Virus record (IMG/VR): IMGVR_UViG_3300031687_000019 | Coordinates: 1-53,261 of that record | Reading direction: 5' to 3' (one strand) | DNA from: a virus | Taxonomy: Duplodnaviria > Caudoviricetes | Length of the DNA: 53,261 bases | Part shown: piece after piece, positions 1-53,261 of the stretch | How the letters are laid out: each line of letters opens with the position of its first letter | Position numbering within the stretch: position 1 is the first letter of the stretch | Translations under genes and position numbers: made by a program | The notes under the pieces: model-generated | Databases searched by the model: none | The model's input: the letters and a program-made list of their open reading frames with translations, nothing else | Told to the model about the DNA's origin: nothing

Positions 1-55
1 TTGAGCAATAGTAAATTTGAAAGAATGTTTTGTTTGAAAAGATTTGATTTGTCAT
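1..55 (-). CDS. 5' part of an early gene running off the left edge (MTNQIFSNKTFFQIYYCS...)
   Basis: ATG at 55 on the - strand, open to position 1; A/T-rich leader; downstream of the early-motif copy at 114-156. Confidence 0.5.
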   Translation of the reverse strand, partial: MTNQIFSNKTFFQIYYCS

Positions 56-113
56 TTGATATTTATTTAAGTTATTAATTATTATTTATTATTATTATTA
101 TTATTAATTTCTT

Positions 114-156
114 TATTCACTTATATTATCTATTATACGTCGTATTTACTATGCTA
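114..156 (-). promoter_or_regulatory. putative early promoter motif, copy 1
   Basis: - strand TAGCATAGTAAATACGACGTATAATAGATAATATAAGTGAATA aligns without gaps to copies at 47858, 51233 and 52284. Confidence 0.65.
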
Positions 157-364
157 TACACTCGCTGCGCTCGCGCACCGTTGTATTGTTAGTATGCCTA
201 AACCTTGGCCGTAAATCACGCGACAAAGGCAAAAGGTAAAGCCTAAACCCTAAAATCGAAAGGGGAGTGGGGTTTTTGAATTTTGTTTTCTTTTTAAAAA
301 TCATTTTTGTTTTTACTATATAGCCCTATACCTATAATTATGCAACAAAGTTTTTTTCCAGCCT

Positions 365-395
365 GTAGCTTTCTTGTAATTTGGGTAATAATATA
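365..395 (+). promoter_or_regulatory. putative middle/late promoter motif, copy 1
   Basis: GTAGCT-N13-GGTAATAATATA just upstream of the first + strand gene; matches the GTAGTT-N12/13-TGTRATTATAT consensus with a few mismatches. Confidence 0.55.
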
Positions 396-420
396 TATTA
401 TAGTAATAAAATGCAAATAA

Positions 421-705
421 ATGGCTTCAAAACAAAAATTATCGCCTGCGGCGAGGAAGCGTAAGGCTGTTAGAGACCTAGCCTATGCTAAAACTGCGGA
501 CAGGAAAGCTAAAAAAGCCCATGCACAGAGAGAAAGGCGCAAGGCTGTGCGCAGAGGCGTCAATGTTAAAGGTAAAGACTGGGATCACAAAGACAAAAGG
601 TGGGAAACTATAGCTAGAAACCGCGCAAATGACGGTAAAGGCACTAAGTCGGAGGGTAAAAAGAGGTACAAGGTACCAAAAAGTAAATATAAGAAGAAAA
701 AATAA
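421..705 (+). CDS. small basic protein with a minimal HNH-like motif
   Basis: K/R-rich; KDWDHKD...NRAN resembles the DH...N core of HNH proteins. Confidence 0.5.
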   Translation: MASKQKLSPAARKRKAVRDLAYAKTADRKAKKAHAQRERRKAVRRGVNVKGKDWDHKDKRWETIARNRANDGKGTKSEGKKRYKVPKSKYKKKK

Positions 706-710
706 AAATT

Positions 711-1649
711 ATGGCTAGATTAATAAGTTATCCAACCATTTCCACAATAGCATTAGGGGATTTGTTCCCTGTTACTGATATGTCTGATGTTGGGAAGCCG
801 CTAAAGAACGTTACGGCTACTAATTTACTCAGCTTTGTTGAAACTAATGCTGGTTTATGGAAAAAAATTCCAGGAGGGATAAATTATTCTGAGGGTAATG
901 TAGGTATTGGGGTAACTGCATTCACAGGATATTTAGAGGTGCTGAAAGTGAACATAGAAGACACCACTACTAGAGGACTACGCATTCAACTCGAAAAACA
1001 AACTACTAGTGCCGGAGGAGCCACCGCCAACGTGTATGGGGTAAGTACCTACGTAAAAGCAAACTCTACGGAAGCACTTTCAAACGCTCAAGCCTTATGG
1101 GGCAAGGCGGAACATATAGGTTCAAATACTTGTGACTTTATAGTGGGAACATCTGCAAGAGCACAGCATAACGGCTCAGGGGATTCAAATGGTGTTTATG
1201 GGGTATTTTCTGAGGGTGCAGTTATAGGAACTGGTGTTAGCACACAACAAAACATTATAGGTACGTACAATACAGCAAAGCTAGACAACACAAATGCAAC
1301 GGCAGAAAAAATGTATGGTGCATATATCTATGCAGTATTAAATGCCGGTACCGTTAGAGCTCGCTTGGTAGTAATGATCCTGGATTTTGATGACATCGGA
1401 ACAGGGGTTGTATCCGGGGACTTCGAATATTTAAGAATAGAAAACAACGTCCCATCTGCTGTGGGAGGTACAGCAAGGGCAATAAACTCTTTATCAACTT
1501 TGCCTTCTGAGTTTGCGGGTTCAGTTCAATCAGCAGGATCCATCAATACAGCAATAGCAGAACATGCAGACAATGCAGCGGCAATTACAGCAGGACTTGT
1601 AGTGGGTACCCACTACAGAACTGGAGACTTGTTGAAGATAGTTCATTAA
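711..1649 (+). CDS. fibre-like virion protein
   Basis: YSEGNVGIG motif, G/A/T/N-rich beta-repeat body, C-terminal ADNAAAITAGL...YRTGDLLKIVH typical of Bacteroidota-phage fibres. Confidence 0.55.
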   Translation: MARLISYPTISTIALGDLFPVTDMSDVGKPLKNVTATNLLSFVETNAGLWKKIPGGINYSEGNVGIGVTAFTGYLEVLKVNIEDTTTRGLRIQLEKQTTSAGGATANVYGVSTYVKANSTEALSNAQALWGKAEHIGSNTCDFIVGTSARAQHNGSGDSNGVYGVFSEGAVIGTGVSTQQNIIGTYNTAKLDNTNATAEKMYGAYIYAVLNAGTVRARLVVMILDFDDIGTGVVSGDFEYLRIENNVPSAVGGTARAINSLSTLPSEFAGSVQSAGSINTAIAEHADNAAAITAGLVVGTHYRTGDLLKIVH

Positions 1650-1678
1650 GTAGCTTTCCAATTAATAACTTAAATTGC

Positions 1679-1712
1679 GTAGTTTTTTTAAATTACGTGT
1701 AATTATATAATA
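1679..1712 (+). promoter_or_regulatory. putative middle/late promoter motif, copy 2
   Basis: GTAGTT-N13-TGTAATTATATAATA upstream of groEL. Confidence 0.7.
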
Positions 1713-1724
1713 AAATTTAATCTA

Positions 1725-3263
1725 ATGAGTCAAATAGTAAAAAAGTTTAGCTTTGGAAACAAAGGTAGAGAAAAAGTATTTAAGGGTATTGAAACCCTAA
1801 CTGAAGCAGTGGCTTCTACACTAGGAGGTGGAGGTGAATGTGTTATTTTTGAAAATGCGCAAGGTGTGCCCATGATAACAAAAGATGGGGTTACTGTCGC
1901 GGAGCTAAGTGTTCTTTTGGATCCTGTAGAAAACATGGGGGCTTCTTTAGTTAAGCAAGCCGCTAGAAGAACAGTTGCGGAAGCAGGGGATGGGACTACA
2001 ACATCCACAGTGCTAGCTCACGCTATATTAAAAGAATTTGATAAATCCAAAAGTAAATTCACCAGCAGGGAAAAACGCGACGCTATTAGTAAAATAGTTG
2101 ACAAAACTTTAAAGCACTTAGATAAACAAGCAAAACCTGTTAACGGGGGCATGATTGACGAAGTAGCTACTATATCTACAAATAATGATGAAGAGCTTGG
2201 TAAATTAATAGCTGATGCATATAGAGCCGTGGATTTAACCGGCGTTGTAATGATGGAAACATCCCAAGACGGCAACACAAGCATTGAGGTGGTTGAAGGA
2301 GTACAATATGAAAAAGGTTTTACCAATAATCATTTTGTAACCAATGCGTCTGCAAATACAGCGGAATTAAATAATCCCAAGATACTACTTGTTGATTCAG
2401 CCGTAGATACCATTAGACAAATACAAACGATACTGGAACATGTAATTAAGAATAACACCCCCTTATTAATTGTAGGGGATGTTGATCCCAAAGTTGCGGC
2501 TGCCTTAGCCATGAATAAAAACAAGGGGTCTATAAAAATAAATATAATTCCCGCACCTACCCACGGTGTAAATAGAAAAGAAATATTTGATGACTTAGCC
2601 CTATTGACAGGGGCCACAGTTATAAGCGAAAGCTTAGGAGATGATCTAGACCTAATAGATCTATCGTGCTTAGGCACTTGTGTAAAAGCAGTGTCAACAT
2701 TTAGAGATACGGTATTTCAAATAGACGAAGAACAATCTGAGGAAGTTCAGGCTATTATTAACAACATTAAAAAGCAATTGCTAACAGAATCTCTTGCAGG
2801 CAAAGTAATAAAGCTTGAAAAAAGATTAGCAATGCTCGCTGCTAAGCTAGCAATAGTAAAAGTAGGAGGAAATTCAGATGTTGAATTAAATGAAAAGAAA
2901 GATAGAGTTGAGGATGCAATATGCGCTACTAAAGCGGCTATCAAAGAAGGTGTGGTTGCAGGTGGAGGTATCGCGTTGATTAACGCGGCCAAAAGCATTA
3001 AAGCAAAAAATTCTGCGGAAGAATTAGTTTTAGAAGCGCTATTCTCTCCATATAATACAATAATGAAAAATGCGGGCCTAGAGTTAAGGGACATCGACAA
3101 AAAGAATTTCGGGGTTAATGTAGAGACCGGGAAAATGGTTAATATGTTTACAGCAGGTATCATAGATCCTGTACTAGTTACAAAGTCGGCTTTAAAAAAC
3201 GCCGCTTCAGTTGCTTCGACTATATTGTCAACTAACTGTGTTATGTCTAATGTAAGAGAATAA
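1725..3263 (+). CDS. groEL: phage chaperonin GroEL (Cpn60)
   Basis: ITKDGVTVA, AGDGTTTSTVLA, EKKDRVEDA, GVVAGGG and GIIDP motifs; no GGM tail. Confidence 0.97.
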   Translation: MSQIVKKFSFGNKGREKVFKGIETLTEAVASTLGGGGECVIFENAQGVPMITKDGVTVAELSVLLDPVENMGASLVKQAARRTVAEAGDGTTTSTVLAHAILKEFDKSKSKFTSREKRDAISKIVDKTLKHLDKQAKPVNGGMIDEVATISTNNDEELGKLIADAYRAVDLTGVVMMETSQDGNTSIEVVEGVQYEKGFTNNHFVTNASANTAELNNPKILLVDSAVDTIRQIQTILEHVIKNNTPLLIVGDVDPKVAAALAMNKNKGSIKINIIPAPTHGVNRKEIFDDLALLTGATVISESLGDDLDLIDLSCLGTCVKAVSTFRDTVFQIDEEQSEEVQAIINNIKKQLLTESLAGKVIKLEKRLAMLAAKLAIVKVGGNSDVELNEKKDRVEDAICATKAAIKEGVVAGGGIALINAAKSIKAKNSAEELVLEALFSPYNTIMKNAGLELRDIDKKNFGVNVETGKMVNMFTAGIIDPVLVTKSALKNAASVASTILSTNCVMSNVRE

Positions 3264-3264
3264 T

Positions 3265-3525
3265 ATGAAAGCAATAGGTAGAAACATAATAATAAAAAAG
3301 TTAAAAGAAGGTATAACTGAAACTGAGGGCGGTTTGCTCTTAGCCGAAAGTCACAGAGAAGATATCCGATACGTAGAAGCTACGGTTGTATCAACAGGTA
3401 GCGAATGCGATGGTATTAAAAAAGACGACGTCATATACTACGATAGACATGCCGGCCATAAGATTGAGATAAATCGGAAGACACTCCATGTTATAAAGAC
3501 AGGAGATGTAGTGTTTGTTTTATGA
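3265..3525 (+). CDS. groES: co-chaperonin GroES (Cpn10)
   Basis: 86 aa; TEGGLLL mobile loop, VVSTG, IKKDDVIYY; adjacent to groEL. Confidence 0.9.
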   Translation: MKAIGRNIIIKKLKEGITETEGGLLLAESHREDIRYVEATVVSTGSECDGIKKDDVIYYDRHAGHKIEINRKTLHVIKTGDVVFVL

Positions 3526-3968
3526 GAAAGCTAACAGGCGCAGATTTAAAAAACGCGGGTTTGTTAAAGCACTATAGGATTATACGCAAATGGGCTTGCA
3601 AAACAAACGGCATTACTGATGCGGATCTTGAGCTGTTAATATATTTTGATTGCTTAGATCAATTTAGAAAGCGCGATTTTGAAGACGGTAGCCTTACATA
3701 CTCTTGGGACAACAGGAGATGGAATAAGCTGCTCAAAGAAGGCTGGATAGTTAAATGGCGTGGCTATAATGGATCTGATAAAACTTACAGCATATACAAA
3801 ATAAGTTTTAGATGCAAATGCTTAATACAGCAGATGTATCGTATAATGCTAGGAGAGGAAGATATACCTACTTCAACCAGGCGTAATCCGGTTATGAAAA
3901 AAAAATCATACGGTGATAAAGTATACTCTGTTGCCTTTAATAAAGTTAATAACGATAAAACACGATAA
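3522..3968 (+). CDS. putative winged-helix DNA-binding protein
   Basis: ITDADLELLIYF...KLLKEGWIVK...YKIS resembles a MarR-like wHTH. Confidence 0.45.
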   Translation: MRKLTGADLKNAGLLKHYRIIRKWACKTNGITDADLELLIYFDCLDQFRKRDFEDGSLTYSWDNRRWNKLLKEGWIVKWRGYNGSDKTYSIYKISFRCKCLIQQMYRIMLGEEDIPTSTRRNPVMKKKSYGDKVYSVAFNKVNNDKTR

Positions 3969-3970
3969 TT

Positions 3971-4429
3971 ATGATAAACATGTTTGGAAGCGGCCCGTCA
4001 AGCGCGCAATCTAGGGTGGCAACTACTATGCAGGGTGCCCTAGAAATGGCCCGAGCTCAACAAGCTAAAAAAAGAAGCTTAATAGGCGGCGGAGAAGGTT
4101 TAGGAGGAGGTCATGGAATTGCCGAAGTAACAGCAGATAATCAAGTAGGTTCTTTAGCACAAAGCTCTATTCCCGGAGGAACACTAGGGGCGGGAGGCTT
4201 TGCGCAAGCCCCGGCTATTCCCGGCGGATCGCTAGGTCCAGGAGGCTTTCCAGTAGCAACAGCAAACCCTGAGATGGCAGCGGAGTCTTCTCCAGTTGCC
4301 TCAGAAACAATGGCAACTGCAGCGGCTGCCCGAGATCCTTATAATAATGCAATACGTACGCCTCAGCAAGATGCTGTAGGCCAAATACAAGGAAATGCGT
4401 TTATGCGTGATAGATCTCTTTACATTTAA
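3971..4429 (+). CDS. hypothetical G/A-rich protein
   Basis: ORF in operon; duplicated IPGG(T/S)LG(A/P)GGF motif. Confidence 0.7.
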   Translation: MINMFGSGPSSAQSRVATTMQGALEMARAQQAKKRSLIGGGEGLGGGHGIAEVTADNQVGSLAQSSIPGGTLGAGGFAQAPAIPGGSLGPGGFPVATANPEMAAESSPVASETMATAAAARDPYNNAIRTPQQDAVGQIQGNAFMRDRSLYI

Positions 4430-4452
4430 AAATAACGTTAAAATATAAAATT

Positions 4453-4713
4453 ATGGATCACACAGAAGAATATAGACTAGGAAGCGTTGCGAATAGACAA
4501 AAGACAATGTCTCAAAGCAGCATATCACCAGAAGGTGAAGGTGCCGTATGGGGAGGACCCTTAAGTCAAGAGGGTAGGCCTCACGTACCCGGAAACTCTA
4601 GGGGACCACAAGGAATTCAAGTACTAAAGTACCCTACACCATATACTTACGAGCCAATAACACAATGCGCTAAAAAAGGAAAATACTTTGAAGCTTACAC
4701 GAAATTTTCTTAA
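4453..4713 (+). CDS. hypothetical protein
   Basis: ORF with A-rich leader in operon. Confidence 0.65.
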   Translation: MDHTEEYRLGSVANRQKTMSQSSISPEGEGAVWGGPLSQEGRPHVPGNSRGPQGIQVLKYPTPYTYEPITQCAKKGKYFEAYTKFS

Positions 4714-5074
4714 ATCAGAATTTGAATGTAAGTGTGGTTGCGAAATGCCGAGTGAAGTTTTTTTAAATATTCAAAAGCTTGCCGGTCAATTGCAATATAT
4801 ACGGGATTTTATAGATTGGCCTATAAAACTTACCAATGCATACAGATGCGCCGATCACAACGAAAAAGTAGGGGGGGTTTCTGATAGCCAACATCTATTA
4901 GGAAAGGCTGCTGATATACAGGTTAAAACATTACCTCCTAAAGACCTATACAAGGTAGTAGATACTTTAGCTGAATACGGTAGAGTGCTACAGGGTGGAT
5001 TGGGAGAGTATAATACTTTTGTGCATTACGATATACGCAAAACAAAAGCAAGATGGGATAATACAAAAAAATAA
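4688..5074 (+). CDS. endolysin, peptidase M15 family (Zn D-Ala-D-Ala-type peptidase)
   Basis: EFECKCG, YRC..HN..VGG..SQHLLGKAADI, FVHYD; TTG start. Confidence 0.9.
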   Translation: MKLTRNFLKSEFECKCGCEMPSEVFLNIQKLAGQLQYIRDFIDWPIKLTNAYRCADHNEKVGGVSDSQHLLGKAADIQVKTLPPKDLYKVVDTLAEYGRVLQGGLGEYNTFVHYDIRKTKARWDNTKK

Positions 5075-5076
5075 TT

Positions 5077-5199
5077 ATGGCAAAAGCATTTAAAGTACAT
5101 AATATGTACAAGGGAAAGATTACTAAAAAAGTTAATACTATGGCTCAACATAATGCTTTAAAAGCAAAAGGCTATAGTCATAAAAAACCTAAAAAGTAA
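5077..5199 (+). CDS. 40-aa basic microprotein (not in ORF track)
   Basis: MAKAFKVHNMYKGKITKKVNTMAQHNALKAKGYSHKKPKK; its stop overlaps the next ATG (TAATG). Confidence 0.7.
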   Translation: MAKAFKVHNMYKGKITKKVNTMAQHNALKAKGYSHKKPKK

Positions 5200-5537
5200 T
5201 GGCCGTAGCAAAAAAGAAAAAAGCTGCCCCAAAGAAAAAAGCTGCCCCAAAGAAAAAAGGCAAAGCTCCTTCGCGTAAAAAATCAAAAGGAAATTACGCC
5301 GCAGTAAAAAAAGGCAAGGGCTCAGGCAAAAAAGCCGGGGGTGGTATGACTGCTAAGGGGGTTGCGAAATATCGTAAAGATAATCCAGGTAGCAAGCTAA
5401 AAACCGCTGTGACTAAATCGCCTTCAAAATTAAAACCGGGTAGCAAAGACGCTAAAAGACGTAAAGCTTTTTGCGCAAGATCTAAAAGCTGGAAATCAGA
5501 AAGAGGATTAGCTGCACGAAGAAAATGGAATTGCTAG
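5199..5537 (+). CDS. basic protein, DUF6321-like core with histone-H1-like KKKAAP repeats
   Basis: GGMTAKGVAKYR..NPGSKLKTAVT...RRKAFCAR...RRKWNC; 18-bp tandem repeat at 5213-5259. Confidence 0.75.
   Translation: MAVAKKKKAAPKKKAAPKKKGKAPSRKKSKGNYAAVKKGKGSGKKAGGGMTAKGVAKYRKDNPGSKLKTAVTKSPSKLKPGSKDAKRRKAFCARSKSWKSERGLAARRKWNC
5213..5259 (+). repeat. 18-bp coding tandem repeat AAAGAAAAAAGCTGCCCC, about 2.5 copies
   Basis: seen directly; encodes KKKAAP. Confidence 0.9.
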
Positions 5538-5538
5538 T

Positions 5539-5676
5539 ATGAAAAGAAACAAACCAAATTGCGGATGTCTTAGTAAATACATGAAGACTCCCCAGACAGG
5601 AGTCAAAGGGTCTAAAGGCAGAAATGGCTGGGATGCAAAACCAGTGTTTAGAATAACTAATCCAGGTAGAAGATGA
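5539..5676 (+). CDS. 45-aa basic microprotein (not in ORF track)
   Basis: MKRNKPNCGCLSKYMKTPQTGVKGSKGRNGWDAKPVFRITNPGRR; ATGA overlap with the next ORF. Confidence 0.6.
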   Translation: MKRNKPNCGCLSKYMKTPQTGVKGSKGRNGWDAKPVFRITNPGRR

Positions 5677-5786
5677 AAGCAAAAAAGAAAACAACACCCT
5701 GTTGGAAAGGATATATGAAGCAAGGTATGAAAAAAAAGGGGGGAAAGCAAGTTAATAACTGTGTGCCTATAAGAAAAGCAAAATAA
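5673..5786 (+). CDS. 37-aa CWKGY-motif microprotein (not in ORF track)
   Basis: MKAKKKTTPCWKGYMKQGMKKKGGKQVNNCVPIRKAK; the PCWKGY..GMK.KGG...NCVP motif recurs in marine phage proteins. Confidence 0.75.
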   Translation: MKAKKKTTPCWKGYMKQGMKKKGGKQVNNCVPIRKAK

Positions 5787-5809
5787 CAATAACCTAAAAC
5801 CGAAACAAA

Positions 5810-6037
5810 ATGAACAAGTATGACAAAAAAATGATGCATGAGCGCGAGCTTATTTACGATGCAAAAGGACAACTTCACAGAGCTGATGAAAAATACAAGC
5901 GTGGAGACAGAGGGGCTAAGCAAACGATGATTCACGATCGTGAGTTGGTATATGATGCAAAAGGTGACATTCACAAAACAGACAACGCTAAGCATAGTGG
6001 GCATCCACTTAGTAAGCATTGGTACAAAAATCGCTAA
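5810..6037 (+). CDS. hypothetical protein with internal duplication
   Basis: MMHERELIYDAKGQLHRAD / MIHDRELVYDAKGDIHKTD. Confidence 0.75.
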   Translation: MNKYDKKMMHERELIYDAKGQLHRADEKYKRGDRGAKQTMIHDRELVYDAKGDIHKTDNAKHSGHPLSKHWYKNR

Positions 6038-6042
6038 TAATT

Positions 6043-6468
6043 ATGGCAGAATCAAACAAGCAAGAAAAGAAAAATCTTTTAAAAGATAATCCAATTGCCA
6101 AAAGAGCAGCGGTTAAGACAGCGCCGAAGGCAAAAACAAAATCTGCAAGATTAAAAGCAAAAGCGGCAGAAGTTAAGAAAAGAAATCCTGCAAGAGCTGC
6201 AAGATTAGAAAAACGCTCTGTAAGAAAAGCAGGTAGAGAGAAGAAGAAAGAAGTTAGAGTAGACGCCAGAACTAAGCGTAAGATAGACCGCAAAACCACC
6301 TCAGCGTCAACAGCTGCAGTGGATATGGGTAACGCAAAAAGCGGTAGCAGAAAAGAAGCAAGAAAGGGAAGGAAGATGGTGAAAAAAGTAAAGCAGCGAG
6401 AAAAACTTGAAGCAACTAAATCCGGTAAAAGAGTAGCGGCCGCTTCCAAAAAGAAGAAAAACTACTAA
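6043..6468 (+). CDS. very basic K/R/A-rich protein
   Basis: histone/protamine-like composition; start 6043 preferred because it avoids overlap with the upstream gene. Confidence 0.7.
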   Translation: MAESNKQEKKNLLKDNPIAKRAAVKTAPKAKTKSARLKAKAAEVKKRNPARAARLEKRSVRKAGREKKKEVRVDARTKRKIDRKTTSASTAAVDMGNAKSGSRKEARKGRKMVKKVKQREKLEATKSGKRVAAASKKKKNY

Positions 6469-6508
6469 ACAAGAATAAATAACAGAATAGGACTGTATAA
6501 ACCTAGCT

Positions 6509-6545
6509 AAACAAAAACAATAACAAAAACAAAAACAAAAACAAA
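6509..6545 (+). repeat. (AAAAAC)n leader repeat, probable translation enhancer
   Basis: about 6 imperfect hexamers abutting ATG 6546. Confidence 0.7.
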
Positions 6546-6824
6546 ATGGCAAAATTTATCGCAATTAAGTCTACAGGTGCTGGATTAGCAGGTGGGGACG
6601 TATTATTAGGAGTAGAAGGAATTATCGGTGTAGGAGCAGCATCAGCAACAACAACTGTAGTTGAGTATGATGCTAAAAAAGCAACAATAACTCATTCAAC
6701 CGTAGGCACAACCCCTTCAGTAAGAGATGCAGTTAACGCAGCACTAACGGCTAACCCAGGTGGGGTTAAAGCTAGAGTACAGCTACCAGTAGGTATTACT
6801 GTAAGCGCAATAGCAATAGCGTAA
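6546..6824 (+). CDS. small A/G/T/V-rich protein, probable virion (decoration-type) protein
   Basis: structural-protein composition, strong A-rich leader, followed by a terminator. Confidence 0.5.
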   Translation: MAKFIAIKSTGAGLAGGDVLLGVEGIIGVGAASATTTVVEYDAKKATITHSTVGTTPSVRDAVNAALTANPGGVKARVQLPVGITVSAIAIA

Positions 6825-6835
6825 TTATTTTTAAT

Positions 6836-6869
6836 AACCCTGCGGAGTAAAATTCGCGGGGTTTTTATT
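6836..6869 (+). terminator. intrinsic terminator
   Basis: CCCTGCGGA-GTAAAA-TTCGCGGGG followed by TTTTTATT. Confidence 0.8.
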
Positions 6870-6880
6870 AAACAAAGAAT

Positions 6881-7285
6881 ATGAGCAAAATAATTTCATG
6901 GTTAACTGGAGGGCTTATCAAAGAAGTAGGTAAGGTAATCGATAGTTTAACTACCACAAAGGAAGAAAAACTTGAGATTAAAAAACAATTGCAAGTTATT
7001 CTTGAAAAAGCCGAGGCTAACGCTCAGGTGGAAGTTACTTCAAGGTGGAAGTCAGACATGAGTTCTGATAGCTACCTTTCAAAAAATATTCGACCCATGG
7101 TATTAATATACCTTACGTTTATATTTTCATTATTAGCATTTACTGATGGGAATATTGGTCACTTTAAAATAGCGGAAGAGTACATACCTATCTTTCAAGT
7201 GCTATTGGTAACTGTTTACGGGGCGTACTTTGTAGGTAGGTCTTGGGAGAAAGGCAGGAAAATAATGAATAATAAAGATAAATAA
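6881..7285 (+). CDS. holin, 3TM (GTA holin-like) family
   Basis: RWKSDMSSDSYLSKNIRP followed by two hydrophobic helices and GAYFVGRSWEK. Confidence 0.8.
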   Translation: MSKIISWLTGGLIKEVGKVIDSLTTTKEEKLEIKKQLQVILEKAEANAQVEVTSRWKSDMSSDSYLSKNIRPMVLIYLTFIFSLLAFTDGNIGHFKIAEEYIPIFQVLLVTVYGAYFVGRSWEKGRKIMNNKDK

Positions 7286-7286
7286 A

Positions 7287-7320
7287 GTAGTTTTATAAGA
7301 TTTCGTGTAATTATATAATA
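7287..7320 (+). promoter_or_regulatory. putative middle/late promoter motif, copy 3
   Basis: GTAGTT-N13-TGTAATTATATAATA. Confidence 0.7.
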
Positions 7321-7347
7321 AATATAATAACAATTAAATCTAATACT

Positions 7348-7692
7348 ATGAAAAATCTAATTATTGCATTATTTATTACGCTAACATCATTTGCAGCAAA
7401 AGCACAAGAACAGTTTAGTGGGATTTGGCAAACCGAGGATTCTAACTATTTAAAAACTATACTAGCATCGGACTATTCAGTATTGCAGTGTTTTAACACT
7501 TCATTTAAAGAATACAATGTTATAACAGAAACAATTGTTTTTGAAAGCAAAAACAAATTTACCACGGAATTATATAATCCAGATAATGGATACCGTGTTA
7601 CAATAGAGTACACATTAATAAACAAAGATTCAATTTCTAGTAAATACACCGGTGATGTTACCGGAGTTTACGGAATAAAACGATTATATTAA
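7348..7692 (+). CDS. exported protein with Sec signal peptide
   Basis: MKNLIIALFITLTSFAAKA|QEQ; mature part FSGIWQT resembles a lipocalin-like N-terminus. Confidence 0.7.
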   Translation: MKNLIIALFITLTSFAAKAQEQFSGIWQTEDSNYLKTILASDYSVLQCFNTSFKEYNVITETIVFESKNKFTTELYNPDNGYRVTIEYTLINKDSISSKYTGDVTGVYGIKRLY

Positions 7693-7701
7693 AAAAAAAT
7701 C

Positions 7702-8451
7702 ATGGCTTATAAACAAAATTTTGGTAGAGACAATTTAACAAACCTAAACGTAGCTGCTCTCACTAACGGGGGCACCGACCCAACTGACCCAACTGACCCA
7801 AAACCAAATGGGGTGGTTGCTAGTTCAGATGACCTGACCTTTGGGGGTGGAGTCACCAATGAGCTAGAAGGAGTAACTCTTGGGACTGTTAAAAACACTA
7901 AACCAAAAGTAAACCGACCAAAAACTCTTCGTGACAGTATTCTTGACAACACAGCCGACGATTCGTACACTATGTATAATGCAGATACTAAAAAAACTAC
8001 AAAGCAAAAAGTTGATCCTATAAGTGGAACAAACTTTGACGAAACAACTTATAGTAACCCGGCAACTAAATATACTGCTTCGCTTACTAGCGGCAATAAA
8101 TCGGTTTCTACATCATCAAGTAGATACCCGAGCATCTCCACAATTAACGCTAACCACCCTTACATTAGCAGTGCTTCAAATTACGTAGGCACGATGCCCG
8201 CTGATCGCCAAGACGGTTTTCAAGAAACCTATACGGACAACAACTTTATTAGAGACACAAAAACCGGCAAACAAATCATAGGCCTTCCTAAAAATTCAGA
8301 GCCAACCCATCGAGGAAAAATAAATGCTCTGAAAAAACACAAAAAAGACAGCGTTAGTAGCAGGAAAGTTCGAATAAATGCGCAGGTTAGAAATGAACGA
8401 TCTCTAGATCGAGCAGGCTTACTAAAGGACTTGATTAAAAAAAATAGATAG
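7702..8451 (+). CDS. hypothetical protein, possible internal virion protein
   Basis: MAYKQ start, TDPTDPTDP repeat, low complexity. Confidence 0.7.
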   Translation: MAYKQNFGRDNLTNLNVAALTNGGTDPTDPTDPKPNGVVASSDDLTFGGGVTNELEGVTLGTVKNTKPKVNRPKTLRDSILDNTADDSYTMYNADTKKTTKQKVDPISGTNFDETTYSNPATKYTASLTSGNKSVSTSSSRYPSISTINANHPYISSASNYVGTMPADRQDGFQETYTDNNFIRDTKTGKQIIGLPKNSEPTHRGKINALKKHKKDSVSSRKVRINAQVRNERSLDRAGLLKDLIKKNR

Positions 8452-8476
8452 CAATTAACCAATAAAAAAAATAATT

Positions 8477-9007
8477 ATGGCATTTAAAATGACACCAGGG
8501 ATTAAAGGTAATTCCTCAAATAACTCGATTATGGGCGGAGGCTGTGGAGGAGACGGACAACCACCTTGCCCACCTAGATTTCAAGCAGAACAAACAATGG
8601 CGCCGGTAGCGGATAGGTCTTCTAGATCTAGATCTAATACATCAAAAAGGAAAGCTGCACCAGCACAAGCGCCACCAGTAAAGCTGCCGCCTAAGCTTAA
8701 AATAAATTTACCTGAGGGACATAGGTTTAGAAGTAAATTAGCAGAGGCTAGTTTTTATGAAAATATGCAGGAGGCCATTGATACTGGGGTGTTTAAGTCT
8801 CAGGAACAATTAGACTCGGCTGTAATTAAGCGACTTAAACTTAACGCTGGGCCCAAAGAACCTCCTATTTATGAGATTCCTGGAAAGGGACCTGTTCTTG
8901 ATGCCGGCCCTGTTTTGGAGGCACCTGAGAGACCTATTAGGGTTCCTGTTAAAGAAGGACCTAAAGCAGCGCCTGTTAGAGGAGTAGCGGCTGTAAAAGC
9001 AAAATAA
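8477..9007 (+). CDS. hypothetical Pro-rich protein
   Basis: MAFKM start, GCGGDGQPPCPP. Confidence 0.7.
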   Translation: MAFKMTPGIKGNSSNNSIMGGGCGGDGQPPCPPRFQAEQTMAPVADRSSRSRSNTSKRKAAPAQAPPVKLPPKLKINLPEGHRFRSKLAEASFYENMQEAIDTGVFKSQEQLDSAVIKRLKLNAGPKEPPIYEIPGKGPVLDAGPVLEAPERPIRVPVKEGPKAAPVRGVAAVKAK

Positions 9008-9039
9008 AAATTAATAATTAACAATTAAATTAAATCAAA

Positions 9040-9297
9040 ATGAGTAAAGTAAAAAAGATGGAGGTAACTCCAAAGGCAATCACTAAAGACGAGTTAAAAA
9101 AAGTTACAGAACTACAAACAGAGCTGCAATCTTATTTAGCCAACATTGGTGTATTAGAAGTGCAAAAAGCTAAAGCTATTTTTCAGGTAAACATGCTTGA
9201 AAAAGAAATGGGCGAGATTAAAAAAGATATTGAGACTAATTATGGTCCAGTTAATATTAATCTTTCTGACGGAACTTACGAAGAAATTAAAGAGTAA
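9040..9297 (+). CDS. small coiled-coil protein
   Basis: heptad pattern ending YGPVNINLSDGTY. Confidence 0.75.
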   Translation: MSKVKKMEVTPKAITKDELKKVTELQTELQSYLANIGVLEVQKAKAIFQVNMLEKEMGEIKKDIETNYGPVNINLSDGTYEEIKE

Positions 9298-9300
9298 GTT

Positions 9301-9528
9301 ATGGAAAGTGTTATAAGAAAAATTAGTATCGGGGCTGACTATAAAAACGAAGCAATGCATTACTCTGTTAAACAGACAGTTTACGGCGGTCACGAAATTT
9401 CTCATATAATGTTTGAAGAGTCTGATAATTCTTATAATATATTTATTAAGAAGGTAGATGAGATAATGCCATGGAAGAAGTTTAATTCTAACATGGCTAT
9501 ATCCGTTGAATATGACCTAGAGTATTAA
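9301..9528 (+). CDS. hypothetical protein
   Basis: ORF coupled to the next gene (TAATG). Confidence 0.75.
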   Translation: MESVIRKISIGADYKNEAMHYSVKQTVYGGHEISHIMFEESDNSYNIFIKKVDEIMPWKKFNSNMAISVEYDLEY

Positions 9529-10133
9529 TGCGAAGTATATATGATTTTATCATAAAGCCGGTAGGCAAAAGATATGATAACGAAGTTAAGGTTGGGGAGC
9601 ATACCCTTGTAACAAATAGCTCTATAGAAAGTTTTAAGCATGTTAATAATATCGCTGAAGTAATAGAAACACCCGTTGCGTTTGCGACTCCTATTAAAAA
9701 AGGAGATTTAATCGTAATACATCACAACGTTTTTAGAGTGTTTTATGACATGAAAGGAATTAAAAAGAACAGTAGGTCGTTTCTAAAAGACGGCTTATTT
9801 TTTTGTAGCATTGACCAAATATATTTATACAAGAGGAATAAAACTTGGAAATCATTTGGAGATAGATGTTTTGTTGCTCCTGTCAAAAATAAAGACATTT
9901 TAAGCAGCCAAAAAACCGCTGATCTTATTGGTATACTAAAAATAGGTAACAGCTCCCTAGAGAGCGCTGGAATCAACCCAGGCGACATAATAGGATTTAC
10001 CCCGAATAGCGAATGGGAATTTGTTGTGGATAATCAAATTATGTATTGCATGAAATCAAATGATATTGTTATAAAGTATGAACTCGATAGAAACGAAGAG
10101 GAGTATAATAGCCGCTGGGCACAAAGCAATTAA
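9528..10133 (+). CDS. tandem two-domain GroES-like protein
   Basis: two GroES-like units: FIIKP..AEVI..IKKGDLIVI and DRCFVAPV..GIL..GINPGDIIGF...EFVVDNQIMYCMKSNDIV. Confidence 0.6.
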   Translation: MRSIYDFIIKPVGKRYDNEVKVGEHTLVTNSSIESFKHVNNIAEVIETPVAFATPIKKGDLIVIHHNVFRVFYDMKGIKKNSRSFLKDGLFFCSIDQIYLYKRNKTWKSFGDRCFVAPVKNKDILSSQKTADLIGILKIGNSSLESAGINPGDIIGFTPNSEWEFVVDNQIMYCMKSNDIVIKYELDRNEEEYNSRWAQSN

Positions 10134-10350
10134 AGAATTAGTAAAGGTAGCAGAGGAAAAGATCGTTGACTCAGAGGAAGATATATCCGCTGACAGACTT
10201 AAAAATGCTGCCGCTACTAAAAAGCTTTGTATACTAGATGCTTTTGAAATATTAAACAGAATACAGGAAGAAGAAAATATGATTGCGGATGCAACTAATA
10301 CTTCGGATAAACCTGCGTTTAAAGGCTTTGCAGAGGGGAGATCCAAATAA
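10078..10350 (+). CDS. probable terminase small subunit
   Basis: small helical protein translationally coupled to terL (TAATG); positional inference. Confidence 0.5.
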   Translation: MNSIETKRSIIAAGHKAIKELVKVAEEKIVDSEEDISADRLKNAAATKKLCILDAFEILNRIQEEENMIADATNTSDKPAFKGFAEGRSK

Positions 10351-12560
10351 TGGCTTACCAGCAACAATTATACAGTATAGTCAAAGACTATATTAGGCCC
10401 CAAGCAATTAAGAAAAAAAACCGATATGCAAAATGGGAATACGGCTATAACAAAGAGCACGATGTTGTAGTTATAAGCAGGACCGGCAAAATAGGAGATA
10501 TATATCTAATAAGTGGAGTGCACATTGCATTGCCGCTATTACAAGATAAACCTGACAAAGGTATAAATAAGTGGAAAGCCACTGCCTATCCAAAAGAATT
10601 AAGTAAAATAAAAAGTGAAGCAGATTGGATCAAGTACCCAGATGCTTTTAAAGAAAAATGGTATGGGTATATTGACGGGGAGTTTAACAAGCGTGAGGAA
10701 GGCTTTTGGTTTTGTAATCAAGATAAGCTTACTTACATTACTGGTACTCACTACATGTACTTGCAGTGGTCCAAGATTGACGTTGGGCAACCTGACTTTA
10801 GGGAATCAAACAGATTATTCTACATATTCTGGGAAGCTTGCAAAGCAGACAGCAGATGCTACGGTATGTGCTACCTTAAGAATAGAAGATCGGGATTTTC
10901 TTTCATGGCTTCCGGCGAGACCGTTAACCAAGCAACAATATCTTCGGATGCTCGATTTGGCATATTGTCCAAATCTGGACCCGATGCAAAGAAGATGTTT
11001 ACAGACAAAGTTGTACCAATATCGGTTAACTATCCATTCTTCTTTAAACCAATCCAGGATGGAATGGACCGTCCTAAAACAGAACTCGCATACAGAGTTC
11101 CCGCTTCAAAATTTACAAGAAGAAAACTTGACGCCAACGCGGTACCAGAAGAGATCGTCGGGCTCGACACAACGGTCGATTGGAAAAACACGGGGGACAA
11201 CTCATACGATGGGGAAAAACTAAAACTATTGGTACACGATGAAAGTGGCAAGTGGGAAAGACCAACTAATATACTTAACAACTGGCGAGTAACTAAAACT
11301 TGTTTAAGATTAGGTAGTAGAGTTATTGGTAAGTGTATGATGGGATCAACATCAAACGCTTTAGATAAAGGTGGTAAAAACTTTAAAAAATTATACGATA
11401 GTTCTGACGTAACCAATAGGAATAAAAATGGCCAAACAAAAAGTGGTTTATATAAGTTGTTTATTCCAATGGAATGGAATTACGAAGGATTTATAGATGA
11501 GCACGGATGGCCCGTATTTGAAACACCTAGAAAAAAAACAGAGGGGCCTCATGGAACACCTATTGAGGAAGGTGTTATAAATCATTGGGAAAATGAAGTT
11601 GAAGGTTTAAAAGACGACCCGGATGCACTAAACGAATATTACCGTCAATTTCCAAGAACAGAGCAGCACGCTTTTAGAGATGAATCTAAGCAATCTATAT
11701 TTAACTTAACAAAAATATATCAGCAAATAGATTATAACGAAGAGCTAAGAAACAATACAATGGTTACTCAGGGTAATTTCCAATGGAAAAACGGTATCAA
11801 AGATACAGAAGTAATATTCTATCCTAACAAAGACGGTAGATTTTATATTACATGGGTGCCTAATCAAAATCAACAAAACAATATAATAATAAAAAATGGT
11901 ATTAAATATCCAGGAAATGAGCACATGGGTGCCTTTGGTTGCGATAGCTACGATATCAGTGGTGTCGTTGGTGGCGGCGGCTCTAACGGAGCTTTACATG
12001 GATTAACTAAATTTTCAATGGAGGATGTACCTCCAAATCATTTCTTTTTAGAATATATTGCAAGACCTTCAACAGCTGAGATGTTTTTTGAAGATGTATT
12101 AATGGCTATGGTATTTTACGGAATGCCAATACTTGCGGAGAATAACAAACCAAGATTGCTCTATTATATAAAAAGAAGGGGATATCGAGGGTTTAGTATC
12201 AATAGACCAGATAGAACTTACAATAAGTTATCAGTAGCCGAAAGAGAAGTAGGGGGAATACCTAATTCAAGTGAAGATATAAAACAAGCACATGCATCCG
12301 CTATTGAAACCTATATAGAAGACTTTGTAGGCCAAAAAGTAGATGGTTACGGAGATGTTTATTTACAAAGAACATTACAAGATTGGGCTAAATTCGATAT
12401 AAACAACAGAACAAAACACGATGCATCAATAAGTTCAGGGCTGGCATTAATGGCTTGCAATAAGCACAGGTACACACCTAGAGCAGCTACACAAAAAAAA
12501 GTGTATGCTTTAGGCTTTAAAAAATACAATAACGAGGGAGCTACTTCAAAAATAATATAA
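10350..12560 (+). CDS. terL: terminase large subunit
   Basis: Walker A-like LKNRRSGFS, Walker B LLVHDESGKW, GSTSN motif III, nuclease GCDSYD and HDASISSGLAL. Confidence 0.93.
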   Translation: MAYQQQLYSIVKDYIRPQAIKKKNRYAKWEYGYNKEHDVVVISRTGKIGDIYLISGVHIALPLLQDKPDKGINKWKATAYPKELSKIKSEADWIKYPDAFKEKWYGYIDGEFNKREEGFWFCNQDKLTYITGTHYMYLQWSKIDVGQPDFRESNRLFYIFWEACKADSRCYGMCYLKNRRSGFSFMASGETVNQATISSDARFGILSKSGPDAKKMFTDKVVPISVNYPFFFKPIQDGMDRPKTELAYRVPASKFTRRKLDANAVPEEIVGLDTTVDWKNTGDNSYDGEKLKLLVHDESGKWERPTNILNNWRVTKTCLRLGSRVIGKCMMGSTSNALDKGGKNFKKLYDSSDVTNRNKNGQTKSGLYKLFIPMEWNYEGFIDEHGWPVFETPRKKTEGPHGTPIEEGVINHWENEVEGLKDDPDALNEYYRQFPRTEQHAFRDESKQSIFNLTKIYQQIDYNEELRNNTMVTQGNFQWKNGIKDTEVIFYPNKDGRFYITWVPNQNQQNNIIIKNGIKYPGNEHMGAFGCDSYDISGVVGGGGSNGALHGLTKFSMEDVPPNHFFLEYIARPSTAEMFFEDVLMAMVFYGMPILAENNKPRLLYYIKRRGYRGFSINRPDRTYNKLSVAEREVGGIPNSSEDIKQAHASAIETYIEDFVGQKVDGYGDVYLQRTLQDWAKFDINNRTKHDASISSGLALMACNKHRYTPRAATQKKVYALGFKKYNNEGATSKII

Positions 12561-12563
12561 TAA

Positions 12564-14975
12564 ATGAACGTAAGTACAAATATTAATAGCCCATTTCCTG
12601 ACCAGGTAGTTAGCGACGCTGAGAAAGCTACGCTAGAATACGGATTACAAGTGTCAAGAGCTATTGAGCAGGAGTGGTTTAATTACGGAGGCGCCGGATC
12701 AAATAGATATTCTATTAATTGGAATAGCTTTCACAATCTTAGGCTATATGCTAGAGGGGAACAAAGTGTGCAAAAGTACAAGGATGAATTAGCTATTAAT
12801 GGCGATTTGTCTTATCTTAATTTAGATTGGAAGCCAGTACCAATACTTTCAAAGTTTTCAAATATTGTTGCTAATGGTATTACACAAAAGCAATACGATC
12901 TATCTGCATATTCTCAGGATCCCCAGTCTTTAAAGAAAAGAACGGATTATGCGAATGACATGTTATTTGATATGCTAACCATAAACTCCAGAGCAAAAGC
13001 CAGCTCGATTATACCTATGGATTTAAGTAGGTCTGGTATACCCGATAGCGAACTCCCGGAATCAATGGAAGAAAGAGATCTTCACATGCAACTTAGATAC
13101 AAGCCCGCTATAGAAATCGCGGAAGAAGAGGCAATTAATACCATATTAGCTACAAATGAATATGATTTAGTAAGAGCTAGAGTCAACCAGGATTTAGTTA
13201 ATATAGGAATGGGTATAACGAAGGCATCGTTTAATCCAGCTGAAGGCATTGTGGTTGATTATGTAGATCCTGCTTATTGTGTTTGGTCATACACTGAAGA
13301 TCCCCACTTTGATGATATATATTATGTAGGTGAAGTAAAGTCTATAACTATACCAGAGCTTAAAAAAGAATTTCCTTATATATCTAATGAAGAGCTAGAA
13401 AAAATTCAAAAGTTTCCTGGAAACAAAAGAATGATTCAAGGATTTGAAAACTACGACAATAATACTGTTCAAGTATTATATTTTGAATATAAGACCTACA
13501 CTGATCAAGTATTTAAAATAAAAAGGACGGATAGCGGCTTAGAAAAAGCTATCGAAAAAACCGATATGTTTAATCCTCCTCCAAATGATAATTTTGAAAG
13601 AGTATCTAGATCTATTGAGGTATTGTACGAAGGTGCTAAGGTTATAGGCACTGACATAATGCTTAAATGGAATATGTCGGAAAACATGACTAGACCGTTA
13701 GCTGACACTACCAGAGTTGAAATGAGCTACTCAATGTGTGCTCCCAGAATGTATAAAGGAGTAATACAATCGCTTATAAGTAAGTGTATCGGATTTGCAG
13801 ATGTTATACAATTAACTCATTTAAAAATACAGCAAGTATTAGCTAGAATGGTTCCAGACGGAGTGTTTTTAGATGTGGATGGATTAGCGGAGGTTGATTT
13901 GGGCAACGGCACAAACTATAATCCTCAAGAGGCGTTGAATATGTATTTTCAAACAGGGTCAGTTGTTGGTAGATCGATGACACAAGAAGGAGACATGAAC
14001 AGGGGTAAAGTGCCTATACAGGAATTATCAAGTTCATCGGGTATAGGTAAAATACAGGCTTTGATTACTGCATACAATTATAATATGCAAATGATTAGAG
14101 ATGTAACGGGCTTAAATGAAGCCCGCGATGGCAGCATGCCTAGTCCAGACTCTTTAGTAGGACTTCAAAAAATGGCTGCTAATGCATCTAATACCGCTAC
14201 AAAACATATACAGGATGCTAGCATACAGTTAACCTTGAGTACCTGCGAGAATATTTCTTTAAAAATAAATGACGTTTTAAACTTTCCGTTAACAAAAAAT
14301 TCGTTAATGAATAGTATATCAACTTTTAACGTTGAAACTTTAAAAGAAATTGAAAATCTTAATTTACATGATTTTGGTATATTCTTAGAAATGGAACCAG
14401 ATGAAGAAGAAAGGGCGGAGCTGCAAAAAAACATACAGATATGTTTGCAAACAAAAGAAATTGATATTGAAGATTCAATAGATATTAATCAAATTAAAAA
14501 CCTTAAGCTGGCCAATGAAATGCTAAAGGTAAAAAGAAAAAAAAGACAGCAAAAAGCACAGGCTTTAGTCCAGCAAAATATTCAAGCACAAGCGCAAGCA
14601 AACGCGCAGGCGTCTGAAAAGGCAGCAATGGCTGAAGTGCAAAAACAACAGGCTTTAACTGCAGAAAAAGTTGCGATAGAGCAGGCTAAATCTAACTTTG
14701 AAATGCAAAGAATGCAGACCGAAGCACAGATTAAGAAAGAATTGATGGCTACTAAATTTCAATATGACTTGCAGCTAGAACAAATGAAAACTCAACAAAT
14801 AAAAGCTAAAGAAGACAATGCTGATGCCGCCAAAGTTAAAAGAATAGAAAAAGAGGGAACACAGCAAAGCCAAATGATAGAGCAAAGACAATCCAAAGGT
14901 ATGCCTAAAGATTTTGAAAATGCCGAACAAGGAGCTATAGGCGGTATGGATATGTCTCAATTTATGCCCCAATAA
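12564..14975 (+). CDS. portal protein
   Basis: 803 aa after terL; VTGLNEARDG motif; Q/A-rich C-terminal coiled-coil barrel. Confidence 0.85.
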   Translation: MNVSTNINSPFPDQVVSDAEKATLEYGLQVSRAIEQEWFNYGGAGSNRYSINWNSFHNLRLYARGEQSVQKYKDELAINGDLSYLNLDWKPVPILSKFSNIVANGITQKQYDLSAYSQDPQSLKKRTDYANDMLFDMLTINSRAKASSIIPMDLSRSGIPDSELPESMEERDLHMQLRYKPAIEIAEEEAINTILATNEYDLVRARVNQDLVNIGMGITKASFNPAEGIVVDYVDPAYCVWSYTEDPHFDDIYYVGEVKSITIPELKKEFPYISNEELEKIQKFPGNKRMIQGFENYDNNTVQVLYFEYKTYTDQVFKIKRTDSGLEKAIEKTDMFNPPPNDNFERVSRSIEVLYEGAKVIGTDIMLKWNMSENMTRPLADTTRVEMSYSMCAPRMYKGVIQSLISKCIGFADVIQLTHLKIQQVLARMVPDGVFLDVDGLAEVDLGNGTNYNPQEALNMYFQTGSVVGRSMTQEGDMNRGKVPIQELSSSSGIGKIQALITAYNYNMQMIRDVTGLNEARDGSMPSPDSLVGLQKMAANASNTATKHIQDASIQLTLSTCENISLKINDVLNFPLTKNSLMNSISTFNVETLKEIENLNLHDFGIFLEMEPDEEERAELQKNIQICLQTKEIDIEDSIDINQIKNLKLANEMLKVKRKKRQQKAQALVQQNIQAQAQANAQASEKAAMAEVQKQQALTAEKVAIEQAKSNFEMQRMQTEAQIKKELMATKFQYDLQLEQMKTQQIKAKEDNADAAKVKRIEKEGTQQSQMIEQRQSKGMPKDFENAEQGAIGGMDMSQFMPQ

Positions 14976-15007
14976 ACAAGTATTTAATAATTATATAATA
15001 TCATATC

Positions 15008-16129
15008 ATGAGTGAAAAAACAGAAGGATCTTTTAAGATCAAGTCTAAGCTAACTGAAGAACAATTAGCGGCTAAAAACAGGGAACCTTTAATAGATATT
15101 CCCAGCAATGTAACCCGAGTAGTAATACCTAAAGAAGGAATAGATGCCATTCAAAAGCCAAGCACAGAGAAAGTGGATGTACATGAACCTTCCGAAGATA
15201 GCGAAGATGTGGTCCAAGATGTACCCGAACCAGTTATCAAAGAAATTACCGAAGAAAGTAAAAAAGAAGAAGAAATAAAGTTAGAACCATTAGCGCCACA
15301 ACCCGTATTACCAGAAAATATTACTAAGCTAGTATCTTTTATGGAAGAAACAGGCGGTACTTTGCAGGACTACATTAGACTAAACACTAATTACGACGAT
15401 GTAGATCGCGACGTTTTAGTTAAAGAATATTACAAAAACACTAAATCCCATTTAAGCGCGGACGAAATCGACTTTATGCTCGATGACAACTTTGCGTTTG
15501 ATGAAGAGGTAGACGAGGAGCGAGATATCCGAAGAAAAAAACTCGCATATAAAGAAGAGGTTGCAAAAGCCCGTAAGTTTTTAAATGATACTAAAGATAA
15601 GTATTATGACGAGATCAAGTTGAACTCGCCTAAATTATCTGGAAATCAACAAGAAGCTTCGGACTTTTTTAATCGATATAAAGAGGACCAGGAAAGAAAC
15701 ACCGCTAATCACGAAAAGTTTAAAGCCAATACTAATCAATTACTTAATAACGAATTCGAAGGTTTCGATTTTAATTTAGGGGATAAGAAATTTAGATATG
15801 GCATACAAAACGCTTCGCAGGTAGCAGAAAAGCAATCAGACATCGGTAATTTTATAGGGAAGTTCCTTGGAGAAGACGGTGTAATTAAAGATACCGCAGG
15901 GTATCATAAAGCGCTGTATGCAGGTGCTAATGCTGACAAAGTAGCAAATCACTTTTACGAACAAGGCAAAGCAGATGCTATTAGAGATGTTGTAAACAAA
16001 TCTAATAACACCTCTAGCACAGCTAGAAAAGCTGCGCCAGTAGACGGAGCAAGGTTCGGTGCATACAAAGTAAAATCAGTTTCTGGAGCGGACTCAACAA
16101 GACTAAAAATTAAAAAGTTTAAAAATTAA
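15008..16129 (+). CDS. scaffolding-type protein
   Basis: acidic and helical, between portal and capsid; FYEQGKADA motif. Confidence 0.65.
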   Translation: MSEKTEGSFKIKSKLTEEQLAAKNREPLIDIPSNVTRVVIPKEGIDAIQKPSTEKVDVHEPSEDSEDVVQDVPEPVIKEITEESKKEEEIKLEPLAPQPVLPENITKLVSFMEETGGTLQDYIRLNTNYDDVDRDVLVKEYYKNTKSHLSADEIDFMLDDNFAFDEEVDEERDIRRKKLAYKEEVAKARKFLNDTKDKYYDEIKLNSPKLSGNQQEASDFFNRYKEDQERNTANHEKFKANTNQLLNNEFEGFDFNLGDKKFRYGIQNASQVAEKQSDIGNFIGKFLGEDGVIKDTAGYHKALYAGANADKVANHFYEQGKADAIRDVVNKSNNTSSTARKAAPVDGARFGAYKVKSVSGADSTRLKIKKFKN

Positions 16130-16134
16130 TAACA

Positions 16135-17607
16135 ATGAGTTTATTACCACAATTTGGGGCTATTGTCCCTTCACAATCACAGCAAATACTTAACACTAAC
16201 TACCTACAATGGACCGCCAATGGGGGAGCTGGTGCAGTACCTGCTAATTTCGCTGACTTCGCTCAGCAGTATTTACCAGAAATTTATGAAGCAGAAGTAG
16301 AGCGTTATGGAAACAGAACGTTAGCTGGATTTCTAAACATGGTTGGCGCTGAAATGCCAATGACTTCTGATCAAGTTATTTGGTCTGAACAAAATCGTTT
16401 GCATATTGCTTATGACGATTGTACTTACGCCGGAGGAGCACCTACTGTATTAATTATAGGAGGGGGCGCTACCGCGCAAAACGTAATGTCTATTAACGAT
16501 ACAGTTGTTCTTTTGGACACAGTAACAGGAACAGAAGCTAAGGCTGTTGTAACCGCTACTGTACCTGGAGCGTCTGGTGTTGGAAGTGTTACTCTTCAGT
16601 TTTACAACGGAAACGTATTAAACACTGCTGGATCTGTATTCACATCTGGTGCTATTAAGGTTTTCGTATATGGATCTGATTACTCTAAAGGTACCACTAT
16701 TGGTACGGGAGCTGGAAATTCAGCTGCTAGAGTATCTGTAGAACCTGTGCTGACACAGTTTTCAAACTCTCCAATCATTATTAGAGATCAATATGTTGTA
16801 TCTGGATCAGATACCGCTCAGATCGGTTGGGTAAATGTAGCAACGGAAGACGGAACTGATGGATACTTATGGTACCTAAAAGCAGCGTCTGAAACTCGCT
16901 TACGTTTTCAAGACTACTTAGAAATGGCTATGGTAGAAGGAGAATTAAATACAAATGCAGGGGCAGGTGCTTATCAGGACCTACAGCAGCCAGGAACACA
17001 AGGTTTGTTTGCAGCTATCTCGGATAGAGGTAATGTACAAACTGGATTCACAGCCGCTAACGGACTAACTGAATTTGATGCAATTCTTAAAAACCTAGAT
17101 ACTCAGGGGGCAATTGAAGAGAACATGTTGTTTTTACAACGTCAAACTGCTTTGGACTTTGATGATATGCTAGCTGCGATTTCTAGTGGACAAACTGGAG
17201 GAGTTGCTTATGGTTTATTTGAAAATTCAGAAGACATGGCGCTTAACTTAGGATTTAGTGGGTTCCGTAGAGGATCTTACGATTTCTATAAGACAGATTG
17301 GAAATACTTAAATGATGCGTCTACTCGTGGAGGAATCACTGGAGTTAATTCAATCGAAGGTGTATTAGTACCAGCTGGAACATCAACTGTTTACGATCAA
17401 ATTTTAGGAACAAATATCAGACGTCCATTTTTGCACGTACGATACAGAGCTTCTCAAACTGACGACCGTAGAATGAAATCTTGGTTAACAGGATCTGTTG
17501 GTGGAGCTAGTACTTCAACTCTTGATGCAATGGAAGTAAACTTCCTATCTGAAAGATGTTTAGTAACGCAAGCTGCTAACAACTTTGTACTATTCAAAGG
17601 AATCTAA
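16135..17607 (+). CDS. major capsid protein
   Basis: 490 aa after the scaffold, followed by a strong terminator; VIWSEQ, GTQGLF and LGFSGFRRG motifs. Confidence 0.85.
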   Translation: MSLLPQFGAIVPSQSQQILNTNYLQWTANGGAGAVPANFADFAQQYLPEIYEAEVERYGNRTLAGFLNMVGAEMPMTSDQVIWSEQNRLHIAYDDCTYAGGAPTVLIIGGGATAQNVMSINDTVVLLDTVTGTEAKAVVTATVPGASGVGSVTLQFYNGNVLNTAGSVFTSGAIKVFVYGSDYSKGTTIGTGAGNSAARVSVEPVLTQFSNSPIIIRDQYVVSGSDTAQIGWVNVATEDGTDGYLWYLKAASETRLRFQDYLEMAMVEGELNTNAGAGAYQDLQQPGTQGLFAAISDRGNVQTGFTAANGLTEFDAILKNLDTQGAIEENMLFLQRQTALDFDDMLAAISSGQTGGVAYGLFENSEDMALNLGFSGFRRGSYDFYKTDWKYLNDASTRGGITGVNSIEGVLVPAGTSTVYDQILGTNIRRPFLHVRYRASQTDDRRMKSWLTGSVGGASTSTLDAMEVNFLSERCLVTQAANNFVLFKGI

Positions 17608-17629
17608 GGATTCAAATTAATGTAGAGAT

Positions 17630-17662
17630 GAGGGTGCCTTCGGGCACTCTTACTTTACTTTT
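17630..17662 (+). terminator. intrinsic terminator after the MCP gene
   Basis: GAGGGTGCC-TTCG-GGCACTCTT (cUUCGg loop) with a T-rich tail. Confidence 0.8.
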
Positions 17663-17685
17663 TAACTATTAAATTATATTATATT

Positions 17686-18525
17686 ATGGCTAACAAAAAA
17701 CCCGTAGCTAAAAAAGCTACACAAGTAGAAGAAACTGTAGAAAAAATTGCAATCTCTACTATAAAAGAAACAAAAGTAGAATCTAAACCCCAATGGGAAA
17801 TTAAAGATAGAGTATACTACTTAATAGGAAACAAATCTCCTTTAACATTAACAATACCTGGAAAGCACACAAGAAAACATTCTTTGTTGTATTTTGATCC
17901 AGAAAACGGAAAACAAAAAGAGCTTAGGTATGCTACTAATCATGATTCTCCATTTAAAGAAAATCAAAATGGCGAAGCAACCTTGGGACATATAATGTTT
18001 AGAAACGGAGACTTAAAAGTAACTAAAGAAAAACAAAATTTGCAAAAGCTACTTTCTTTGTATCACCCTTTGAAAGGAAGAATATACCAAGAATTTGATG
18101 CTGTAGAAGAAGCTTATGATGATTTAGAATTATTAGATATGCAAACAGATGCAGCCGTATTTGCTAGAGAAATGGATATTGACGATGCCGAGGCTATACT
18201 GCGAGTTGAAATGGGTACCTCAGTAAATAAACTATCCTCTAAAGAAATCAAAAGAGACTTAAGATTATTTGCAAGAAGCAATCCTTATTTATTCCTTGAA
18301 TTAGCTCAGGATGAAAATGTAGGTCTTAGAAATACAGCCATTAAAGCAGCGGAAGCTGGTATTATTGCTTTATCTCAAGATCAAAGAACATTTTCTTGGG
18401 CTTCTAATGGAAGAAAGCTAATGAATGTGCCGTTTGATGAAAACCCATATTCAGCAATGGCAGCTTATTTCAAAACCGACGAAGGTGGAGAAGTATTTAG
18501 ATCTATAGAAAAAAAGATTAATTAG
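17686..18525 (+). CDS. hypothetical protein following the MCP gene
   Basis: long ORF in the head module. Confidence 0.75.
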   Translation: MANKKPVAKKATQVEETVEKIAISTIKETKVESKPQWEIKDRVYYLIGNKSPLTLTIPGKHTRKHSLLYFDPENGKQKELRYATNHDSPFKENQNGEATLGHIMFRNGDLKVTKEKQNLQKLLSLYHPLKGRIYQEFDAVEEAYDDLELLDMQTDAAVFAREMDIDDAEAILRVEMGTSVNKLSSKEIKRDLRLFARSNPYLFLELAQDENVGLRNTAIKAAEAGIIALSQDQRTFSWASNGRKLMNVPFDENPYSAMAAYFKTDEGGEVFRSIEKKIN

Positions 18526-18558
18526 TAGTTTTTAAAAAAACTATGTGATTATATTATA
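18525..18558 (+). promoter_or_regulatory. putative middle/late promoter motif, copy 4
   Basis: GTAGTT-N13-TGTGATTATATT upstream of the tail module. Confidence 0.65.
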
Positions 18559-18573
18559 GATGGTGAATTAATT

Positions 18574-18603
18574 TTAGCCGGCTTCATCACTGGGGCCGGT
18601 TAA
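18574..18603 (+). other. 13-bp RNA hairpin in the tail-operon leader
   Basis: TTAGCCGGCTTCA-TCAC-TGGGGCCGGTTAA; G-U pairs favour the + strand. Confidence 0.65.
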
Positions 18604-18626
18604 TATTTATAATAAAAAGAAATAAA

Positions 18627-19544
18627 ATGGCAGTAAATGTAGATATAGTTTATAAAACAGTATTACTTATTCTGAATAAAGAACAGAGAGGTAATTTAAC
18701 TCCAGACGAATTTAATAAGGTTGCCACACAAGTGCAATTAGAAATTTTTGAGAGTTATTTTGATATGCTTAATATGCAGTTACGCAGACCAGATAATGAT
18801 ACAGAATATGCGGATCGTATTAAAAACATCGACCATAATATATCTATATTTAAAGAATACGGCGCAGCAACTTATGTGCCAGCAGGAGGGCATTTTACTT
18901 TGCCCACAACCTCAGGGGCAGGAGTAGCCACTCAAACACTCGAAGGAGATGGACTTCTTATATCGTTTCCTTTTACATCAATATCTTCTTCGCAATTACA
19001 AACAAGTGTAATAGCAGTTACAATAAATGGTGTATCTACCACTGCATTTACTATAAGTGGAACTAACATTATATTTGACGCTATACCAGCCTTAAACGAC
19101 GCTATAGTTATTACAGCGACCTCAGAGGACTTCTACAAGCTGGGTACAGTTATATATAAAGATTCTAATGAAGCGCAGCTATCTCAGCGAAACGAGCTTC
19201 TATACATAAACAACAATCCTTTAACAGCTCCAACAAAAACATATCCCATATATCTGTTTGAAGACCACAAGTTATACTTGTATCCAAAAACAATTACATC
19301 GGATGTGGACGTAAGCTATTTAAGAAAACCCGTGGACGTAACCTGGAACTTTACAATACCATCGGGTCAAAACTATTACCAATACAATCCAACTAACTCT
19401 GTAAACTTTGAACTATCAAAAACAGAACAAGCTAATATTATATTAAAAATATTACTTTATTCAGGAATTGTAATAAGAGATCCCTCTGTAGTACAGATAG
19501 CAGCACAGCAAGTGCAACAAGAAAATCAACGCTCAATAATGTAA
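18627..19544 (+). CDS. head-tail adaptor / ring protein
   Basis: NKEQRGNLTPDEFN..A..Q and YLRKP motifs as in crAss-type ring proteins; position. Confidence 0.65.
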   Translation: MAVNVDIVYKTVLLILNKEQRGNLTPDEFNKVATQVQLEIFESYFDMLNMQLRRPDNDTEYADRIKNIDHNISIFKEYGAATYVPAGGHFTLPTTSGAGVATQTLEGDGLLISFPFTSISSSQLQTSVIAVTINGVSTTAFTISGTNIIFDAIPALNDAIVITATSEDFYKLGTVIYKDSNEAQLSQRNELLYINNNPLTAPTKTYPIYLFEDHKLYLYPKTITSDVDVSYLRKPVDVTWNFTIPSGQNYYQYNPTNSVNFELSKTEQANIILKILLYSGIVIRDPSVVQIAAQQVQQENQRSIM

Positions 19545-19547
19545 GAT

Positions 19548-20765
19548 ATGCCTATACCTAATGGTGGTTTAATAACCGAAACTAATGAACAATATTACGC
19601 TGGAGCACAGAGATTTATTTCGACTGGCGGTATGCAATATACAACTACATTTAATACGGATTTGGTTTTTGGATCTTTTCTTCCCGCAGATCCCGCCTAT
19701 GCATTAAACAACTTTAAATTATACACAAGTCCCAATGGCATTCCTGGAAACTACACTGAGTACGAATTCGCTTATACGGTAATAAATAACATTATAACTT
19801 TTCCAGCACTAGCGCCTCCAATTGCGGGTACTTATATAGCCGTACAGCTTAAAGCATTAAACGGAGGAAGTTTTGGAATAGAGGACGCCTTCGGAGATGC
19901 CGTACAAGAAAATTATGGAAGCTACGCTTATACATCTTTAAATGATGTTATTAATGGATTTATAGCAACGTATGTAGGGGAGCACAAATTAATAGGAGAT
20001 GTCAAAAGAACCGATGTAATATTTCACGCTAAGCGAGGACTACAGGAATTTAGCTATGATACTTTAAGAAGCATAAAATCTCAAGAGCTTACAATACCCC
20101 CAAGCTTAGGAGTTGCAATACCGCAAGATTATGTAAATTACACAGCTATATCTTACATAGACGCCTTAGGGGTTAAGCACCCCATATATCCCGCAAATAA
20201 CCTAACAACTAGTCCATACGAAATTCCGGTACAAGACAGCGCAGGGCAACCAACTCAGGATGCGCTAGGTGACAATATTGAAGGAACCTCTATAACAAAT
20301 GCCAGATGGGCCGAAGCAAATGATAGGCTTTTAAACGGTAATATTACTTTACAAGATTACTGGTCTTACGATAATTATTTAACAGGAAATCCTCTTTATG
20401 GGCAAAGATATGGTAATGAACCACAATACGCTCAAAGAAACGGTTGGTTTAATATGAATGAAAGAGACGGTACAATAGCTTTTTCTTCAAATTTAAAAGA
20501 CAGATTAATAGTACTCGAATATATATCAGACGGATTAGCGTACGATTTAGACGCTAGGATACCTAAGATGGCCGAGGATGCACTATATGCTCATATACTA
20601 TATTCTATATTAGCAGGAAGAATAAATCAACCAGAGTACGTTATACAGCGTTTAAAACGCGATAGAGCTGCTAAGCTAAGAAATGCTAAAATAAGATTAT
20701 CTAACATCAAGTTGAACGAAATAGTTCAAGTGATGAGAGGTAAATCTAAATGGATTAAATCATAA
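19548..20765 (+). CDS. tail ring / tubular protein
   Basis: PQDYVNY and LEYISDG motifs; position. Confidence 0.6.
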   Translation: MPIPNGGLITETNEQYYAGAQRFISTGGMQYTTTFNTDLVFGSFLPADPAYALNNFKLYTSPNGIPGNYTEYEFAYTVINNIITFPALAPPIAGTYIAVQLKALNGGSFGIEDAFGDAVQENYGSYAYTSLNDVINGFIATYVGEHKLIGDVKRTDVIFHAKRGLQEFSYDTLRSIKSQELTIPPSLGVAIPQDYVNYTAISYIDALGVKHPIYPANNLTTSPYEIPVQDSAGQPTQDALGDNIEGTSITNARWAEANDRLLNGNITLQDYWSYDNYLTGNPLYGQRYGNEPQYAQRNGWFNMNERDGTIAFSSNLKDRLIVLEYISDGLAYDLDARIPKMAEDALYAHILYSILAGRINQPEYVIQRLKRDRAAKLRNAKIRLSNIKLNEIVQVMRGKSKWIKS

Positions 20766-20769
20766 TTAA

Positions 20770-23700
20770 ATGGCACAAGAAATTAAAAACACATTTCTAA
20801 AATCCAAGATGAATAAAGATCTTGACGATAGAATATTGCCTAACGGCGAATATAGAAATGCTCGGAATATATCAGTTGGTAGATCTGAGGATAACGATGT
20901 TGGTGCTCTAGAAAACGTAATTGGGAACAATTTAGTTGCTGGTACCGATATTGAATCAGGATTAACCATTATAGGAATTAAAGAAAGCAATTCTTTAAAT
21001 CAACTTTTTGTATTTCTAACGGACTATAAAGATCCAAATCCCCTCAACCCCACTAACGCACCTACTACTTCAAAGCATTATATTTATTCGTATAATAATA
21101 CAACAGGAGCATATACTAGATTAGTGCAAGGGGAATTTTTAAATTTTTCGACTACAAATAGAATACTAGGTATAAATTTAATTGAAAATTTATTATTTTG
21201 GACAGACAATAGAAATCAGCCTAGAAAAATAAATGTTAATGTAGCAAGAGCTTTTACACCAGGTGGTTTATCTACTGTTAGTGGCGATTATTATACGGAG
21301 GAACACCAAATATCTGTTGCAAAGTATAATCCGTACCAAGCTATAGATCTTTACAATAGAGTTAATTTAAAAGTAAGATCAGGAGCAACAACGACTACTT
21401 TCACTTTAGAAGATACGAGTAGAGCAGAGCTTATTGAATTTATAGGAGCAACAGTTGTTTGCACAGAAACAAACCCTCCAACGCAAGGCGTTAATTTTGT
21501 TGAGGTTGTTAGCATTACTGATTCTTTCAGCTTACCTAATATTGTAACTATAACTGTTTCGCCGGCAATGCAAGCGGCCCCTGCGGTAGGAGATTTTGTT
21601 TCTCTTATACAGTCTACAATGACTAATAAAAACAACGATGCCCAGTGGCCTGGGGATCCGGATTATTTAGAGGACAGATTTGTTAGGTTTAGTTACAGAT
21701 TTAAGTTTGATGATAACGAATACTCTTTAATGGCTCCTTTTACGCAGATAGCATATATTCCAAAACAAAAAGGGTATTTTATTAATGGGGACGAGGACGC
21801 AGCTTATCAATCTACTATAGTTGGATTCATGGAAAACATGGTTCAAAATATAAGTTTAGTTATACCTTTGCCCGCATCTGCAAGTAAAATAATAGCTGAC
21901 TATAAAATTAGCGGAATAGAAATATTATTTAGGGAAAGCGACGGTCTTGCGGTAAAAGTACTTGAAAAAATTTCTGCAAATGAAATTTCAGGAGCGAGTG
22001 GTATAGATAGTTATTACACATACGAATATCAATCAAGAAAGCCATATAGAACTTTACCTGAAGCTCAAACAGTAAGAGTGTTTGATAAAGTGCCTGTTAG
22101 AGCCTTTTCTCAAGAATCAGCGGGTAATAGAATTATATACGGTAATTTTAGAGATCAGCATACTCCTCCTGCAAATATAAATTATAATTGTAGAATAACT
22201 AAAAAGTCTACAACTGGAGCATATAATAATTGGATAGAGTATCCTAATCATTCCGTAAAAAGAAATAGAAATTATCAGGTAGGATTTGTTTTAGCAGACA
22301 AGTTTGGAAGACAATCTCCAGTTTTGCTTTCATCCGTGGGATCGGGTAGCGAAAATAATGGTACATTTTATTCTGGGTCTACAATATACAGCCCTTATGA
22401 TTTACTAAAAACAGATACGGATGTAGATACTTGGTTTGGAGATGCAATACAAGTATTAGTAAATTCACCTATTGAATCTGAAATAGATAGTGCCGCAGGA
22501 ACACCTGGTCTTTATGCTTTAAAGCAACAAAATGCCTCCACCGGAGAAGGTTTTGCTATCACAGCAGGTCTTTCGGTCTCAGGCGCTTCACCTATAACAA
22601 ATAGTACTTGGACGTTCTTTTTAAAAGACACTGTATATCCTAACAACGTTAATATACCTGCTGTAGGCGATTATTTAAGAGGTGCTCGTCAAGACTTTGT
22701 TAAAGTTACAGCTATAACAAACCCTACTTTAAATCAATATATTGTTGTCACGGACGGCAGAGTAAGTGATACCTATTTAAGAACCTTGGAGTTATCCGCT
22801 AGCGCACCGGATTTAAAATTTGCTTACACCATAAACGATTTAGGGTGGTACAGCTATAAGATAGTTGTAAAACAAACCGAACAAGATTACTATAATGTTT
22901 ATTTGCCAGGAATACTTAACGGATACCCTGGACAGAGTGCCGCTGGGGTGGCGGAAGGACCTTTTCCAACAGACGAGGTAAATCTTACTGCCCATACTGT
23001 TTTATTTAATGACAACATAAATAAAATTCCTAGAGATTTAGCCGAGGTTGGTCCTGATCAAAAACAATTTAGAAGTTCCGCAACTCTTTACGGTGTTGTA
23101 TCTAATACAATGATTAATGTATCAGGAACTGGTACTGCTTCCAATACACAATATTACCCGAGGCTTCAGTCCATGGGCCCAAATGCTATTTCGCATACAT
23201 CGACAGCTATTGCTGCAGCAGACGAATTTGATATGGCTTTTACAGATCTTTCTTCAACAACCGGAACCACTGGTATTGTAGGGGGTGATAATGGAAATAA
23301 AGTTTTTTATCAAATAGATACAAAGCCATTAGTAGCAAGGATATCCACCACGGAAAAACCAATAGGGCAAAAAAATATCACAACTGGAGCGGGAACTCCA
23401 TACAATATGCTTCCTTATCTATCTGTCTATGAAACAGAGGCAGTGGAATCTCTTTTAGATATTTATTGGGAAACCACTTCATCTGGATTAATCGTTGATC
23501 TAAATCAAGATGTGGCTTCAACAAATGTTGGTGTAGTTGGTTTTGAAAACCTCAACTGGGAATTTAAAGAAGACACTGTACAAAATCAAGCTGTTACTCC
23601 TTCGTATTTTAGTGCTATAAATAATGAAGGAGATCCTTATTTGGGAGATTTAACGCCTTCTTTAACCAGTATAACAAACGGAGATAATTTAGAAAACACT

Positions 23701-25746
23701 GATTTTGATATTATAAAAGGAATTGCAGGTACTGTTAATGAAGGAAAATTTCAAATTATATATACAAAAGCTGAATCCCCTATTTATGAAGCAGTCAGCC
23801 CTACAAGGGATGTTTATTCCTTTCAAGTAACTCTTACCCCCCCAACTGGGGAACCTTTCGTAATACAGCTTAATGGTGTAGAAGGAGGTTTTGGGGCTTT
23901 AGAAAACATTCAGCCAACAATAAACCAGCCCGGCAATATAACTAACGCTACGCCTTCCACGGCAACGTTAATATCTGTGAGCGATATTGATGGTTTATCT
24001 CCTAAAAACGGTAGTGCTACAGCGGCTGGTGAGAGAACAGGCCTCCGGTTTTTCTTAAGAAAAAACACAAGTGTAGCCGGTAACTCTCTTCCTGATAATT
24101 GGGAAATGAATGAGACCACCGGAAAATTAACCCAACTTACCCCAAACAATGAGTTTGAGGGCAACGGGTTAGCTACATACAATGTAAGATTAACAGTAAC
24201 TGATGCCTTCGGATCAATTACTTCACCTCTTCAGTCTGAAGGATATTCTGCTCTTAGGACGGAAGTAAATTTTAGTATAACACTAAACCCCACTCCATTA
24301 AACACAGGGGCAAAAACAGTCCTTGCGAATTGCGTAGTAAATGGAGGAGGAACTTTTACAAACAACTTACCTACTCAAATATTTCAAGCTAATTATGATG
24401 CATTATTTTCCAATGCTGTAAATGGCATTGTACAGACCCTGCCGGGTGGTGTATTTGGACATTGGAAATGGGGAAGCCCTGACAATAGCCCTCTTGGCAT
24501 AGGCGGTATCAAAAGAGGGCAAAGCGTAACTAGCTGTATTTATTACATAGGAAAGAGTGACCCTTTAGTGGAAGGCAGCGGCGCTAGCAATGAGATACTT
24601 AGCACAAATAAGGGGCTTAATATAAATTTCACTCCTGCCAATAATGACTCTATACCTACGTTTTATCACAAAATAGGTACAGATTCCCATACAAGCGGTG
24701 TAATACATTTTACAATCAATACTTTCTCTCCTAGTAGATTTCAGCAAGTGCCTAATGTATTTGCGGTTCCAGCAGCAAGGTTTTACTACAGACAACCAAC
24801 AGCTGACGACTCAAACCCAGATTGGATACAATTACAAAGAAGTCAAGAAATGAACCAAGTAGGTTCTTCAGGGCCGGATTTTACAGTTTCCCCTAAAAAA
24901 GACGGACCCGCTTTGGTAGAAACTTTTTTGGCCTCTTCCCAAAACACACCATCTTCAGAAGTTACGGTAGATCGAACTATAAGTAATTCACAAGACCAAA
25001 GGGGTGTCTGGGTGCAGACAATGAGAGCATTTGATTTTAATGATTTATATGATTCTAATGCTAGTGGGGCTAGTTCAGCTGCGGGTATTGAATACGCAAT
25101 AACTCTTTTCGGACAACAACAAAATAAGCCTCATTCAAATGCACAACCACCAGGCACAAATAATGGTACTGTGAGATCTTATGTAATAGCGGACGATTTG
25201 AACTTTCCCACCTGTGCAGTATGGCAAGCTACAAATCTTTACACTGCAAATGGAGGAGTACCTGGCAAATTGTTTAAGTATGACACTAGCACTACTGGTA
25301 CCGATAGCCCCACGGCTTGGAGATACATAGACAACGATACTCAGCCAACTCACACCTATAGATTTGCTAGAAGCCCTTATGGTGATTACGTGACTGAGTT
25401 ATACACAAATGCTACAAGTAATGTTTTGTTTATACCCGCAGCAGAAAACCAGAAATGGATAAACATTAAATTAGATAGGGGCCTTTTAAGCCCTGTTCCA
25501 AATCAGTATAATAACTTGGTAGATACCGATGTTTACGGTAACACCGTTCCAGGTCAAAATACTATAGGGCAGGATCTTCAATTTAATGTAGGCTTTTCAA
25601 CTGTCGCAGGTAGAAAAATACCTAGCGGGTATGCTGAAGTTGGAGTAGCCGGTGTGAGGGTATTTGAAGAAGAAAGCTTGCAGTACAATCATTTACAAAA
25701 CTACAGAACAAAGGGAACTTTAAGAGTAGCTAAACCACTCAATTAA
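20770..25746 (+). CDS. tail nozzle/stabilisation protein, N-terminal part, with a variable beta-rich C-terminal extension
   Basis: KMNKDLDDRILPNGEYRNARNI, LLFWTDNRNQPRKIN, RFSYRFKFDDNEYS. Confidence 0.65.
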   Translation: MAQEIKNTFLKSKMNKDLDDRILPNGEYRNARNISVGRSEDNDVGALENVIGNNLVAGTDIESGLTIIGIKESNSLNQLFVFLTDYKDPNPLNPTNAPTTSKHYIYSYNNTTGAYTRLVQGEFLNFSTTNRILGINLIENLLFWTDNRNQPRKINVNVARAFTPGGLSTVSGDYYTEEHQISVAKYNPYQAIDLYNRVNLKVRSGATTTTFTLEDTSRAELIEFIGATVVCTETNPPTQGVNFVEVVSITDSFSLPNIVTITVSPAMQAAPAVGDFVSLIQSTMTNKNNDAQWPGDPDYLEDRFVRFSYRFKFDDNEYSLMAPFTQIAYIPKQKGYFINGDEDAAYQSTIVGFMENMVQNISLVIPLPASASKIIADYKISGIEILFRESDGLAVKVLEKISANEISGASGIDSYYTYEYQSRKPYRTLPEAQTVRVFDKVPVRAFSQESAGNRIIYGNFRDQHTPPANINYNCRITKKSTTGAYNNWIEYPNHSVKRNRNYQVGFVLADKFGRQSPVLLSSVGSGSENNGTFYSGSTIYSPYDLLKTDTDVDTWFGDAIQVLVNSPIESEIDSAAGTPGLYALKQQNASTGEGFAITAGLSVSGASPITNSTWTFFLKDTVYPNNVNIPAVGDYLRGARQDFVKVTAITNPTLNQYIVVTDGRVSDTYLRTLELSASAPDLKFAYTINDLGWYSYKIVVKQTEQDYYNVYLPGILNGYPGQSAAGVAEGPFPTDEVNLTAHTVLFNDNINKIPRDLAEVGPDQKQFRSSATLYGVVSNTMINVSGTGTASNTQYYPRLQSMGPNAISHTSTAIAAADEFDMAFTDLSSTTGTTGIVGGDNGNKVFYQIDTKPLVARISTTEKPIGQKNITTGAGTPYNMLPYLSVYETEAVESLLDIYWETTSSGLIVDLNQDVASTNVGVVGFENLNWEFKEDTVQNQAVTPSYFSAINNEGDPYLGDLTPSLTSITNGDNLENTDFDIIKGIAGTVNEGKFQIIYTKAESPIYEAVSPTRDVYSFQVTLTPPTGEPFVIQLNGVEGGFGALENIQPTINQPGNITNATPSTATLISVSDIDGLSPKNGSATAAGERTGLRFFLRKNTSVAGNSLPDNWEMNETTGKLTQLTPNNEFEGNGLATYNVRLTVTDAFGSITSPLQSEGYSALRTEVNFSITLNPTPLNTGAKTVLANCVVNGGGTFTNNLPTQIFQANYDALFSNAVNGIVQTLPGGVFGHWKWGSPDNSPLGIGGIKRGQSVTSCIYYIGKSDPLVEGSGASNEILSTNKGLNINFTPANNDSIPTFYHKIGTDSHTSGVIHFTINTFSPSRFQQVPNVFAVPAARFYYRQPTADDSNPDWIQLQRSQEMNQVGSSGPDFTVSPKKDGPALVETFLASSQNTPSSEVTVDRTISNSQDQRGVWVQTMRAFDFNDLYDSNASGASSAAGIEYAITLFGQQQNKPHSNAQPPGTNNGTVRSYVIADDLNFPTCAVWQATNLYTANGGVPGKLFKYDTSTTGTDSPTAWRYIDNDTQPTHTYRFARSPYGDYVTELYTNATSNVLFIPAAENQKWINIKLDRGLLSPVPNQYNNLVDTDVYGNTVPGQNTIGQDLQFNVGFSTVAGRKIPSGYAEVGVAGVRVFEEESLQYNHLQNYRTKGTLRVAKPLN

Positions 25747-25754
25747 TAGAATAA

Positions 25755-27365
25755 ATGGCAGCAATAATAGAATTAAAATACTTTAATACGTTTTGGCTTA
25801 AAAAAATTAAATCCATTACAGACGTTGAGCCGGGATACACCGCTCAGGTTAATGAATTTGATCCGGCGACTAGGGTAATTCTTATGAATAATTCAGCGGA
25901 CGCAACTGAGATGAACGTAGGCCAGGAAATTACAATTAAATGGACTGTTTTCGGTACTGAGATTACGTATAAAACTAGTATAGTTGAAAGAATTGATACA
26001 CCATCATTTGGGTTTAGGTTTAAACTTGCTGACGATCCGCCGGTGCCTCTTCCCGCTAACCCACTTTCTGGTTACCCAGGTGGAGTAAATGCCGCTCTTG
26101 GCAAAATTATCAATTTTGATAATATACCCCAAGCCTATATAGCTACAGCAGATGTAGATACGGATTGGCTACTGGAAGAATCCAGAATACGAGGCGGATA
26201 TAATAATACGAGCGTAGATTTAGGAGTTAAGGCTTATTTAGTAGAGGAAGACCCTAGGCAAAAACATAGATTTAGTTCACTTATACATTCTGGCATATTT
26301 AATTCTAGAACAAATGTTAACCAAACAAATCAATTTTCAGTCGGCGAAGACATAACCCGTACAATTGACCCAGCTAATGGATCTATACAAAAACTATACG
26401 CGGAAGACACTAACCTAATTATTTTTCAAGAAAGTAAAGTAAGTAAATCTTTAATTGATAAGGACGCAATATACTCAGCTGAAGGAAACGCTAGCGTTAC
26501 TAGTCGTAATCTAGTTATTGGGCAAAACGTGGCTTACGCAGGGGAGTATGGCATAAGCACAGATCCTGGATCATTTGCAGTTAATGGATACAGAAAGTAC
26601 TTTACTGACAGAAATCAAAATGTTGTGTGCAGATTATCCATGGACGGCATTACAGTTATATCCGGCTATGGTATGGCAGACTTTTTTAGAGATAAGCTTT
26701 CCACCGCTAAAGATAATTTAGTAGGTGGCTGGGATGCCCATAACAAGCAATACATTCTATCTATACCTCAGTCTACTAGCAACTTCTCCTCAGAGAGCAG
26801 CTATGACACATTAGCATTCGACGAAACAGCTAAAGGCTGGGTAAGCCTTTATAGCTACAAACCTAATCAAATTGTTAGCTTAAATAACAATTATTTTACA
26901 ACTTTCGAAGGAAAATTATGGAAGCATTATGAAAAACCTCCAAATAACTCGTCAATGGTTCGATTCTACGGAGTAACCTACAGAGCGGAAGTAACTTTTG
27001 TTTTTAATGGAGGCCCTTCTGTATCTAAAAACTTTCAAACCATAAACTACGAAGGAGATAACGGGTGGAGTATGTCTGAATTTAAAACTAATACGGACAG
27101 CGCTTTACCTATATCACAAGCAATTTTTGCCACCACTTTGGATCAAATGCAAAACTCATTATTAATTAATAGTTTTAAATTAAAAGAAGATAAATATTAC
27201 GCGGATATTACAAATAATACATCGTCACAAAGAGGAGAAGTTGTATTTGGAAGATCCTCTTCAGGAGTAAAAGGATTTTTTGCCACTGTAACTATGTACA
27301 CCCAGAGTGGAAGTCAAAGAAAAGAATTGTTTGCAGTAAGCACAGGGTTTGTACAATCATCATAA
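25755..27365 (+). CDS. tail nozzle/stabilisation protein, C-terminal part
   Basis: GSIQKL, IFQESK, YAGEYGIS..PGSFA..YFTD, FDE..KGWVS, KNFQTINYEG. Confidence 0.65.
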   Translation: MAAIIELKYFNTFWLKKIKSITDVEPGYTAQVNEFDPATRVILMNNSADATEMNVGQEITIKWTVFGTEITYKTSIVERIDTPSFGFRFKLADDPPVPLPANPLSGYPGGVNAALGKIINFDNIPQAYIATADVDTDWLLEESRIRGGYNNTSVDLGVKAYLVEEDPRQKHRFSSLIHSGIFNSRTNVNQTNQFSVGEDITRTIDPANGSIQKLYAEDTNLIIFQESKVSKSLIDKDAIYSAEGNASVTSRNLVIGQNVAYAGEYGISTDPGSFAVNGYRKYFTDRNQNVVCRLSMDGITVISGYGMADFFRDKLSTAKDNLVGGWDAHNKQYILSIPQSTSNFSSESSYDTLAFDETAKGWVSLYSYKPNQIVSLNNNYFTTFEGKLWKHYEKPPNNSSMVRFYGVTYRAEVTFVFNGGPSVSKNFQTINYEGDNGWSMSEFKTNTDSALPISQAIFATTLDQMQNSLLINSFKLKEDKYYADITNNTSSQRGEVVFGRSSSGVKGFFATVTMYTQSGSQRKELFAVSTGFVQSS

Positions 27366-27374
27366 TTAAATTAA

Positions 27375-27842
27375 ATGAACAAAGAGTTATCAAATAATTT
27401 TATAGAACAACTAGAAGTGTTACAAAATGTTTTCATAGAAAACAATGAGGTAGAGGGGATATACGGAGACGGTAAATCTTTAGTTAATAACGAGGAGTTT
27501 CCTATAACAAACAACTTTACAGATGGACTTTACATGAGACATCTTACTATGAAAGCAGATACCGTGGTTATTAGCGCGATCCACCATACAAATCATTTTT
27601 GGTTTTTACTTTCAGGTAAAGTAATAGTGGAATCAGATAACGAGGTTGTAGAGCACGTTGCGCCTTGCTGGTCTTATTCTATTAAAGGAACAAAAAGGCT
27701 CGTTAGATGTGTTGAGGATTGTGTTTGGATAAACGTAATAGCCAATCCTACAGATACAATGGATATGAAACAAGTAGAAAATAATTTTTTCTCAATGACA
27801 CTTGAGGAATATAATAAAAAAGAAAAATTATGTCAGGAATAA
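27375..27842 (+). CDS. cupin-fold protein
   Basis: FTDGLYMRHLTMKADTVVISAIHHTNHFWFLLSGKVIV...APC...GTKR cupin pattern. Confidence 0.65.
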   Translation: MNKELSNNFIEQLEVLQNVFIENNEVEGIYGDGKSLVNNEEFPITNNFTDGLYMRHLTMKADTVVISAIHHTNHFWFLLSGKVIVESDNEVVEHVAPCWSYSIKGTKRLVRCVEDCVWINVIANPTDTMDMKQVENNFFSMTLEEYNKKEKLCQE

Positions 27843-28582
27843 TAGTGGCCGCGGGAATCGGCATATTAGGCAGTGTAGCCGGTGGAATTATCGGTGGCAA
27901 AGCCGCTAAAAAAGCAGCAGCAGCAGCGGCAGCAGATAAAGCAAGAATAGGCAGACAAATGGCCCAATTTGAAGCAAATAGGCAGGATGTAACAAATCCT
28001 TTTTCTGATGTAAACTCTTTATCTGGTTTAATAGACGATATGAGGGGTGACCTATCTAATCCCTTTGCTAATCTAGGTGTTGCTACGGGAGCCGCGGAAA
28101 TTCAGATGGAACAAACAGACATAGCGCTAGCTAATACTTTAGATACGCTACAAGCAACCGGCGCAAGTGCGGGAGGGGCTACAGCATTAGCCCAAGCTGC
28201 TAGAGCAAGTAAAAAAGATGTTGCTGCTAATATAGAACAGCAAGAAGCTCAAAATGAAAAAATGAAGGCTCAAGGAGCACAGGATTTGCAAGCAAAAGAA
28301 ATGCAGCTTACTCAAATGGAAATTAGCGAGGAAGGACGTGTGCAAAATGCTCAAGCTCAAGGTAAACAATTTATGTTTAATGCTCAAGAAAACAGGGATA
28401 TGATGACATTAGACAGAATGCAAGGAGGTATTGATCAAGCTAATCAAAACGCAGCAAACGCAAATGCAGCAAAAGCGCAGGCTACCGCGGGCATGATAAG
28501 TGGTATAACATCTTCAGTGGGAGGATTAATGGGATCCGGAGCATTTGCAGAGGGAGGATCTTTAGCACCACCAACCGGCTAA
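27830..28582 (+). CDS. ejection (pilot) protein
   Basis: hydrophobic G/A-rich N-terminus and Q/A-rich coiled coil, like podovirus small ejection proteins. Confidence 0.65.
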   Translation: MSGIIVAAGIGILGSVAGGIIGGKAAKKAAAAAAADKARIGRQMAQFEANRQDVTNPFSDVNSLSGLIDDMRGDLSNPFANLGVATGAAEIQMEQTDIALANTLDTLQATGASAGGATALAQAARASKKDVAANIEQQEAQNEKMKAQGAQDLQAKEMQLTQMEISEEGRVQNAQAQGKQFMFNAQENRDMMTLDRMQGGIDQANQNAANANAAKAQATAGMISGITSSVGGLMGSGAFAEGGSLAPPTG

Positions 28583-28602
28583 TAAAATATAAAATATAAA
28601 AT

Positions 28603-30195
28603 ATGAGTTATAGAAATCCAAAAATAATCGACGACAAGTCTGGGCAAATACTTGGCCAGGCAATAGCACTAGGTGCGCAGAATATTTCTAAAGGTATTGT
28701 AGGTATGGAAGCCCAATACCAAGCAGCACAAAAGCGAAAAGAAGAAAAAGCAAAAGCTGACCAATTAAAAAGGGATAGAGAATCTGATGGAATGGTTAAT
28801 GCCATAGAAACAAATGCAAAAAATAGGACCGCTCAATATAAACGGCAGCAAGATTTAATGAAAAATGTTGGTAAAAATTTTACCAGCAAGATGGAAAAAA
28901 ACGTAGATGAAGGGGGCCAGCTAAGAATGGATAATGTTACGGACAAAAGCCCTGAAATGGTTGCTAAAATTAAAAAGAATGTGGAAGAGCAAGATAACTT
29001 AAATGGTTTTATGGGCAATGTAGGTTCTATAATGCCCGAAGCCGCTGAGCTATCAGAATTAACCGCTAGTCAGTTAAAAGATATTGTGTACTATACCCCT
29101 ATAAATGGAGATAAAGGTGAGTCTGCTCAGCTTATTCTTAAAGGCTTAATGGCTACAGAAGGATACGGTTACGACATAATGCAAGAAGATGGCATAAATT
29201 ATCTTCTTATAAACACCCCAGACGGAGGACAAGCTAGATTTAGCGAAGCTGAATTAGAGGCTGCAGGGACGCTTTTTGGGAAACGAAACCAGACTACTTC
29301 CCAATATCTAGATGCAACGCTTAAAGACAAAATATTAGTGGAACAGGAAGGAGAATCCGGCCTAGCACTAAATAAGGCGCTAGCAGATAGCGTTCCTATT
29401 ACCACAGAAAAAGTGGATGAACAAGGATATAAAATTGTTAGGCAGGAAGTCAATGCAGGTAAGCTTGATAAGTTATTGAACACGGAGATAATGGAAATTA
29501 ATGCTACTATAACGACTGCTTCCTCTGTCCCCCAAAGAAACCAGACTTTAAATGATCTATTAATAGATCCAGATGAATTCGATGCTCTTTCTAAAGACAA
29601 GCAAGAAGTAATGATTGGGGATCAGGTTAGAAATAACATATTGCAAAAATATGGTATAAAGCAAATGGAAGTTGATTTAGAAAACAATGGCAAAGAAACA
29701 CAATACTACCGTCAAAGCAGAGGACCTGCTGTAAGAAAAGAAGGGGTTACTACCACACAAAGACTTGAAAACTTTAATGATTTTAATGCAGGATTGAGTA
29801 GCTTAGTTAAAACGGCGGGAGATGCCCCGGTAGGCATGCAGTCAGCTATGAAATTACTCTCTGTTGGAGCAGGTAAAAAGTTAACTATAAATAGTAAAAG
29901 AAGGCCTATAAACGATGTTGTATTTAATGGCGACAGCATGACTGTAACATGGGATAGACCTAAATTTGCCCCTTCTGAATCGGATCTTAGCATAGAAAAA
30001 TTTTATAATCCAAACAAAAACATAAAAGGAATTAACGGAGAGCAAGTTAAGCCTGCTAAGAATATAAACTCCAAAACCTTCGATTTAAACAATTATGAAA
30101 CATTAACTAATTTTATTCAAGATGCAGGATATGTTTCGGCTACTCAAGCAAGAGAAATGGCTAAAGAAATAATAGAGGCAAACAAGGCTAGATAA
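28603..30195 (+). CDS. probable internal virion/ejection protein
   Basis: position between the pilot and giant proteins; helical N-terminus. Confidence 0.55.
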   Translation: MSYRNPKIIDDKSGQILGQAIALGAQNISKGIVGMEAQYQAAQKRKEEKAKADQLKRDRESDGMVNAIETNAKNRTAQYKRQQDLMKNVGKNFTSKMEKNVDEGGQLRMDNVTDKSPEMVAKIKKNVEEQDNLNGFMGNVGSIMPEAAELSELTASQLKDIVYYTPINGDKGESAQLILKGLMATEGYGYDIMQEDGINYLLINTPDGGQARFSEAELEAAGTLFGKRNQTTSQYLDATLKDKILVEQEGESGLALNKALADSVPITTEKVDEQGYKIVRQEVNAGKLDKLLNTEIMEINATITTASSVPQRNQTLNDLLIDPDEFDALSKDKQEVMIGDQVRNNILQKYGIKQMEVDLENNGKETQYYRQSRGPAVRKEGVTTTQRLENFNDFNAGLSSLVKTAGDAPVGMQSAMKLLSVGAGKKLTINSKRRPINDVVFNGDSMTVTWDRPKFAPSESDLSIEKFYNPNKNIKGINGEQVKPAKNINSKTFDLNNYETLTNFIQDAGYVSATQAREMAKEIIEANKAR

Positions 30196-30222
30196 TAATT
30201 ACTACAATTAAAATATATATTT

Positions 30223-33200
30223 ATGTACGAGTACTTAATCAACAAAGAAACAGTAATTTTTGAAAACGAGAAAGACATGCTCGCGGGTCTTAAAGCCGCG
30301 GAAGAAGCGGAATATAGTATAGAGCTAATCAGAGATGATAGCATGGCTCAAAAATCAGAGGATACTTCCACGTTTGGCAAGCCTCAAAAAGAAGACACAT
30401 TTGTGTTTGGGAATCCTACCCCAGAAGAGCAGCTACAAGCTACTCAAAGCGAAGCGTCACAAGGAAATTTTACACAAGACCCTGTAGAGAGTGCGGATGC
30501 GGTGTCGGAAACTGTAGCACAAGACGATACGGAATTACCGCAGGAAGATACTTCTTTGGATTTACCAGAAGATGATTTTCAAATTAAATTAGATAAGCTT
30601 AAAGAACTTAAAGACTTTAGAGCTAAATCACCTAATGGCACTCTGCCAACAGATGGAGAGGCGTTTCAAAAGTTAAAAGATTACGACTATAATAAAGATT
30701 TAGGAATAATAAATACTGAAACAAGAGAAAAAGACCCGATAAAACAAGCTGAATTACAAGAATTTAAAGACTTTTCGCAAAACAGTTTAAACTCAGGTAT
30801 ACTACAGCAGCTAAATGTCAAAGGGGTTTCTTTACCAGCTAAAATACAAAACGGGCTTGAAAAAGAATATAGAAAGTATATAAAAGATAATTATGAAAAT
30901 TTTATTACTACTAGAACTGTTGCGGAGGTAGCTGTAAATATTACCAAAGATAAGCAAATGCCAACGGATTTTGCTATTGATCAAATTGTAGCGGAACAGT
31001 TGCAAGGGCTTCAAGAAAAGCAAAATAATGAAGAAAAAGAAAAAGAACAAATATTAGGTAGAGGTGTATCTAAGAACCCTACGCAAAAAGTAATTTCGGC
31101 TATAAAAGGTAGAATAGATAATGCCCCTGCTAACCGAAAACTATTTGGGGCAACAAGCCAAAGAATTGATGCTATTGATAGAAAACTAGCACCCAGTAAT
31201 CTTCTGCCAGACAACGAAAGACTTGCTTTAGAAGATGAAAGAAGAGCGCTAATTATTTCATCTGCTGAGGCTTTTGAAAGAATGAATCCTGCGGGATCCG
31301 CAAACCCATATAGGGACGGGTTTGAGTACGCTGGTAAAAGCAAAAAAAATAAACTAACTCAATTTTTTAATTTAGAAACGGGAGCGCAGGTAATGCCCGC
31401 GGAAGCTGCTTTAAGCAATGAAAAGCTTATTACCGCGCCTCCGGAGATGATTGCTGAAGCTGAAAGATTAGCCAAGCTGGCTAGAGAACCATTAAAAGCT
31501 GCTTTTTATTACAATGTTCTGAAAGAGACCCAAATAAACGAAGATCTTAAAAAAACATTTGATTTTAATCCAAACAAAGCTTACGAGCGGAGAGTTAATA
31601 AAGGCGAAGGAATCGGGCAAGGCCCAATGGATAAATCCCGTTTAAGAGTGTACCTTGAATCTAAGGGTTATACGCCAAATGAGAACGGCTTGTATACAAA
31701 TGTAACAGCTGAAGATTTATTACCTTTAAAAGACATGAACCTATCCGGAAGGTTTGGTATATTTAGTGAAGACGGCGGCTCTATATTAGACGACGCATTC
31801 GTCCCACGAGAAGGAGAATTGTCTACCCCAGCTATGTTTATACAAAATTTAGCGGAGGAAAGAATGCAAAACTCAATAGAGGGTAATGCACTAAACAGGG
31901 CTTACTTGTTTAACATCGATCCCGGCTCAGAAAAACTAGACGCAGGAGACTACGTAGCAACTTTTGCTAAAAAAGCCGCGGCCGGCACATTGGATTTACT
32001 GCCTGACAGCATGACTTCAAGGTACATTGATGAATTGCCTTTAACTCAGCGAGAAATGCTAGATAATTCCGAACAAATGTTAATGAATGCTGGTATTGAA
32101 ATAACTGAAGAGCAAAAAGAAAATTTTGCTAGAGGCTATGGCATGAAGGCGGTAGAACAACTAGGTGATTTTGCTCCTATGCTTATAAATTTTGCTTTTC
32201 TTAATAAAGCAGCAGGAGCCGCTGGAATGACTAGAATGATCGGTACTTTAATGAAGGGAGGGCCGAAACAAAAAGCAATGGGGCTAATTTTTGGCGCTTT
32301 ACTTGAAGAAGTAAAATTTGAAGCGGCCACTTATGGTGAAGCTAAAACACTAGGGGGTACTGGATTTTTTGCAGGGGGCCAAGTAGCTAATGCTTTACTA
32401 AAAGGAAGAATGGGTGCGTTGGCTAGAAAAATATTAGGAGGAGCCGTCGGAGGTACAGCAGGTAGTGAAACTGCTAAAGTTGCTGAATCTATGGCAGAAG
32501 ATCTTATGGGTGACAAAGATTTTAAAACCAGTATGCAAGAATATTACGGTGATATTGACGAAGTTACCGAGAGGCTAATAATTGACGGTATAGTTTTTGG
32601 TGTATTAGGTATGACCCATGCTAAAAAAATAGACTTCATGAAGCAAAGTGCTAAGCAAAAACTTTCTTCAAAGCTAAATCGAGAGATTAATGATATGTCT
32701 TCCATACTTACTCCAAAAGAACTTAGTAAAAAGAAAAACTTGAAAGCTGAACTTGATCAAGACCTAGCGCTTGATAACGAGGCGTTTAGCAAATTAGCTA
32801 TAGGAGATCAAATAAAAAATGCTAAAGCTGCTAAAGCTAGACTAAATGAACTAGATGCGCAACTAAAAAGTGATCCTTTTGAAGGCGGACTAACGTCTTC
32901 TGCAGCTAAATTTGAGATGTGGGCAGAAAGAGGAATGCTGGAAAATATAATTTCTCGCGTTGACGCAAATAAAATGGCGGCCAGAAAGTCAATAAACGAT
33001 CAAGCCAATAACTTTAAAGAAAGCATAGGCAAGCCTGATATGCCTGTTATTATAACAGAGAATGGTGAGGGGATGGCCCTTGGTAACAAGGGTGAATTTC
33101 AGTTTGAATCAGTTAACGGCAAGCCGTCCATAATAGTAGATTTATCTTTATACCAGCCTGGTGTTCTAAGTCAAGAGGGCTTTCATGCACAAATGGCATT

Positions 33201-36200
33201 TGCTTTTGGGAAAGGATCCGGACTTAAAAATGTAAGCCTTGAAGTTGCTAAAAAGCTAAGAGAAAAAATAGAACCCGCTGTAGAAAAAGCTTTAGCAAAT
33301 GAAAGATTTGTTATAAGCGACGGTGAAGGCGGAACTAAAAATGGTACATTTAAAGAAGCTATAGAGGATGCTTACAGGGAAGATCCCGCTAAAACAGATG
33401 AAGAATACGTAGCTAACATTATAGAATTTCTGGGTAATAAAAAATACAGAAACCTTTTACTAGATAATTCTTTAATGGGTAAGCTTAATAAAGCTGTAAG
33501 GAATACCGCTAAAGATTTAGGCATAAGTAAACAAAATGTTGATCAGAACTTAACTACAGCTGAACAAACATTAGACTTCTTATATACTTTATCAGATTTT
33601 TCACAGGGCCCCGGAAGAGGTAAGAAGAACTTTGCTGCGTTTAAAAACCTTTCAATTGATGGGACTAAGCTGGTTGATATGAAAACCAATACGGAAATTA
33701 CAACTGCAAAGGAAATTAAAAAAGACATTTCAGCATCTAAAGAAATAAAACCTGAAGAGAAAAAAGATATATTTTCAAAAGCAACAAGTGTATACGAAAA
33801 GATGATGGCTGACGGAGAAAGCATGGACCAAATCGGTGTGATGGTTGGATACGAATTTCAACCTCTAGTAAGATCTAAGCTGAGGTCTTATCTTACTGTC
33901 AAAGCGCTAGACAATGTTTCGGATCAAGTTATAGAAGACATCGTTTCAGATGTTACATTGGGTGATGGAAAAGGAGGTTCTCAAAATATACCAGGACTAG
34001 TTAAATCATACAAAGAAAGTGGTGAAGCCAGTTTAACTTCTTATATTTTTGGTCAATTAAATAACAAAATATTAGGCGCACTTCAACAACCAGCATATCG
34101 CGATATATTCAACACTTTTTCTATAGATGCTAATCCGGGTCAAGCTGAAAGACTAGCCGAAGGAGAAGGTTTAGGAGGCGAAGGGATTTCTGATGGGTAC
34201 GTAGATTTATCTTCACCCGAACAAAATGTTAGGATAAACAGGATTAAAGCAGAAGTTACGCTTAAATTGCCTGCTGAGTTAAAAGAAGATATTAATAGCA
34301 TAGGAGAGCGTCTTTTAATGTCTACCCCGTTAAAAAATCTTGAAGCTAAACAGGAAGGTAGTATAAAATTACCAAGCGGTAAGACAGCTGAAATCGTTAT
34401 ATCAAAAAGTGAGCAAGCCACTATTGAAATAGAGGGGGAACCCTCTGAAACTGTAAGAGTTAGATCTCCTAAAATTCTAGAAGAAAAATTCGGAACAGGT
34501 AAAAAGTCTTTTGTAAAAAAGCCTACTACTAAAGAAAAGCTTTATAGAGACGGCATTGACTTAATATACCCTAAGCTAGAAAAAGCTGTTGGGGGATTAA
34601 AAGACAATTATACTGCTACCCCGGAATACGAGGCTTTTGTAGACAATGCATATCCTTTGCTTAAAAATTATCTAAGCCAATCGGCTATTAACAAAAGATT
34701 TGCAGACTTCAAAGAACCAGCTATAGATAAAAAAACAGGCAAAATACTTAAGAAAAAAACTTCCGCAGGAGGAACCGTATTTACAAAAAAAGATGTAAAG
34801 TTAGCTGAGTGGAGAGGATACTTTTTAGGAAATGGTAGCAAGCGTATAGACGGGCGTAGACGATCTATAATAGAGGCATTTTCAGGAGAATTTGTATTTG
34901 ATTCTGTAATGGAATCATTATCTAATGAAGCCATAAGAAAGCAAATAGAATCAAGACAAGAAGATATTGGTGTTGAGCTACTAGATAATTTTGTAACAGT
35001 TATTGCTAAAGAGATAGATCGTGGCAACCCAGGGGTTATGGCATCTAAGATAATAAAAATTGCTAATGAGTTTGGTGTAGACCCTTACAACATGCTTTTC
35101 GATAAAAACAATAACCTAAGACCTATAGATGAAATAGCAATGATGCCTGGTGGGCCTGAGGCTTTAGGTGAATTATATAGAGGGGCACAAGCTGAGCTTA
35201 CAAGGCAACTACAAAACAGAGCGAAGGATCAGGAAATAAACACGGTAGATAAACTTGATAAATACTATAAGGACAACCCTGAGTTATTTACTCCTGAAAT
35301 GCGAGAAGCGGTAAAAGAAGTAAGAACATTGTCAATGGAAGATTTCAAAAATTTTAAGGATCAAACCGACTTTTTAGTGACATTATTTCCAGAAAAATTT
35401 TCTGAATTTTCTTTAGAAACCGTGGATGTTGGTGTGCCAAATAGTTTTTTATCTCAAATATTTTCAGCAAACTCTAGAACAAACAAGGCTACGGAAGCTT
35501 TTTACATTAATAAAGGTTTATCAGCGGAAGCCGCAAAGAAGAAAGCTACCATTAACAGGGAAGAGTTTACTAAAAAAATTAAAGGCAAAATAGGCACAAA
35601 CTATAATGCACCTGAAATGAAGCAAGCTAGAGAGGCGTGGGAAAGAGTAATGGAATTAGCTGAGGAAAACAATATTGATCGAAAAATTACTAATAAAAGC
35701 GTTAAAGTACAAAGAGGTATTACCATACTTAAGCAGGCAAAAGAGTATCAGGATGCAGTTGAAGCTATAATTTACTTGACAACAAATTTAACTACAAAGC
35801 AAAGAAAGGCTGAAATTAGCAAAATAGAGGGTTACGATGCTTACAAAAAGGCTATGGAATTACAAGTAGCTACATTAGATGCGATTTTACTTACATTTGG
35901 GGCAGCTTCCAAGATGGTAAAAGGAACTGCTGCAGAGCAAAAGGCTAGTAGAGATAATATATTCAAGGCTTTAGGCACTATGCTTTTAAACAACGATAAA
36001 GGGTTTAGAAATTTGTCACCTGAAATATACTACGAAATAAGAGATGGAGGTATAAAGGATCCTAAAAACGAACATTTGTTATCTAAAGCGGAATTTGCTA
36101 CTAGGGTTTTAACAGCATTTAATGAAGGAAGATTAAATACATTAGAAGAAGTAAAAGAAGTTTCTTCTGAATACGTTAGTTTAGTTGGGGAGCGAGCAGT

Positions 36201-39200
36201 GCAAAAAGCCGCAGATGCTTTTATGGGACCTACTGCGGAAAACAACAAAGAAGCAAAAATGCTAGATTTTGTTAAAGGAGAAACGAACAGACAATTTTCT
36301 ACAGCAGATTTAATTAAGCTAGATTCCGTTATAAACTTAATAACAGGTAAATCCGCTTTGCAGGAAATGATAGAAGCTCAAGCTAGGAAAGCATTAAACA
36401 TGCCCCTCCGCAGTTCAACAGAAGCTCTGTCTAATAACAATAAAATTTTGCTAGAATCAGGAATGATGACCACGGACAGCAAAACTACAATTTCCGCTTC
36501 TAAAAAAATAATAAATCTTGACCAAGCTTTTGAAAACGGTAAAGATCCAAATAAAAAACCTAAAGGTATAAGTGTATTTGATTTTGATGATACATTAGCA
36601 CGTACTAATAGTAAAGTGCTATACACAATGCCTGACGGTACTAAAGGTAAATTAAATGCAACCGAGTTTGCAAAAAAATCTGAAGCACTTGAGGCCAATG
36701 GTGCTGAGTTTGATTTCAGTCAATTTAGCGAAGTTGTTAAAGGTAAGTTAGGTCCATTGTTTTCTGAGGCTAAAAAGAAAGAAGGTAAGTATACTAATAA
36801 AGATGTATTTGTTTTAACCGCAAGGCCAGCTAATTCAGCTAAGGCTATATATGAGTTTTTAAAATCGGAGGGGCTAGAAATACCAATTGATAACATTGTA
36901 GGCTTAGGCGACGGCGCCGCTAAAGCTAAAGCAGAGTGGATGATAGGTAAAGTAGCGGAAGGATATAACGATTTCTATTTTGCTGATGATGCCATTAAGA
37001 ATGTAGAAGCTGTCCGTGATGCTTTAGGATTGTTCGATGTGAAGTCCAAAGTACAACAAGCTATAATGGCTTCTAAAAAGATAACTCTCGAGCGAGGCTT
37101 GTCCGAAATGATTGAACGTAAAAAAGGGATATCTTCTAAAGAACCCTTATCCGCCGCAATAGCATCTAACCTAGGTAAAAAGAAAGGTCGATTTGATTGG
37201 TTTATTCCGCCTAATGCAGAAGACTTTGCTGGATTAATGTACAAATTTTACGGCAAAGGAAAGCAAGGCGATAAGGATATGGCATTAATTAAAGAAACTT
37301 TAATAAGACCATTCAATCGAGCGGAAAACGCAATAAGTACATATAAGCAAAACTTAGGTAATGATTACGCCTCTTTAGAATCTCAAATGAAAGATCTTAA
37401 AATCAGCATGACCAAAGAAACCAAAGACAGCCTAGAGCAAGCTAATGTGAACGCTGATCAAGCTACCCGGGTTTTTATATATAACAAGCTGGGATATAAA
37501 ATACCAGGATTAGAAAAAAATGAAATAGCAAACATATCTAAAATAGTTAATGGAGACGCAAGGCTTTCTGCTTACGCAAAAGGTGTTATGGGTATAACCA
37601 AAACAAAAGAAGTATTTCCTAGACCAGGTGAAACGTGGTACTCCAGTAATATACGCTACGAATTGTTTAAGTATTCTACCGAGGGAGTTAGAGGTCATTT
37701 CTTAAAAGACTGGCAAAAGAACGTTGATGAAATGTTTACTGAAGAAAACTTTAGCAGAATCGAAGCAGGGTACGGCAAGAATTACGTTAACAATTTAAAA
37801 GAAACGCTAGCCCGAATGAAAACCGGTAAAACAAGATCTGCTGATTTAGGTAAGGATGTTCAAGCTGGTATGGATTACGTCAACGGATCTGTAGGGGTTA
37901 TAATGTTTTTAAATACCAGGTCCGCTGTATTGCAGACAATATCCGCGGTCAATTATGTTAACTGGAGTGATAACAACCCATTACAAATAGGTAAAGCTGT
38001 TGCTAAACCAAAAGAGTGGGGTAAAACGTTTATGGAAATATACAACTCTGATTTTTTAAAGCAAAGAAGAGGAGGGCTTGAAATAAATGTGGAAGAAGCA
38101 GAAATCGCTAAAGCTGTAGAAAGAAGTAAAGGTAATGCTAGAAACTTATATGACAGCATGATAAAAATAGGATTTAAACCTACACAAATGGCGGATAGTT
38201 TTGCTATTGCATTTGGAGGAACTCCGTTTTTAATGAACAGAACCGCAACTTATGTTAAGCAAGGCTTATCCATGGAGGCCGCAAAGAAAAGAGCTTTTGA
38301 AGATTTTAGAGAGGTTTCTGAGGAATCGCAGCAATCATCAAGGCAGGATAGAGTGTCTAATATACAGACAGGTGTTGCGGGTAGATTGATATTTGCGTTT
38401 GCAAATACCCCAATGCAAATGTCTCGTATGACTAAAAAAGCTACGCTCGATTTAGCTAACAATAGAGGAGATGCTAAAACAAATATATCTAAGATGCTCT
38501 ACTATGGTGCTGTGCAAAGTTATATATTCTACGCGCTACAGCAATCTCAGTTTTTAAGATTGTTCGGTGGAGACGATGAAGATATGACCCAAGAGGAAAA
38601 AGATTTTAACAAAGCAAACAATGAAAAAAAGAATACTAAAATAGCAAGTAGTATGTTTGACAGTTTTATATCTGGATCAGGATCCCCGGGTAAAGTAGCA
38701 ATAACTGCTAAAAACACTATACTAGAGTATTATAAACAAAAAGAAAAAGGGTATAAAGCAGATTACGGTGATGTATTAAACGCAGCATTTTCTATATCAC
38801 CTCCGTTGTCTTCTAAAAGTAAAAAGGTTTACTCAGCTTATAAAAGCTATAAGCACTTTTCAACTAAAACAGGACAAAAAGAATTAGCAGAGTACGGGCA
38901 GTATGCTTTTGACAATCCAATGTTAATGGCTAACGCTAAAGTTTTTTCTTCCGTTAGTAATGTACCAGCCGATAGACTAATACAGAAAGTAAACAATCTT
39001 TATTCTGCGTTTACTGATGAAACTTTAACCCCTATACAAAGTATTGCATTGGCTGCTGGTTGGGACAAGTGGAGTTTAGGTTTATATGATCCAGACTTTA
39101 TGACTGCTGATGAAATTGCTGGGAATAAAGCAAAAAGAAAAGAACAATTAAAGAAAGAAAAAATAGCTAAAAAAGAAGCAGCTATAAATTCTTACGATAT

Positions 39201-39423
39201 GAAGATGAGTGAACCTGAAAGAAGAGACATACTTAAGGTGCTTTCAAAAAAGCAGCAGATGGACTCCTTAGGTGCTTTAGAGGTAAGTATAAAAAGAAAA
39301 AGAGAATTGTATAAAATGAAGGAGATAAATAGAATAGAAGAAATAATACGATTACAAAACAAAAGACAATTTTATATAGACACAAAAAACATAAATAAAA
39401 CTAGACAAGATTCTTTAAAATAA
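30223..39423 (+). CDS. giant (3066 aa) multidomain virion/ejection polyprotein
   Basis: last gene of the ejection module; zincin-like QEGFH...EE, sigma-2-like segment, HAD DFDDTL..TAR..DD, helical C-terminal ejection-type region. Confidence 0.8.
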   Translation: MYEYLINKETVIFENEKDMLAGLKAAEEAEYSIELIRDDSMAQKSEDTSTFGKPQKEDTFVFGNPTPEEQLQATQSEASQGNFTQDPVESADAVSETVAQDDTELPQEDTSLDLPEDDFQIKLDKLKELKDFRAKSPNGTLPTDGEAFQKLKDYDYNKDLGIINTETREKDPIKQAELQEFKDFSQNSLNSGILQQLNVKGVSLPAKIQNGLEKEYRKYIKDNYENFITTRTVAEVAVNITKDKQMPTDFAIDQIVAEQLQGLQEKQNNEEKEKEQILGRGVSKNPTQKVISAIKGRIDNAPANRKLFGATSQRIDAIDRKLAPSNLLPDNERLALEDERRALIISSAEAFERMNPAGSANPYRDGFEYAGKSKKNKLTQFFNLETGAQVMPAEAALSNEKLITAPPEMIAEAERLAKLAREPLKAAFYYNVLKETQINEDLKKTFDFNPNKAYERRVNKGEGIGQGPMDKSRLRVYLESKGYTPNENGLYTNVTAEDLLPLKDMNLSGRFGIFSEDGGSILDDAFVPREGELSTPAMFIQNLAEERMQNSIEGNALNRAYLFNIDPGSEKLDAGDYVATFAKKAAAGTLDLLPDSMTSRYIDELPLTQREMLDNSEQMLMNAGIEITEEQKENFARGYGMKAVEQLGDFAPMLINFAFLNKAAGAAGMTRMIGTLMKGGPKQKAMGLIFGALLEEVKFEAATYGEAKTLGGTGFFAGGQVANALLKGRMGALARKILGGAVGGTAGSETAKVAESMAEDLMGDKDFKTSMQEYYGDIDEVTERLIIDGIVFGVLGMTHAKKIDFMKQSAKQKLSSKLNREINDMSSILTPKELSKKKNLKAELDQDLALDNEAFSKLAIGDQIKNAKAAKARLNELDAQLKSDPFEGGLTSSAAKFEMWAERGMLENIISRVDANKMAARKSINDQANNFKESIGKPDMPVIITENGEGMALGNKGEFQFESVNGKPSIIVDLSLYQPGVLSQEGFHAQMAFAFGKGSGLKNVSLEVAKKLREKIEPAVEKALANERFVISDGEGGTKNGTFKEAIEDAYREDPAKTDEEYVANIIEFLGNKKYRNLLLDNSLMGKLNKAVRNTAKDLGISKQNVDQNLTTAEQTLDFLYTLSDFSQGPGRGKKNFAAFKNLSIDGTKLVDMKTNTEITTAKEIKKDISASKEIKPEEKKDIFSKATSVYEKMMADGESMDQIGVMVGYEFQPLVRSKLRSYLTVKALDNVSDQVIEDIVSDVTLGDGKGGSQNIPGLVKSYKESGEASLTSYIFGQLNNKILGALQQPAYRDIFNTFSIDANPGQAERLAEGEGLGGEGISDGYVDLSSPEQNVRINRIKAEVTLKLPAELKEDINSIGERLLMSTPLKNLEAKQEGSIKLPSGKTAEIVISKSEQATIEIEGEPSETVRVRSPKILEEKFGTGKKSFVKKPTTKEKLYRDGIDLIYPKLEKAVGGLKDNYTATPEYEAFVDNAYPLLKNYLSQSAINKRFADFKEPAIDKKTGKILKKKTSAGGTVFTKKDVKLAEWRGYFLGNGSKRIDGRRRSIIEAFSGEFVFDSVMESLSNEAIRKQIESRQEDIGVELLDNFVTVIAKEIDRGNPGVMASKIIKIANEFGVDPYNMLFDKNNNLRPIDEIAMMPGGPEALGELYRGAQAELTRQLQNRAKDQEINTVDKLDKYYKDNPELFTPEMREAVKEVRTLSMEDFKNFKDQTDFLVTLFPEKFSEFSLETVDVGVPNSFLSQIFSANSRTNKATEAFYINKGLSAEAAKKKATINREEFTKKIKGKIGTNYNAPEMKQAREAWERVMELAEENNIDRKITNKSVKVQRGITILKQAKEYQDAVEAIIYLTTNLTTKQRKAEISKIEGYDAYKKAMELQVATLDAILLTFGAASKMVKGTAAEQKASRDNIFKALGTMLLNNDKGFRNLSPEIYYEIRDGGIKDPKNEHLLSKAEFATRVLTAFNEGRLNTLEEVKEVSSEYVSLVGERAVQKAADAFMGPTAENNKEAKMLDFVKGETNRQFSTADLIKLDSVINLITGKSALQEMIEAQARKALNMPLRSSTEALSNNNKILLESGMMTTDSKTTISASKKIINLDQAFENGKDPNKKPKGISVFDFDDTLARTNSKVLYTMPDGTKGKLNATEFAKKSEALEANGAEFDFSQFSEVVKGKLGPLFSEAKKKEGKYTNKDVFVLTARPANSAKAIYEFLKSEGLEIPIDNIVGLGDGAAKAKAEWMIGKVAEGYNDFYFADDAIKNVEAVRDALGLFDVKSKVQQAIMASKKITLERGLSEMIERKKGISSKEPLSAAIASNLGKKKGRFDWFIPPNAEDFAGLMYKFYGKGKQGDKDMALIKETLIRPFNRAENAISTYKQNLGNDYASLESQMKDLKISMTKETKDSLEQANVNADQATRVFIYNKLGYKIPGLEKNEIANISKIVNGDARLSAYAKGVMGITKTKEVFPRPGETWYSSNIRYELFKYSTEGVRGHFLKDWQKNVDEMFTEENFSRIEAGYGKNYVNNLKETLARMKTGKTRSADLGKDVQAGMDYVNGSVGVIMFLNTRSAVLQTISAVNYVNWSDNNPLQIGKAVAKPKEWGKTFMEIYNSDFLKQRRGGLEINVEEAEIAKAVERSKGNARNLYDSMIKIGFKPTQMADSFAIAFGGTPFLMNRTATYVKQGLSMEAAKKRAFEDFREVSEESQQSSRQDRVSNIQTGVAGRLIFAFANTPMQMSRMTKKATLDLANNRGDAKTNISKMLYYGAVQSYIFYALQQSQFLRLFGGDDEDMTQEEKDFNKANNEKKNTKIASSMFDSFISGSGSPGKVAITAKNTILEYYKQKEKGYKADYGDVLNAAFSISPPLSSKSKKVYSAYKSYKHFSTKTGQKELAEYGQYAFDNPMLMANAKVFSSVSNVPADRLIQKVNNLYSAFTDETLTPIQSIALAAGWDKWSLGLYDPDFMTADEIAGNKAKRKEQLKKEKIAKKEAAINSYDMKMSEPERRDILKVLSKKQQMDSLGALEVSIKRKRELYKMKEINRIEEIIRLQNKRQFYIDTKNINKTRQDSLK

Positions 39424-39433
39424 CCTAACTAAA

Positions 39434-39595
39434 ATGAATATAAGCGATTTGAAGATTTACCTATTAAACCTAGGCACATTTGCAATATCAATGACCCATG
39501 CAGATATGATACTTAAGCTCACCCTATTGGGTGTAAGTATAGGGTACACCGCTCACAAGTGGTGGTTATTAACAAAAAACAAAAATAAAAAATGA
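39434..39595 (+). CDS. 53-aa membrane microprotein (not in ORF track)
   Basis: MNISDLKIYLLNLGTFAISMTHADMILKLTLLGVSIGYTAHKWWLLTKNKNKK; hydrophobic with a basic tail. Confidence 0.65.
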   Translation: MNISDLKIYLLNLGTFAISMTHADMILKLTLLGVSIGYTAHKWWLLTKNKNKK

Positions 39596-39709
39596 AAAAC
39601 TTTATAGCAAAATTAAAACATGAATGGAACTCGTTCTTATATTATTTAATGTTTAAGAACAGAACAAAATAGAATTACTCAACAGGCAACCACACCTCGA
39701 AAATTCTAT

Positions 39710-39750
39710 AATAAAAAAGCCGACGCAATTAAGTGTCGGCTTTTTTTATT
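39710..39750. terminator. bidirectional intrinsic terminator between the convergent arms
   Basis: AATAAAAAAGCCGACGC-AATTAA-GTGTCGGCTTTTTTTATT. Confidence 0.9.
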
Positions 39751-39762
39751 TTAATACACTTC

Positions 39763-41484
39763 TTAACCATCGCAAGCTAAGCAGTCTTCGTCCATTGCTT
39801 TTGCAGCAATATCACCACGCAATACAGATTCTGTCCGTGTATAATATAAGGTTTTAATACCTTTTTTCCACGCTTCAAAGTGAACTTTGTTAAGCCATTT
39901 AGGAGTTGCTACCGCGGGAAACGCTAAATTTAAACTAACAGATTGATCTATATACTGTTGTCTTAATCCGGCCTGGGTAACCAGTTCCAGCTGATTGATC
40001 TCTTTAAATGTTTTAAAAACTTCTTTGGCAGGTATGTCATGATCACCCACGGTAATATTATCCAGCCCGTCAATATCTTGAATTGAACCATAGTCATCCA
40101 ATATTTTATTCCACGTTTCTTCATTGTTTAAATTATGTTTAGTTAATACTTTAACAAGCGTCGGATTCTTTCTAATAAAAGTACCTTTCGCGCTTTGATC
40201 TGTAAAAACATTTGCAGCCCACGGCTCAATACCTGGCGAAACATTACCACTAAGCTTACTATTAGAAACAGTGGGAGCAACAGCACGTAAATGAGTATTA
40301 CGCATGCCAGTTCCAGCACACCACAAAGGCTCGCCATAAATCTCTGCAAGATCTCTAGATGCCCTCTCACTTTCAATTTTAATTTGCGAAAATATCTTCC
40401 TAGTTTCAAACTGAGAGAGTAAGCCTTCGAAAGGAATACCTTTCTCTTGGAGATATGTATGCCATCCAAGGACTCCCAAGCCCAGTGCTCTCCCTTTCTG
40501 CGCAGATCGAACAGCATTTTCGAATCCGCGTAACCCCTTGGCTCTTTGAATAAATTCCTCCATAACTCCGTCAAGAAACATCGTAGCGTCATAGATAAGG
40601 TTAGTATCTTTCCATTCTTCATATTTTGCTAAATTTAATGATGATAGGCAGCATACAAAGCTGTGGCTTTCATCTGTGTGTAATGTTATTTCACTGCATA
40701 TATTAGTCATGTGTACCTTTAACCCGTTATCTTTATATGCTTGTGGATTCGCTTTATTAACGTTTCCTTTAAACATAATATACGGCTCTCCAGTTGCCTT
40801 ACGTTTTCTAAGTAATTTACTCCATCGAGTTCTTGCTTCTCCATCTCCTTGTTCAAGTTTACGCATAAACTTATCACCAACAATTGCGCACTGATGTAGA
40901 TTAAGCGACTGTCTGTTAACATCCCCTTTAGGCTCTCGTATTTCCAACCACTCTTCGAAATCATCATGCTCAATATTAATGTTAACGGACGCAGCTCCTC
41001 TTCTGACAGATCCTTGATTGGTAGCGAGGATTGTGCTATCATAGATTTTGCAAAAAGGTACGACCCCATCTGATGTTCCATTTCCTGTAATTTTAGCGCC
41101 AGCGGGTCTGATCATATTAATTCCAATGCCAACTCCACCGCCATGCTTAGCGAGCAACATCATCTCTAAATTCTTTTGACCTATGTCCTGTATGCTATCA
41201 GCAACGTCAATACCGAAGCAGCTAATAGGCAACCCACGATCAGTACCTGTATTAGATAATACTGGCGAGGCGAGGCAAAGCCACCCACTCCAAATGTATT
41301 CGAAGAACGTTTGCGCCATTTCCGGCTTATATAATCTACGAGCAACTGTTTTAGCAACCCGTAAGTAAGCTTCTCGTGGCGTTTCTCCGTCGAATAAATA
41401 TCCCCCGGATATAGTCTTCTTGTACACGTCGTTGTCACCCCACGCAGGGTAATCCTTGTTTTTTTCCCAATTTTCATTCCACAT
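39763..41484 (-). CDS. nrdA: class I ribonucleotide reductase alpha subunit, no ATP cone
   Basis: ISCF, TNICSEI, APTVSNS, DQSVS, KTLYY, C-terminal CLAC. Confidence 0.95.
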   Translation of the reverse strand: MWNENWEKNKDYPAWGDNDVYKKTISGGYLFDGETPREAYLRVAKTVARRLYKPEMAQTFFEYIWSGWLCLASPVLSNTGTDRGLPISCFGIDVADSIQDIGQKNLEMMLLAKHGGGVGIGINMIRPAGAKITGNGTSDGVVPFCKIYDSTILATNQGSVRRGAASVNINIEHDDFEEWLEIREPKGDVNRQSLNLHQCAIVGDKFMRKLEQGDGEARTRWSKLLRKRKATGEPYIMFKGNVNKANPQAYKDNGLKVHMTNICSEITLHTDESHSFVCCLSSLNLAKYEEWKDTNLIYDATMFLDGVMEEFIQRAKGLRGFENAVRSAQKGRALGLGVLGWHTYLQEKGIPFEGLLSQFETRKIFSQIKIESERASRDLAEIYGEPLWCAGTGMRNTHLRAVAPTVSNSKLSGNVSPGIEPWAANVFTDQSAKGTFIRKNPTLVKVLTKHNLNNEETWNKILDDYGSIQDIDGLDNITVGDHDIPAKEVFKTFKEINQLELVTQAGLRQQYIDQSVSLNLAFPAVATPKWLNKVHFEAWKKGIKTLYYTRTESVLRGDIAAKAMDEDCLACDG

Positions 41485-41510
41485 ATTTTTTATTTATTTA
41501 TTTATTATTA

Positions 41511-42479
41511 TTACCAAATGTCTTCAAAGTCTTCTCCTTCGCCCGCTTTCGAGTAATCAGTCGGCCTAGTGACAAAAAAGTCAGTGTGAGTAACCCCCCC
41601 GGTAAGATGATAAAACCAATCCAAATTGCTCGCTGCTTGTTTGTCATACGCGAAATAGTTTCCCAAGTCAACGTAACCAAGTTCCACAAGTTTTTCATTT
41701 GTTCTTTTTTTAATGAAGTGCTTAAGATCATTTGATGATATACCTTTTATATCTCCCATCTCGAACATTTTGTCTATATACTTTACTTCTAGCTTAACCA
41801 TTGTTTCGGCAGCAGTTATTATATCTTCTCTACATAAGTTTAGTAATTGATTATCTTCTTCACACATGTGTCGGAATAATCTACAACCCATCTTGCTGTG
41901 CAATGATTCATCTCTTACTGACCACTTCATTTGTTGCCCTATGTTTTTAAGTAAATTCCGTAGCTGAAAAGAATACAAGACAGCAAAAGCAGAATACAAA
42001 CTGACACCCTCCGCGAAGGCACTAAATACTGCCAGCGACTTCGCAATACCAATAGTAGAATTGCCGCTGTATGCCACCAAGTTATCAAATCTATCTGCCG
42101 TAGCAGGCTCGTGTAAAAAGGCTTCATAGTCTTCTAGTTTTAAGGTTTCGTTTAAGTAACTGTAAGCTACTGCATGTATTGTTTCTTGCGATCCAAATAT
42201 CATAGCCATTTGTTGTATCTCATGCTTTGGAAACCATCCTACAACTTTCTGCGTCCAGTAATCTGACACGGCACATTCAGTCTGAGCAAAACCTAATAGT
42301 ATATTACCTACTAAGTTCTTCTCTTTAGCATCTAATTTTTCATTCCAATCTTTAATATCACTTTGCATAGGTATTTCAGTGTGTAACCAAAAGGCCTGTG
42401 CTTGTTTTAACCAACCTTCTGTGTAGTACTCTGGATACTCAAAAGGTTTATACGCTATTCTCTTATCAAATAATCCCAT
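41511..42479 (-). CDS. nrdB: class I ribonucleotide reductase beta subunit
   Basis: FWLHTE, ETIHAVAY, AEGVSLYSAF, RDESLH, DFF..RPTDY. Confidence 0.95.
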   Translation of the reverse strand: MGLFDKRIAYKPFEYPEYYTEGWLKQAQAFWLHTEIPMQSDIKDWNEKLDAKEKNLVGNILLGFAQTECAVSDYWTQKVVGWFPKHEIQQMAMIFGSQETIHAVAYSYLNETLKLEDYEAFLHEPATADRFDNLVAYSGNSTIGIAKSLAVFSAFAEGVSLYSAFAVLYSFQLRNLLKNIGQQMKWSVRDESLHSKMGCRLFRHMCEEDNQLLNLCREDIITAAETMVKLEVKYIDKMFEMGDIKGISSNDLKHFIKKRTNEKLVELGYVDLGNYFAYDKQAASNLDWFYHLTGGVTHTDFFVTRPTDYSKAGEGEDFEDIW

Positions 42480-42482
42480 TTT

Positions 42483-42653
42483 TTATAATTGTTTTAAATA
42501 ATTTTTAACTTCTATCCAATACGGTGTGTTTGTCGGGCAAAGCGTAAGTATCGTTTCTACTGTAACTATTGCATGGCCTAAAGCCGCCGGGTAGTGTTGA
42601 TATACTTCCTCGTGTTCCTCTATTAACAACTCTGCTTTTTTTTCTGGTCTCAT
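42483..42653 (-). CDS. 56-aa hypothetical protein (not in ORF track)
   Basis: MRPEKKAELL...YWIEVKNYLKQL fills the gap in the operon. Confidence 0.65.
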   Translation of the reverse strand: MRPEKKAELLIEEHEEVYQHYPAALGHAIVTVETILTLCPTNTPYWIEVKNYLKQL

Positions 42654-42664
42654 ATTTTTTATTT

Positions 42665-42820
42665 TTAATATATTTTCATGTTAAATTCATTTTGTTTTTT
42701 TACCAACTCTCTCCAGGATATACGACCAGTATTTTCCCAGGACCATTTTATCCACTTGTCTATTTGTCTTTCTCCATAAGCTTTCTTAGCTAAGTATTTA
42801 TTATATTTATTTTCTTCCAT
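42665..42820 (-). CDS. 51-aa hypothetical protein (not in ORF track)
   Basis: MEENKYNKYLAKKAYGERQIDKWIKWSW...; overlaps the end of the resolvase gene. Confidence 0.55.
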   Translation of the reverse strand: MEENKYNKYLAKKAYGERQIDKWIKWSWENTGRISWRELVKKQNEFNMKIY

Positions 42821-43256
42821 CTAATATAAGTTTTATCATTGCCGCCACATCTGTTTGGTTTTGAGGTTTATACAGTGTTCTTGTTTCCCCGTTGTTTACA
42901 CACCATCTTTTAAATAGCTTCCAGCGTAAGGGGAATTGCTCATTAGCTCTTCCTTTGCATTCGATTATATAATCAAATCCTGTAAAGTCTGGAGTATACT
43001 TAATGCCTAGTATTTTTTTGGCGCCTCGATTTTTAAACTCTCCCTTGCCATTAGATTGCTTTTCAATAGATTCATTAGGAAATGTAAAGCCTTCTAAGGT
43101 TTTAAATACTTCATCTTCATACAGTTCGAATAAGCCAGCACTTTTTAATGCTAAATACGTATGCTTCTCAAGACCTGATCGGAATTGGATCCCGTCGGCA
43201 CTAGCTTTCTTAGCGCGGACAGGACCTTTCTTTTTTGATCTTTTAAAGGGTTTCAT
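42807..43256 (-). CDS. T7 endonuclease I-like Holliday junction resolvase
   Basis: FRSGLE, KYTPDF, IIECKG. Confidence 0.85.
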   Translation of the reverse strand: MKPFKRSKKKGPVRAKKASADGIQFRSGLEKHTYLALKSAGLFELYEDEVFKTLEGFTFPNESIEKQSNGKGEFKNRGAKKILGIKYTPDFTGFDYIIECKGRANEQFPLRWKLFKRWCVNNGETRTLYKPQNQTDVAAMIKLILDGRK

Positions 43257-44133
43257 TCTTCACAAAAGTTCCGTTAATCATCTGGCCAGTACGCTCTTTA
43301 ATAACACTATAAGCTGATGTTACACAATCTTCAATATTGTAGCCTTCCATACGAGCTAAGTTTGTTAATACAACAACCATATCGCCAATAGCATCAATTA
43401 TTTCAGGCTCATCTTCTTTTAATATAGCTTCGGCTAATTCACCTGCTTCTTCCATTAATTTTAAGTACTGAGTTTTTGAATCTCCTTTATCATATATGCC
43501 TTTATCGTTAGCCCACATTCTTATTAAATCAAAAACGTTTTCGTTAGGAATTTGAGGAGGTGTTGCTGATATATATTTATATTCCGTTTCCGCGGGAGCA
43601 ACGTGTATAGGTTTGTTTACTTCTAAACTCTTGTAGTCGTTTGATCCAACTTCTTCTTTCTGCTTACATATATCAATTAATTTTTTATTGTATATGTAAC
43701 ATCTTTCGTTTCTCCATTGAGAAGTATCAACGGCCTTCATAAATTCATCAACATTTTGTTTTGTTACGGTCGCTATGCTTTCGTTTGGAAGTTTTATAGA
43801 TAATGGCAATCTGTCTGTTATCCAGTTCTCTAGCTTAACAACAGGACACGGAAAAGTAACTGTTTGATTTGTTACATTAGGCTTATCCCCTGCATACGGC
43901 TGCTTTTCTCTAGTTACTTGCGAATAACTTTGTCTATCGGTTTCATAACCAAAACTTCGTTGATGATTAAATTCCATTTCAGAAATTACATCTTTATCGT
44001 CACTACTAGCTAGTATTTCATATTCACCTGCTTTATAGCCTTGCTGATCAATAACTCTTTTTTGTATGTTACTAGTCACTCCTATTTTTAAACCTGGAAT
44101 GTGGTATAAATAATATCTTTTTGCTTTACTCAT
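43243..44133 (-). CDS. mazG: GIY-YIG-like domain fused to a MazG-like NTP pyrophosphohydrolase
   Basis: N-terminal YYLYHIPGLKIGVTSNIQKR; C-terminal KLMEEAGELAEAI..IIDAIGDMVVVL. Confidence 0.8.
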   Translation of the reverse strand: MSKAKRYYLYHIPGLKIGVTSNIQKRVIDQQGYKAGEYEILASSDDKDVISEMEFNHQRSFGYETDRQSYSQVTREKQPYAGDKPNVTNQTVTFPCPVVKLENWITDRLPLSIKLPNESIATVTKQNVDEFMKAVDTSQWRNERCYIYNKKLIDICKQKEEVGSNDYKSLEVNKPIHVAPAETEYKYISATPPQIPNENVFDLIRMWANDKGIYDKGDSKTQYLKLMEEAGELAEAILKEDEPEIIDAIGDMVVVLTNLARMEGYNIEDCVTSAYSVIKERTGQMINGTFVKNETL

Positions 44134-44145
44134 AATTTAATTGTT

Positions 44146-44970
44146 TTAAATGCCAACGCTCAAAGGAGCTTTTATAGCTGGCAATGGATTATATTTAATT
44201 AATTTAATATCTTCAGCTTCTGGTATGTTAACTCCCTCTAGCGCATTATTACAAAGGCCTCTTTCTAATTCAAGTTTAGGTAATCCTCGCTTTGGTCTGC
44301 TTAAATACTCTTTAGCTTGATTTATATGATCGTTGTACAAATGACAGTCGCCAAGCTGTCCTATTAGCTGTCCAGGGATCAAATCAGAGCCTTTGGCTAA
44401 CATCTCTAAGAGTAAGCCATACATTGTAATATCGTACGGCAGGCCAAGAAAAACATCGGCCGATCTTTGCTGCCACATTAAGTCTATAACTCCGTTGTTA
44501 ACGTAAACTTGAAAGCCATAATGACATGGAGGTAAAACCATATCGCTTAGCTCACTAACATTCCAAGCTGACACCATCATACGACGACTAGTATGATCAT
44601 AGTGTATAGCATCGACTAACCTGTAAAGTTGATCTACATCATTCCAGCTTCGCCATTGCTTTCCATACACAGGACCAAGCGTTTCGTCTGTGCGACCTGA
44701 GCGTTCATAGTCTGGTCTCCAGTATTTAACGCCGTTATCTTCTAGATATTTAAGATCAGTTCGGCCTTGTAATATCCAAAGCAGTTCAGTTCTTGCAGCA
44801 TTAAAGCTTATCTTCTTTGATGTAAGTATAGGGAATCCCAGTGACATATCGTGCCTAATCGTTCTTCCGAAGACAGACTTCGTCCCTGTTCCTGTTCTAT
44901 CCTTCTTATCAGATCCTCTGTGGAGTATCTCTGACATAAGCTTTTTATATTCATCCTCTATGTTAGTCAT
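44146..44970 (-). CDS. thyA: thymidylate synthase
   Basis: DRTGTGT, LGPVYGKQWR, LPPCH, QRSADVFLGLP, GDCHLY. Confidence 0.97.
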   Translation of the reverse strand: MTNIEDEYKKLMSEILHRGSDKKDRTGTGTKSVFGRTIRHDMSLGFPILTSKKISFNAARTELLWILQGRTDLKYLEDNGVKYWRPDYERSGRTDETLGPVYGKQWRSWNDVDQLYRLVDAIHYDHTSRRMMVSAWNVSELSDMVLPPCHYGFQVYVNNGVIDLMWQQRSADVFLGLPYDITMYGLLLEMLAKGSDLIPGQLIGQLGDCHLYNDHINQAKEYLSRPKRGLPKLELERGLCNNALEGVNIPEAEDIKLIKYNPLPAIKAPLSVGI

Positions 44971-45235
44971 GTTTTGGTAATACTTTTTTTAGTTTTTCAA
45001 TATAGTTAGATGCATCTAGTAGTTCTTCTTGTATGTGCTGTAGCCACTTATGAACGTCTTGTACATCTTCGTCAAGTGTTACACCATACTTTTCGTATCC
45101 TACATCAGATCTACTAACTAATTGATCGACTACGCTTTCAATTACCGGGTCTCTAAATGTTACTTCTTTTGTTTTCATTTTTAGTTGTTCAATTAGTATT
45201 GCATCGTTTGAATCCATTTCTTTTTTACTCATCAT
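44963..45235 (-). CDS. small all-alpha NTP-pyrophosphatase-like protein
   Basis: RSDVGYEKYGVTL...HIQEELLDASNY. Confidence 0.5.
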   Translation of the reverse strand: MMSKKEMDSNDAILIEQLKMKTKEVTFRDPVIESVVDQLVSRSDVGYEKYGVTLDEDVQDVHKWLQHIQEELLDASNYIEKLKKVLPKHD

Positions 45236-45486
45236 TGATTTGATTTTTTATAATAATACATATAATACTCATACATTTTAATCCACACTTCATTCTTGGA
45301 TAATTGATCAGGAGCATTAATTATTTTGCCATTAAGTTCTAATACTAATATCCATCTTGTGGGTGTTCCAGCGCCTACTGCCGAAGGTGATATTTTTATA
45401 TTATTATCAATACACCAACGTCTTGCAGCTTCTTCTTCTTCGCTTGGGTTATGCTTACCCATCATACTTACTTTAGCTTTAGCCAT
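45232..45486 (-). CDS. hypothetical protein
   Basis: start MAKAK at 45486 minimises overlap with the helicase gene. Confidence 0.65.
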   Translation of the reverse strand: MAKAKVSMMGKHNPSEEEEAARRWCIDNNIKISPSAVGAGTPTRWILVLELNGKIINAPDQLSKNEVWIKMYEYYMYYYKKSNQ

Positions 45487-47185
45487 TCTCCCAAGGCATT
45501 TTAATGTCATCCGGTTTATTAAGCGGTATGTAACAACCACTGTTCTTTTCCCAGGTGAAATGTGTTTCAGCTCCGTTAATACCTAGATTCTGAAACTTAC
45601 ACTTAAGTACTTTTACTTTAACAGTGTTAGCCTCGTAGTCTCTGTGTACTAATAGCCCATGATAACTAGCATCATACCATTCTCCTCCTCCTTTAATAGA
45701 ATACATTGTAGGCTCTTCAATTTCGCCTGTCTTTTGATTCTTATACATTTTAGTGGGGTGGGCAACAACGAATACAAGTACATCGTACTTCTTAGCGAAG
45801 ACTTCAATCTTAGTTAAGTAATCCATAGTATATCTGTTAACATCATCGCTAGCGGCATCTATATCTCTTACCTTGTTAAATGGATCTATAACTAAACACT
45901 TAATACCTTTACGCTTAACAAGCTCTGCACCTTTCTTAAGTACAGCTTCTAAAGAGTATCTTTCCATATCTATGTGAAAGTAATTTGCATTACAGTGATC
46001 AGCTATCTGATTCCACTTGTCTCCTCCGATATCATCTTTAGCAGGCATACCCTCCCAGTGCTTACGCATTAATTTGTGGGCGTGTAAAAAGGTCGGTACA
46101 TTTTCAGGCGAAGCATACGCTGTCTTCCAATTGTAACGTTTGTTATATCCCACAACCATTTGGTCCACAAAATCACTCTTTCCGGAAGAAGGAATACCAG
46201 TGACAGTAATAAATTGACCGGTATAAGTTGAAAAGATATTATCAAAGTCCTCAAGCCCAACCTGAAATCCTGGTGTAAAGCCATTGCGTACAAACTCGGT
46301 AATTTCGTCTTCGATATCCCTAAACGTCGTAACGTTTTCCATTGGCACAGGCTTCGCTCCCGTAATACGCTGTGATAGTTTCTCTTTTCCATATTTCTGT
46401 AGGTATTCGTTTGCGTCTTTACAGTCTTCAAACGTTGTTATAAAACAAACTTCAGATCCTAGCCTTCGTATTAACTCAGTTTGTAATGCTAATCCGGCAT
46501 CGTCTGTGTCAACAGCTAATATGATCTTCTCTTTGTCTTCAAAATAATCAATACAATTATCAAGATAATCAAGGTTGTTATTATTTAATGTTGCTCCGTT
46601 AGGTACTGAGATAGCGTTAGTAACACCTGCTTCATGCAGCGCTAACACATCCATCTCGCCTTCAACTATTATACAATACTCAAAGCCAACAGTAGCATCT
46701 ATGTTATAAAATACTTTTTCTGCACCAGACACAAGCTTAAAGTTTTTTCGAGCATCTCTGTATTTGATGTTCGTTAACTCGCCACCCATAAAATAATTAA
46801 AATGAATTGCATTTTCATTCTTTTGAGTTTGAGGCATGTAAGTTTGACCTTCCGTTACCCTAACTTCTTTTAATGTTTCACTACTTATTCCTCTGGATTC
46901 AAACCATTCAACTACCTTACTAGATACATCGGCATCTACAAAGGGTTTAGGTTTTTCGTATACTTTTTCTGCTTTACCTTTGCGTTTAAAGGTATGCAAT
47001 TGAAAAGGTTTATTGCAGTTGTGACACGTTCCAATACCTCTTTTCCAATCATAAGAAGCGCATTTAGCTTTTTGATTCTTAGGCTTACGATCGTGAGAGC
47101 ACATAGGACATACGCCTTGCGTCTTCTCTTCTAGCTTATGTACATTGTACTCGTCAATTACAAAGCCGTTAATTTCACTTACCAT
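45479..47185 (-). CDS. primase-helicase (T7 gp4/Twinkle-like)
   Basis: CPMC...CHNC zinc finger, TOPRIM EGEMD and DTDDAG, Walker A GIPSSGKS, VIDP, VAHP; start 47185 because the upstream ATG lies in a terminator hairpin. Confidence 0.93.
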   Translation of the reverse strand: MVSEINGFVIDEYNVHKLEEKTQGVCPMCSHDRKPKNQKAKCASYDWKRGIGTCHNCNKPFQLHTFKRKGKAEKVYEKPKPFVDADVSSKVVEWFESRGISSETLKEVRVTEGQTYMPQTQKNENAIHFNYFMGGELTNIKYRDARKNFKLVSGAEKVFYNIDATVGFEYCIIVEGEMDVLALHEAGVTNAISVPNGATLNNNNLDYLDNCIDYFEDKEKIILAVDTDDAGLALQTELIRRLGSEVCFITTFEDCKDANEYLQKYGKEKLSQRITGAKPVPMENVTTFRDIEDEITEFVRNGFTPGFQVGLEDFDNIFSTYTGQFITVTGIPSSGKSDFVDQMVVGYNKRYNWKTAYASPENVPTFLHAHKLMRKHWEGMPAKDDIGGDKWNQIADHCNANYFHIDMERYSLEAVLKKGAELVKRKGIKCLVIDPFNKVRDIDAASDDVNRYTMDYLTKIEVFAKKYDVLVFVVAHPTKMYKNQKTGEIEEPTMYSIKGGGEWYDASYHGLLVHRDYEANTVKVKVLKCKFQNLGINGAETHFTWEKNSGCYIPLNKPDDIKMPWENG

Positions 47186-47198
47186 ATATATAGGGGTT

Positions 47199-47230
47199 AA
47201 AAAAGGGAGCATACATTTCTATATACTCCC
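47199..47230 (-). terminator. intrinsic terminator between ssb and primase-helicase
   Basis: - strand GGGAGTATATAGAAATGTATGCTCCC followed by TTTTTT. Confidence 0.7.
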
Positions 47231-47253
47231 GATAAATTTAATTAGATTAATTG

Positions 47254-47346
47254 TTATTCTCCGTCTAAGCATTCTGGACAGATGTCGCAATATTCAAAGT
47301 CACACTTAGTCATGACTTCATTACACATCTCACATTGCTCTGACAT
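47254..47346 (-). CDS. 30-aa Cys-rich zinc-finger microprotein (not in ORF track)
   Basis: MSEQCEMCNEVMTKCDFEYCDICPECLDGE; TAATG coupling to ssb. Confidence 0.65.
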   Translation of the reverse strand: MSEQCEMCNEVMTKCDFEYCDICPECLDGE

Positions 47347-47669
47347 TAGAAGGGTAAATCATCGACTGCTGGTCCAACAACAATTACTTTATTGCTATTC
47401 ATTTCCATGTTACCTCCCTCTCTGGGTGCTGCATCTACGTTCGTGCCGTTAGTCCAAACAATTTTTACATTACCTAAGTAAACTTTGTCTGCTTTAGCGT
47501 CGCGCTCGTCTTTTGTTTGCTCTACTATTATAGGACCATTGTCTCCATAATTTCCGAGCTCATCGTTAATTGTAATTGTAATTGGTAGGTAGCTACCTTT
47601 CTTTCCTTGATAGATCTTACTCTTAGGAATTTTACTAAGATCTATGTTTGCTTTCATAATACTTGCCAT
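47346..47669 (-). CDS. ssb: single-stranded DNA-binding protein
   Basis: beta-rich core and C-terminal DDLPF tip. Confidence 0.7.
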   Translation of the reverse strand: MASIMKANIDLSKIPKSKIYQGKKGSYLPITITINDELGNYGDNGPIIVEQTKDERDAKADKVYLGNVKIVWTNGTNVDAAPREGGNMEMNSNKVIVVGPAVDDLPF

Positions 47670-47672
47670 AAT

Positions 47673-47840
47673 TTAATACGTTTGTAATTGGTTAAACATT
47701 CTTGCTAATTGTTCTTTTGTCGCGCCCGTGTTTCGTCGAATGTTATCAACGGCTTTTACATGAGTTTGGTTAGTGTAAAAATTCGTTGCTGCAGTTTTTA
47801 TACCTGTTACAGCACAGGTTTGTTTTGGTGTTCTTTTCAT
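47673..47840 (-). CDS. hypothetical protein
   Basis: start 47840 lies downstream of the promoter motif. Confidence 0.6.
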   Translation of the reverse strand: MKRTPKQTCAVTGIKTAATNFYTNQTHVKAVDNIRRNTGATKEQLARMFNQLQTY

Positions 47841-47857
47841 TTTTATATATTTAATTG

Positions 47858-47900
47858 GATTCATATTCATTATCTATTGGTAGTCGTTTTTGTTATGCAA
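47858..47900 (-). promoter_or_regulatory. putative early promoter motif, copy 2
   Basis: TTGCATAACAAAAACGACTACCAATAGATAATGAATATGAATC. Confidence 0.7.
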
Positions 47901-48653
47901 TTATAATGTATCAGTTTTAACATAGTCTTTAAGATCAAATAAAGGATCGTTTATTAGTGTTTCGTAAGCTTCCATAGCTAACTTAACTTTATGCTTACCT
48001 CGTTCATAAAAGTCATCAGAACAACCATATATGCCGATCTGATGCGTCTTCTTGCATATAACAAGGAACACTAAGTCATATCCAAATATTTCTCTATATA
48101 TATAAGCTTGGCTGTCGTAATTATAGATGCTAGCACTTTTTCTAAAGCGATTTATATCACCTGTTGTTTTTATATCTACTATTAAGCCTTGATCTTTGTT
48201 AATGCAATCGGCTTTACCTTTCCACCAAGTGTTATTTATATTTTTGATACCAGGCTCTTCGTATATAACTTCTTTCCCTTCTAATAAAGATTGACATACT
48301 GAATTGTTTTTAATTTTGTTAATCATTTCGTTGCACTTATTAACTTCTTTGCGGGTGATCATCATCTTACCGTCGTTGTTTGCAACATCTTCTTTGTATA
48401 TTTTTGTAACTCTGCTAGACCCTTCTGACACAGGATAGTTAGCCTCCAGTTTATCTGGTTCTAATATAGCTGTGTGTATGTACCCGCCAATTACAAAATT
48501 TATATTTTGTTCCGTAGGTTTTCCAAACTGTTCAGGATCGTTCAGCAACTTATATATATCTGAGTTAGATCTGTATTTTCTACCTACTCCGTCATAATAC
48601 TCTGCGTCACTTCTAAGTAGTTCTACTACTTTACTCTGCTCTGCTTTAGTCAT
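47901..48653 (-). CDS. RecE/exonuclease VIII-like PD-(D/E)xK exonuclease
   Basis: SNSDI, GGYIHTAILEP, KGKADC..IVDIKTT, YDSQAYIY. Confidence 0.85.
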   Translation of the reverse strand: MTKAEQSKVVELLRSDAEYYDGVGRKYRSNSDIYKLLNDPEQFGKPTEQNINFVIGGYIHTAILEPDKLEANYPVSEGSSRVTKIYKEDVANNDGKMMITRKEVNKCNEMINKIKNNSVCQSLLEGKEVIYEEPGIKNINNTWWKGKADCINKDQGLIVDIKTTGDINRFRKSASIYNYDSQAYIYREIFGYDLVFLVICKKTHQIGIYGCSDDFYERGKHKVKLAMEAYETLINDPLFDLKDYVKTDTL

Positions 48654-49225
48654 TATAACGTTTCAGTTTTTATAGGAGCAGCTTCTTCCAGCCCCTTCTT
48701 AACTATAGCAGTCATTTTATACTTTTTAGATATAGCCTCTAAGTCTCCTCCTCCTTCAACAAACTTTAATGCTTTAGCATACAAAGGTGATTTTTTAGAT
48801 GTAATCTCTTCTTTAGCAGTCTTGCCAGAGTGATCATTAGAGGCATCTGCATCAGCTGTATCATCAATAAGTAATAAGTTACCTAAAGCATACTTTTTGC
48901 CGTAAGATGAGGCTGCTCCGTACTTCTGGGGCATAGACATACCTTTAGACATTAGGTCGACACCTACAATAGCATTAGAGTGTATAGCATCGTCAGATTC
49001 TGCATCATATATACTCGCAGTTGATTTAAGTATTGGCGGATCAAAAGATATTAATTCTTCGTTAATAATAACTGTACATTTCTCGTAGTCCAAGAAAGGT
49101 TTTATAGCCTCAAGTATATCTTCTGCAGCACGGTAATTGTACTTACCAAACCCATTGTATCTGGATTTTTTAGCTTTAAGATTAACCTGAATACTGGCTA
49201 ACTTCATTTTTAAATTTGATTTCAT
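48653..49225 (-). CDS. erf: ERF-family single-strand annealing protein
   Basis: KYNYRAAEDILEAIKP, QKYGAASSYGKKYAL..DDTADAD. Confidence 0.85.
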   Translation of the reverse strand: MKSNLKMKLASIQVNLKAKKSRYNGFGKYNYRAAEDILEAIKPFLDYEKCTVIINEELISFDPPILKSTASIYDAESDDAIHSNAIVGVDLMSKGMSMPQKYGAASSYGKKYALGNLLLIDDTADADASNDHSGKTAKEEITSKKSPLYAKALKFVEGGGDLEAISKKYKMTAIVKKGLEEAAPIKTETL

Positions 49226-49262
49226 TTATATAGTTTTTATTGGTTTAAATACTTTGGTGTTA

Positions 49263-49294
49263 TATATATAATTACACGTTTTTCTAATAAACTA
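49263..49294 (-). promoter_or_regulatory. putative middle/late promoter motif, copy 5
   Basis: - strand GTAGTT-N12-TGTAATTATATA between the sigma gene and erf. Confidence 0.7.
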
Positions 49295-49315
49295 CAGATT
49301 ATTTTTAGTTATAAA

Positions 49316-50086
49316 CTAAAGTAAATCAGGTAGTTGCGCGTCATTTGTCTTCTCAATTAACTTGTCGATAGCCTTGCGTTTTATCTCAGATATACGCACT
49401 CCTTTCTTCTTGTAAGATCCCTCAATACCCAGTATCTCACAGATTTCAACAGCATCGTGCTTATTGCAATCAAGACCGTAACTTAGCCTTACAACCTCTC
49501 TTTCGCGATCTGTTAGATGTTTATTAATTAAAGCTAAAAGATACTCATTCATAAATGTAACGTTGTAATCTTTTGAATCATCTGGTATTTCAAGTTCAAA
49601 GTTTGAATCGCTATCATTACCGGATTTAAAATCACCCATGTATAATGACTTAGATTTGCTTAACAAATTACTAATTGCCGGATCGCTAGGTTGCTTACGT
49701 ATCTCTGTGATCTTCCATTCAGGAATTTTAATATCACCCATGTTATGGTTAATGTATCTTCTTATTGTTCCTTTAATTCTTTTTGATAGAAAAGATTTTA
49801 ATGTTTGTTCTATATTATTAGATTGATTTAGCAGAACCCAATCAATTTTATCTATAGCATTGATTAATCCTATATGACCGGACTGTATAAGATCATTTAT
49901 AGATAGTATTCCAATCGCTTGATGTGATGTGGCAAACTTCCGTGCTAAGTTTTCTGTTAGGGGCATGAACTTAATTATAAGGTTGTCTCTGGTGTACTCA
50001 TCAAAAAATACACGGGGTAAATTACTTAATGTACGTTTAAGATCTTTTTGGTATCTTACGTAGTTAGTTATATTATATTTCTTCAT
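49316..50086 (-). CDS. phage sigma-70-family factor
   Basis: region 2 PLTENLARKF..DLIQSGHIGLINAIDK..SKRIKGTIRR; region 4 LTDREREVVRLSYGL..RISEIKRKAIDKL. Confidence 0.9.
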   Translation of the reverse strand: MKKYNITNYVRYQKDLKRTLSNLPRVFFDEYTRDNLIIKFMPLTENLARKFATSHQAIGILSINDLIQSGHIGLINAIDKIDWVLLNQSNNIEQTLKSFLSKRIKGTIRRYINHNMGDIKIPEWKITEIRKQPSDPAISNLLSKSKSLYMGDFKSGNDSDSNFELEIPDDSKDYNVTFMNEYLLALINKHLTDREREVVRLSYGLDCNKHDAVEICEILGIEGSYKKKGVRISEIKRKAIDKLIEKTNDAQLPDLL

Positions 50087-50186
50087 CGTTTATTTTTTTG
50101 TATGCTTCTGTCATAGCTTCGTTATCTGAAAAAAAGTTGTTGTTGATCTTTAACATCCACTCATTGAATTTTTCAATTTCTTCCAT
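50073..50186 (-). CDS. 37-aa hypothetical protein (not in ORF track)
   Basis: MEEIEKFNEWMLKINNNFFSDNEAMTEAYKKINDEEI. Confidence 0.5.
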   Translation of the reverse strand: MEEIEKFNEWMLKINNNFFSDNEAMTEAYKKINDEEI

Positions 50187-50351
50187 AATTTATTTATTTT
50201 AAAAGTTTAGCATAATACCATGCAAGTTTGTCGTAAAAACACGTGATTATATACGTATACTAAAACAATTTTAATTCTAGTTTAATATTTATTTTTAACC
50301 AAAAATAATAACATTTAGTTTTAATATCCGCAATAATTTAGCGGGAGTACT

Positions 50352-50573
50352 TTATTTTAATTTTTTAATTTTTGCAAAAACGTGTGCTGCTTGTACATAA
50401 TCTTCTAAGCTTTCGTAATGCTTTAAAAGCATATTTAATTCAGCTATTTGATCATCATTACTTGGTAGCGAATTAATAAACTCTTCATTCATAGCCTTGG
50501 CTTCTACATCCATGCGCTCGAACAATCCTTCTACAACCATATCTACAATTTTATTAATCTCTTCTTCTGTCAT
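50352..50573 (-). CDS. hypothetical protein with a UVR-like C-terminal motif
   Basis: LEDYVQAAHVFAKI. Confidence 0.6.
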   Translation of the reverse strand: MTEEEINKIVDMVVEGLFERMDVEAKAMNEEFINSLPSNDDQIAELNMLLKHYESLEDYVQAAHVFAKIKKLK

Positions 50574-50576
50574 ACT

Positions 50577-50846
50577 TTAATTTAAGTTAGTTAATTGGTA
50601 TTCACCAGATAGTATTTTATCTTTAGTCATCTCTTTGTACTCGCCAAGAAATTCATTGCGATATTTACCGGTAGTGCGTGAGTAATCCCATGTGTCTTCG
50701 TCTAATTGTATTTTGCCGTTGTGATCACGAAAAGCGATCGTGCTGTTGTAGCTTTGAAAATACATACCGTCAGATACGTATAGCAAAAACTGATTAGGGG
50801 CAGGATTACCACCCCTTGTATACATCTGTCTAACTTTAGGCTTCAT
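50577..50846 (-). CDS. hypothetical early protein
   Basis: FQSYNSTIA...WDYSRTTGKYRNEFL motif; the upstream MKMKMK is an artefact of the neighbour's EDEDE. Confidence 0.7.
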   Translation of the reverse strand: MKPKVRQMYTRGGNPAPNQFLLYVSDGMYFQSYNSTIAFRDHNGKIQLDEDTWDYSRTTGKYRNEFLGEYKEMTKDKILSGEYQLTNLN

Positions 50847-51213
50847 CTTCATCTTCATCTTCAATATTTACTATATTAAACAATGCACTTACTTCCTCGC
50901 ATATCTCTTCAGCTATCTCATCAGAGCCATTAAAGTCCATACTACTTATAGAGATGCGATTGTCATAGTCTATTTCAAAATCCACATCGTAATTATTAGA
51001 GTCGTTAAAGTCAGTATTCCTTATTACCTGCCAAATTGCATCTTGAATTTCTCTTATTTGATCAGGTGTAACTTTAGGTCTGTCTACAACAGCCATGCGC
51101 CGTTGCATATCTCCTAAGGCTTTTTTGCAGTGCTCTGTCTCGCTTTCGCCTCTTGCAAGATCTGTTGTTAACTCGTTTATTCTTCTTTGTAATTCTTCTT
51201 TAGTCATTTCCAT
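50836..51213 (-). CDS. acidic hypothetical early protein
   Basis: coiled-coil N-terminus, D/E-rich C-terminus; follows a promoter motif. Confidence 0.7.
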   Translation of the reverse strand: MEMTKEELQRRINELTTDLARGESETEHCKKALGDMQRRMAVVDRPKVTPDQIREIQDAIWQVIRNTDFNDSNNYDVDFEIDYDNRISISSMDFNGSDEIAEEICEEVSALFNIVNIEDEDEDEA

Positions 51214-51232
51214 ATTATATATATTTAGTTAT

Positions 51233-51275
51233 TATTCAATTGTATTATCTGTTAGTTGTCGTTTTTATTTTGTAA
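51233..51275 (-). promoter_or_regulatory. putative early promoter motif, copy 3
   Basis: TTACAAAATAAAAACGACAACTAACAGATAATACAATTGAATA. Confidence 0.65.
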
Positions 51276-51492
51276 GTTTAAAATCAAACTTCATTCGTAG
51301 GTGTTTACTTACAAATCCACCAACTGAATCGGTTGTTTGTAATCCACGCCATACATGGATCGGTACATCAACGTAAGTATAAATCGCACCGCGACTAAAC
51401 ATTACCATTAGTTCTTCTTCTCGGTGTTTATAGTGTGCATAAATCACCGCTTCTGATTCTACGATCAGGATTTCTTTAGTTACTTTACTCAT
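51265..51492 (-). CDS. KTSC-domain protein
   Basis: ELMVMFSRGAIYTYVDVP..VWRGL..TDSVGGFV..HLR. Confidence 0.8.
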   Translation of the reverse strand: MSKVTKEILIVESEAVIYAHYKHREEELMVMFSRGAIYTYVDVPIHVWRGLQTTDSVGGFVSKHLRMKFDFKLTK

Positions 51493-51497
51493 AGTTT

Positions 51498-51647
51498 TTA
51501 GTATATATATTCAATATTACTTATTTCTCTTACTATTATTTCATGTGAATGATCGCAATACATTATTGCCCATTGTCTTGCTTCGTCTAGCGTTTTTTTC
51601 AGTATAAATGTGACTTCATCTGCATTGTAGATCATAAATTTACTCAT
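51498..51647 (-). CDS. 49-aa hypothetical protein (not in ORF track)
   Basis: MSKFMIYNADEVTFILKKTLDEARQWAIMYCDHSHEIIVREISNIEYIY. Confidence 0.6.
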   Translation of the reverse strand: MSKFMIYNADEVTFILKKTLDEARQWAIMYCDHSHEIIVREISNIEYIY

Positions 51648-51780
51648 CTAGTTTTAGTTTTACATAGGTTAATCCGTCATACCCGGAGGCAGTCCATCGG
51701 AATAATTGATTTGGTGTTAGGTTATGCGCTAACGATTCTAATTCTTCAATAGGCATAAGGTCAATTTGTTTTGCTGTCAT
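51640..51780 (-). CDS. 46-aa hypothetical protein (not in ORF track)
   Basis: MTAKQIDLMPIEELESLAHNLTPNQLFRWTASGYDGLTYVKLKLDE. Confidence 0.55.
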   Translation of the reverse strand: MTAKQIDLMPIEELESLAHNLTPNQLFRWTASGYDGLTYVKLKLDE

Positions 51781-51785
51781 AGTTT

Positions 51786-52268
51786 TTAGTTAAATTGTTT
51801 ATGTTCAGTGTATAGCATTTCTTTTTTATCATTAGCACAGTGTGCTTTTTCACTTATGTAATAATTACGGTAAGCGGTTACGGAATCACCTGAAACTTTA
51901 TACTCATCTGGCATACATTGGGGCATGTCAGTTAAGCCGGTATTAAAGATCGGACCAGGTGTTTGAGACAGTACGTCTTCGCACTTAGTTATAGTCAGGT
52001 GTTTTTTACCGTAACGTTTAGTATATTCATCGCCAAGAGCTAACATGTGGTAGTATAGCCATGCATAGTTTTGAAGAGATGTACGTGTCCACACAGCACT
52101 CGGATGGTTTTTGTGTGTCAATTTGTAGGGAACATCTATCTCACTATCAAGCATGTGATGAGCTGAACACAGTAGTTGTGCTGACTCAAGTATCATCTTG
52201 ACGACGTGTTTATTGTATTGTTTTTCCGCTGCGATAACTGGATCGCTGTTTAAATAAAATATATTCAT
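51786..52268 (-). CDS. pyrimidine-dimer DNA glycosylase (DenV)-like family protein
   Basis: MNIFYL..KHVVKMILESAQLL..THKNHP..EYTKRYGKKH..PQCMPDEYK..AYRNYY. Confidence 0.75.
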   Translation of the reverse strand: MNIFYLNSDPVIAAEKQYNKHVVKMILESAQLLCSAHHMLDSEIDVPYKLTHKNHPSAVWTRTSLQNYAWLYYHMLALGDEYTKRYGKKHLTITKCEDVLSQTPGPIFNTGLTDMPQCMPDEYKVSGDSVTAYRNYYISEKAHCANDKKEMLYTEHKQFN

Positions 52269-52283
52269 AGTTATTAGATTTTG

Positions 52284-52326
52284 TATTCAGTTATATTATC
52301 TATAGTCGATCGTTTTTGTTATGCAA
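52284..52326 (-). promoter_or_regulatory. putative early promoter motif, copy 4
   Basis: TTGCATAACAAAAACGATCGACTATAGATAATATAACTGAATA. Confidence 0.7.
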
Positions 52327-52675
52327 CGTCTATTACTTTTTGTGACACATTGTCATATATTGCTAATTGTTTGTTAAATTTAGCTATTTTCATCGCCTGT
52401 TTAAGATCGCTTACACTTAAGCCGTAGTCAAGAAAATATATATCGTCTTCACTTAACCAACCGCCGAATAATTCGTGCTGACTGTTAAATGCATCATCTA
52501 CTATTTGCCACGTATTTTTTGAGAATAGCGATGGATTTGCAGTTTTAAGTACATTTTTTATACTAACAGTATAGCGCTCTAGTCTGGTGTTATTTACATT
52601 GTGAGTAAAATCTGCTTTTGCATTAATTTTGTTAACGACATCTTGCAGTGGTGATATTTCAATTAGTCTTCCCAT
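52319..52675 (-). CDS. hypothetical early protein, possibly SAM-lyase-like fold
   Basis: GGW....YFLD....A..IA....QLAIYD pattern. Confidence 0.6.
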   Translation of the reverse strand: MGRLIEISPLQDVVNKINAKADFTHNVNNTRLERYTVSIKNVLKTANPSLFSKNTWQIVDDAFNSQHELFGGWLSEDDIYFLDYGLSVSDLKQAMKIAKFNKQLAIYDNVSQKVIDVA

Positions 52676-52690
52676 AGTTTAGTTTAAAAT

Positions 52691-52760
52691 TAGTAACCAG
52701 TGAGGAATCGAACCTCATACTCGTCAGTAGTACGCTCGGTCGGAGCATCCATACCTGGTT
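52691..52760 (-). ncRNA. tRNA-like RNA 1 (non-canonical)
   Basis: AACCAG/CTGGTT stem, TGAGG-TTCGATT-CCTCA T-arm, two small internal hairpins, 3' ACTA. Confidence 0.7.
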
Positions 52761-52823
52761 TAATAACCGCAGGGAGATTCGAACTCCTTCACTAGCTAAG
52801 TGAGTGGCCTTCCTATCGCGGTT
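52761..52823 (-). ncRNA. tRNA-like RNA 2 (no D stem)
   Basis: AACCGCG/TGCGGTT acceptor, GGAG-TTCGAAT-CTCC T-arm, TCACT-TAGCT-AGTGA hairpin, 3' ATTA. Confidence 0.75.
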
Positions 52824-52836
52824 GTTCATATCTTAT

Positions 52837-52896
52837 TAGTAACCGCAGGGAGATTCGAACTCACCTCACTAGCTAAGTGGCGTTCCTTTCGCGGTT
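52837..52896 (-). ncRNA. tRNA-like RNA 3 (no D stem; paralogue of RNA 2)
   Basis: AACCGCG/TGCGGTT, GTGAG-TTCGAAT-CTCCC, CACT-TAGCT-AGTG, 3' ACTA. Confidence 0.75.
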
Positions 52897-52904
52897 AGCG
52901 GCTA

Positions 52905-52997
52905 TTACGTGATCATTAATCGTATCTTTCGCCTAGTAGTTATCTTCGCGTGTTCTCTTTGAGTATTTTTAGGATTATACCTTGCATTATTACTCAT
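52905..52997 (-). CDS. possible 30-aa basic peptide between tRNA-like RNAs 4 and 3
   Basis: MSNNARYNPKNTQREHAKITTRRKIRLMIT nearly fills the gap. Confidence 0.35.
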   Translation of the reverse strand: MSNNARYNPKNTQREHAKITTRRKIRLMIT

Positions 52998-53002
52998 CAC
53001 AC

Positions 53003-53053
53003 TCGCGATCGGACTTGCACCGTGCCAGCGGTTAATTACACCGCCGCTCGTGA
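53003..53053 (-). ncRNA. tRNA-like RNA 4 (D-armless, divergent)
   Basis: TCACGA/TCGCGA stem, GCGGT-GTAATTA-ACCGC arm, CGG-TGCAAGT-CCG T-arm variant. Confidence 0.5.
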
Positions 53054-53055
53054 TA

Positions 53056-53253
53056 CTACTTTTCTGTTAGTCCTGCTAATACTTCGTTATATGCGTAGTC
53101 CATAGCTTCTACAAATTGACTGTCATTCATGTTGTCTATTAGCTCGTCAGGCATCTGCCATGAAACAGTTTCACGCAGGTGATCTTCAATATAGTGTACA
53201 ATACCCTCTGCTACAGCATTGAGTTCGTTTTTTTGGTGTTCAGTTAGTGTCAT
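53056..53253 (-). CDS. acidic hypothetical early protein
   Basis: 65-aa ORF with an A-rich leader. Confidence 0.65.
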   Translation of the reverse strand: MTLTEHQKNELNAVAEGIVHYIEDHLRETVSWQMPDELIDNMNDSQFVEAMDYAYNEVLAGLTEK

Positions 53254-53261
53254 AGTTAATT

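Follow-up and report, generated by a model that had tools for sequence, protein, structure and literature searches.

Four heptads at module junctions of a giant phage virion-type protein: candidate processing sites in a probable polyvalent protein

We analysed a 53,261-nt stretch of phage DNA (the window, taken as a whole) and found that its giant protein, P0001, carries four copies of the heptad [IV][SM]ASKxI in linkers between its modules. P0001 is of the virion type and comes from a marine phage of flavobacterial type. The reading we favour, tentatively, is that it is a polyvalent protein whose modules are separated at the heptads, probably by its own metallopeptidase-like domain. Such a protein would probably be carried inside the head and leave it together with the DNA. 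It would begin with an N-terminal portion that contains the zincin-like region, continue through modules B and C and a HAD-type phosphatase, and close with a conserved C-terminal part, and the heptads would serve as recognition sites in flexible inter-module linkers. Cutting at the heptads would give five pieces of about 1168, 436, 485, 191 and 786 aa, and the zincin-like domain of P0001 itself (aa ~940-1100) would be the likeliest enzyme to do so. The features are as follows.

30223..39423, + strand: giant ORF P0001, 3066 aa by translation
33040..33522, + strand: zincin-like region, about aa 940-1100, with predicted beta strands, a motif helix and a Glu helix
33172..33186, + strand: QEGFH, counterpart of the family's HExxH, aa 984-988
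33727..33747, + strand: site 1 (J1), ISASKEI, aa 1169-1175
33748..35034, + strand: module B, aa 1176-1604, about 0.6 identity to relatives that are under 60% identical
35035..35055, + strand: site 2 (J2), VMASKII, aa 1605-1611, directly following the conserved AKEIDRGNPG
35056..36489, + strand: module C, aa 1612-2089, fast-evolving (0.1-0.35 identity) and mostly helical
36490..36510, + strand: site 3 (J3), ISASKKI, aa 2090-2096, following a variable S/T-rich low-confidence stretch
36511..37062, + strand: HAD-like phosphatase module, aa 2097-2280
37063..37083, + strand: site 4 (J4), IMASKKI, aa 2281-2287, linking the last HAD strand to the C-terminal region
37084..39420, + strand: C-terminal region, aa 2288-3066, conserved more widely in the family than any other part

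The gene of P0001 closes a virion block that includes a terminase (10350-12560), a portal (12564-14975) and a capsid-type protein (16135-17607), and the gene order around it is syntenic in MW202828.1 and elemoA. With these and other structural neighbours, P0001 has the portal-terminase and virion context of polyvalent proteins. Its architecture is also of that type: a great length, folded blocks joined by low-confidence linkers, stepwise conservation and modules that vary among relatives. The protein contains no Cys and 5 His. In metagenomes its family has 436 or more protein relatives, and in viral contigs at least 410; the gene stays unsplit, as one ORF of 2062-3372 aa, in 78 of 81 related loci. 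Two of the three exceptions are cut by contig ends. Pfam, with its curated LPD, MPTase and ART-PolyVal families, gave nothing above cut-off for P0001, P0106 and P0077, for 18 sequences of module B or for 49 of the zincin region. The clusters that resemble aa 880-1168 in a language-model search, which we take as a lead only, carry LPD23 (score 0.95, 187 shared features), LPD1/LPD5, ART-PolyVal and MuF_C.

Translation of 30223..39423 places the four heptads at nt 33727, 35035, 36490 and 37063, exactly as a preliminary description of this DNA had reported. The strict motif is restricted to these four places in a six-frame scan of the whole window, the closest relaxed match being ASASKII in a 1658-aa ORF (20770..25746). 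When the residues of P0001 were shuffled 20000 times, at least one motif appeared in 21 shuffles and two or more in none. A position matrix built from relatives and the window's own four instances, and thus circular for those four, scores the sites at 17.9-28.6 bits, with -0.8 for the next best position in P0001. Over the 37 other ORFs its best score is 7.8, under the 95% shuffle maximum of 10.6, and the motif is absent there. Similarly, in 10 related loci the giant ORF holds 2-4 copies of the clade's motif, while ~41,000 aa of other ORFs hold none; these loci were picked for clear motifs, and the search patterns came from the giant proteins themselves. The preliminary description had argued for constraint on the protein because the codons differ between sites. 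This holds for Ala (GCA/GCT) and Lys (AAA/AAG) but not for Ser, which is TCT at all four sites; TCT accounts for 34% of the Ser codons of the giant gene, so that four out of four has p ~0.014. Among 20 distinct instances in relatives, the heptad Ser is encoded by TCT (10), AGT (8) or TCA (2), and the constraint is therefore at the protein level.

The position of the heptads relative to folded domains was analysed on AlphaFold models. In a 1200-residue model, each of the four sites starts inside a segment with pLDDT<50; such segments make up 193 of the 1200 residues (0.16^4 ~7e-4 for four sites), and site 1 falls in one of them in a second model too. The heptads are thus located in low-confidence linkers, outside folded domains, in agreement with the domain borders proposed for them. 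Conservation falls from 0.68 to 0.29 at site 2 and climbs from 0.21 to 0.78 at site 3. Site 4 shows no rate step, its flanks being highly conserved (FDVKSxVQQA-IMASKxI). The motif is not present in every low-confidence linker: one within module B (aa 1297-1333), for example, is without it.

Equivalent motifs are found at the homologous junctions of relatives, as had been anticipated for a processed protein. A motif is kept at each of the four junctions in 31 aligned orthologues, and across clades the homologous junctions are spelled MASK, NSK, KFSK/KFSL, AFSI, KSNK, ASKR, QFSR or [WF]SKG, around a Ser-Lys core that is near-invariant. Distant relatives such as P0077, P0106 and P0076 use xKFS[KL], in four copies in P0077 and four in P0106 (three by regular expression, the fourth at aa 1205). 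Each clade thus repeats its own version, and the set of modules between the copies varies by gain and loss: the HAD module is missing from P0050-P0074, where a single motif is left at the junction of module C and the C-terminal region. Some relatives (P0081/P0092) have two copies ~30 aa apart.

The spelling changes in concert along the protein. We compared HMM-anchored junction segments of 83 representatives with 5000 permutations; the resulting counts overstate significance because related sequences are not independent. J2 and J4 of the same protein share an identical 3-mer in 36 of 56 cases, versus 34% between proteins (0/5000 permutations), and J3 and J4 do so in 38 of 72, again versus 34% (0-1/5000). 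The J2-J3 comparison is weak (163/5000 and 457/5000 permutations), as is an anchor-free test of J4 5-mer recurrence, which reaches p<=0.05 in 8 of 74 representatives and, in P0001 itself, finds only one upstream copy at that level. If the protein's own domain were the cutter, enzyme and sites would evolve together, and this would account for a clade-own spelling at all junctions at once.

A candidate protease overlooked by the preliminary description, the zincin-like xExxH region, lies in the same protein upstream of site 1 and raises the plausibility of processing. Its motif helix (model residues 182-196) bears Q984-E985-G-F-H988 and a later helix (256-271) bears E1060/E1061. E985, H988 and E1061 are invariant across 49 diverse relatives; at position 984, at least 90% of these relatives have H, and P0001 has Q. 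An HMM of the region matches 194 of 202 family members, and the 202 include 135 HExxH, 55 QExxH and 2 EExxH forms as well as one lineage with HEITGH. E1061, 73 residues past H988 on the downstream helix, is placed as expected of a third ligand and is a candidate for binding zinc. P0001 has QEGFH where the canonical motif is HExxH, and since the first zinc-binding His is replaced, its copy could be inactive or altered. The region is assigned to the zincins by motif and predicted topology only. Peptidase_M78 of Pfam matches 3 of the 49 sequences (best E 0.0029) and no family scores above cut-off, while a PDB profile search retrieves the small Zn proteases 1c7k and 4hx3 at only E ~0.6. A Foldseek search with the region's model returned nothing at E<=0.001, its weak best rows being MATCAP (E 0.17) and anthrax lethal factor (0.58-1.3). 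In a second comparison (VIA), lethal factor aligned with Z 6.3, rmsd 3.9 and 152 residues (1j7n_B) and with Z 6.1 and 178 residues (1pwp_B). These are the only rows that span the zincin core, at middling Z scores of 6.1-6.3.

The modules of P0001 are unrelated to one another. Module B comprises a pair of folded sub-blocks with a motif-free, low-confidence loop of 37 residues between them. It had been labelled sigma-like (aa 1169-1605), and a language-model search gives a weak lead in that direction, with Sigma70_r2 in 26 of the 30 nearest named clusters (0.93, only 115-123 shared features). The label finds no support in Pfam (no match for 18 sequences), in a PDB profile search (no hit), in an hhalign comparison with the sigma-like ORF of the phage itself (probability 0.3%) or among the Foldseek rows of the 1200-residue model, which contain no sigma factor. 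Module C holds an invariant His1951. The HAD label, in contrast to the sigma one, is plausible: the motifs FDFDDTL (aa 2119-2125, motif I, DxDxT), VFVLTARP (aa 2195-2202, motif II, S/T) and YFADDA (aa 2252-2257, motif IV, acidic pair) are present, the module matches phrog_415 'polynucleotide kinase' (E 2.5e-4) and, below cut-off, Pfam Hydrolase (E 0.37), and Foldseek gives weak rows for class C/B acid phosphatases (E 0.17-0.67, prob ~0.6). The C-terminal region occurs in 120 of 120 homologues among the matches listed.

In MARTX toxins and RNA-virus polyproteins, an embedded protease cuts inter-module linkers at a short recognition sequence and frees modular cargo; their protease classes, organisms and modules differ from those of P0001, and there is no sequence relationship. 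The RNA-virus analogy was drawn for polyvalent proteins by Iyer, Burroughs, Anand, de Souza and Aravind (2017, J Bacteriol; PMC5512222), who, in the sections available to us, predicted that zincin-like peptidases process these proteins into functional units. As described there, polyvalent proteins resemble P0001 in being giant and multi-modular, in their portal, terminase or virion context, in an embedded HExxH region and in their unrelated enzymatic modules. P0001 differs by the lack of a Pfam LPD or peptidase match above cut-off and by Gln in place of the first His in its clade. Those sections name no cleavage sites (the term 'cleavage site' appears in the reference list alone, and 'linker' nowhere), whereas the P0001 family has explicit, clade-variable junction motifs. 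The N4 virion RNA polymerase is likewise giant, with a zincin-like domain, and is encapsidated and ejected according to the same sections; it is reported there to be packaged unprocessed, and no RNA polymerase module was detected in P0001. The podovirus protein phi24B gp47 (2811 aa; bioRxiv 10.64898/2026.04.10.717836) has LPD5/LPD1/LPD38 and MuF-C metallopeptidase domains; by the available part of that preprint it is detected in virions, is unseen in the cryo-EM map and is put forward as an ejection protein carried in the capsid. Both are very large proteins with a metallopeptidase or metallopeptidase-like domain, and P0001 too would probably be packaged. Pfam recognises the domains of gp47, which differ from those of P0001; the role proposed for gp47 is peptidoglycan degradation rather than self-processing, and that part of the preprint reports no junction motif.

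Prohead proteases of the phiKZ/SPN3US type cut at a short consensus. In these giant phages (accessible parts of PMC10052503 and PMC5694885), ejection proteins are cut at short motifs during maturation, as proposed for P0001, but by a separate essential prohead protease that cuts many head proteins, whereas the P0001 motif is confined to one protein. In the window, PHROGs and Pfam reveal no prohead protease in the head gene block, although a very divergent one is possible, and the ORF between the portal and capsid genes is acidic and scaffold-like. Maturation of the HK97/T4/phiKZ type finds no support: these searches show no such protease, and none of the 37 other ORFs has the motif.

Herpesvirus assemblin-type maturation proteases cut (V/L)-x-A/S sites between the last two residues, and the sites of the MASK clade (hydrophobic-x-Ala-Ser) resemble them. 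A separate enzyme, from the host or a divergent phage protease, might then cut the heptads, the xExxH domain being an effector, for example against the cell wall or a host protein. The QExxH of P0001, without a canonical zinc ligand, would suit this, as would the proposed peptidoglycan-degrading role of the gp47 metallopeptidase domain (10.64898/2026.04.10.717836, as far as available). We nevertheless judge it quite unlikely: apart from the giant protein's own region, the only protease gene found in the 53-kb genome is an M15 endolysin-type peptidase; the capsid, scaffold-like and portal proteins, which a head-maturation protease normally cuts too, are without the motif; and ~8 clade-specific spellings that shift at all junctions together fit a host protease poorly.

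The heptads may also be left uncut, as docking motifs in linkers or as Ser/Lys modification sites, an account that deserves some weight though we find it rather unlikely. As docking motifs they might tether P0001 to a repeated partner, such as DNA, the portal, the inner capsid surface, a host factor or the GroEL-like chaperonin of the phage. If the motif binds a single partner that co-evolves with it, concerted change and confinement to one protein would be expected too, a Ser-Lys core that hardly varies would suit docking or modification, and the N4 polymerase is packaged uncut in the account of Iyer et al. (2017, PMC5512222, available sections). Yet placement at module junctions is a requirement of cutting and not of binding, one copy persists after module loss while the copies of P0081/P0092 are closely paired, and no partner is evident. 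It is far less probable that the heptad has no function of its own, and is either what remains of the protein starts (Met-Ala-Ser-Lys...) of formerly separate, now fused genes, or a preferred linker or helix cap whose copies stay similar through inter-module recombination. M-A-S-K, a common bacterial protein start, is present at two of the four sites, and modules are shuffled in the family. Against this, no split forms were found, the single ORF prevailing in the 78 of 81 loci; the residues preceding the 'M' are conserved as well (QAIMASK, PGVMASK) and S replaces M at two sites; and the equivalent junctions read KFSK, AFSI or KSNK in other clades. The heptads are also unlikely to be 21-nt recombination targets, because the Ser codon family differs among relatives.

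Processing at the heptads by the protein's own domain is thus the account we prefer. The proposal that P0001 is a polyprotein is partly supported, by the linker placement, the orthologue motifs and their clade-own versions, whereas we infer cleavage itself, the bond cut, its timing on injection, the cutter and the effector nature of the modules. A bolder form, which we consider unlikely, is a self-cutting injected polyprotein with a private, co-evolving 'specificity code' of at least eight spellings across marine phages, in which H/Q/E-ExxH would be a working non-canonical zincin and module B a sigma-like factor redirecting host RNA polymerase early in infection.

Polyvalent proteins occur widely, both in phages and in conjugative elements, and the idea that their peptidases cut them dates from 2017; the literature on them that we searched, as far as its text was available, contained no defined cleavage sites. 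The P0001 family is a known kind of protein to which an explicit site grammar is added. It supplies exact residues, with four sites in the P0001 phage and matched sets in other clades, and the natural allele swaps (MASK, KFSK, AFSI, KSNK) could reveal whether the specificities of enzyme and site co-evolve. If the self-cutting reading is true, no explicit cleavage grammar for phage polyvalent proteins would precede this one, and if cutting takes place, module borders, and hence cargo, would be readable directly from sequence in uncultured marine phages.

Translation of the giant ORF placed the heptad [IV][SM]ASKxI at aa 1169, 1605, 2090 and 2281 (sites 1-4, at junctions J1-J4), exactly where the preliminary description had located it. 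The pattern arose once in 21 of 20000 shuffles and twice or more in 0/20000, and a six-frame scan of the window yielded no occurrence outside the four sites. A matrix built from relatives scored the sites at 17.9-28.6 bits and the rest of the giant protein at -0.8 or lower; over the 37 other ORFs its maximum was 7.8 bits, which is within shuffle noise. The heptads are real and far from chance. The sole near-motif beyond the giant gene, ASASKII at aa 369 of the 1658-aa ORF 20770-25746, is not significant (7.8 bits). The heptad Ser codon is TCT at 4/4 sites (p about 0.014 at a usage of 34%), and this puts a TAA in the +2 frame (TC TAA A). As the Ser codons of relatives vary at the motif (TCT, AGT, TCA), the constraint acts on the protein; a nucleotide-level signal was rejected in view of AGT and TCA, and TCT at all four heptads is probably codon bias. 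We also rejected a 2A-like reading of site 2, the NPG being present at one junction and in one clade only. 2A-type skipping is not known to occur in bacteria.

The structure of aa 1130-2329 was predicted from a 26-row alignment (mean pLDDT 70.8). Fourteen segments, amounting to 193 of the 1200 residues, have pLDDT <50, and the first residues of the heptads, at model positions 40, 476, 961 and 1152, fall within such segments (32-52, 469-478, 933-962 and 1150-1165, respectively). Site 1 lay again in a pLDDT <50 stretch in a second model, of aa 800-1200. The linker aa 1297-1333 is devoid of the motif, so that motifs do not occur in every linker. Compared with 23 orthologues less than 60% identical, identity lies near 0.6 in module B, at 0.1-0.35 in C, near 0.85 in HAD and near 0.75 in the C-terminal region, with a sharp step at sites 2 and 3 and a mild one at site 1. 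The proposal that the heptads sit at domain borders agrees with low-pLDDT linkers at all four sites and with identity steps at sites 2 and 3; at site 4 identity does not step. The HAD module is missing in 25 listed relatives (P0050-P0074), in which one motif remains where C meets the C-terminal region; some relatives have about 300 additional residues between B and C.

The family of giant proteins counts at least 436 members at E<=0.001, with 410 IMG/VR matches. In 78 of 81 loci the gene is a single uninterrupted ORF of 2062-3372 aa, two of the other three end at contig ends, and no split form was found among the 81. For aa 801-2800, tblastn returned no match among 50,697 GenBank phage records, which therefore lack the family at the sensitivity of that search. 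Equivalent motifs were expected in orthologues, and all four junctions indeed retain a motif in 31 aligned orthologues. Its spelling depends on the clade and shifts jointly at several junctions of one protein.

Spellings of the junction motif and the giant proteins (P) or loci (L) carrying them
MASK: the window's clade; also three times in P0055-P0063
LNSK/MNSK: P0036/37
SS[KA]: P0028-31, P0044-47
FSK: P0067-70
xKFS[KL]: P0076-P0121; four copies in P0077
AFSI: three junctions of P0075
KSNK: L010
ASKR, QFS[RK], [ML]RSK, [WF]SKG: other loci

P0106 likewise has four xKFS[KL] copies, three detected by regular expression and the fourth at aa 1205. Ten loci selected because their motifs are clear each have 2-4 copies of the clade's motif in the giant ORF and none in neighbouring ORFs. 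P0081, P0092 and P0089 display, just ahead of HAD, two motifs of the junction type that are spaced by about 30 residues (…YSKFSKNLSG…ASIKFSQNPKG); cutting at both would set free a short spacer peptide.

To compare junctions within proteins, we used HMMs of the conserved sequence on either side, without reference to the motif, to locate their segments in 83 representatives, and ran 5000 permutations.

Identical 3-mers shared by junctions within and between proteins (counts inflated by sequence relatedness)
J2-J4 (n=56): within 36/56, between 34%; permutations 0/5000 (3-mer), 0/5000 (mean 4-mer score)
J3-J4 (n=72): within 38/72, between 34%; permutations 1/5000 (3-mer), 0/5000 (mean 4-mer score)
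J2-J3 (n=45): within 15/45, between 24%; permutations 457/5000 (3-mer), 163/5000 (mean 4-mer score)

An anchor-free 5-mer recurrence test, of low power and subject to the same inflation, gave a weak signal (p<=0.05 in 8/74 representatives). The stronger argument is qualitative, in that about eight spellings are each repeated inside their own proteins.

Upstream of site 1, the alignment of full-length relatives revealed a near-invariant E..H, which reads QEGFH in the window (aa 984-988) and HExxH in the majority of relatives. An HMM of this region, run by hmmsearch --max (default filters lost many members, including the window's own protein), matches 194 of 202 family members: 135 have HExxH, 55 QExxH, 2 EExxH and one lineage HEITGH. 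Of the eight members that it missed, three are truncated. E985, H988 and E1061 are invariant in 49 diverse sequences; the giant protein contains no Cys and five His, the invariant ones being H988 and H1951. The predicted model shows three strands followed by the motif helix and a helix with E1060/E1061, as one would expect of a gluzincin. The databases lend the zincin assignment weak, thematic support. Foldseek on aa 800-1200 gave nothing significant, the best matches being the MATCAP metalloprotease (E 0.17) and anthrax lethal factor (E 0.58-1.3). With VIA, lethal factor reached Z 6.1-6.3 over 152-178 residues in the sole rows covering the zincin core; for the aa 800-1200 model, the wide VIA-align run mainly aligned a helical hairpin (model residues 7-122) and gave no information on this core. 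Peptidase_M78 matched 3 of 49 members, and small Zn proteases appeared at E about 0.6 in a profile search. The language-model neighbours of aa 880-1168 carry LPD23, LPD1/LPD5, ART-PolyVal and MuF_C, which are all 'polyvalent protein' families.

The window, a complete contig of 53,261 bp, comes from a phage whose large terminase is 63% identical to that of the uncultured podovirus MW202828.1; for Flavobacterium 'elemo' podophages and Cellulophaga phages the figure is 43%. On the + strand, a GroEL-like gene and a lysis cassette are followed by the terminase and portal genes, a scaffold-like ORF, and genes for a capsid-type protein and structural proteins; the series closes with the giant ORF (30223..39423, 3066 aa). 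The - strand holds replication and nucleotide-metabolism genes, plus a sigma-like ORF.

Selected features of the window
1725-3263, + strand: GroEL-type chaperonin (phrog_5725, 1e-129; Pfam Cpn60_TCP1, 7e-51)
4688-5074 and 6881-7285, + strand: lysis cassette, Peptidase_M15_3 (2.2e-19) and 3-TM holin-like ORF (GTA_holin_3TM, 5e-5, just under cut-off)
49316-50086, - strand: sigma-factor-like ORF amid replication genes (phrog_351, 1.2e-17)

Because of this separate ORF at 49316-50086, the phage may have a sigma factor of its own, distinct from any sigma-like module of the giant protein. Two adjacent + strand ORFs, 20770-25746 (1658 aa) and 25755-27365 (536 aa), match separate parts of phrog_14478 (positions 1-180 and 923-1259 of 1474), and, in comparison with that family, their gene appears to have been split or rearranged.

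The family profile found nothing in PDB sequences, and Foldseek with the 1200-residue model nothing at E<=0.001. The HAD label previously given to the module between sites 3 and 4 (aa 2097-2280) is plausible in view of its motifs I, II and IV, a phrog_415 match at 2.5e-4 and weak fold rows leading to acid phosphatases. P0006 (aa ~2135-2320) and P0027 bear a ~185-aa insertion within HAD after DFDDTLARTKSNVLYTMPG, starting '...YYHGTS...'; it occupies the cap position, is not flanked by junction motifs and, judging from its H-G-T/S pattern, might be ADP-ribosyltransferase-like. The sigma-like label of module B finds an echo in its language-model neighbours (Sigma70_r2 in 26/30, score 0.93, few shared features) but not in Pfam, the PDB profile search or hhalign against the phage's own sigma-like ORF, all of which came back empty. 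In the otherwise fast-evolving module C, His1951 ('KNEHL', window 36073-36075; column H822 of alignment A2) is invariant.

Iyer et al. (2017, PMC5512222) defined the polyvalent proteins of phages and plasmids and suggested that processing by zincin-like peptidases yields functional units from them; they noted that P1 DdrB undergoes processing, whereas the N4 virion RNA polymerase is packaged without being cut. The excerpts of that paper considered here name no cleavage sites, whereas junction motifs are seen in the present protein; literature searches on cleavage sites and on metallopeptidase/processing returned, in the extracts retrieved, nothing about junction motifs of polyvalent proteins. 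According to the extract of a 2026 preprint (10.64898/2026.04.10.717836), a presumed ejection protein of phage phi24B is a virion protein of 2811 aa in which LPD domains and a MuF-C metallopeptidase domain occur. The architecture and context of the present protein fit the polyvalent kind; no curated family model matched. The syntenic giant gene of MW202828.1, the closest named relative (741-12320, - strand), codes for a 3859-aa protein that contains two HEFGH motifs and three repeated ~240-aa modules and is weakly similar to the window's protein at the C-terminus only (E 0.004). No MASK/KFSK-type junction motif is evident in it, and a simple finder detected no clear repeated junction motif in either this protein or its syntenic counterpart in Flavobacterium phage elemoA (3694 aa).

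The heptads had been proposed to be protease sites releasing separate effectors. Among the readings considered, we tentatively favour a polyvalent ejection protein whose junctions carry the heptads as putative processing sites, its own zincin-like domain being the most likely cutter. The Gln replacing the first His in the window's clade would speak against such self-cutting and is a genuine doubt. Cutting by another protease seems quite improbable; none was found elsewhere in the genome apart from the M15 endolysin-type peptidase. The other main rival, somewhat unlikely as well, is a motif for docking or modification that does not involve proteolysis. A complex predicted for the zincin region with Zn and 40 residues around site 4 scored 0.01, which speaks neither for nor against cutting. 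Under the favoured reading of processing sites, the giant protein fits among the known polyvalent proteins, and the clade-specific grammar of its putative sites is its unusual and directly testable feature.
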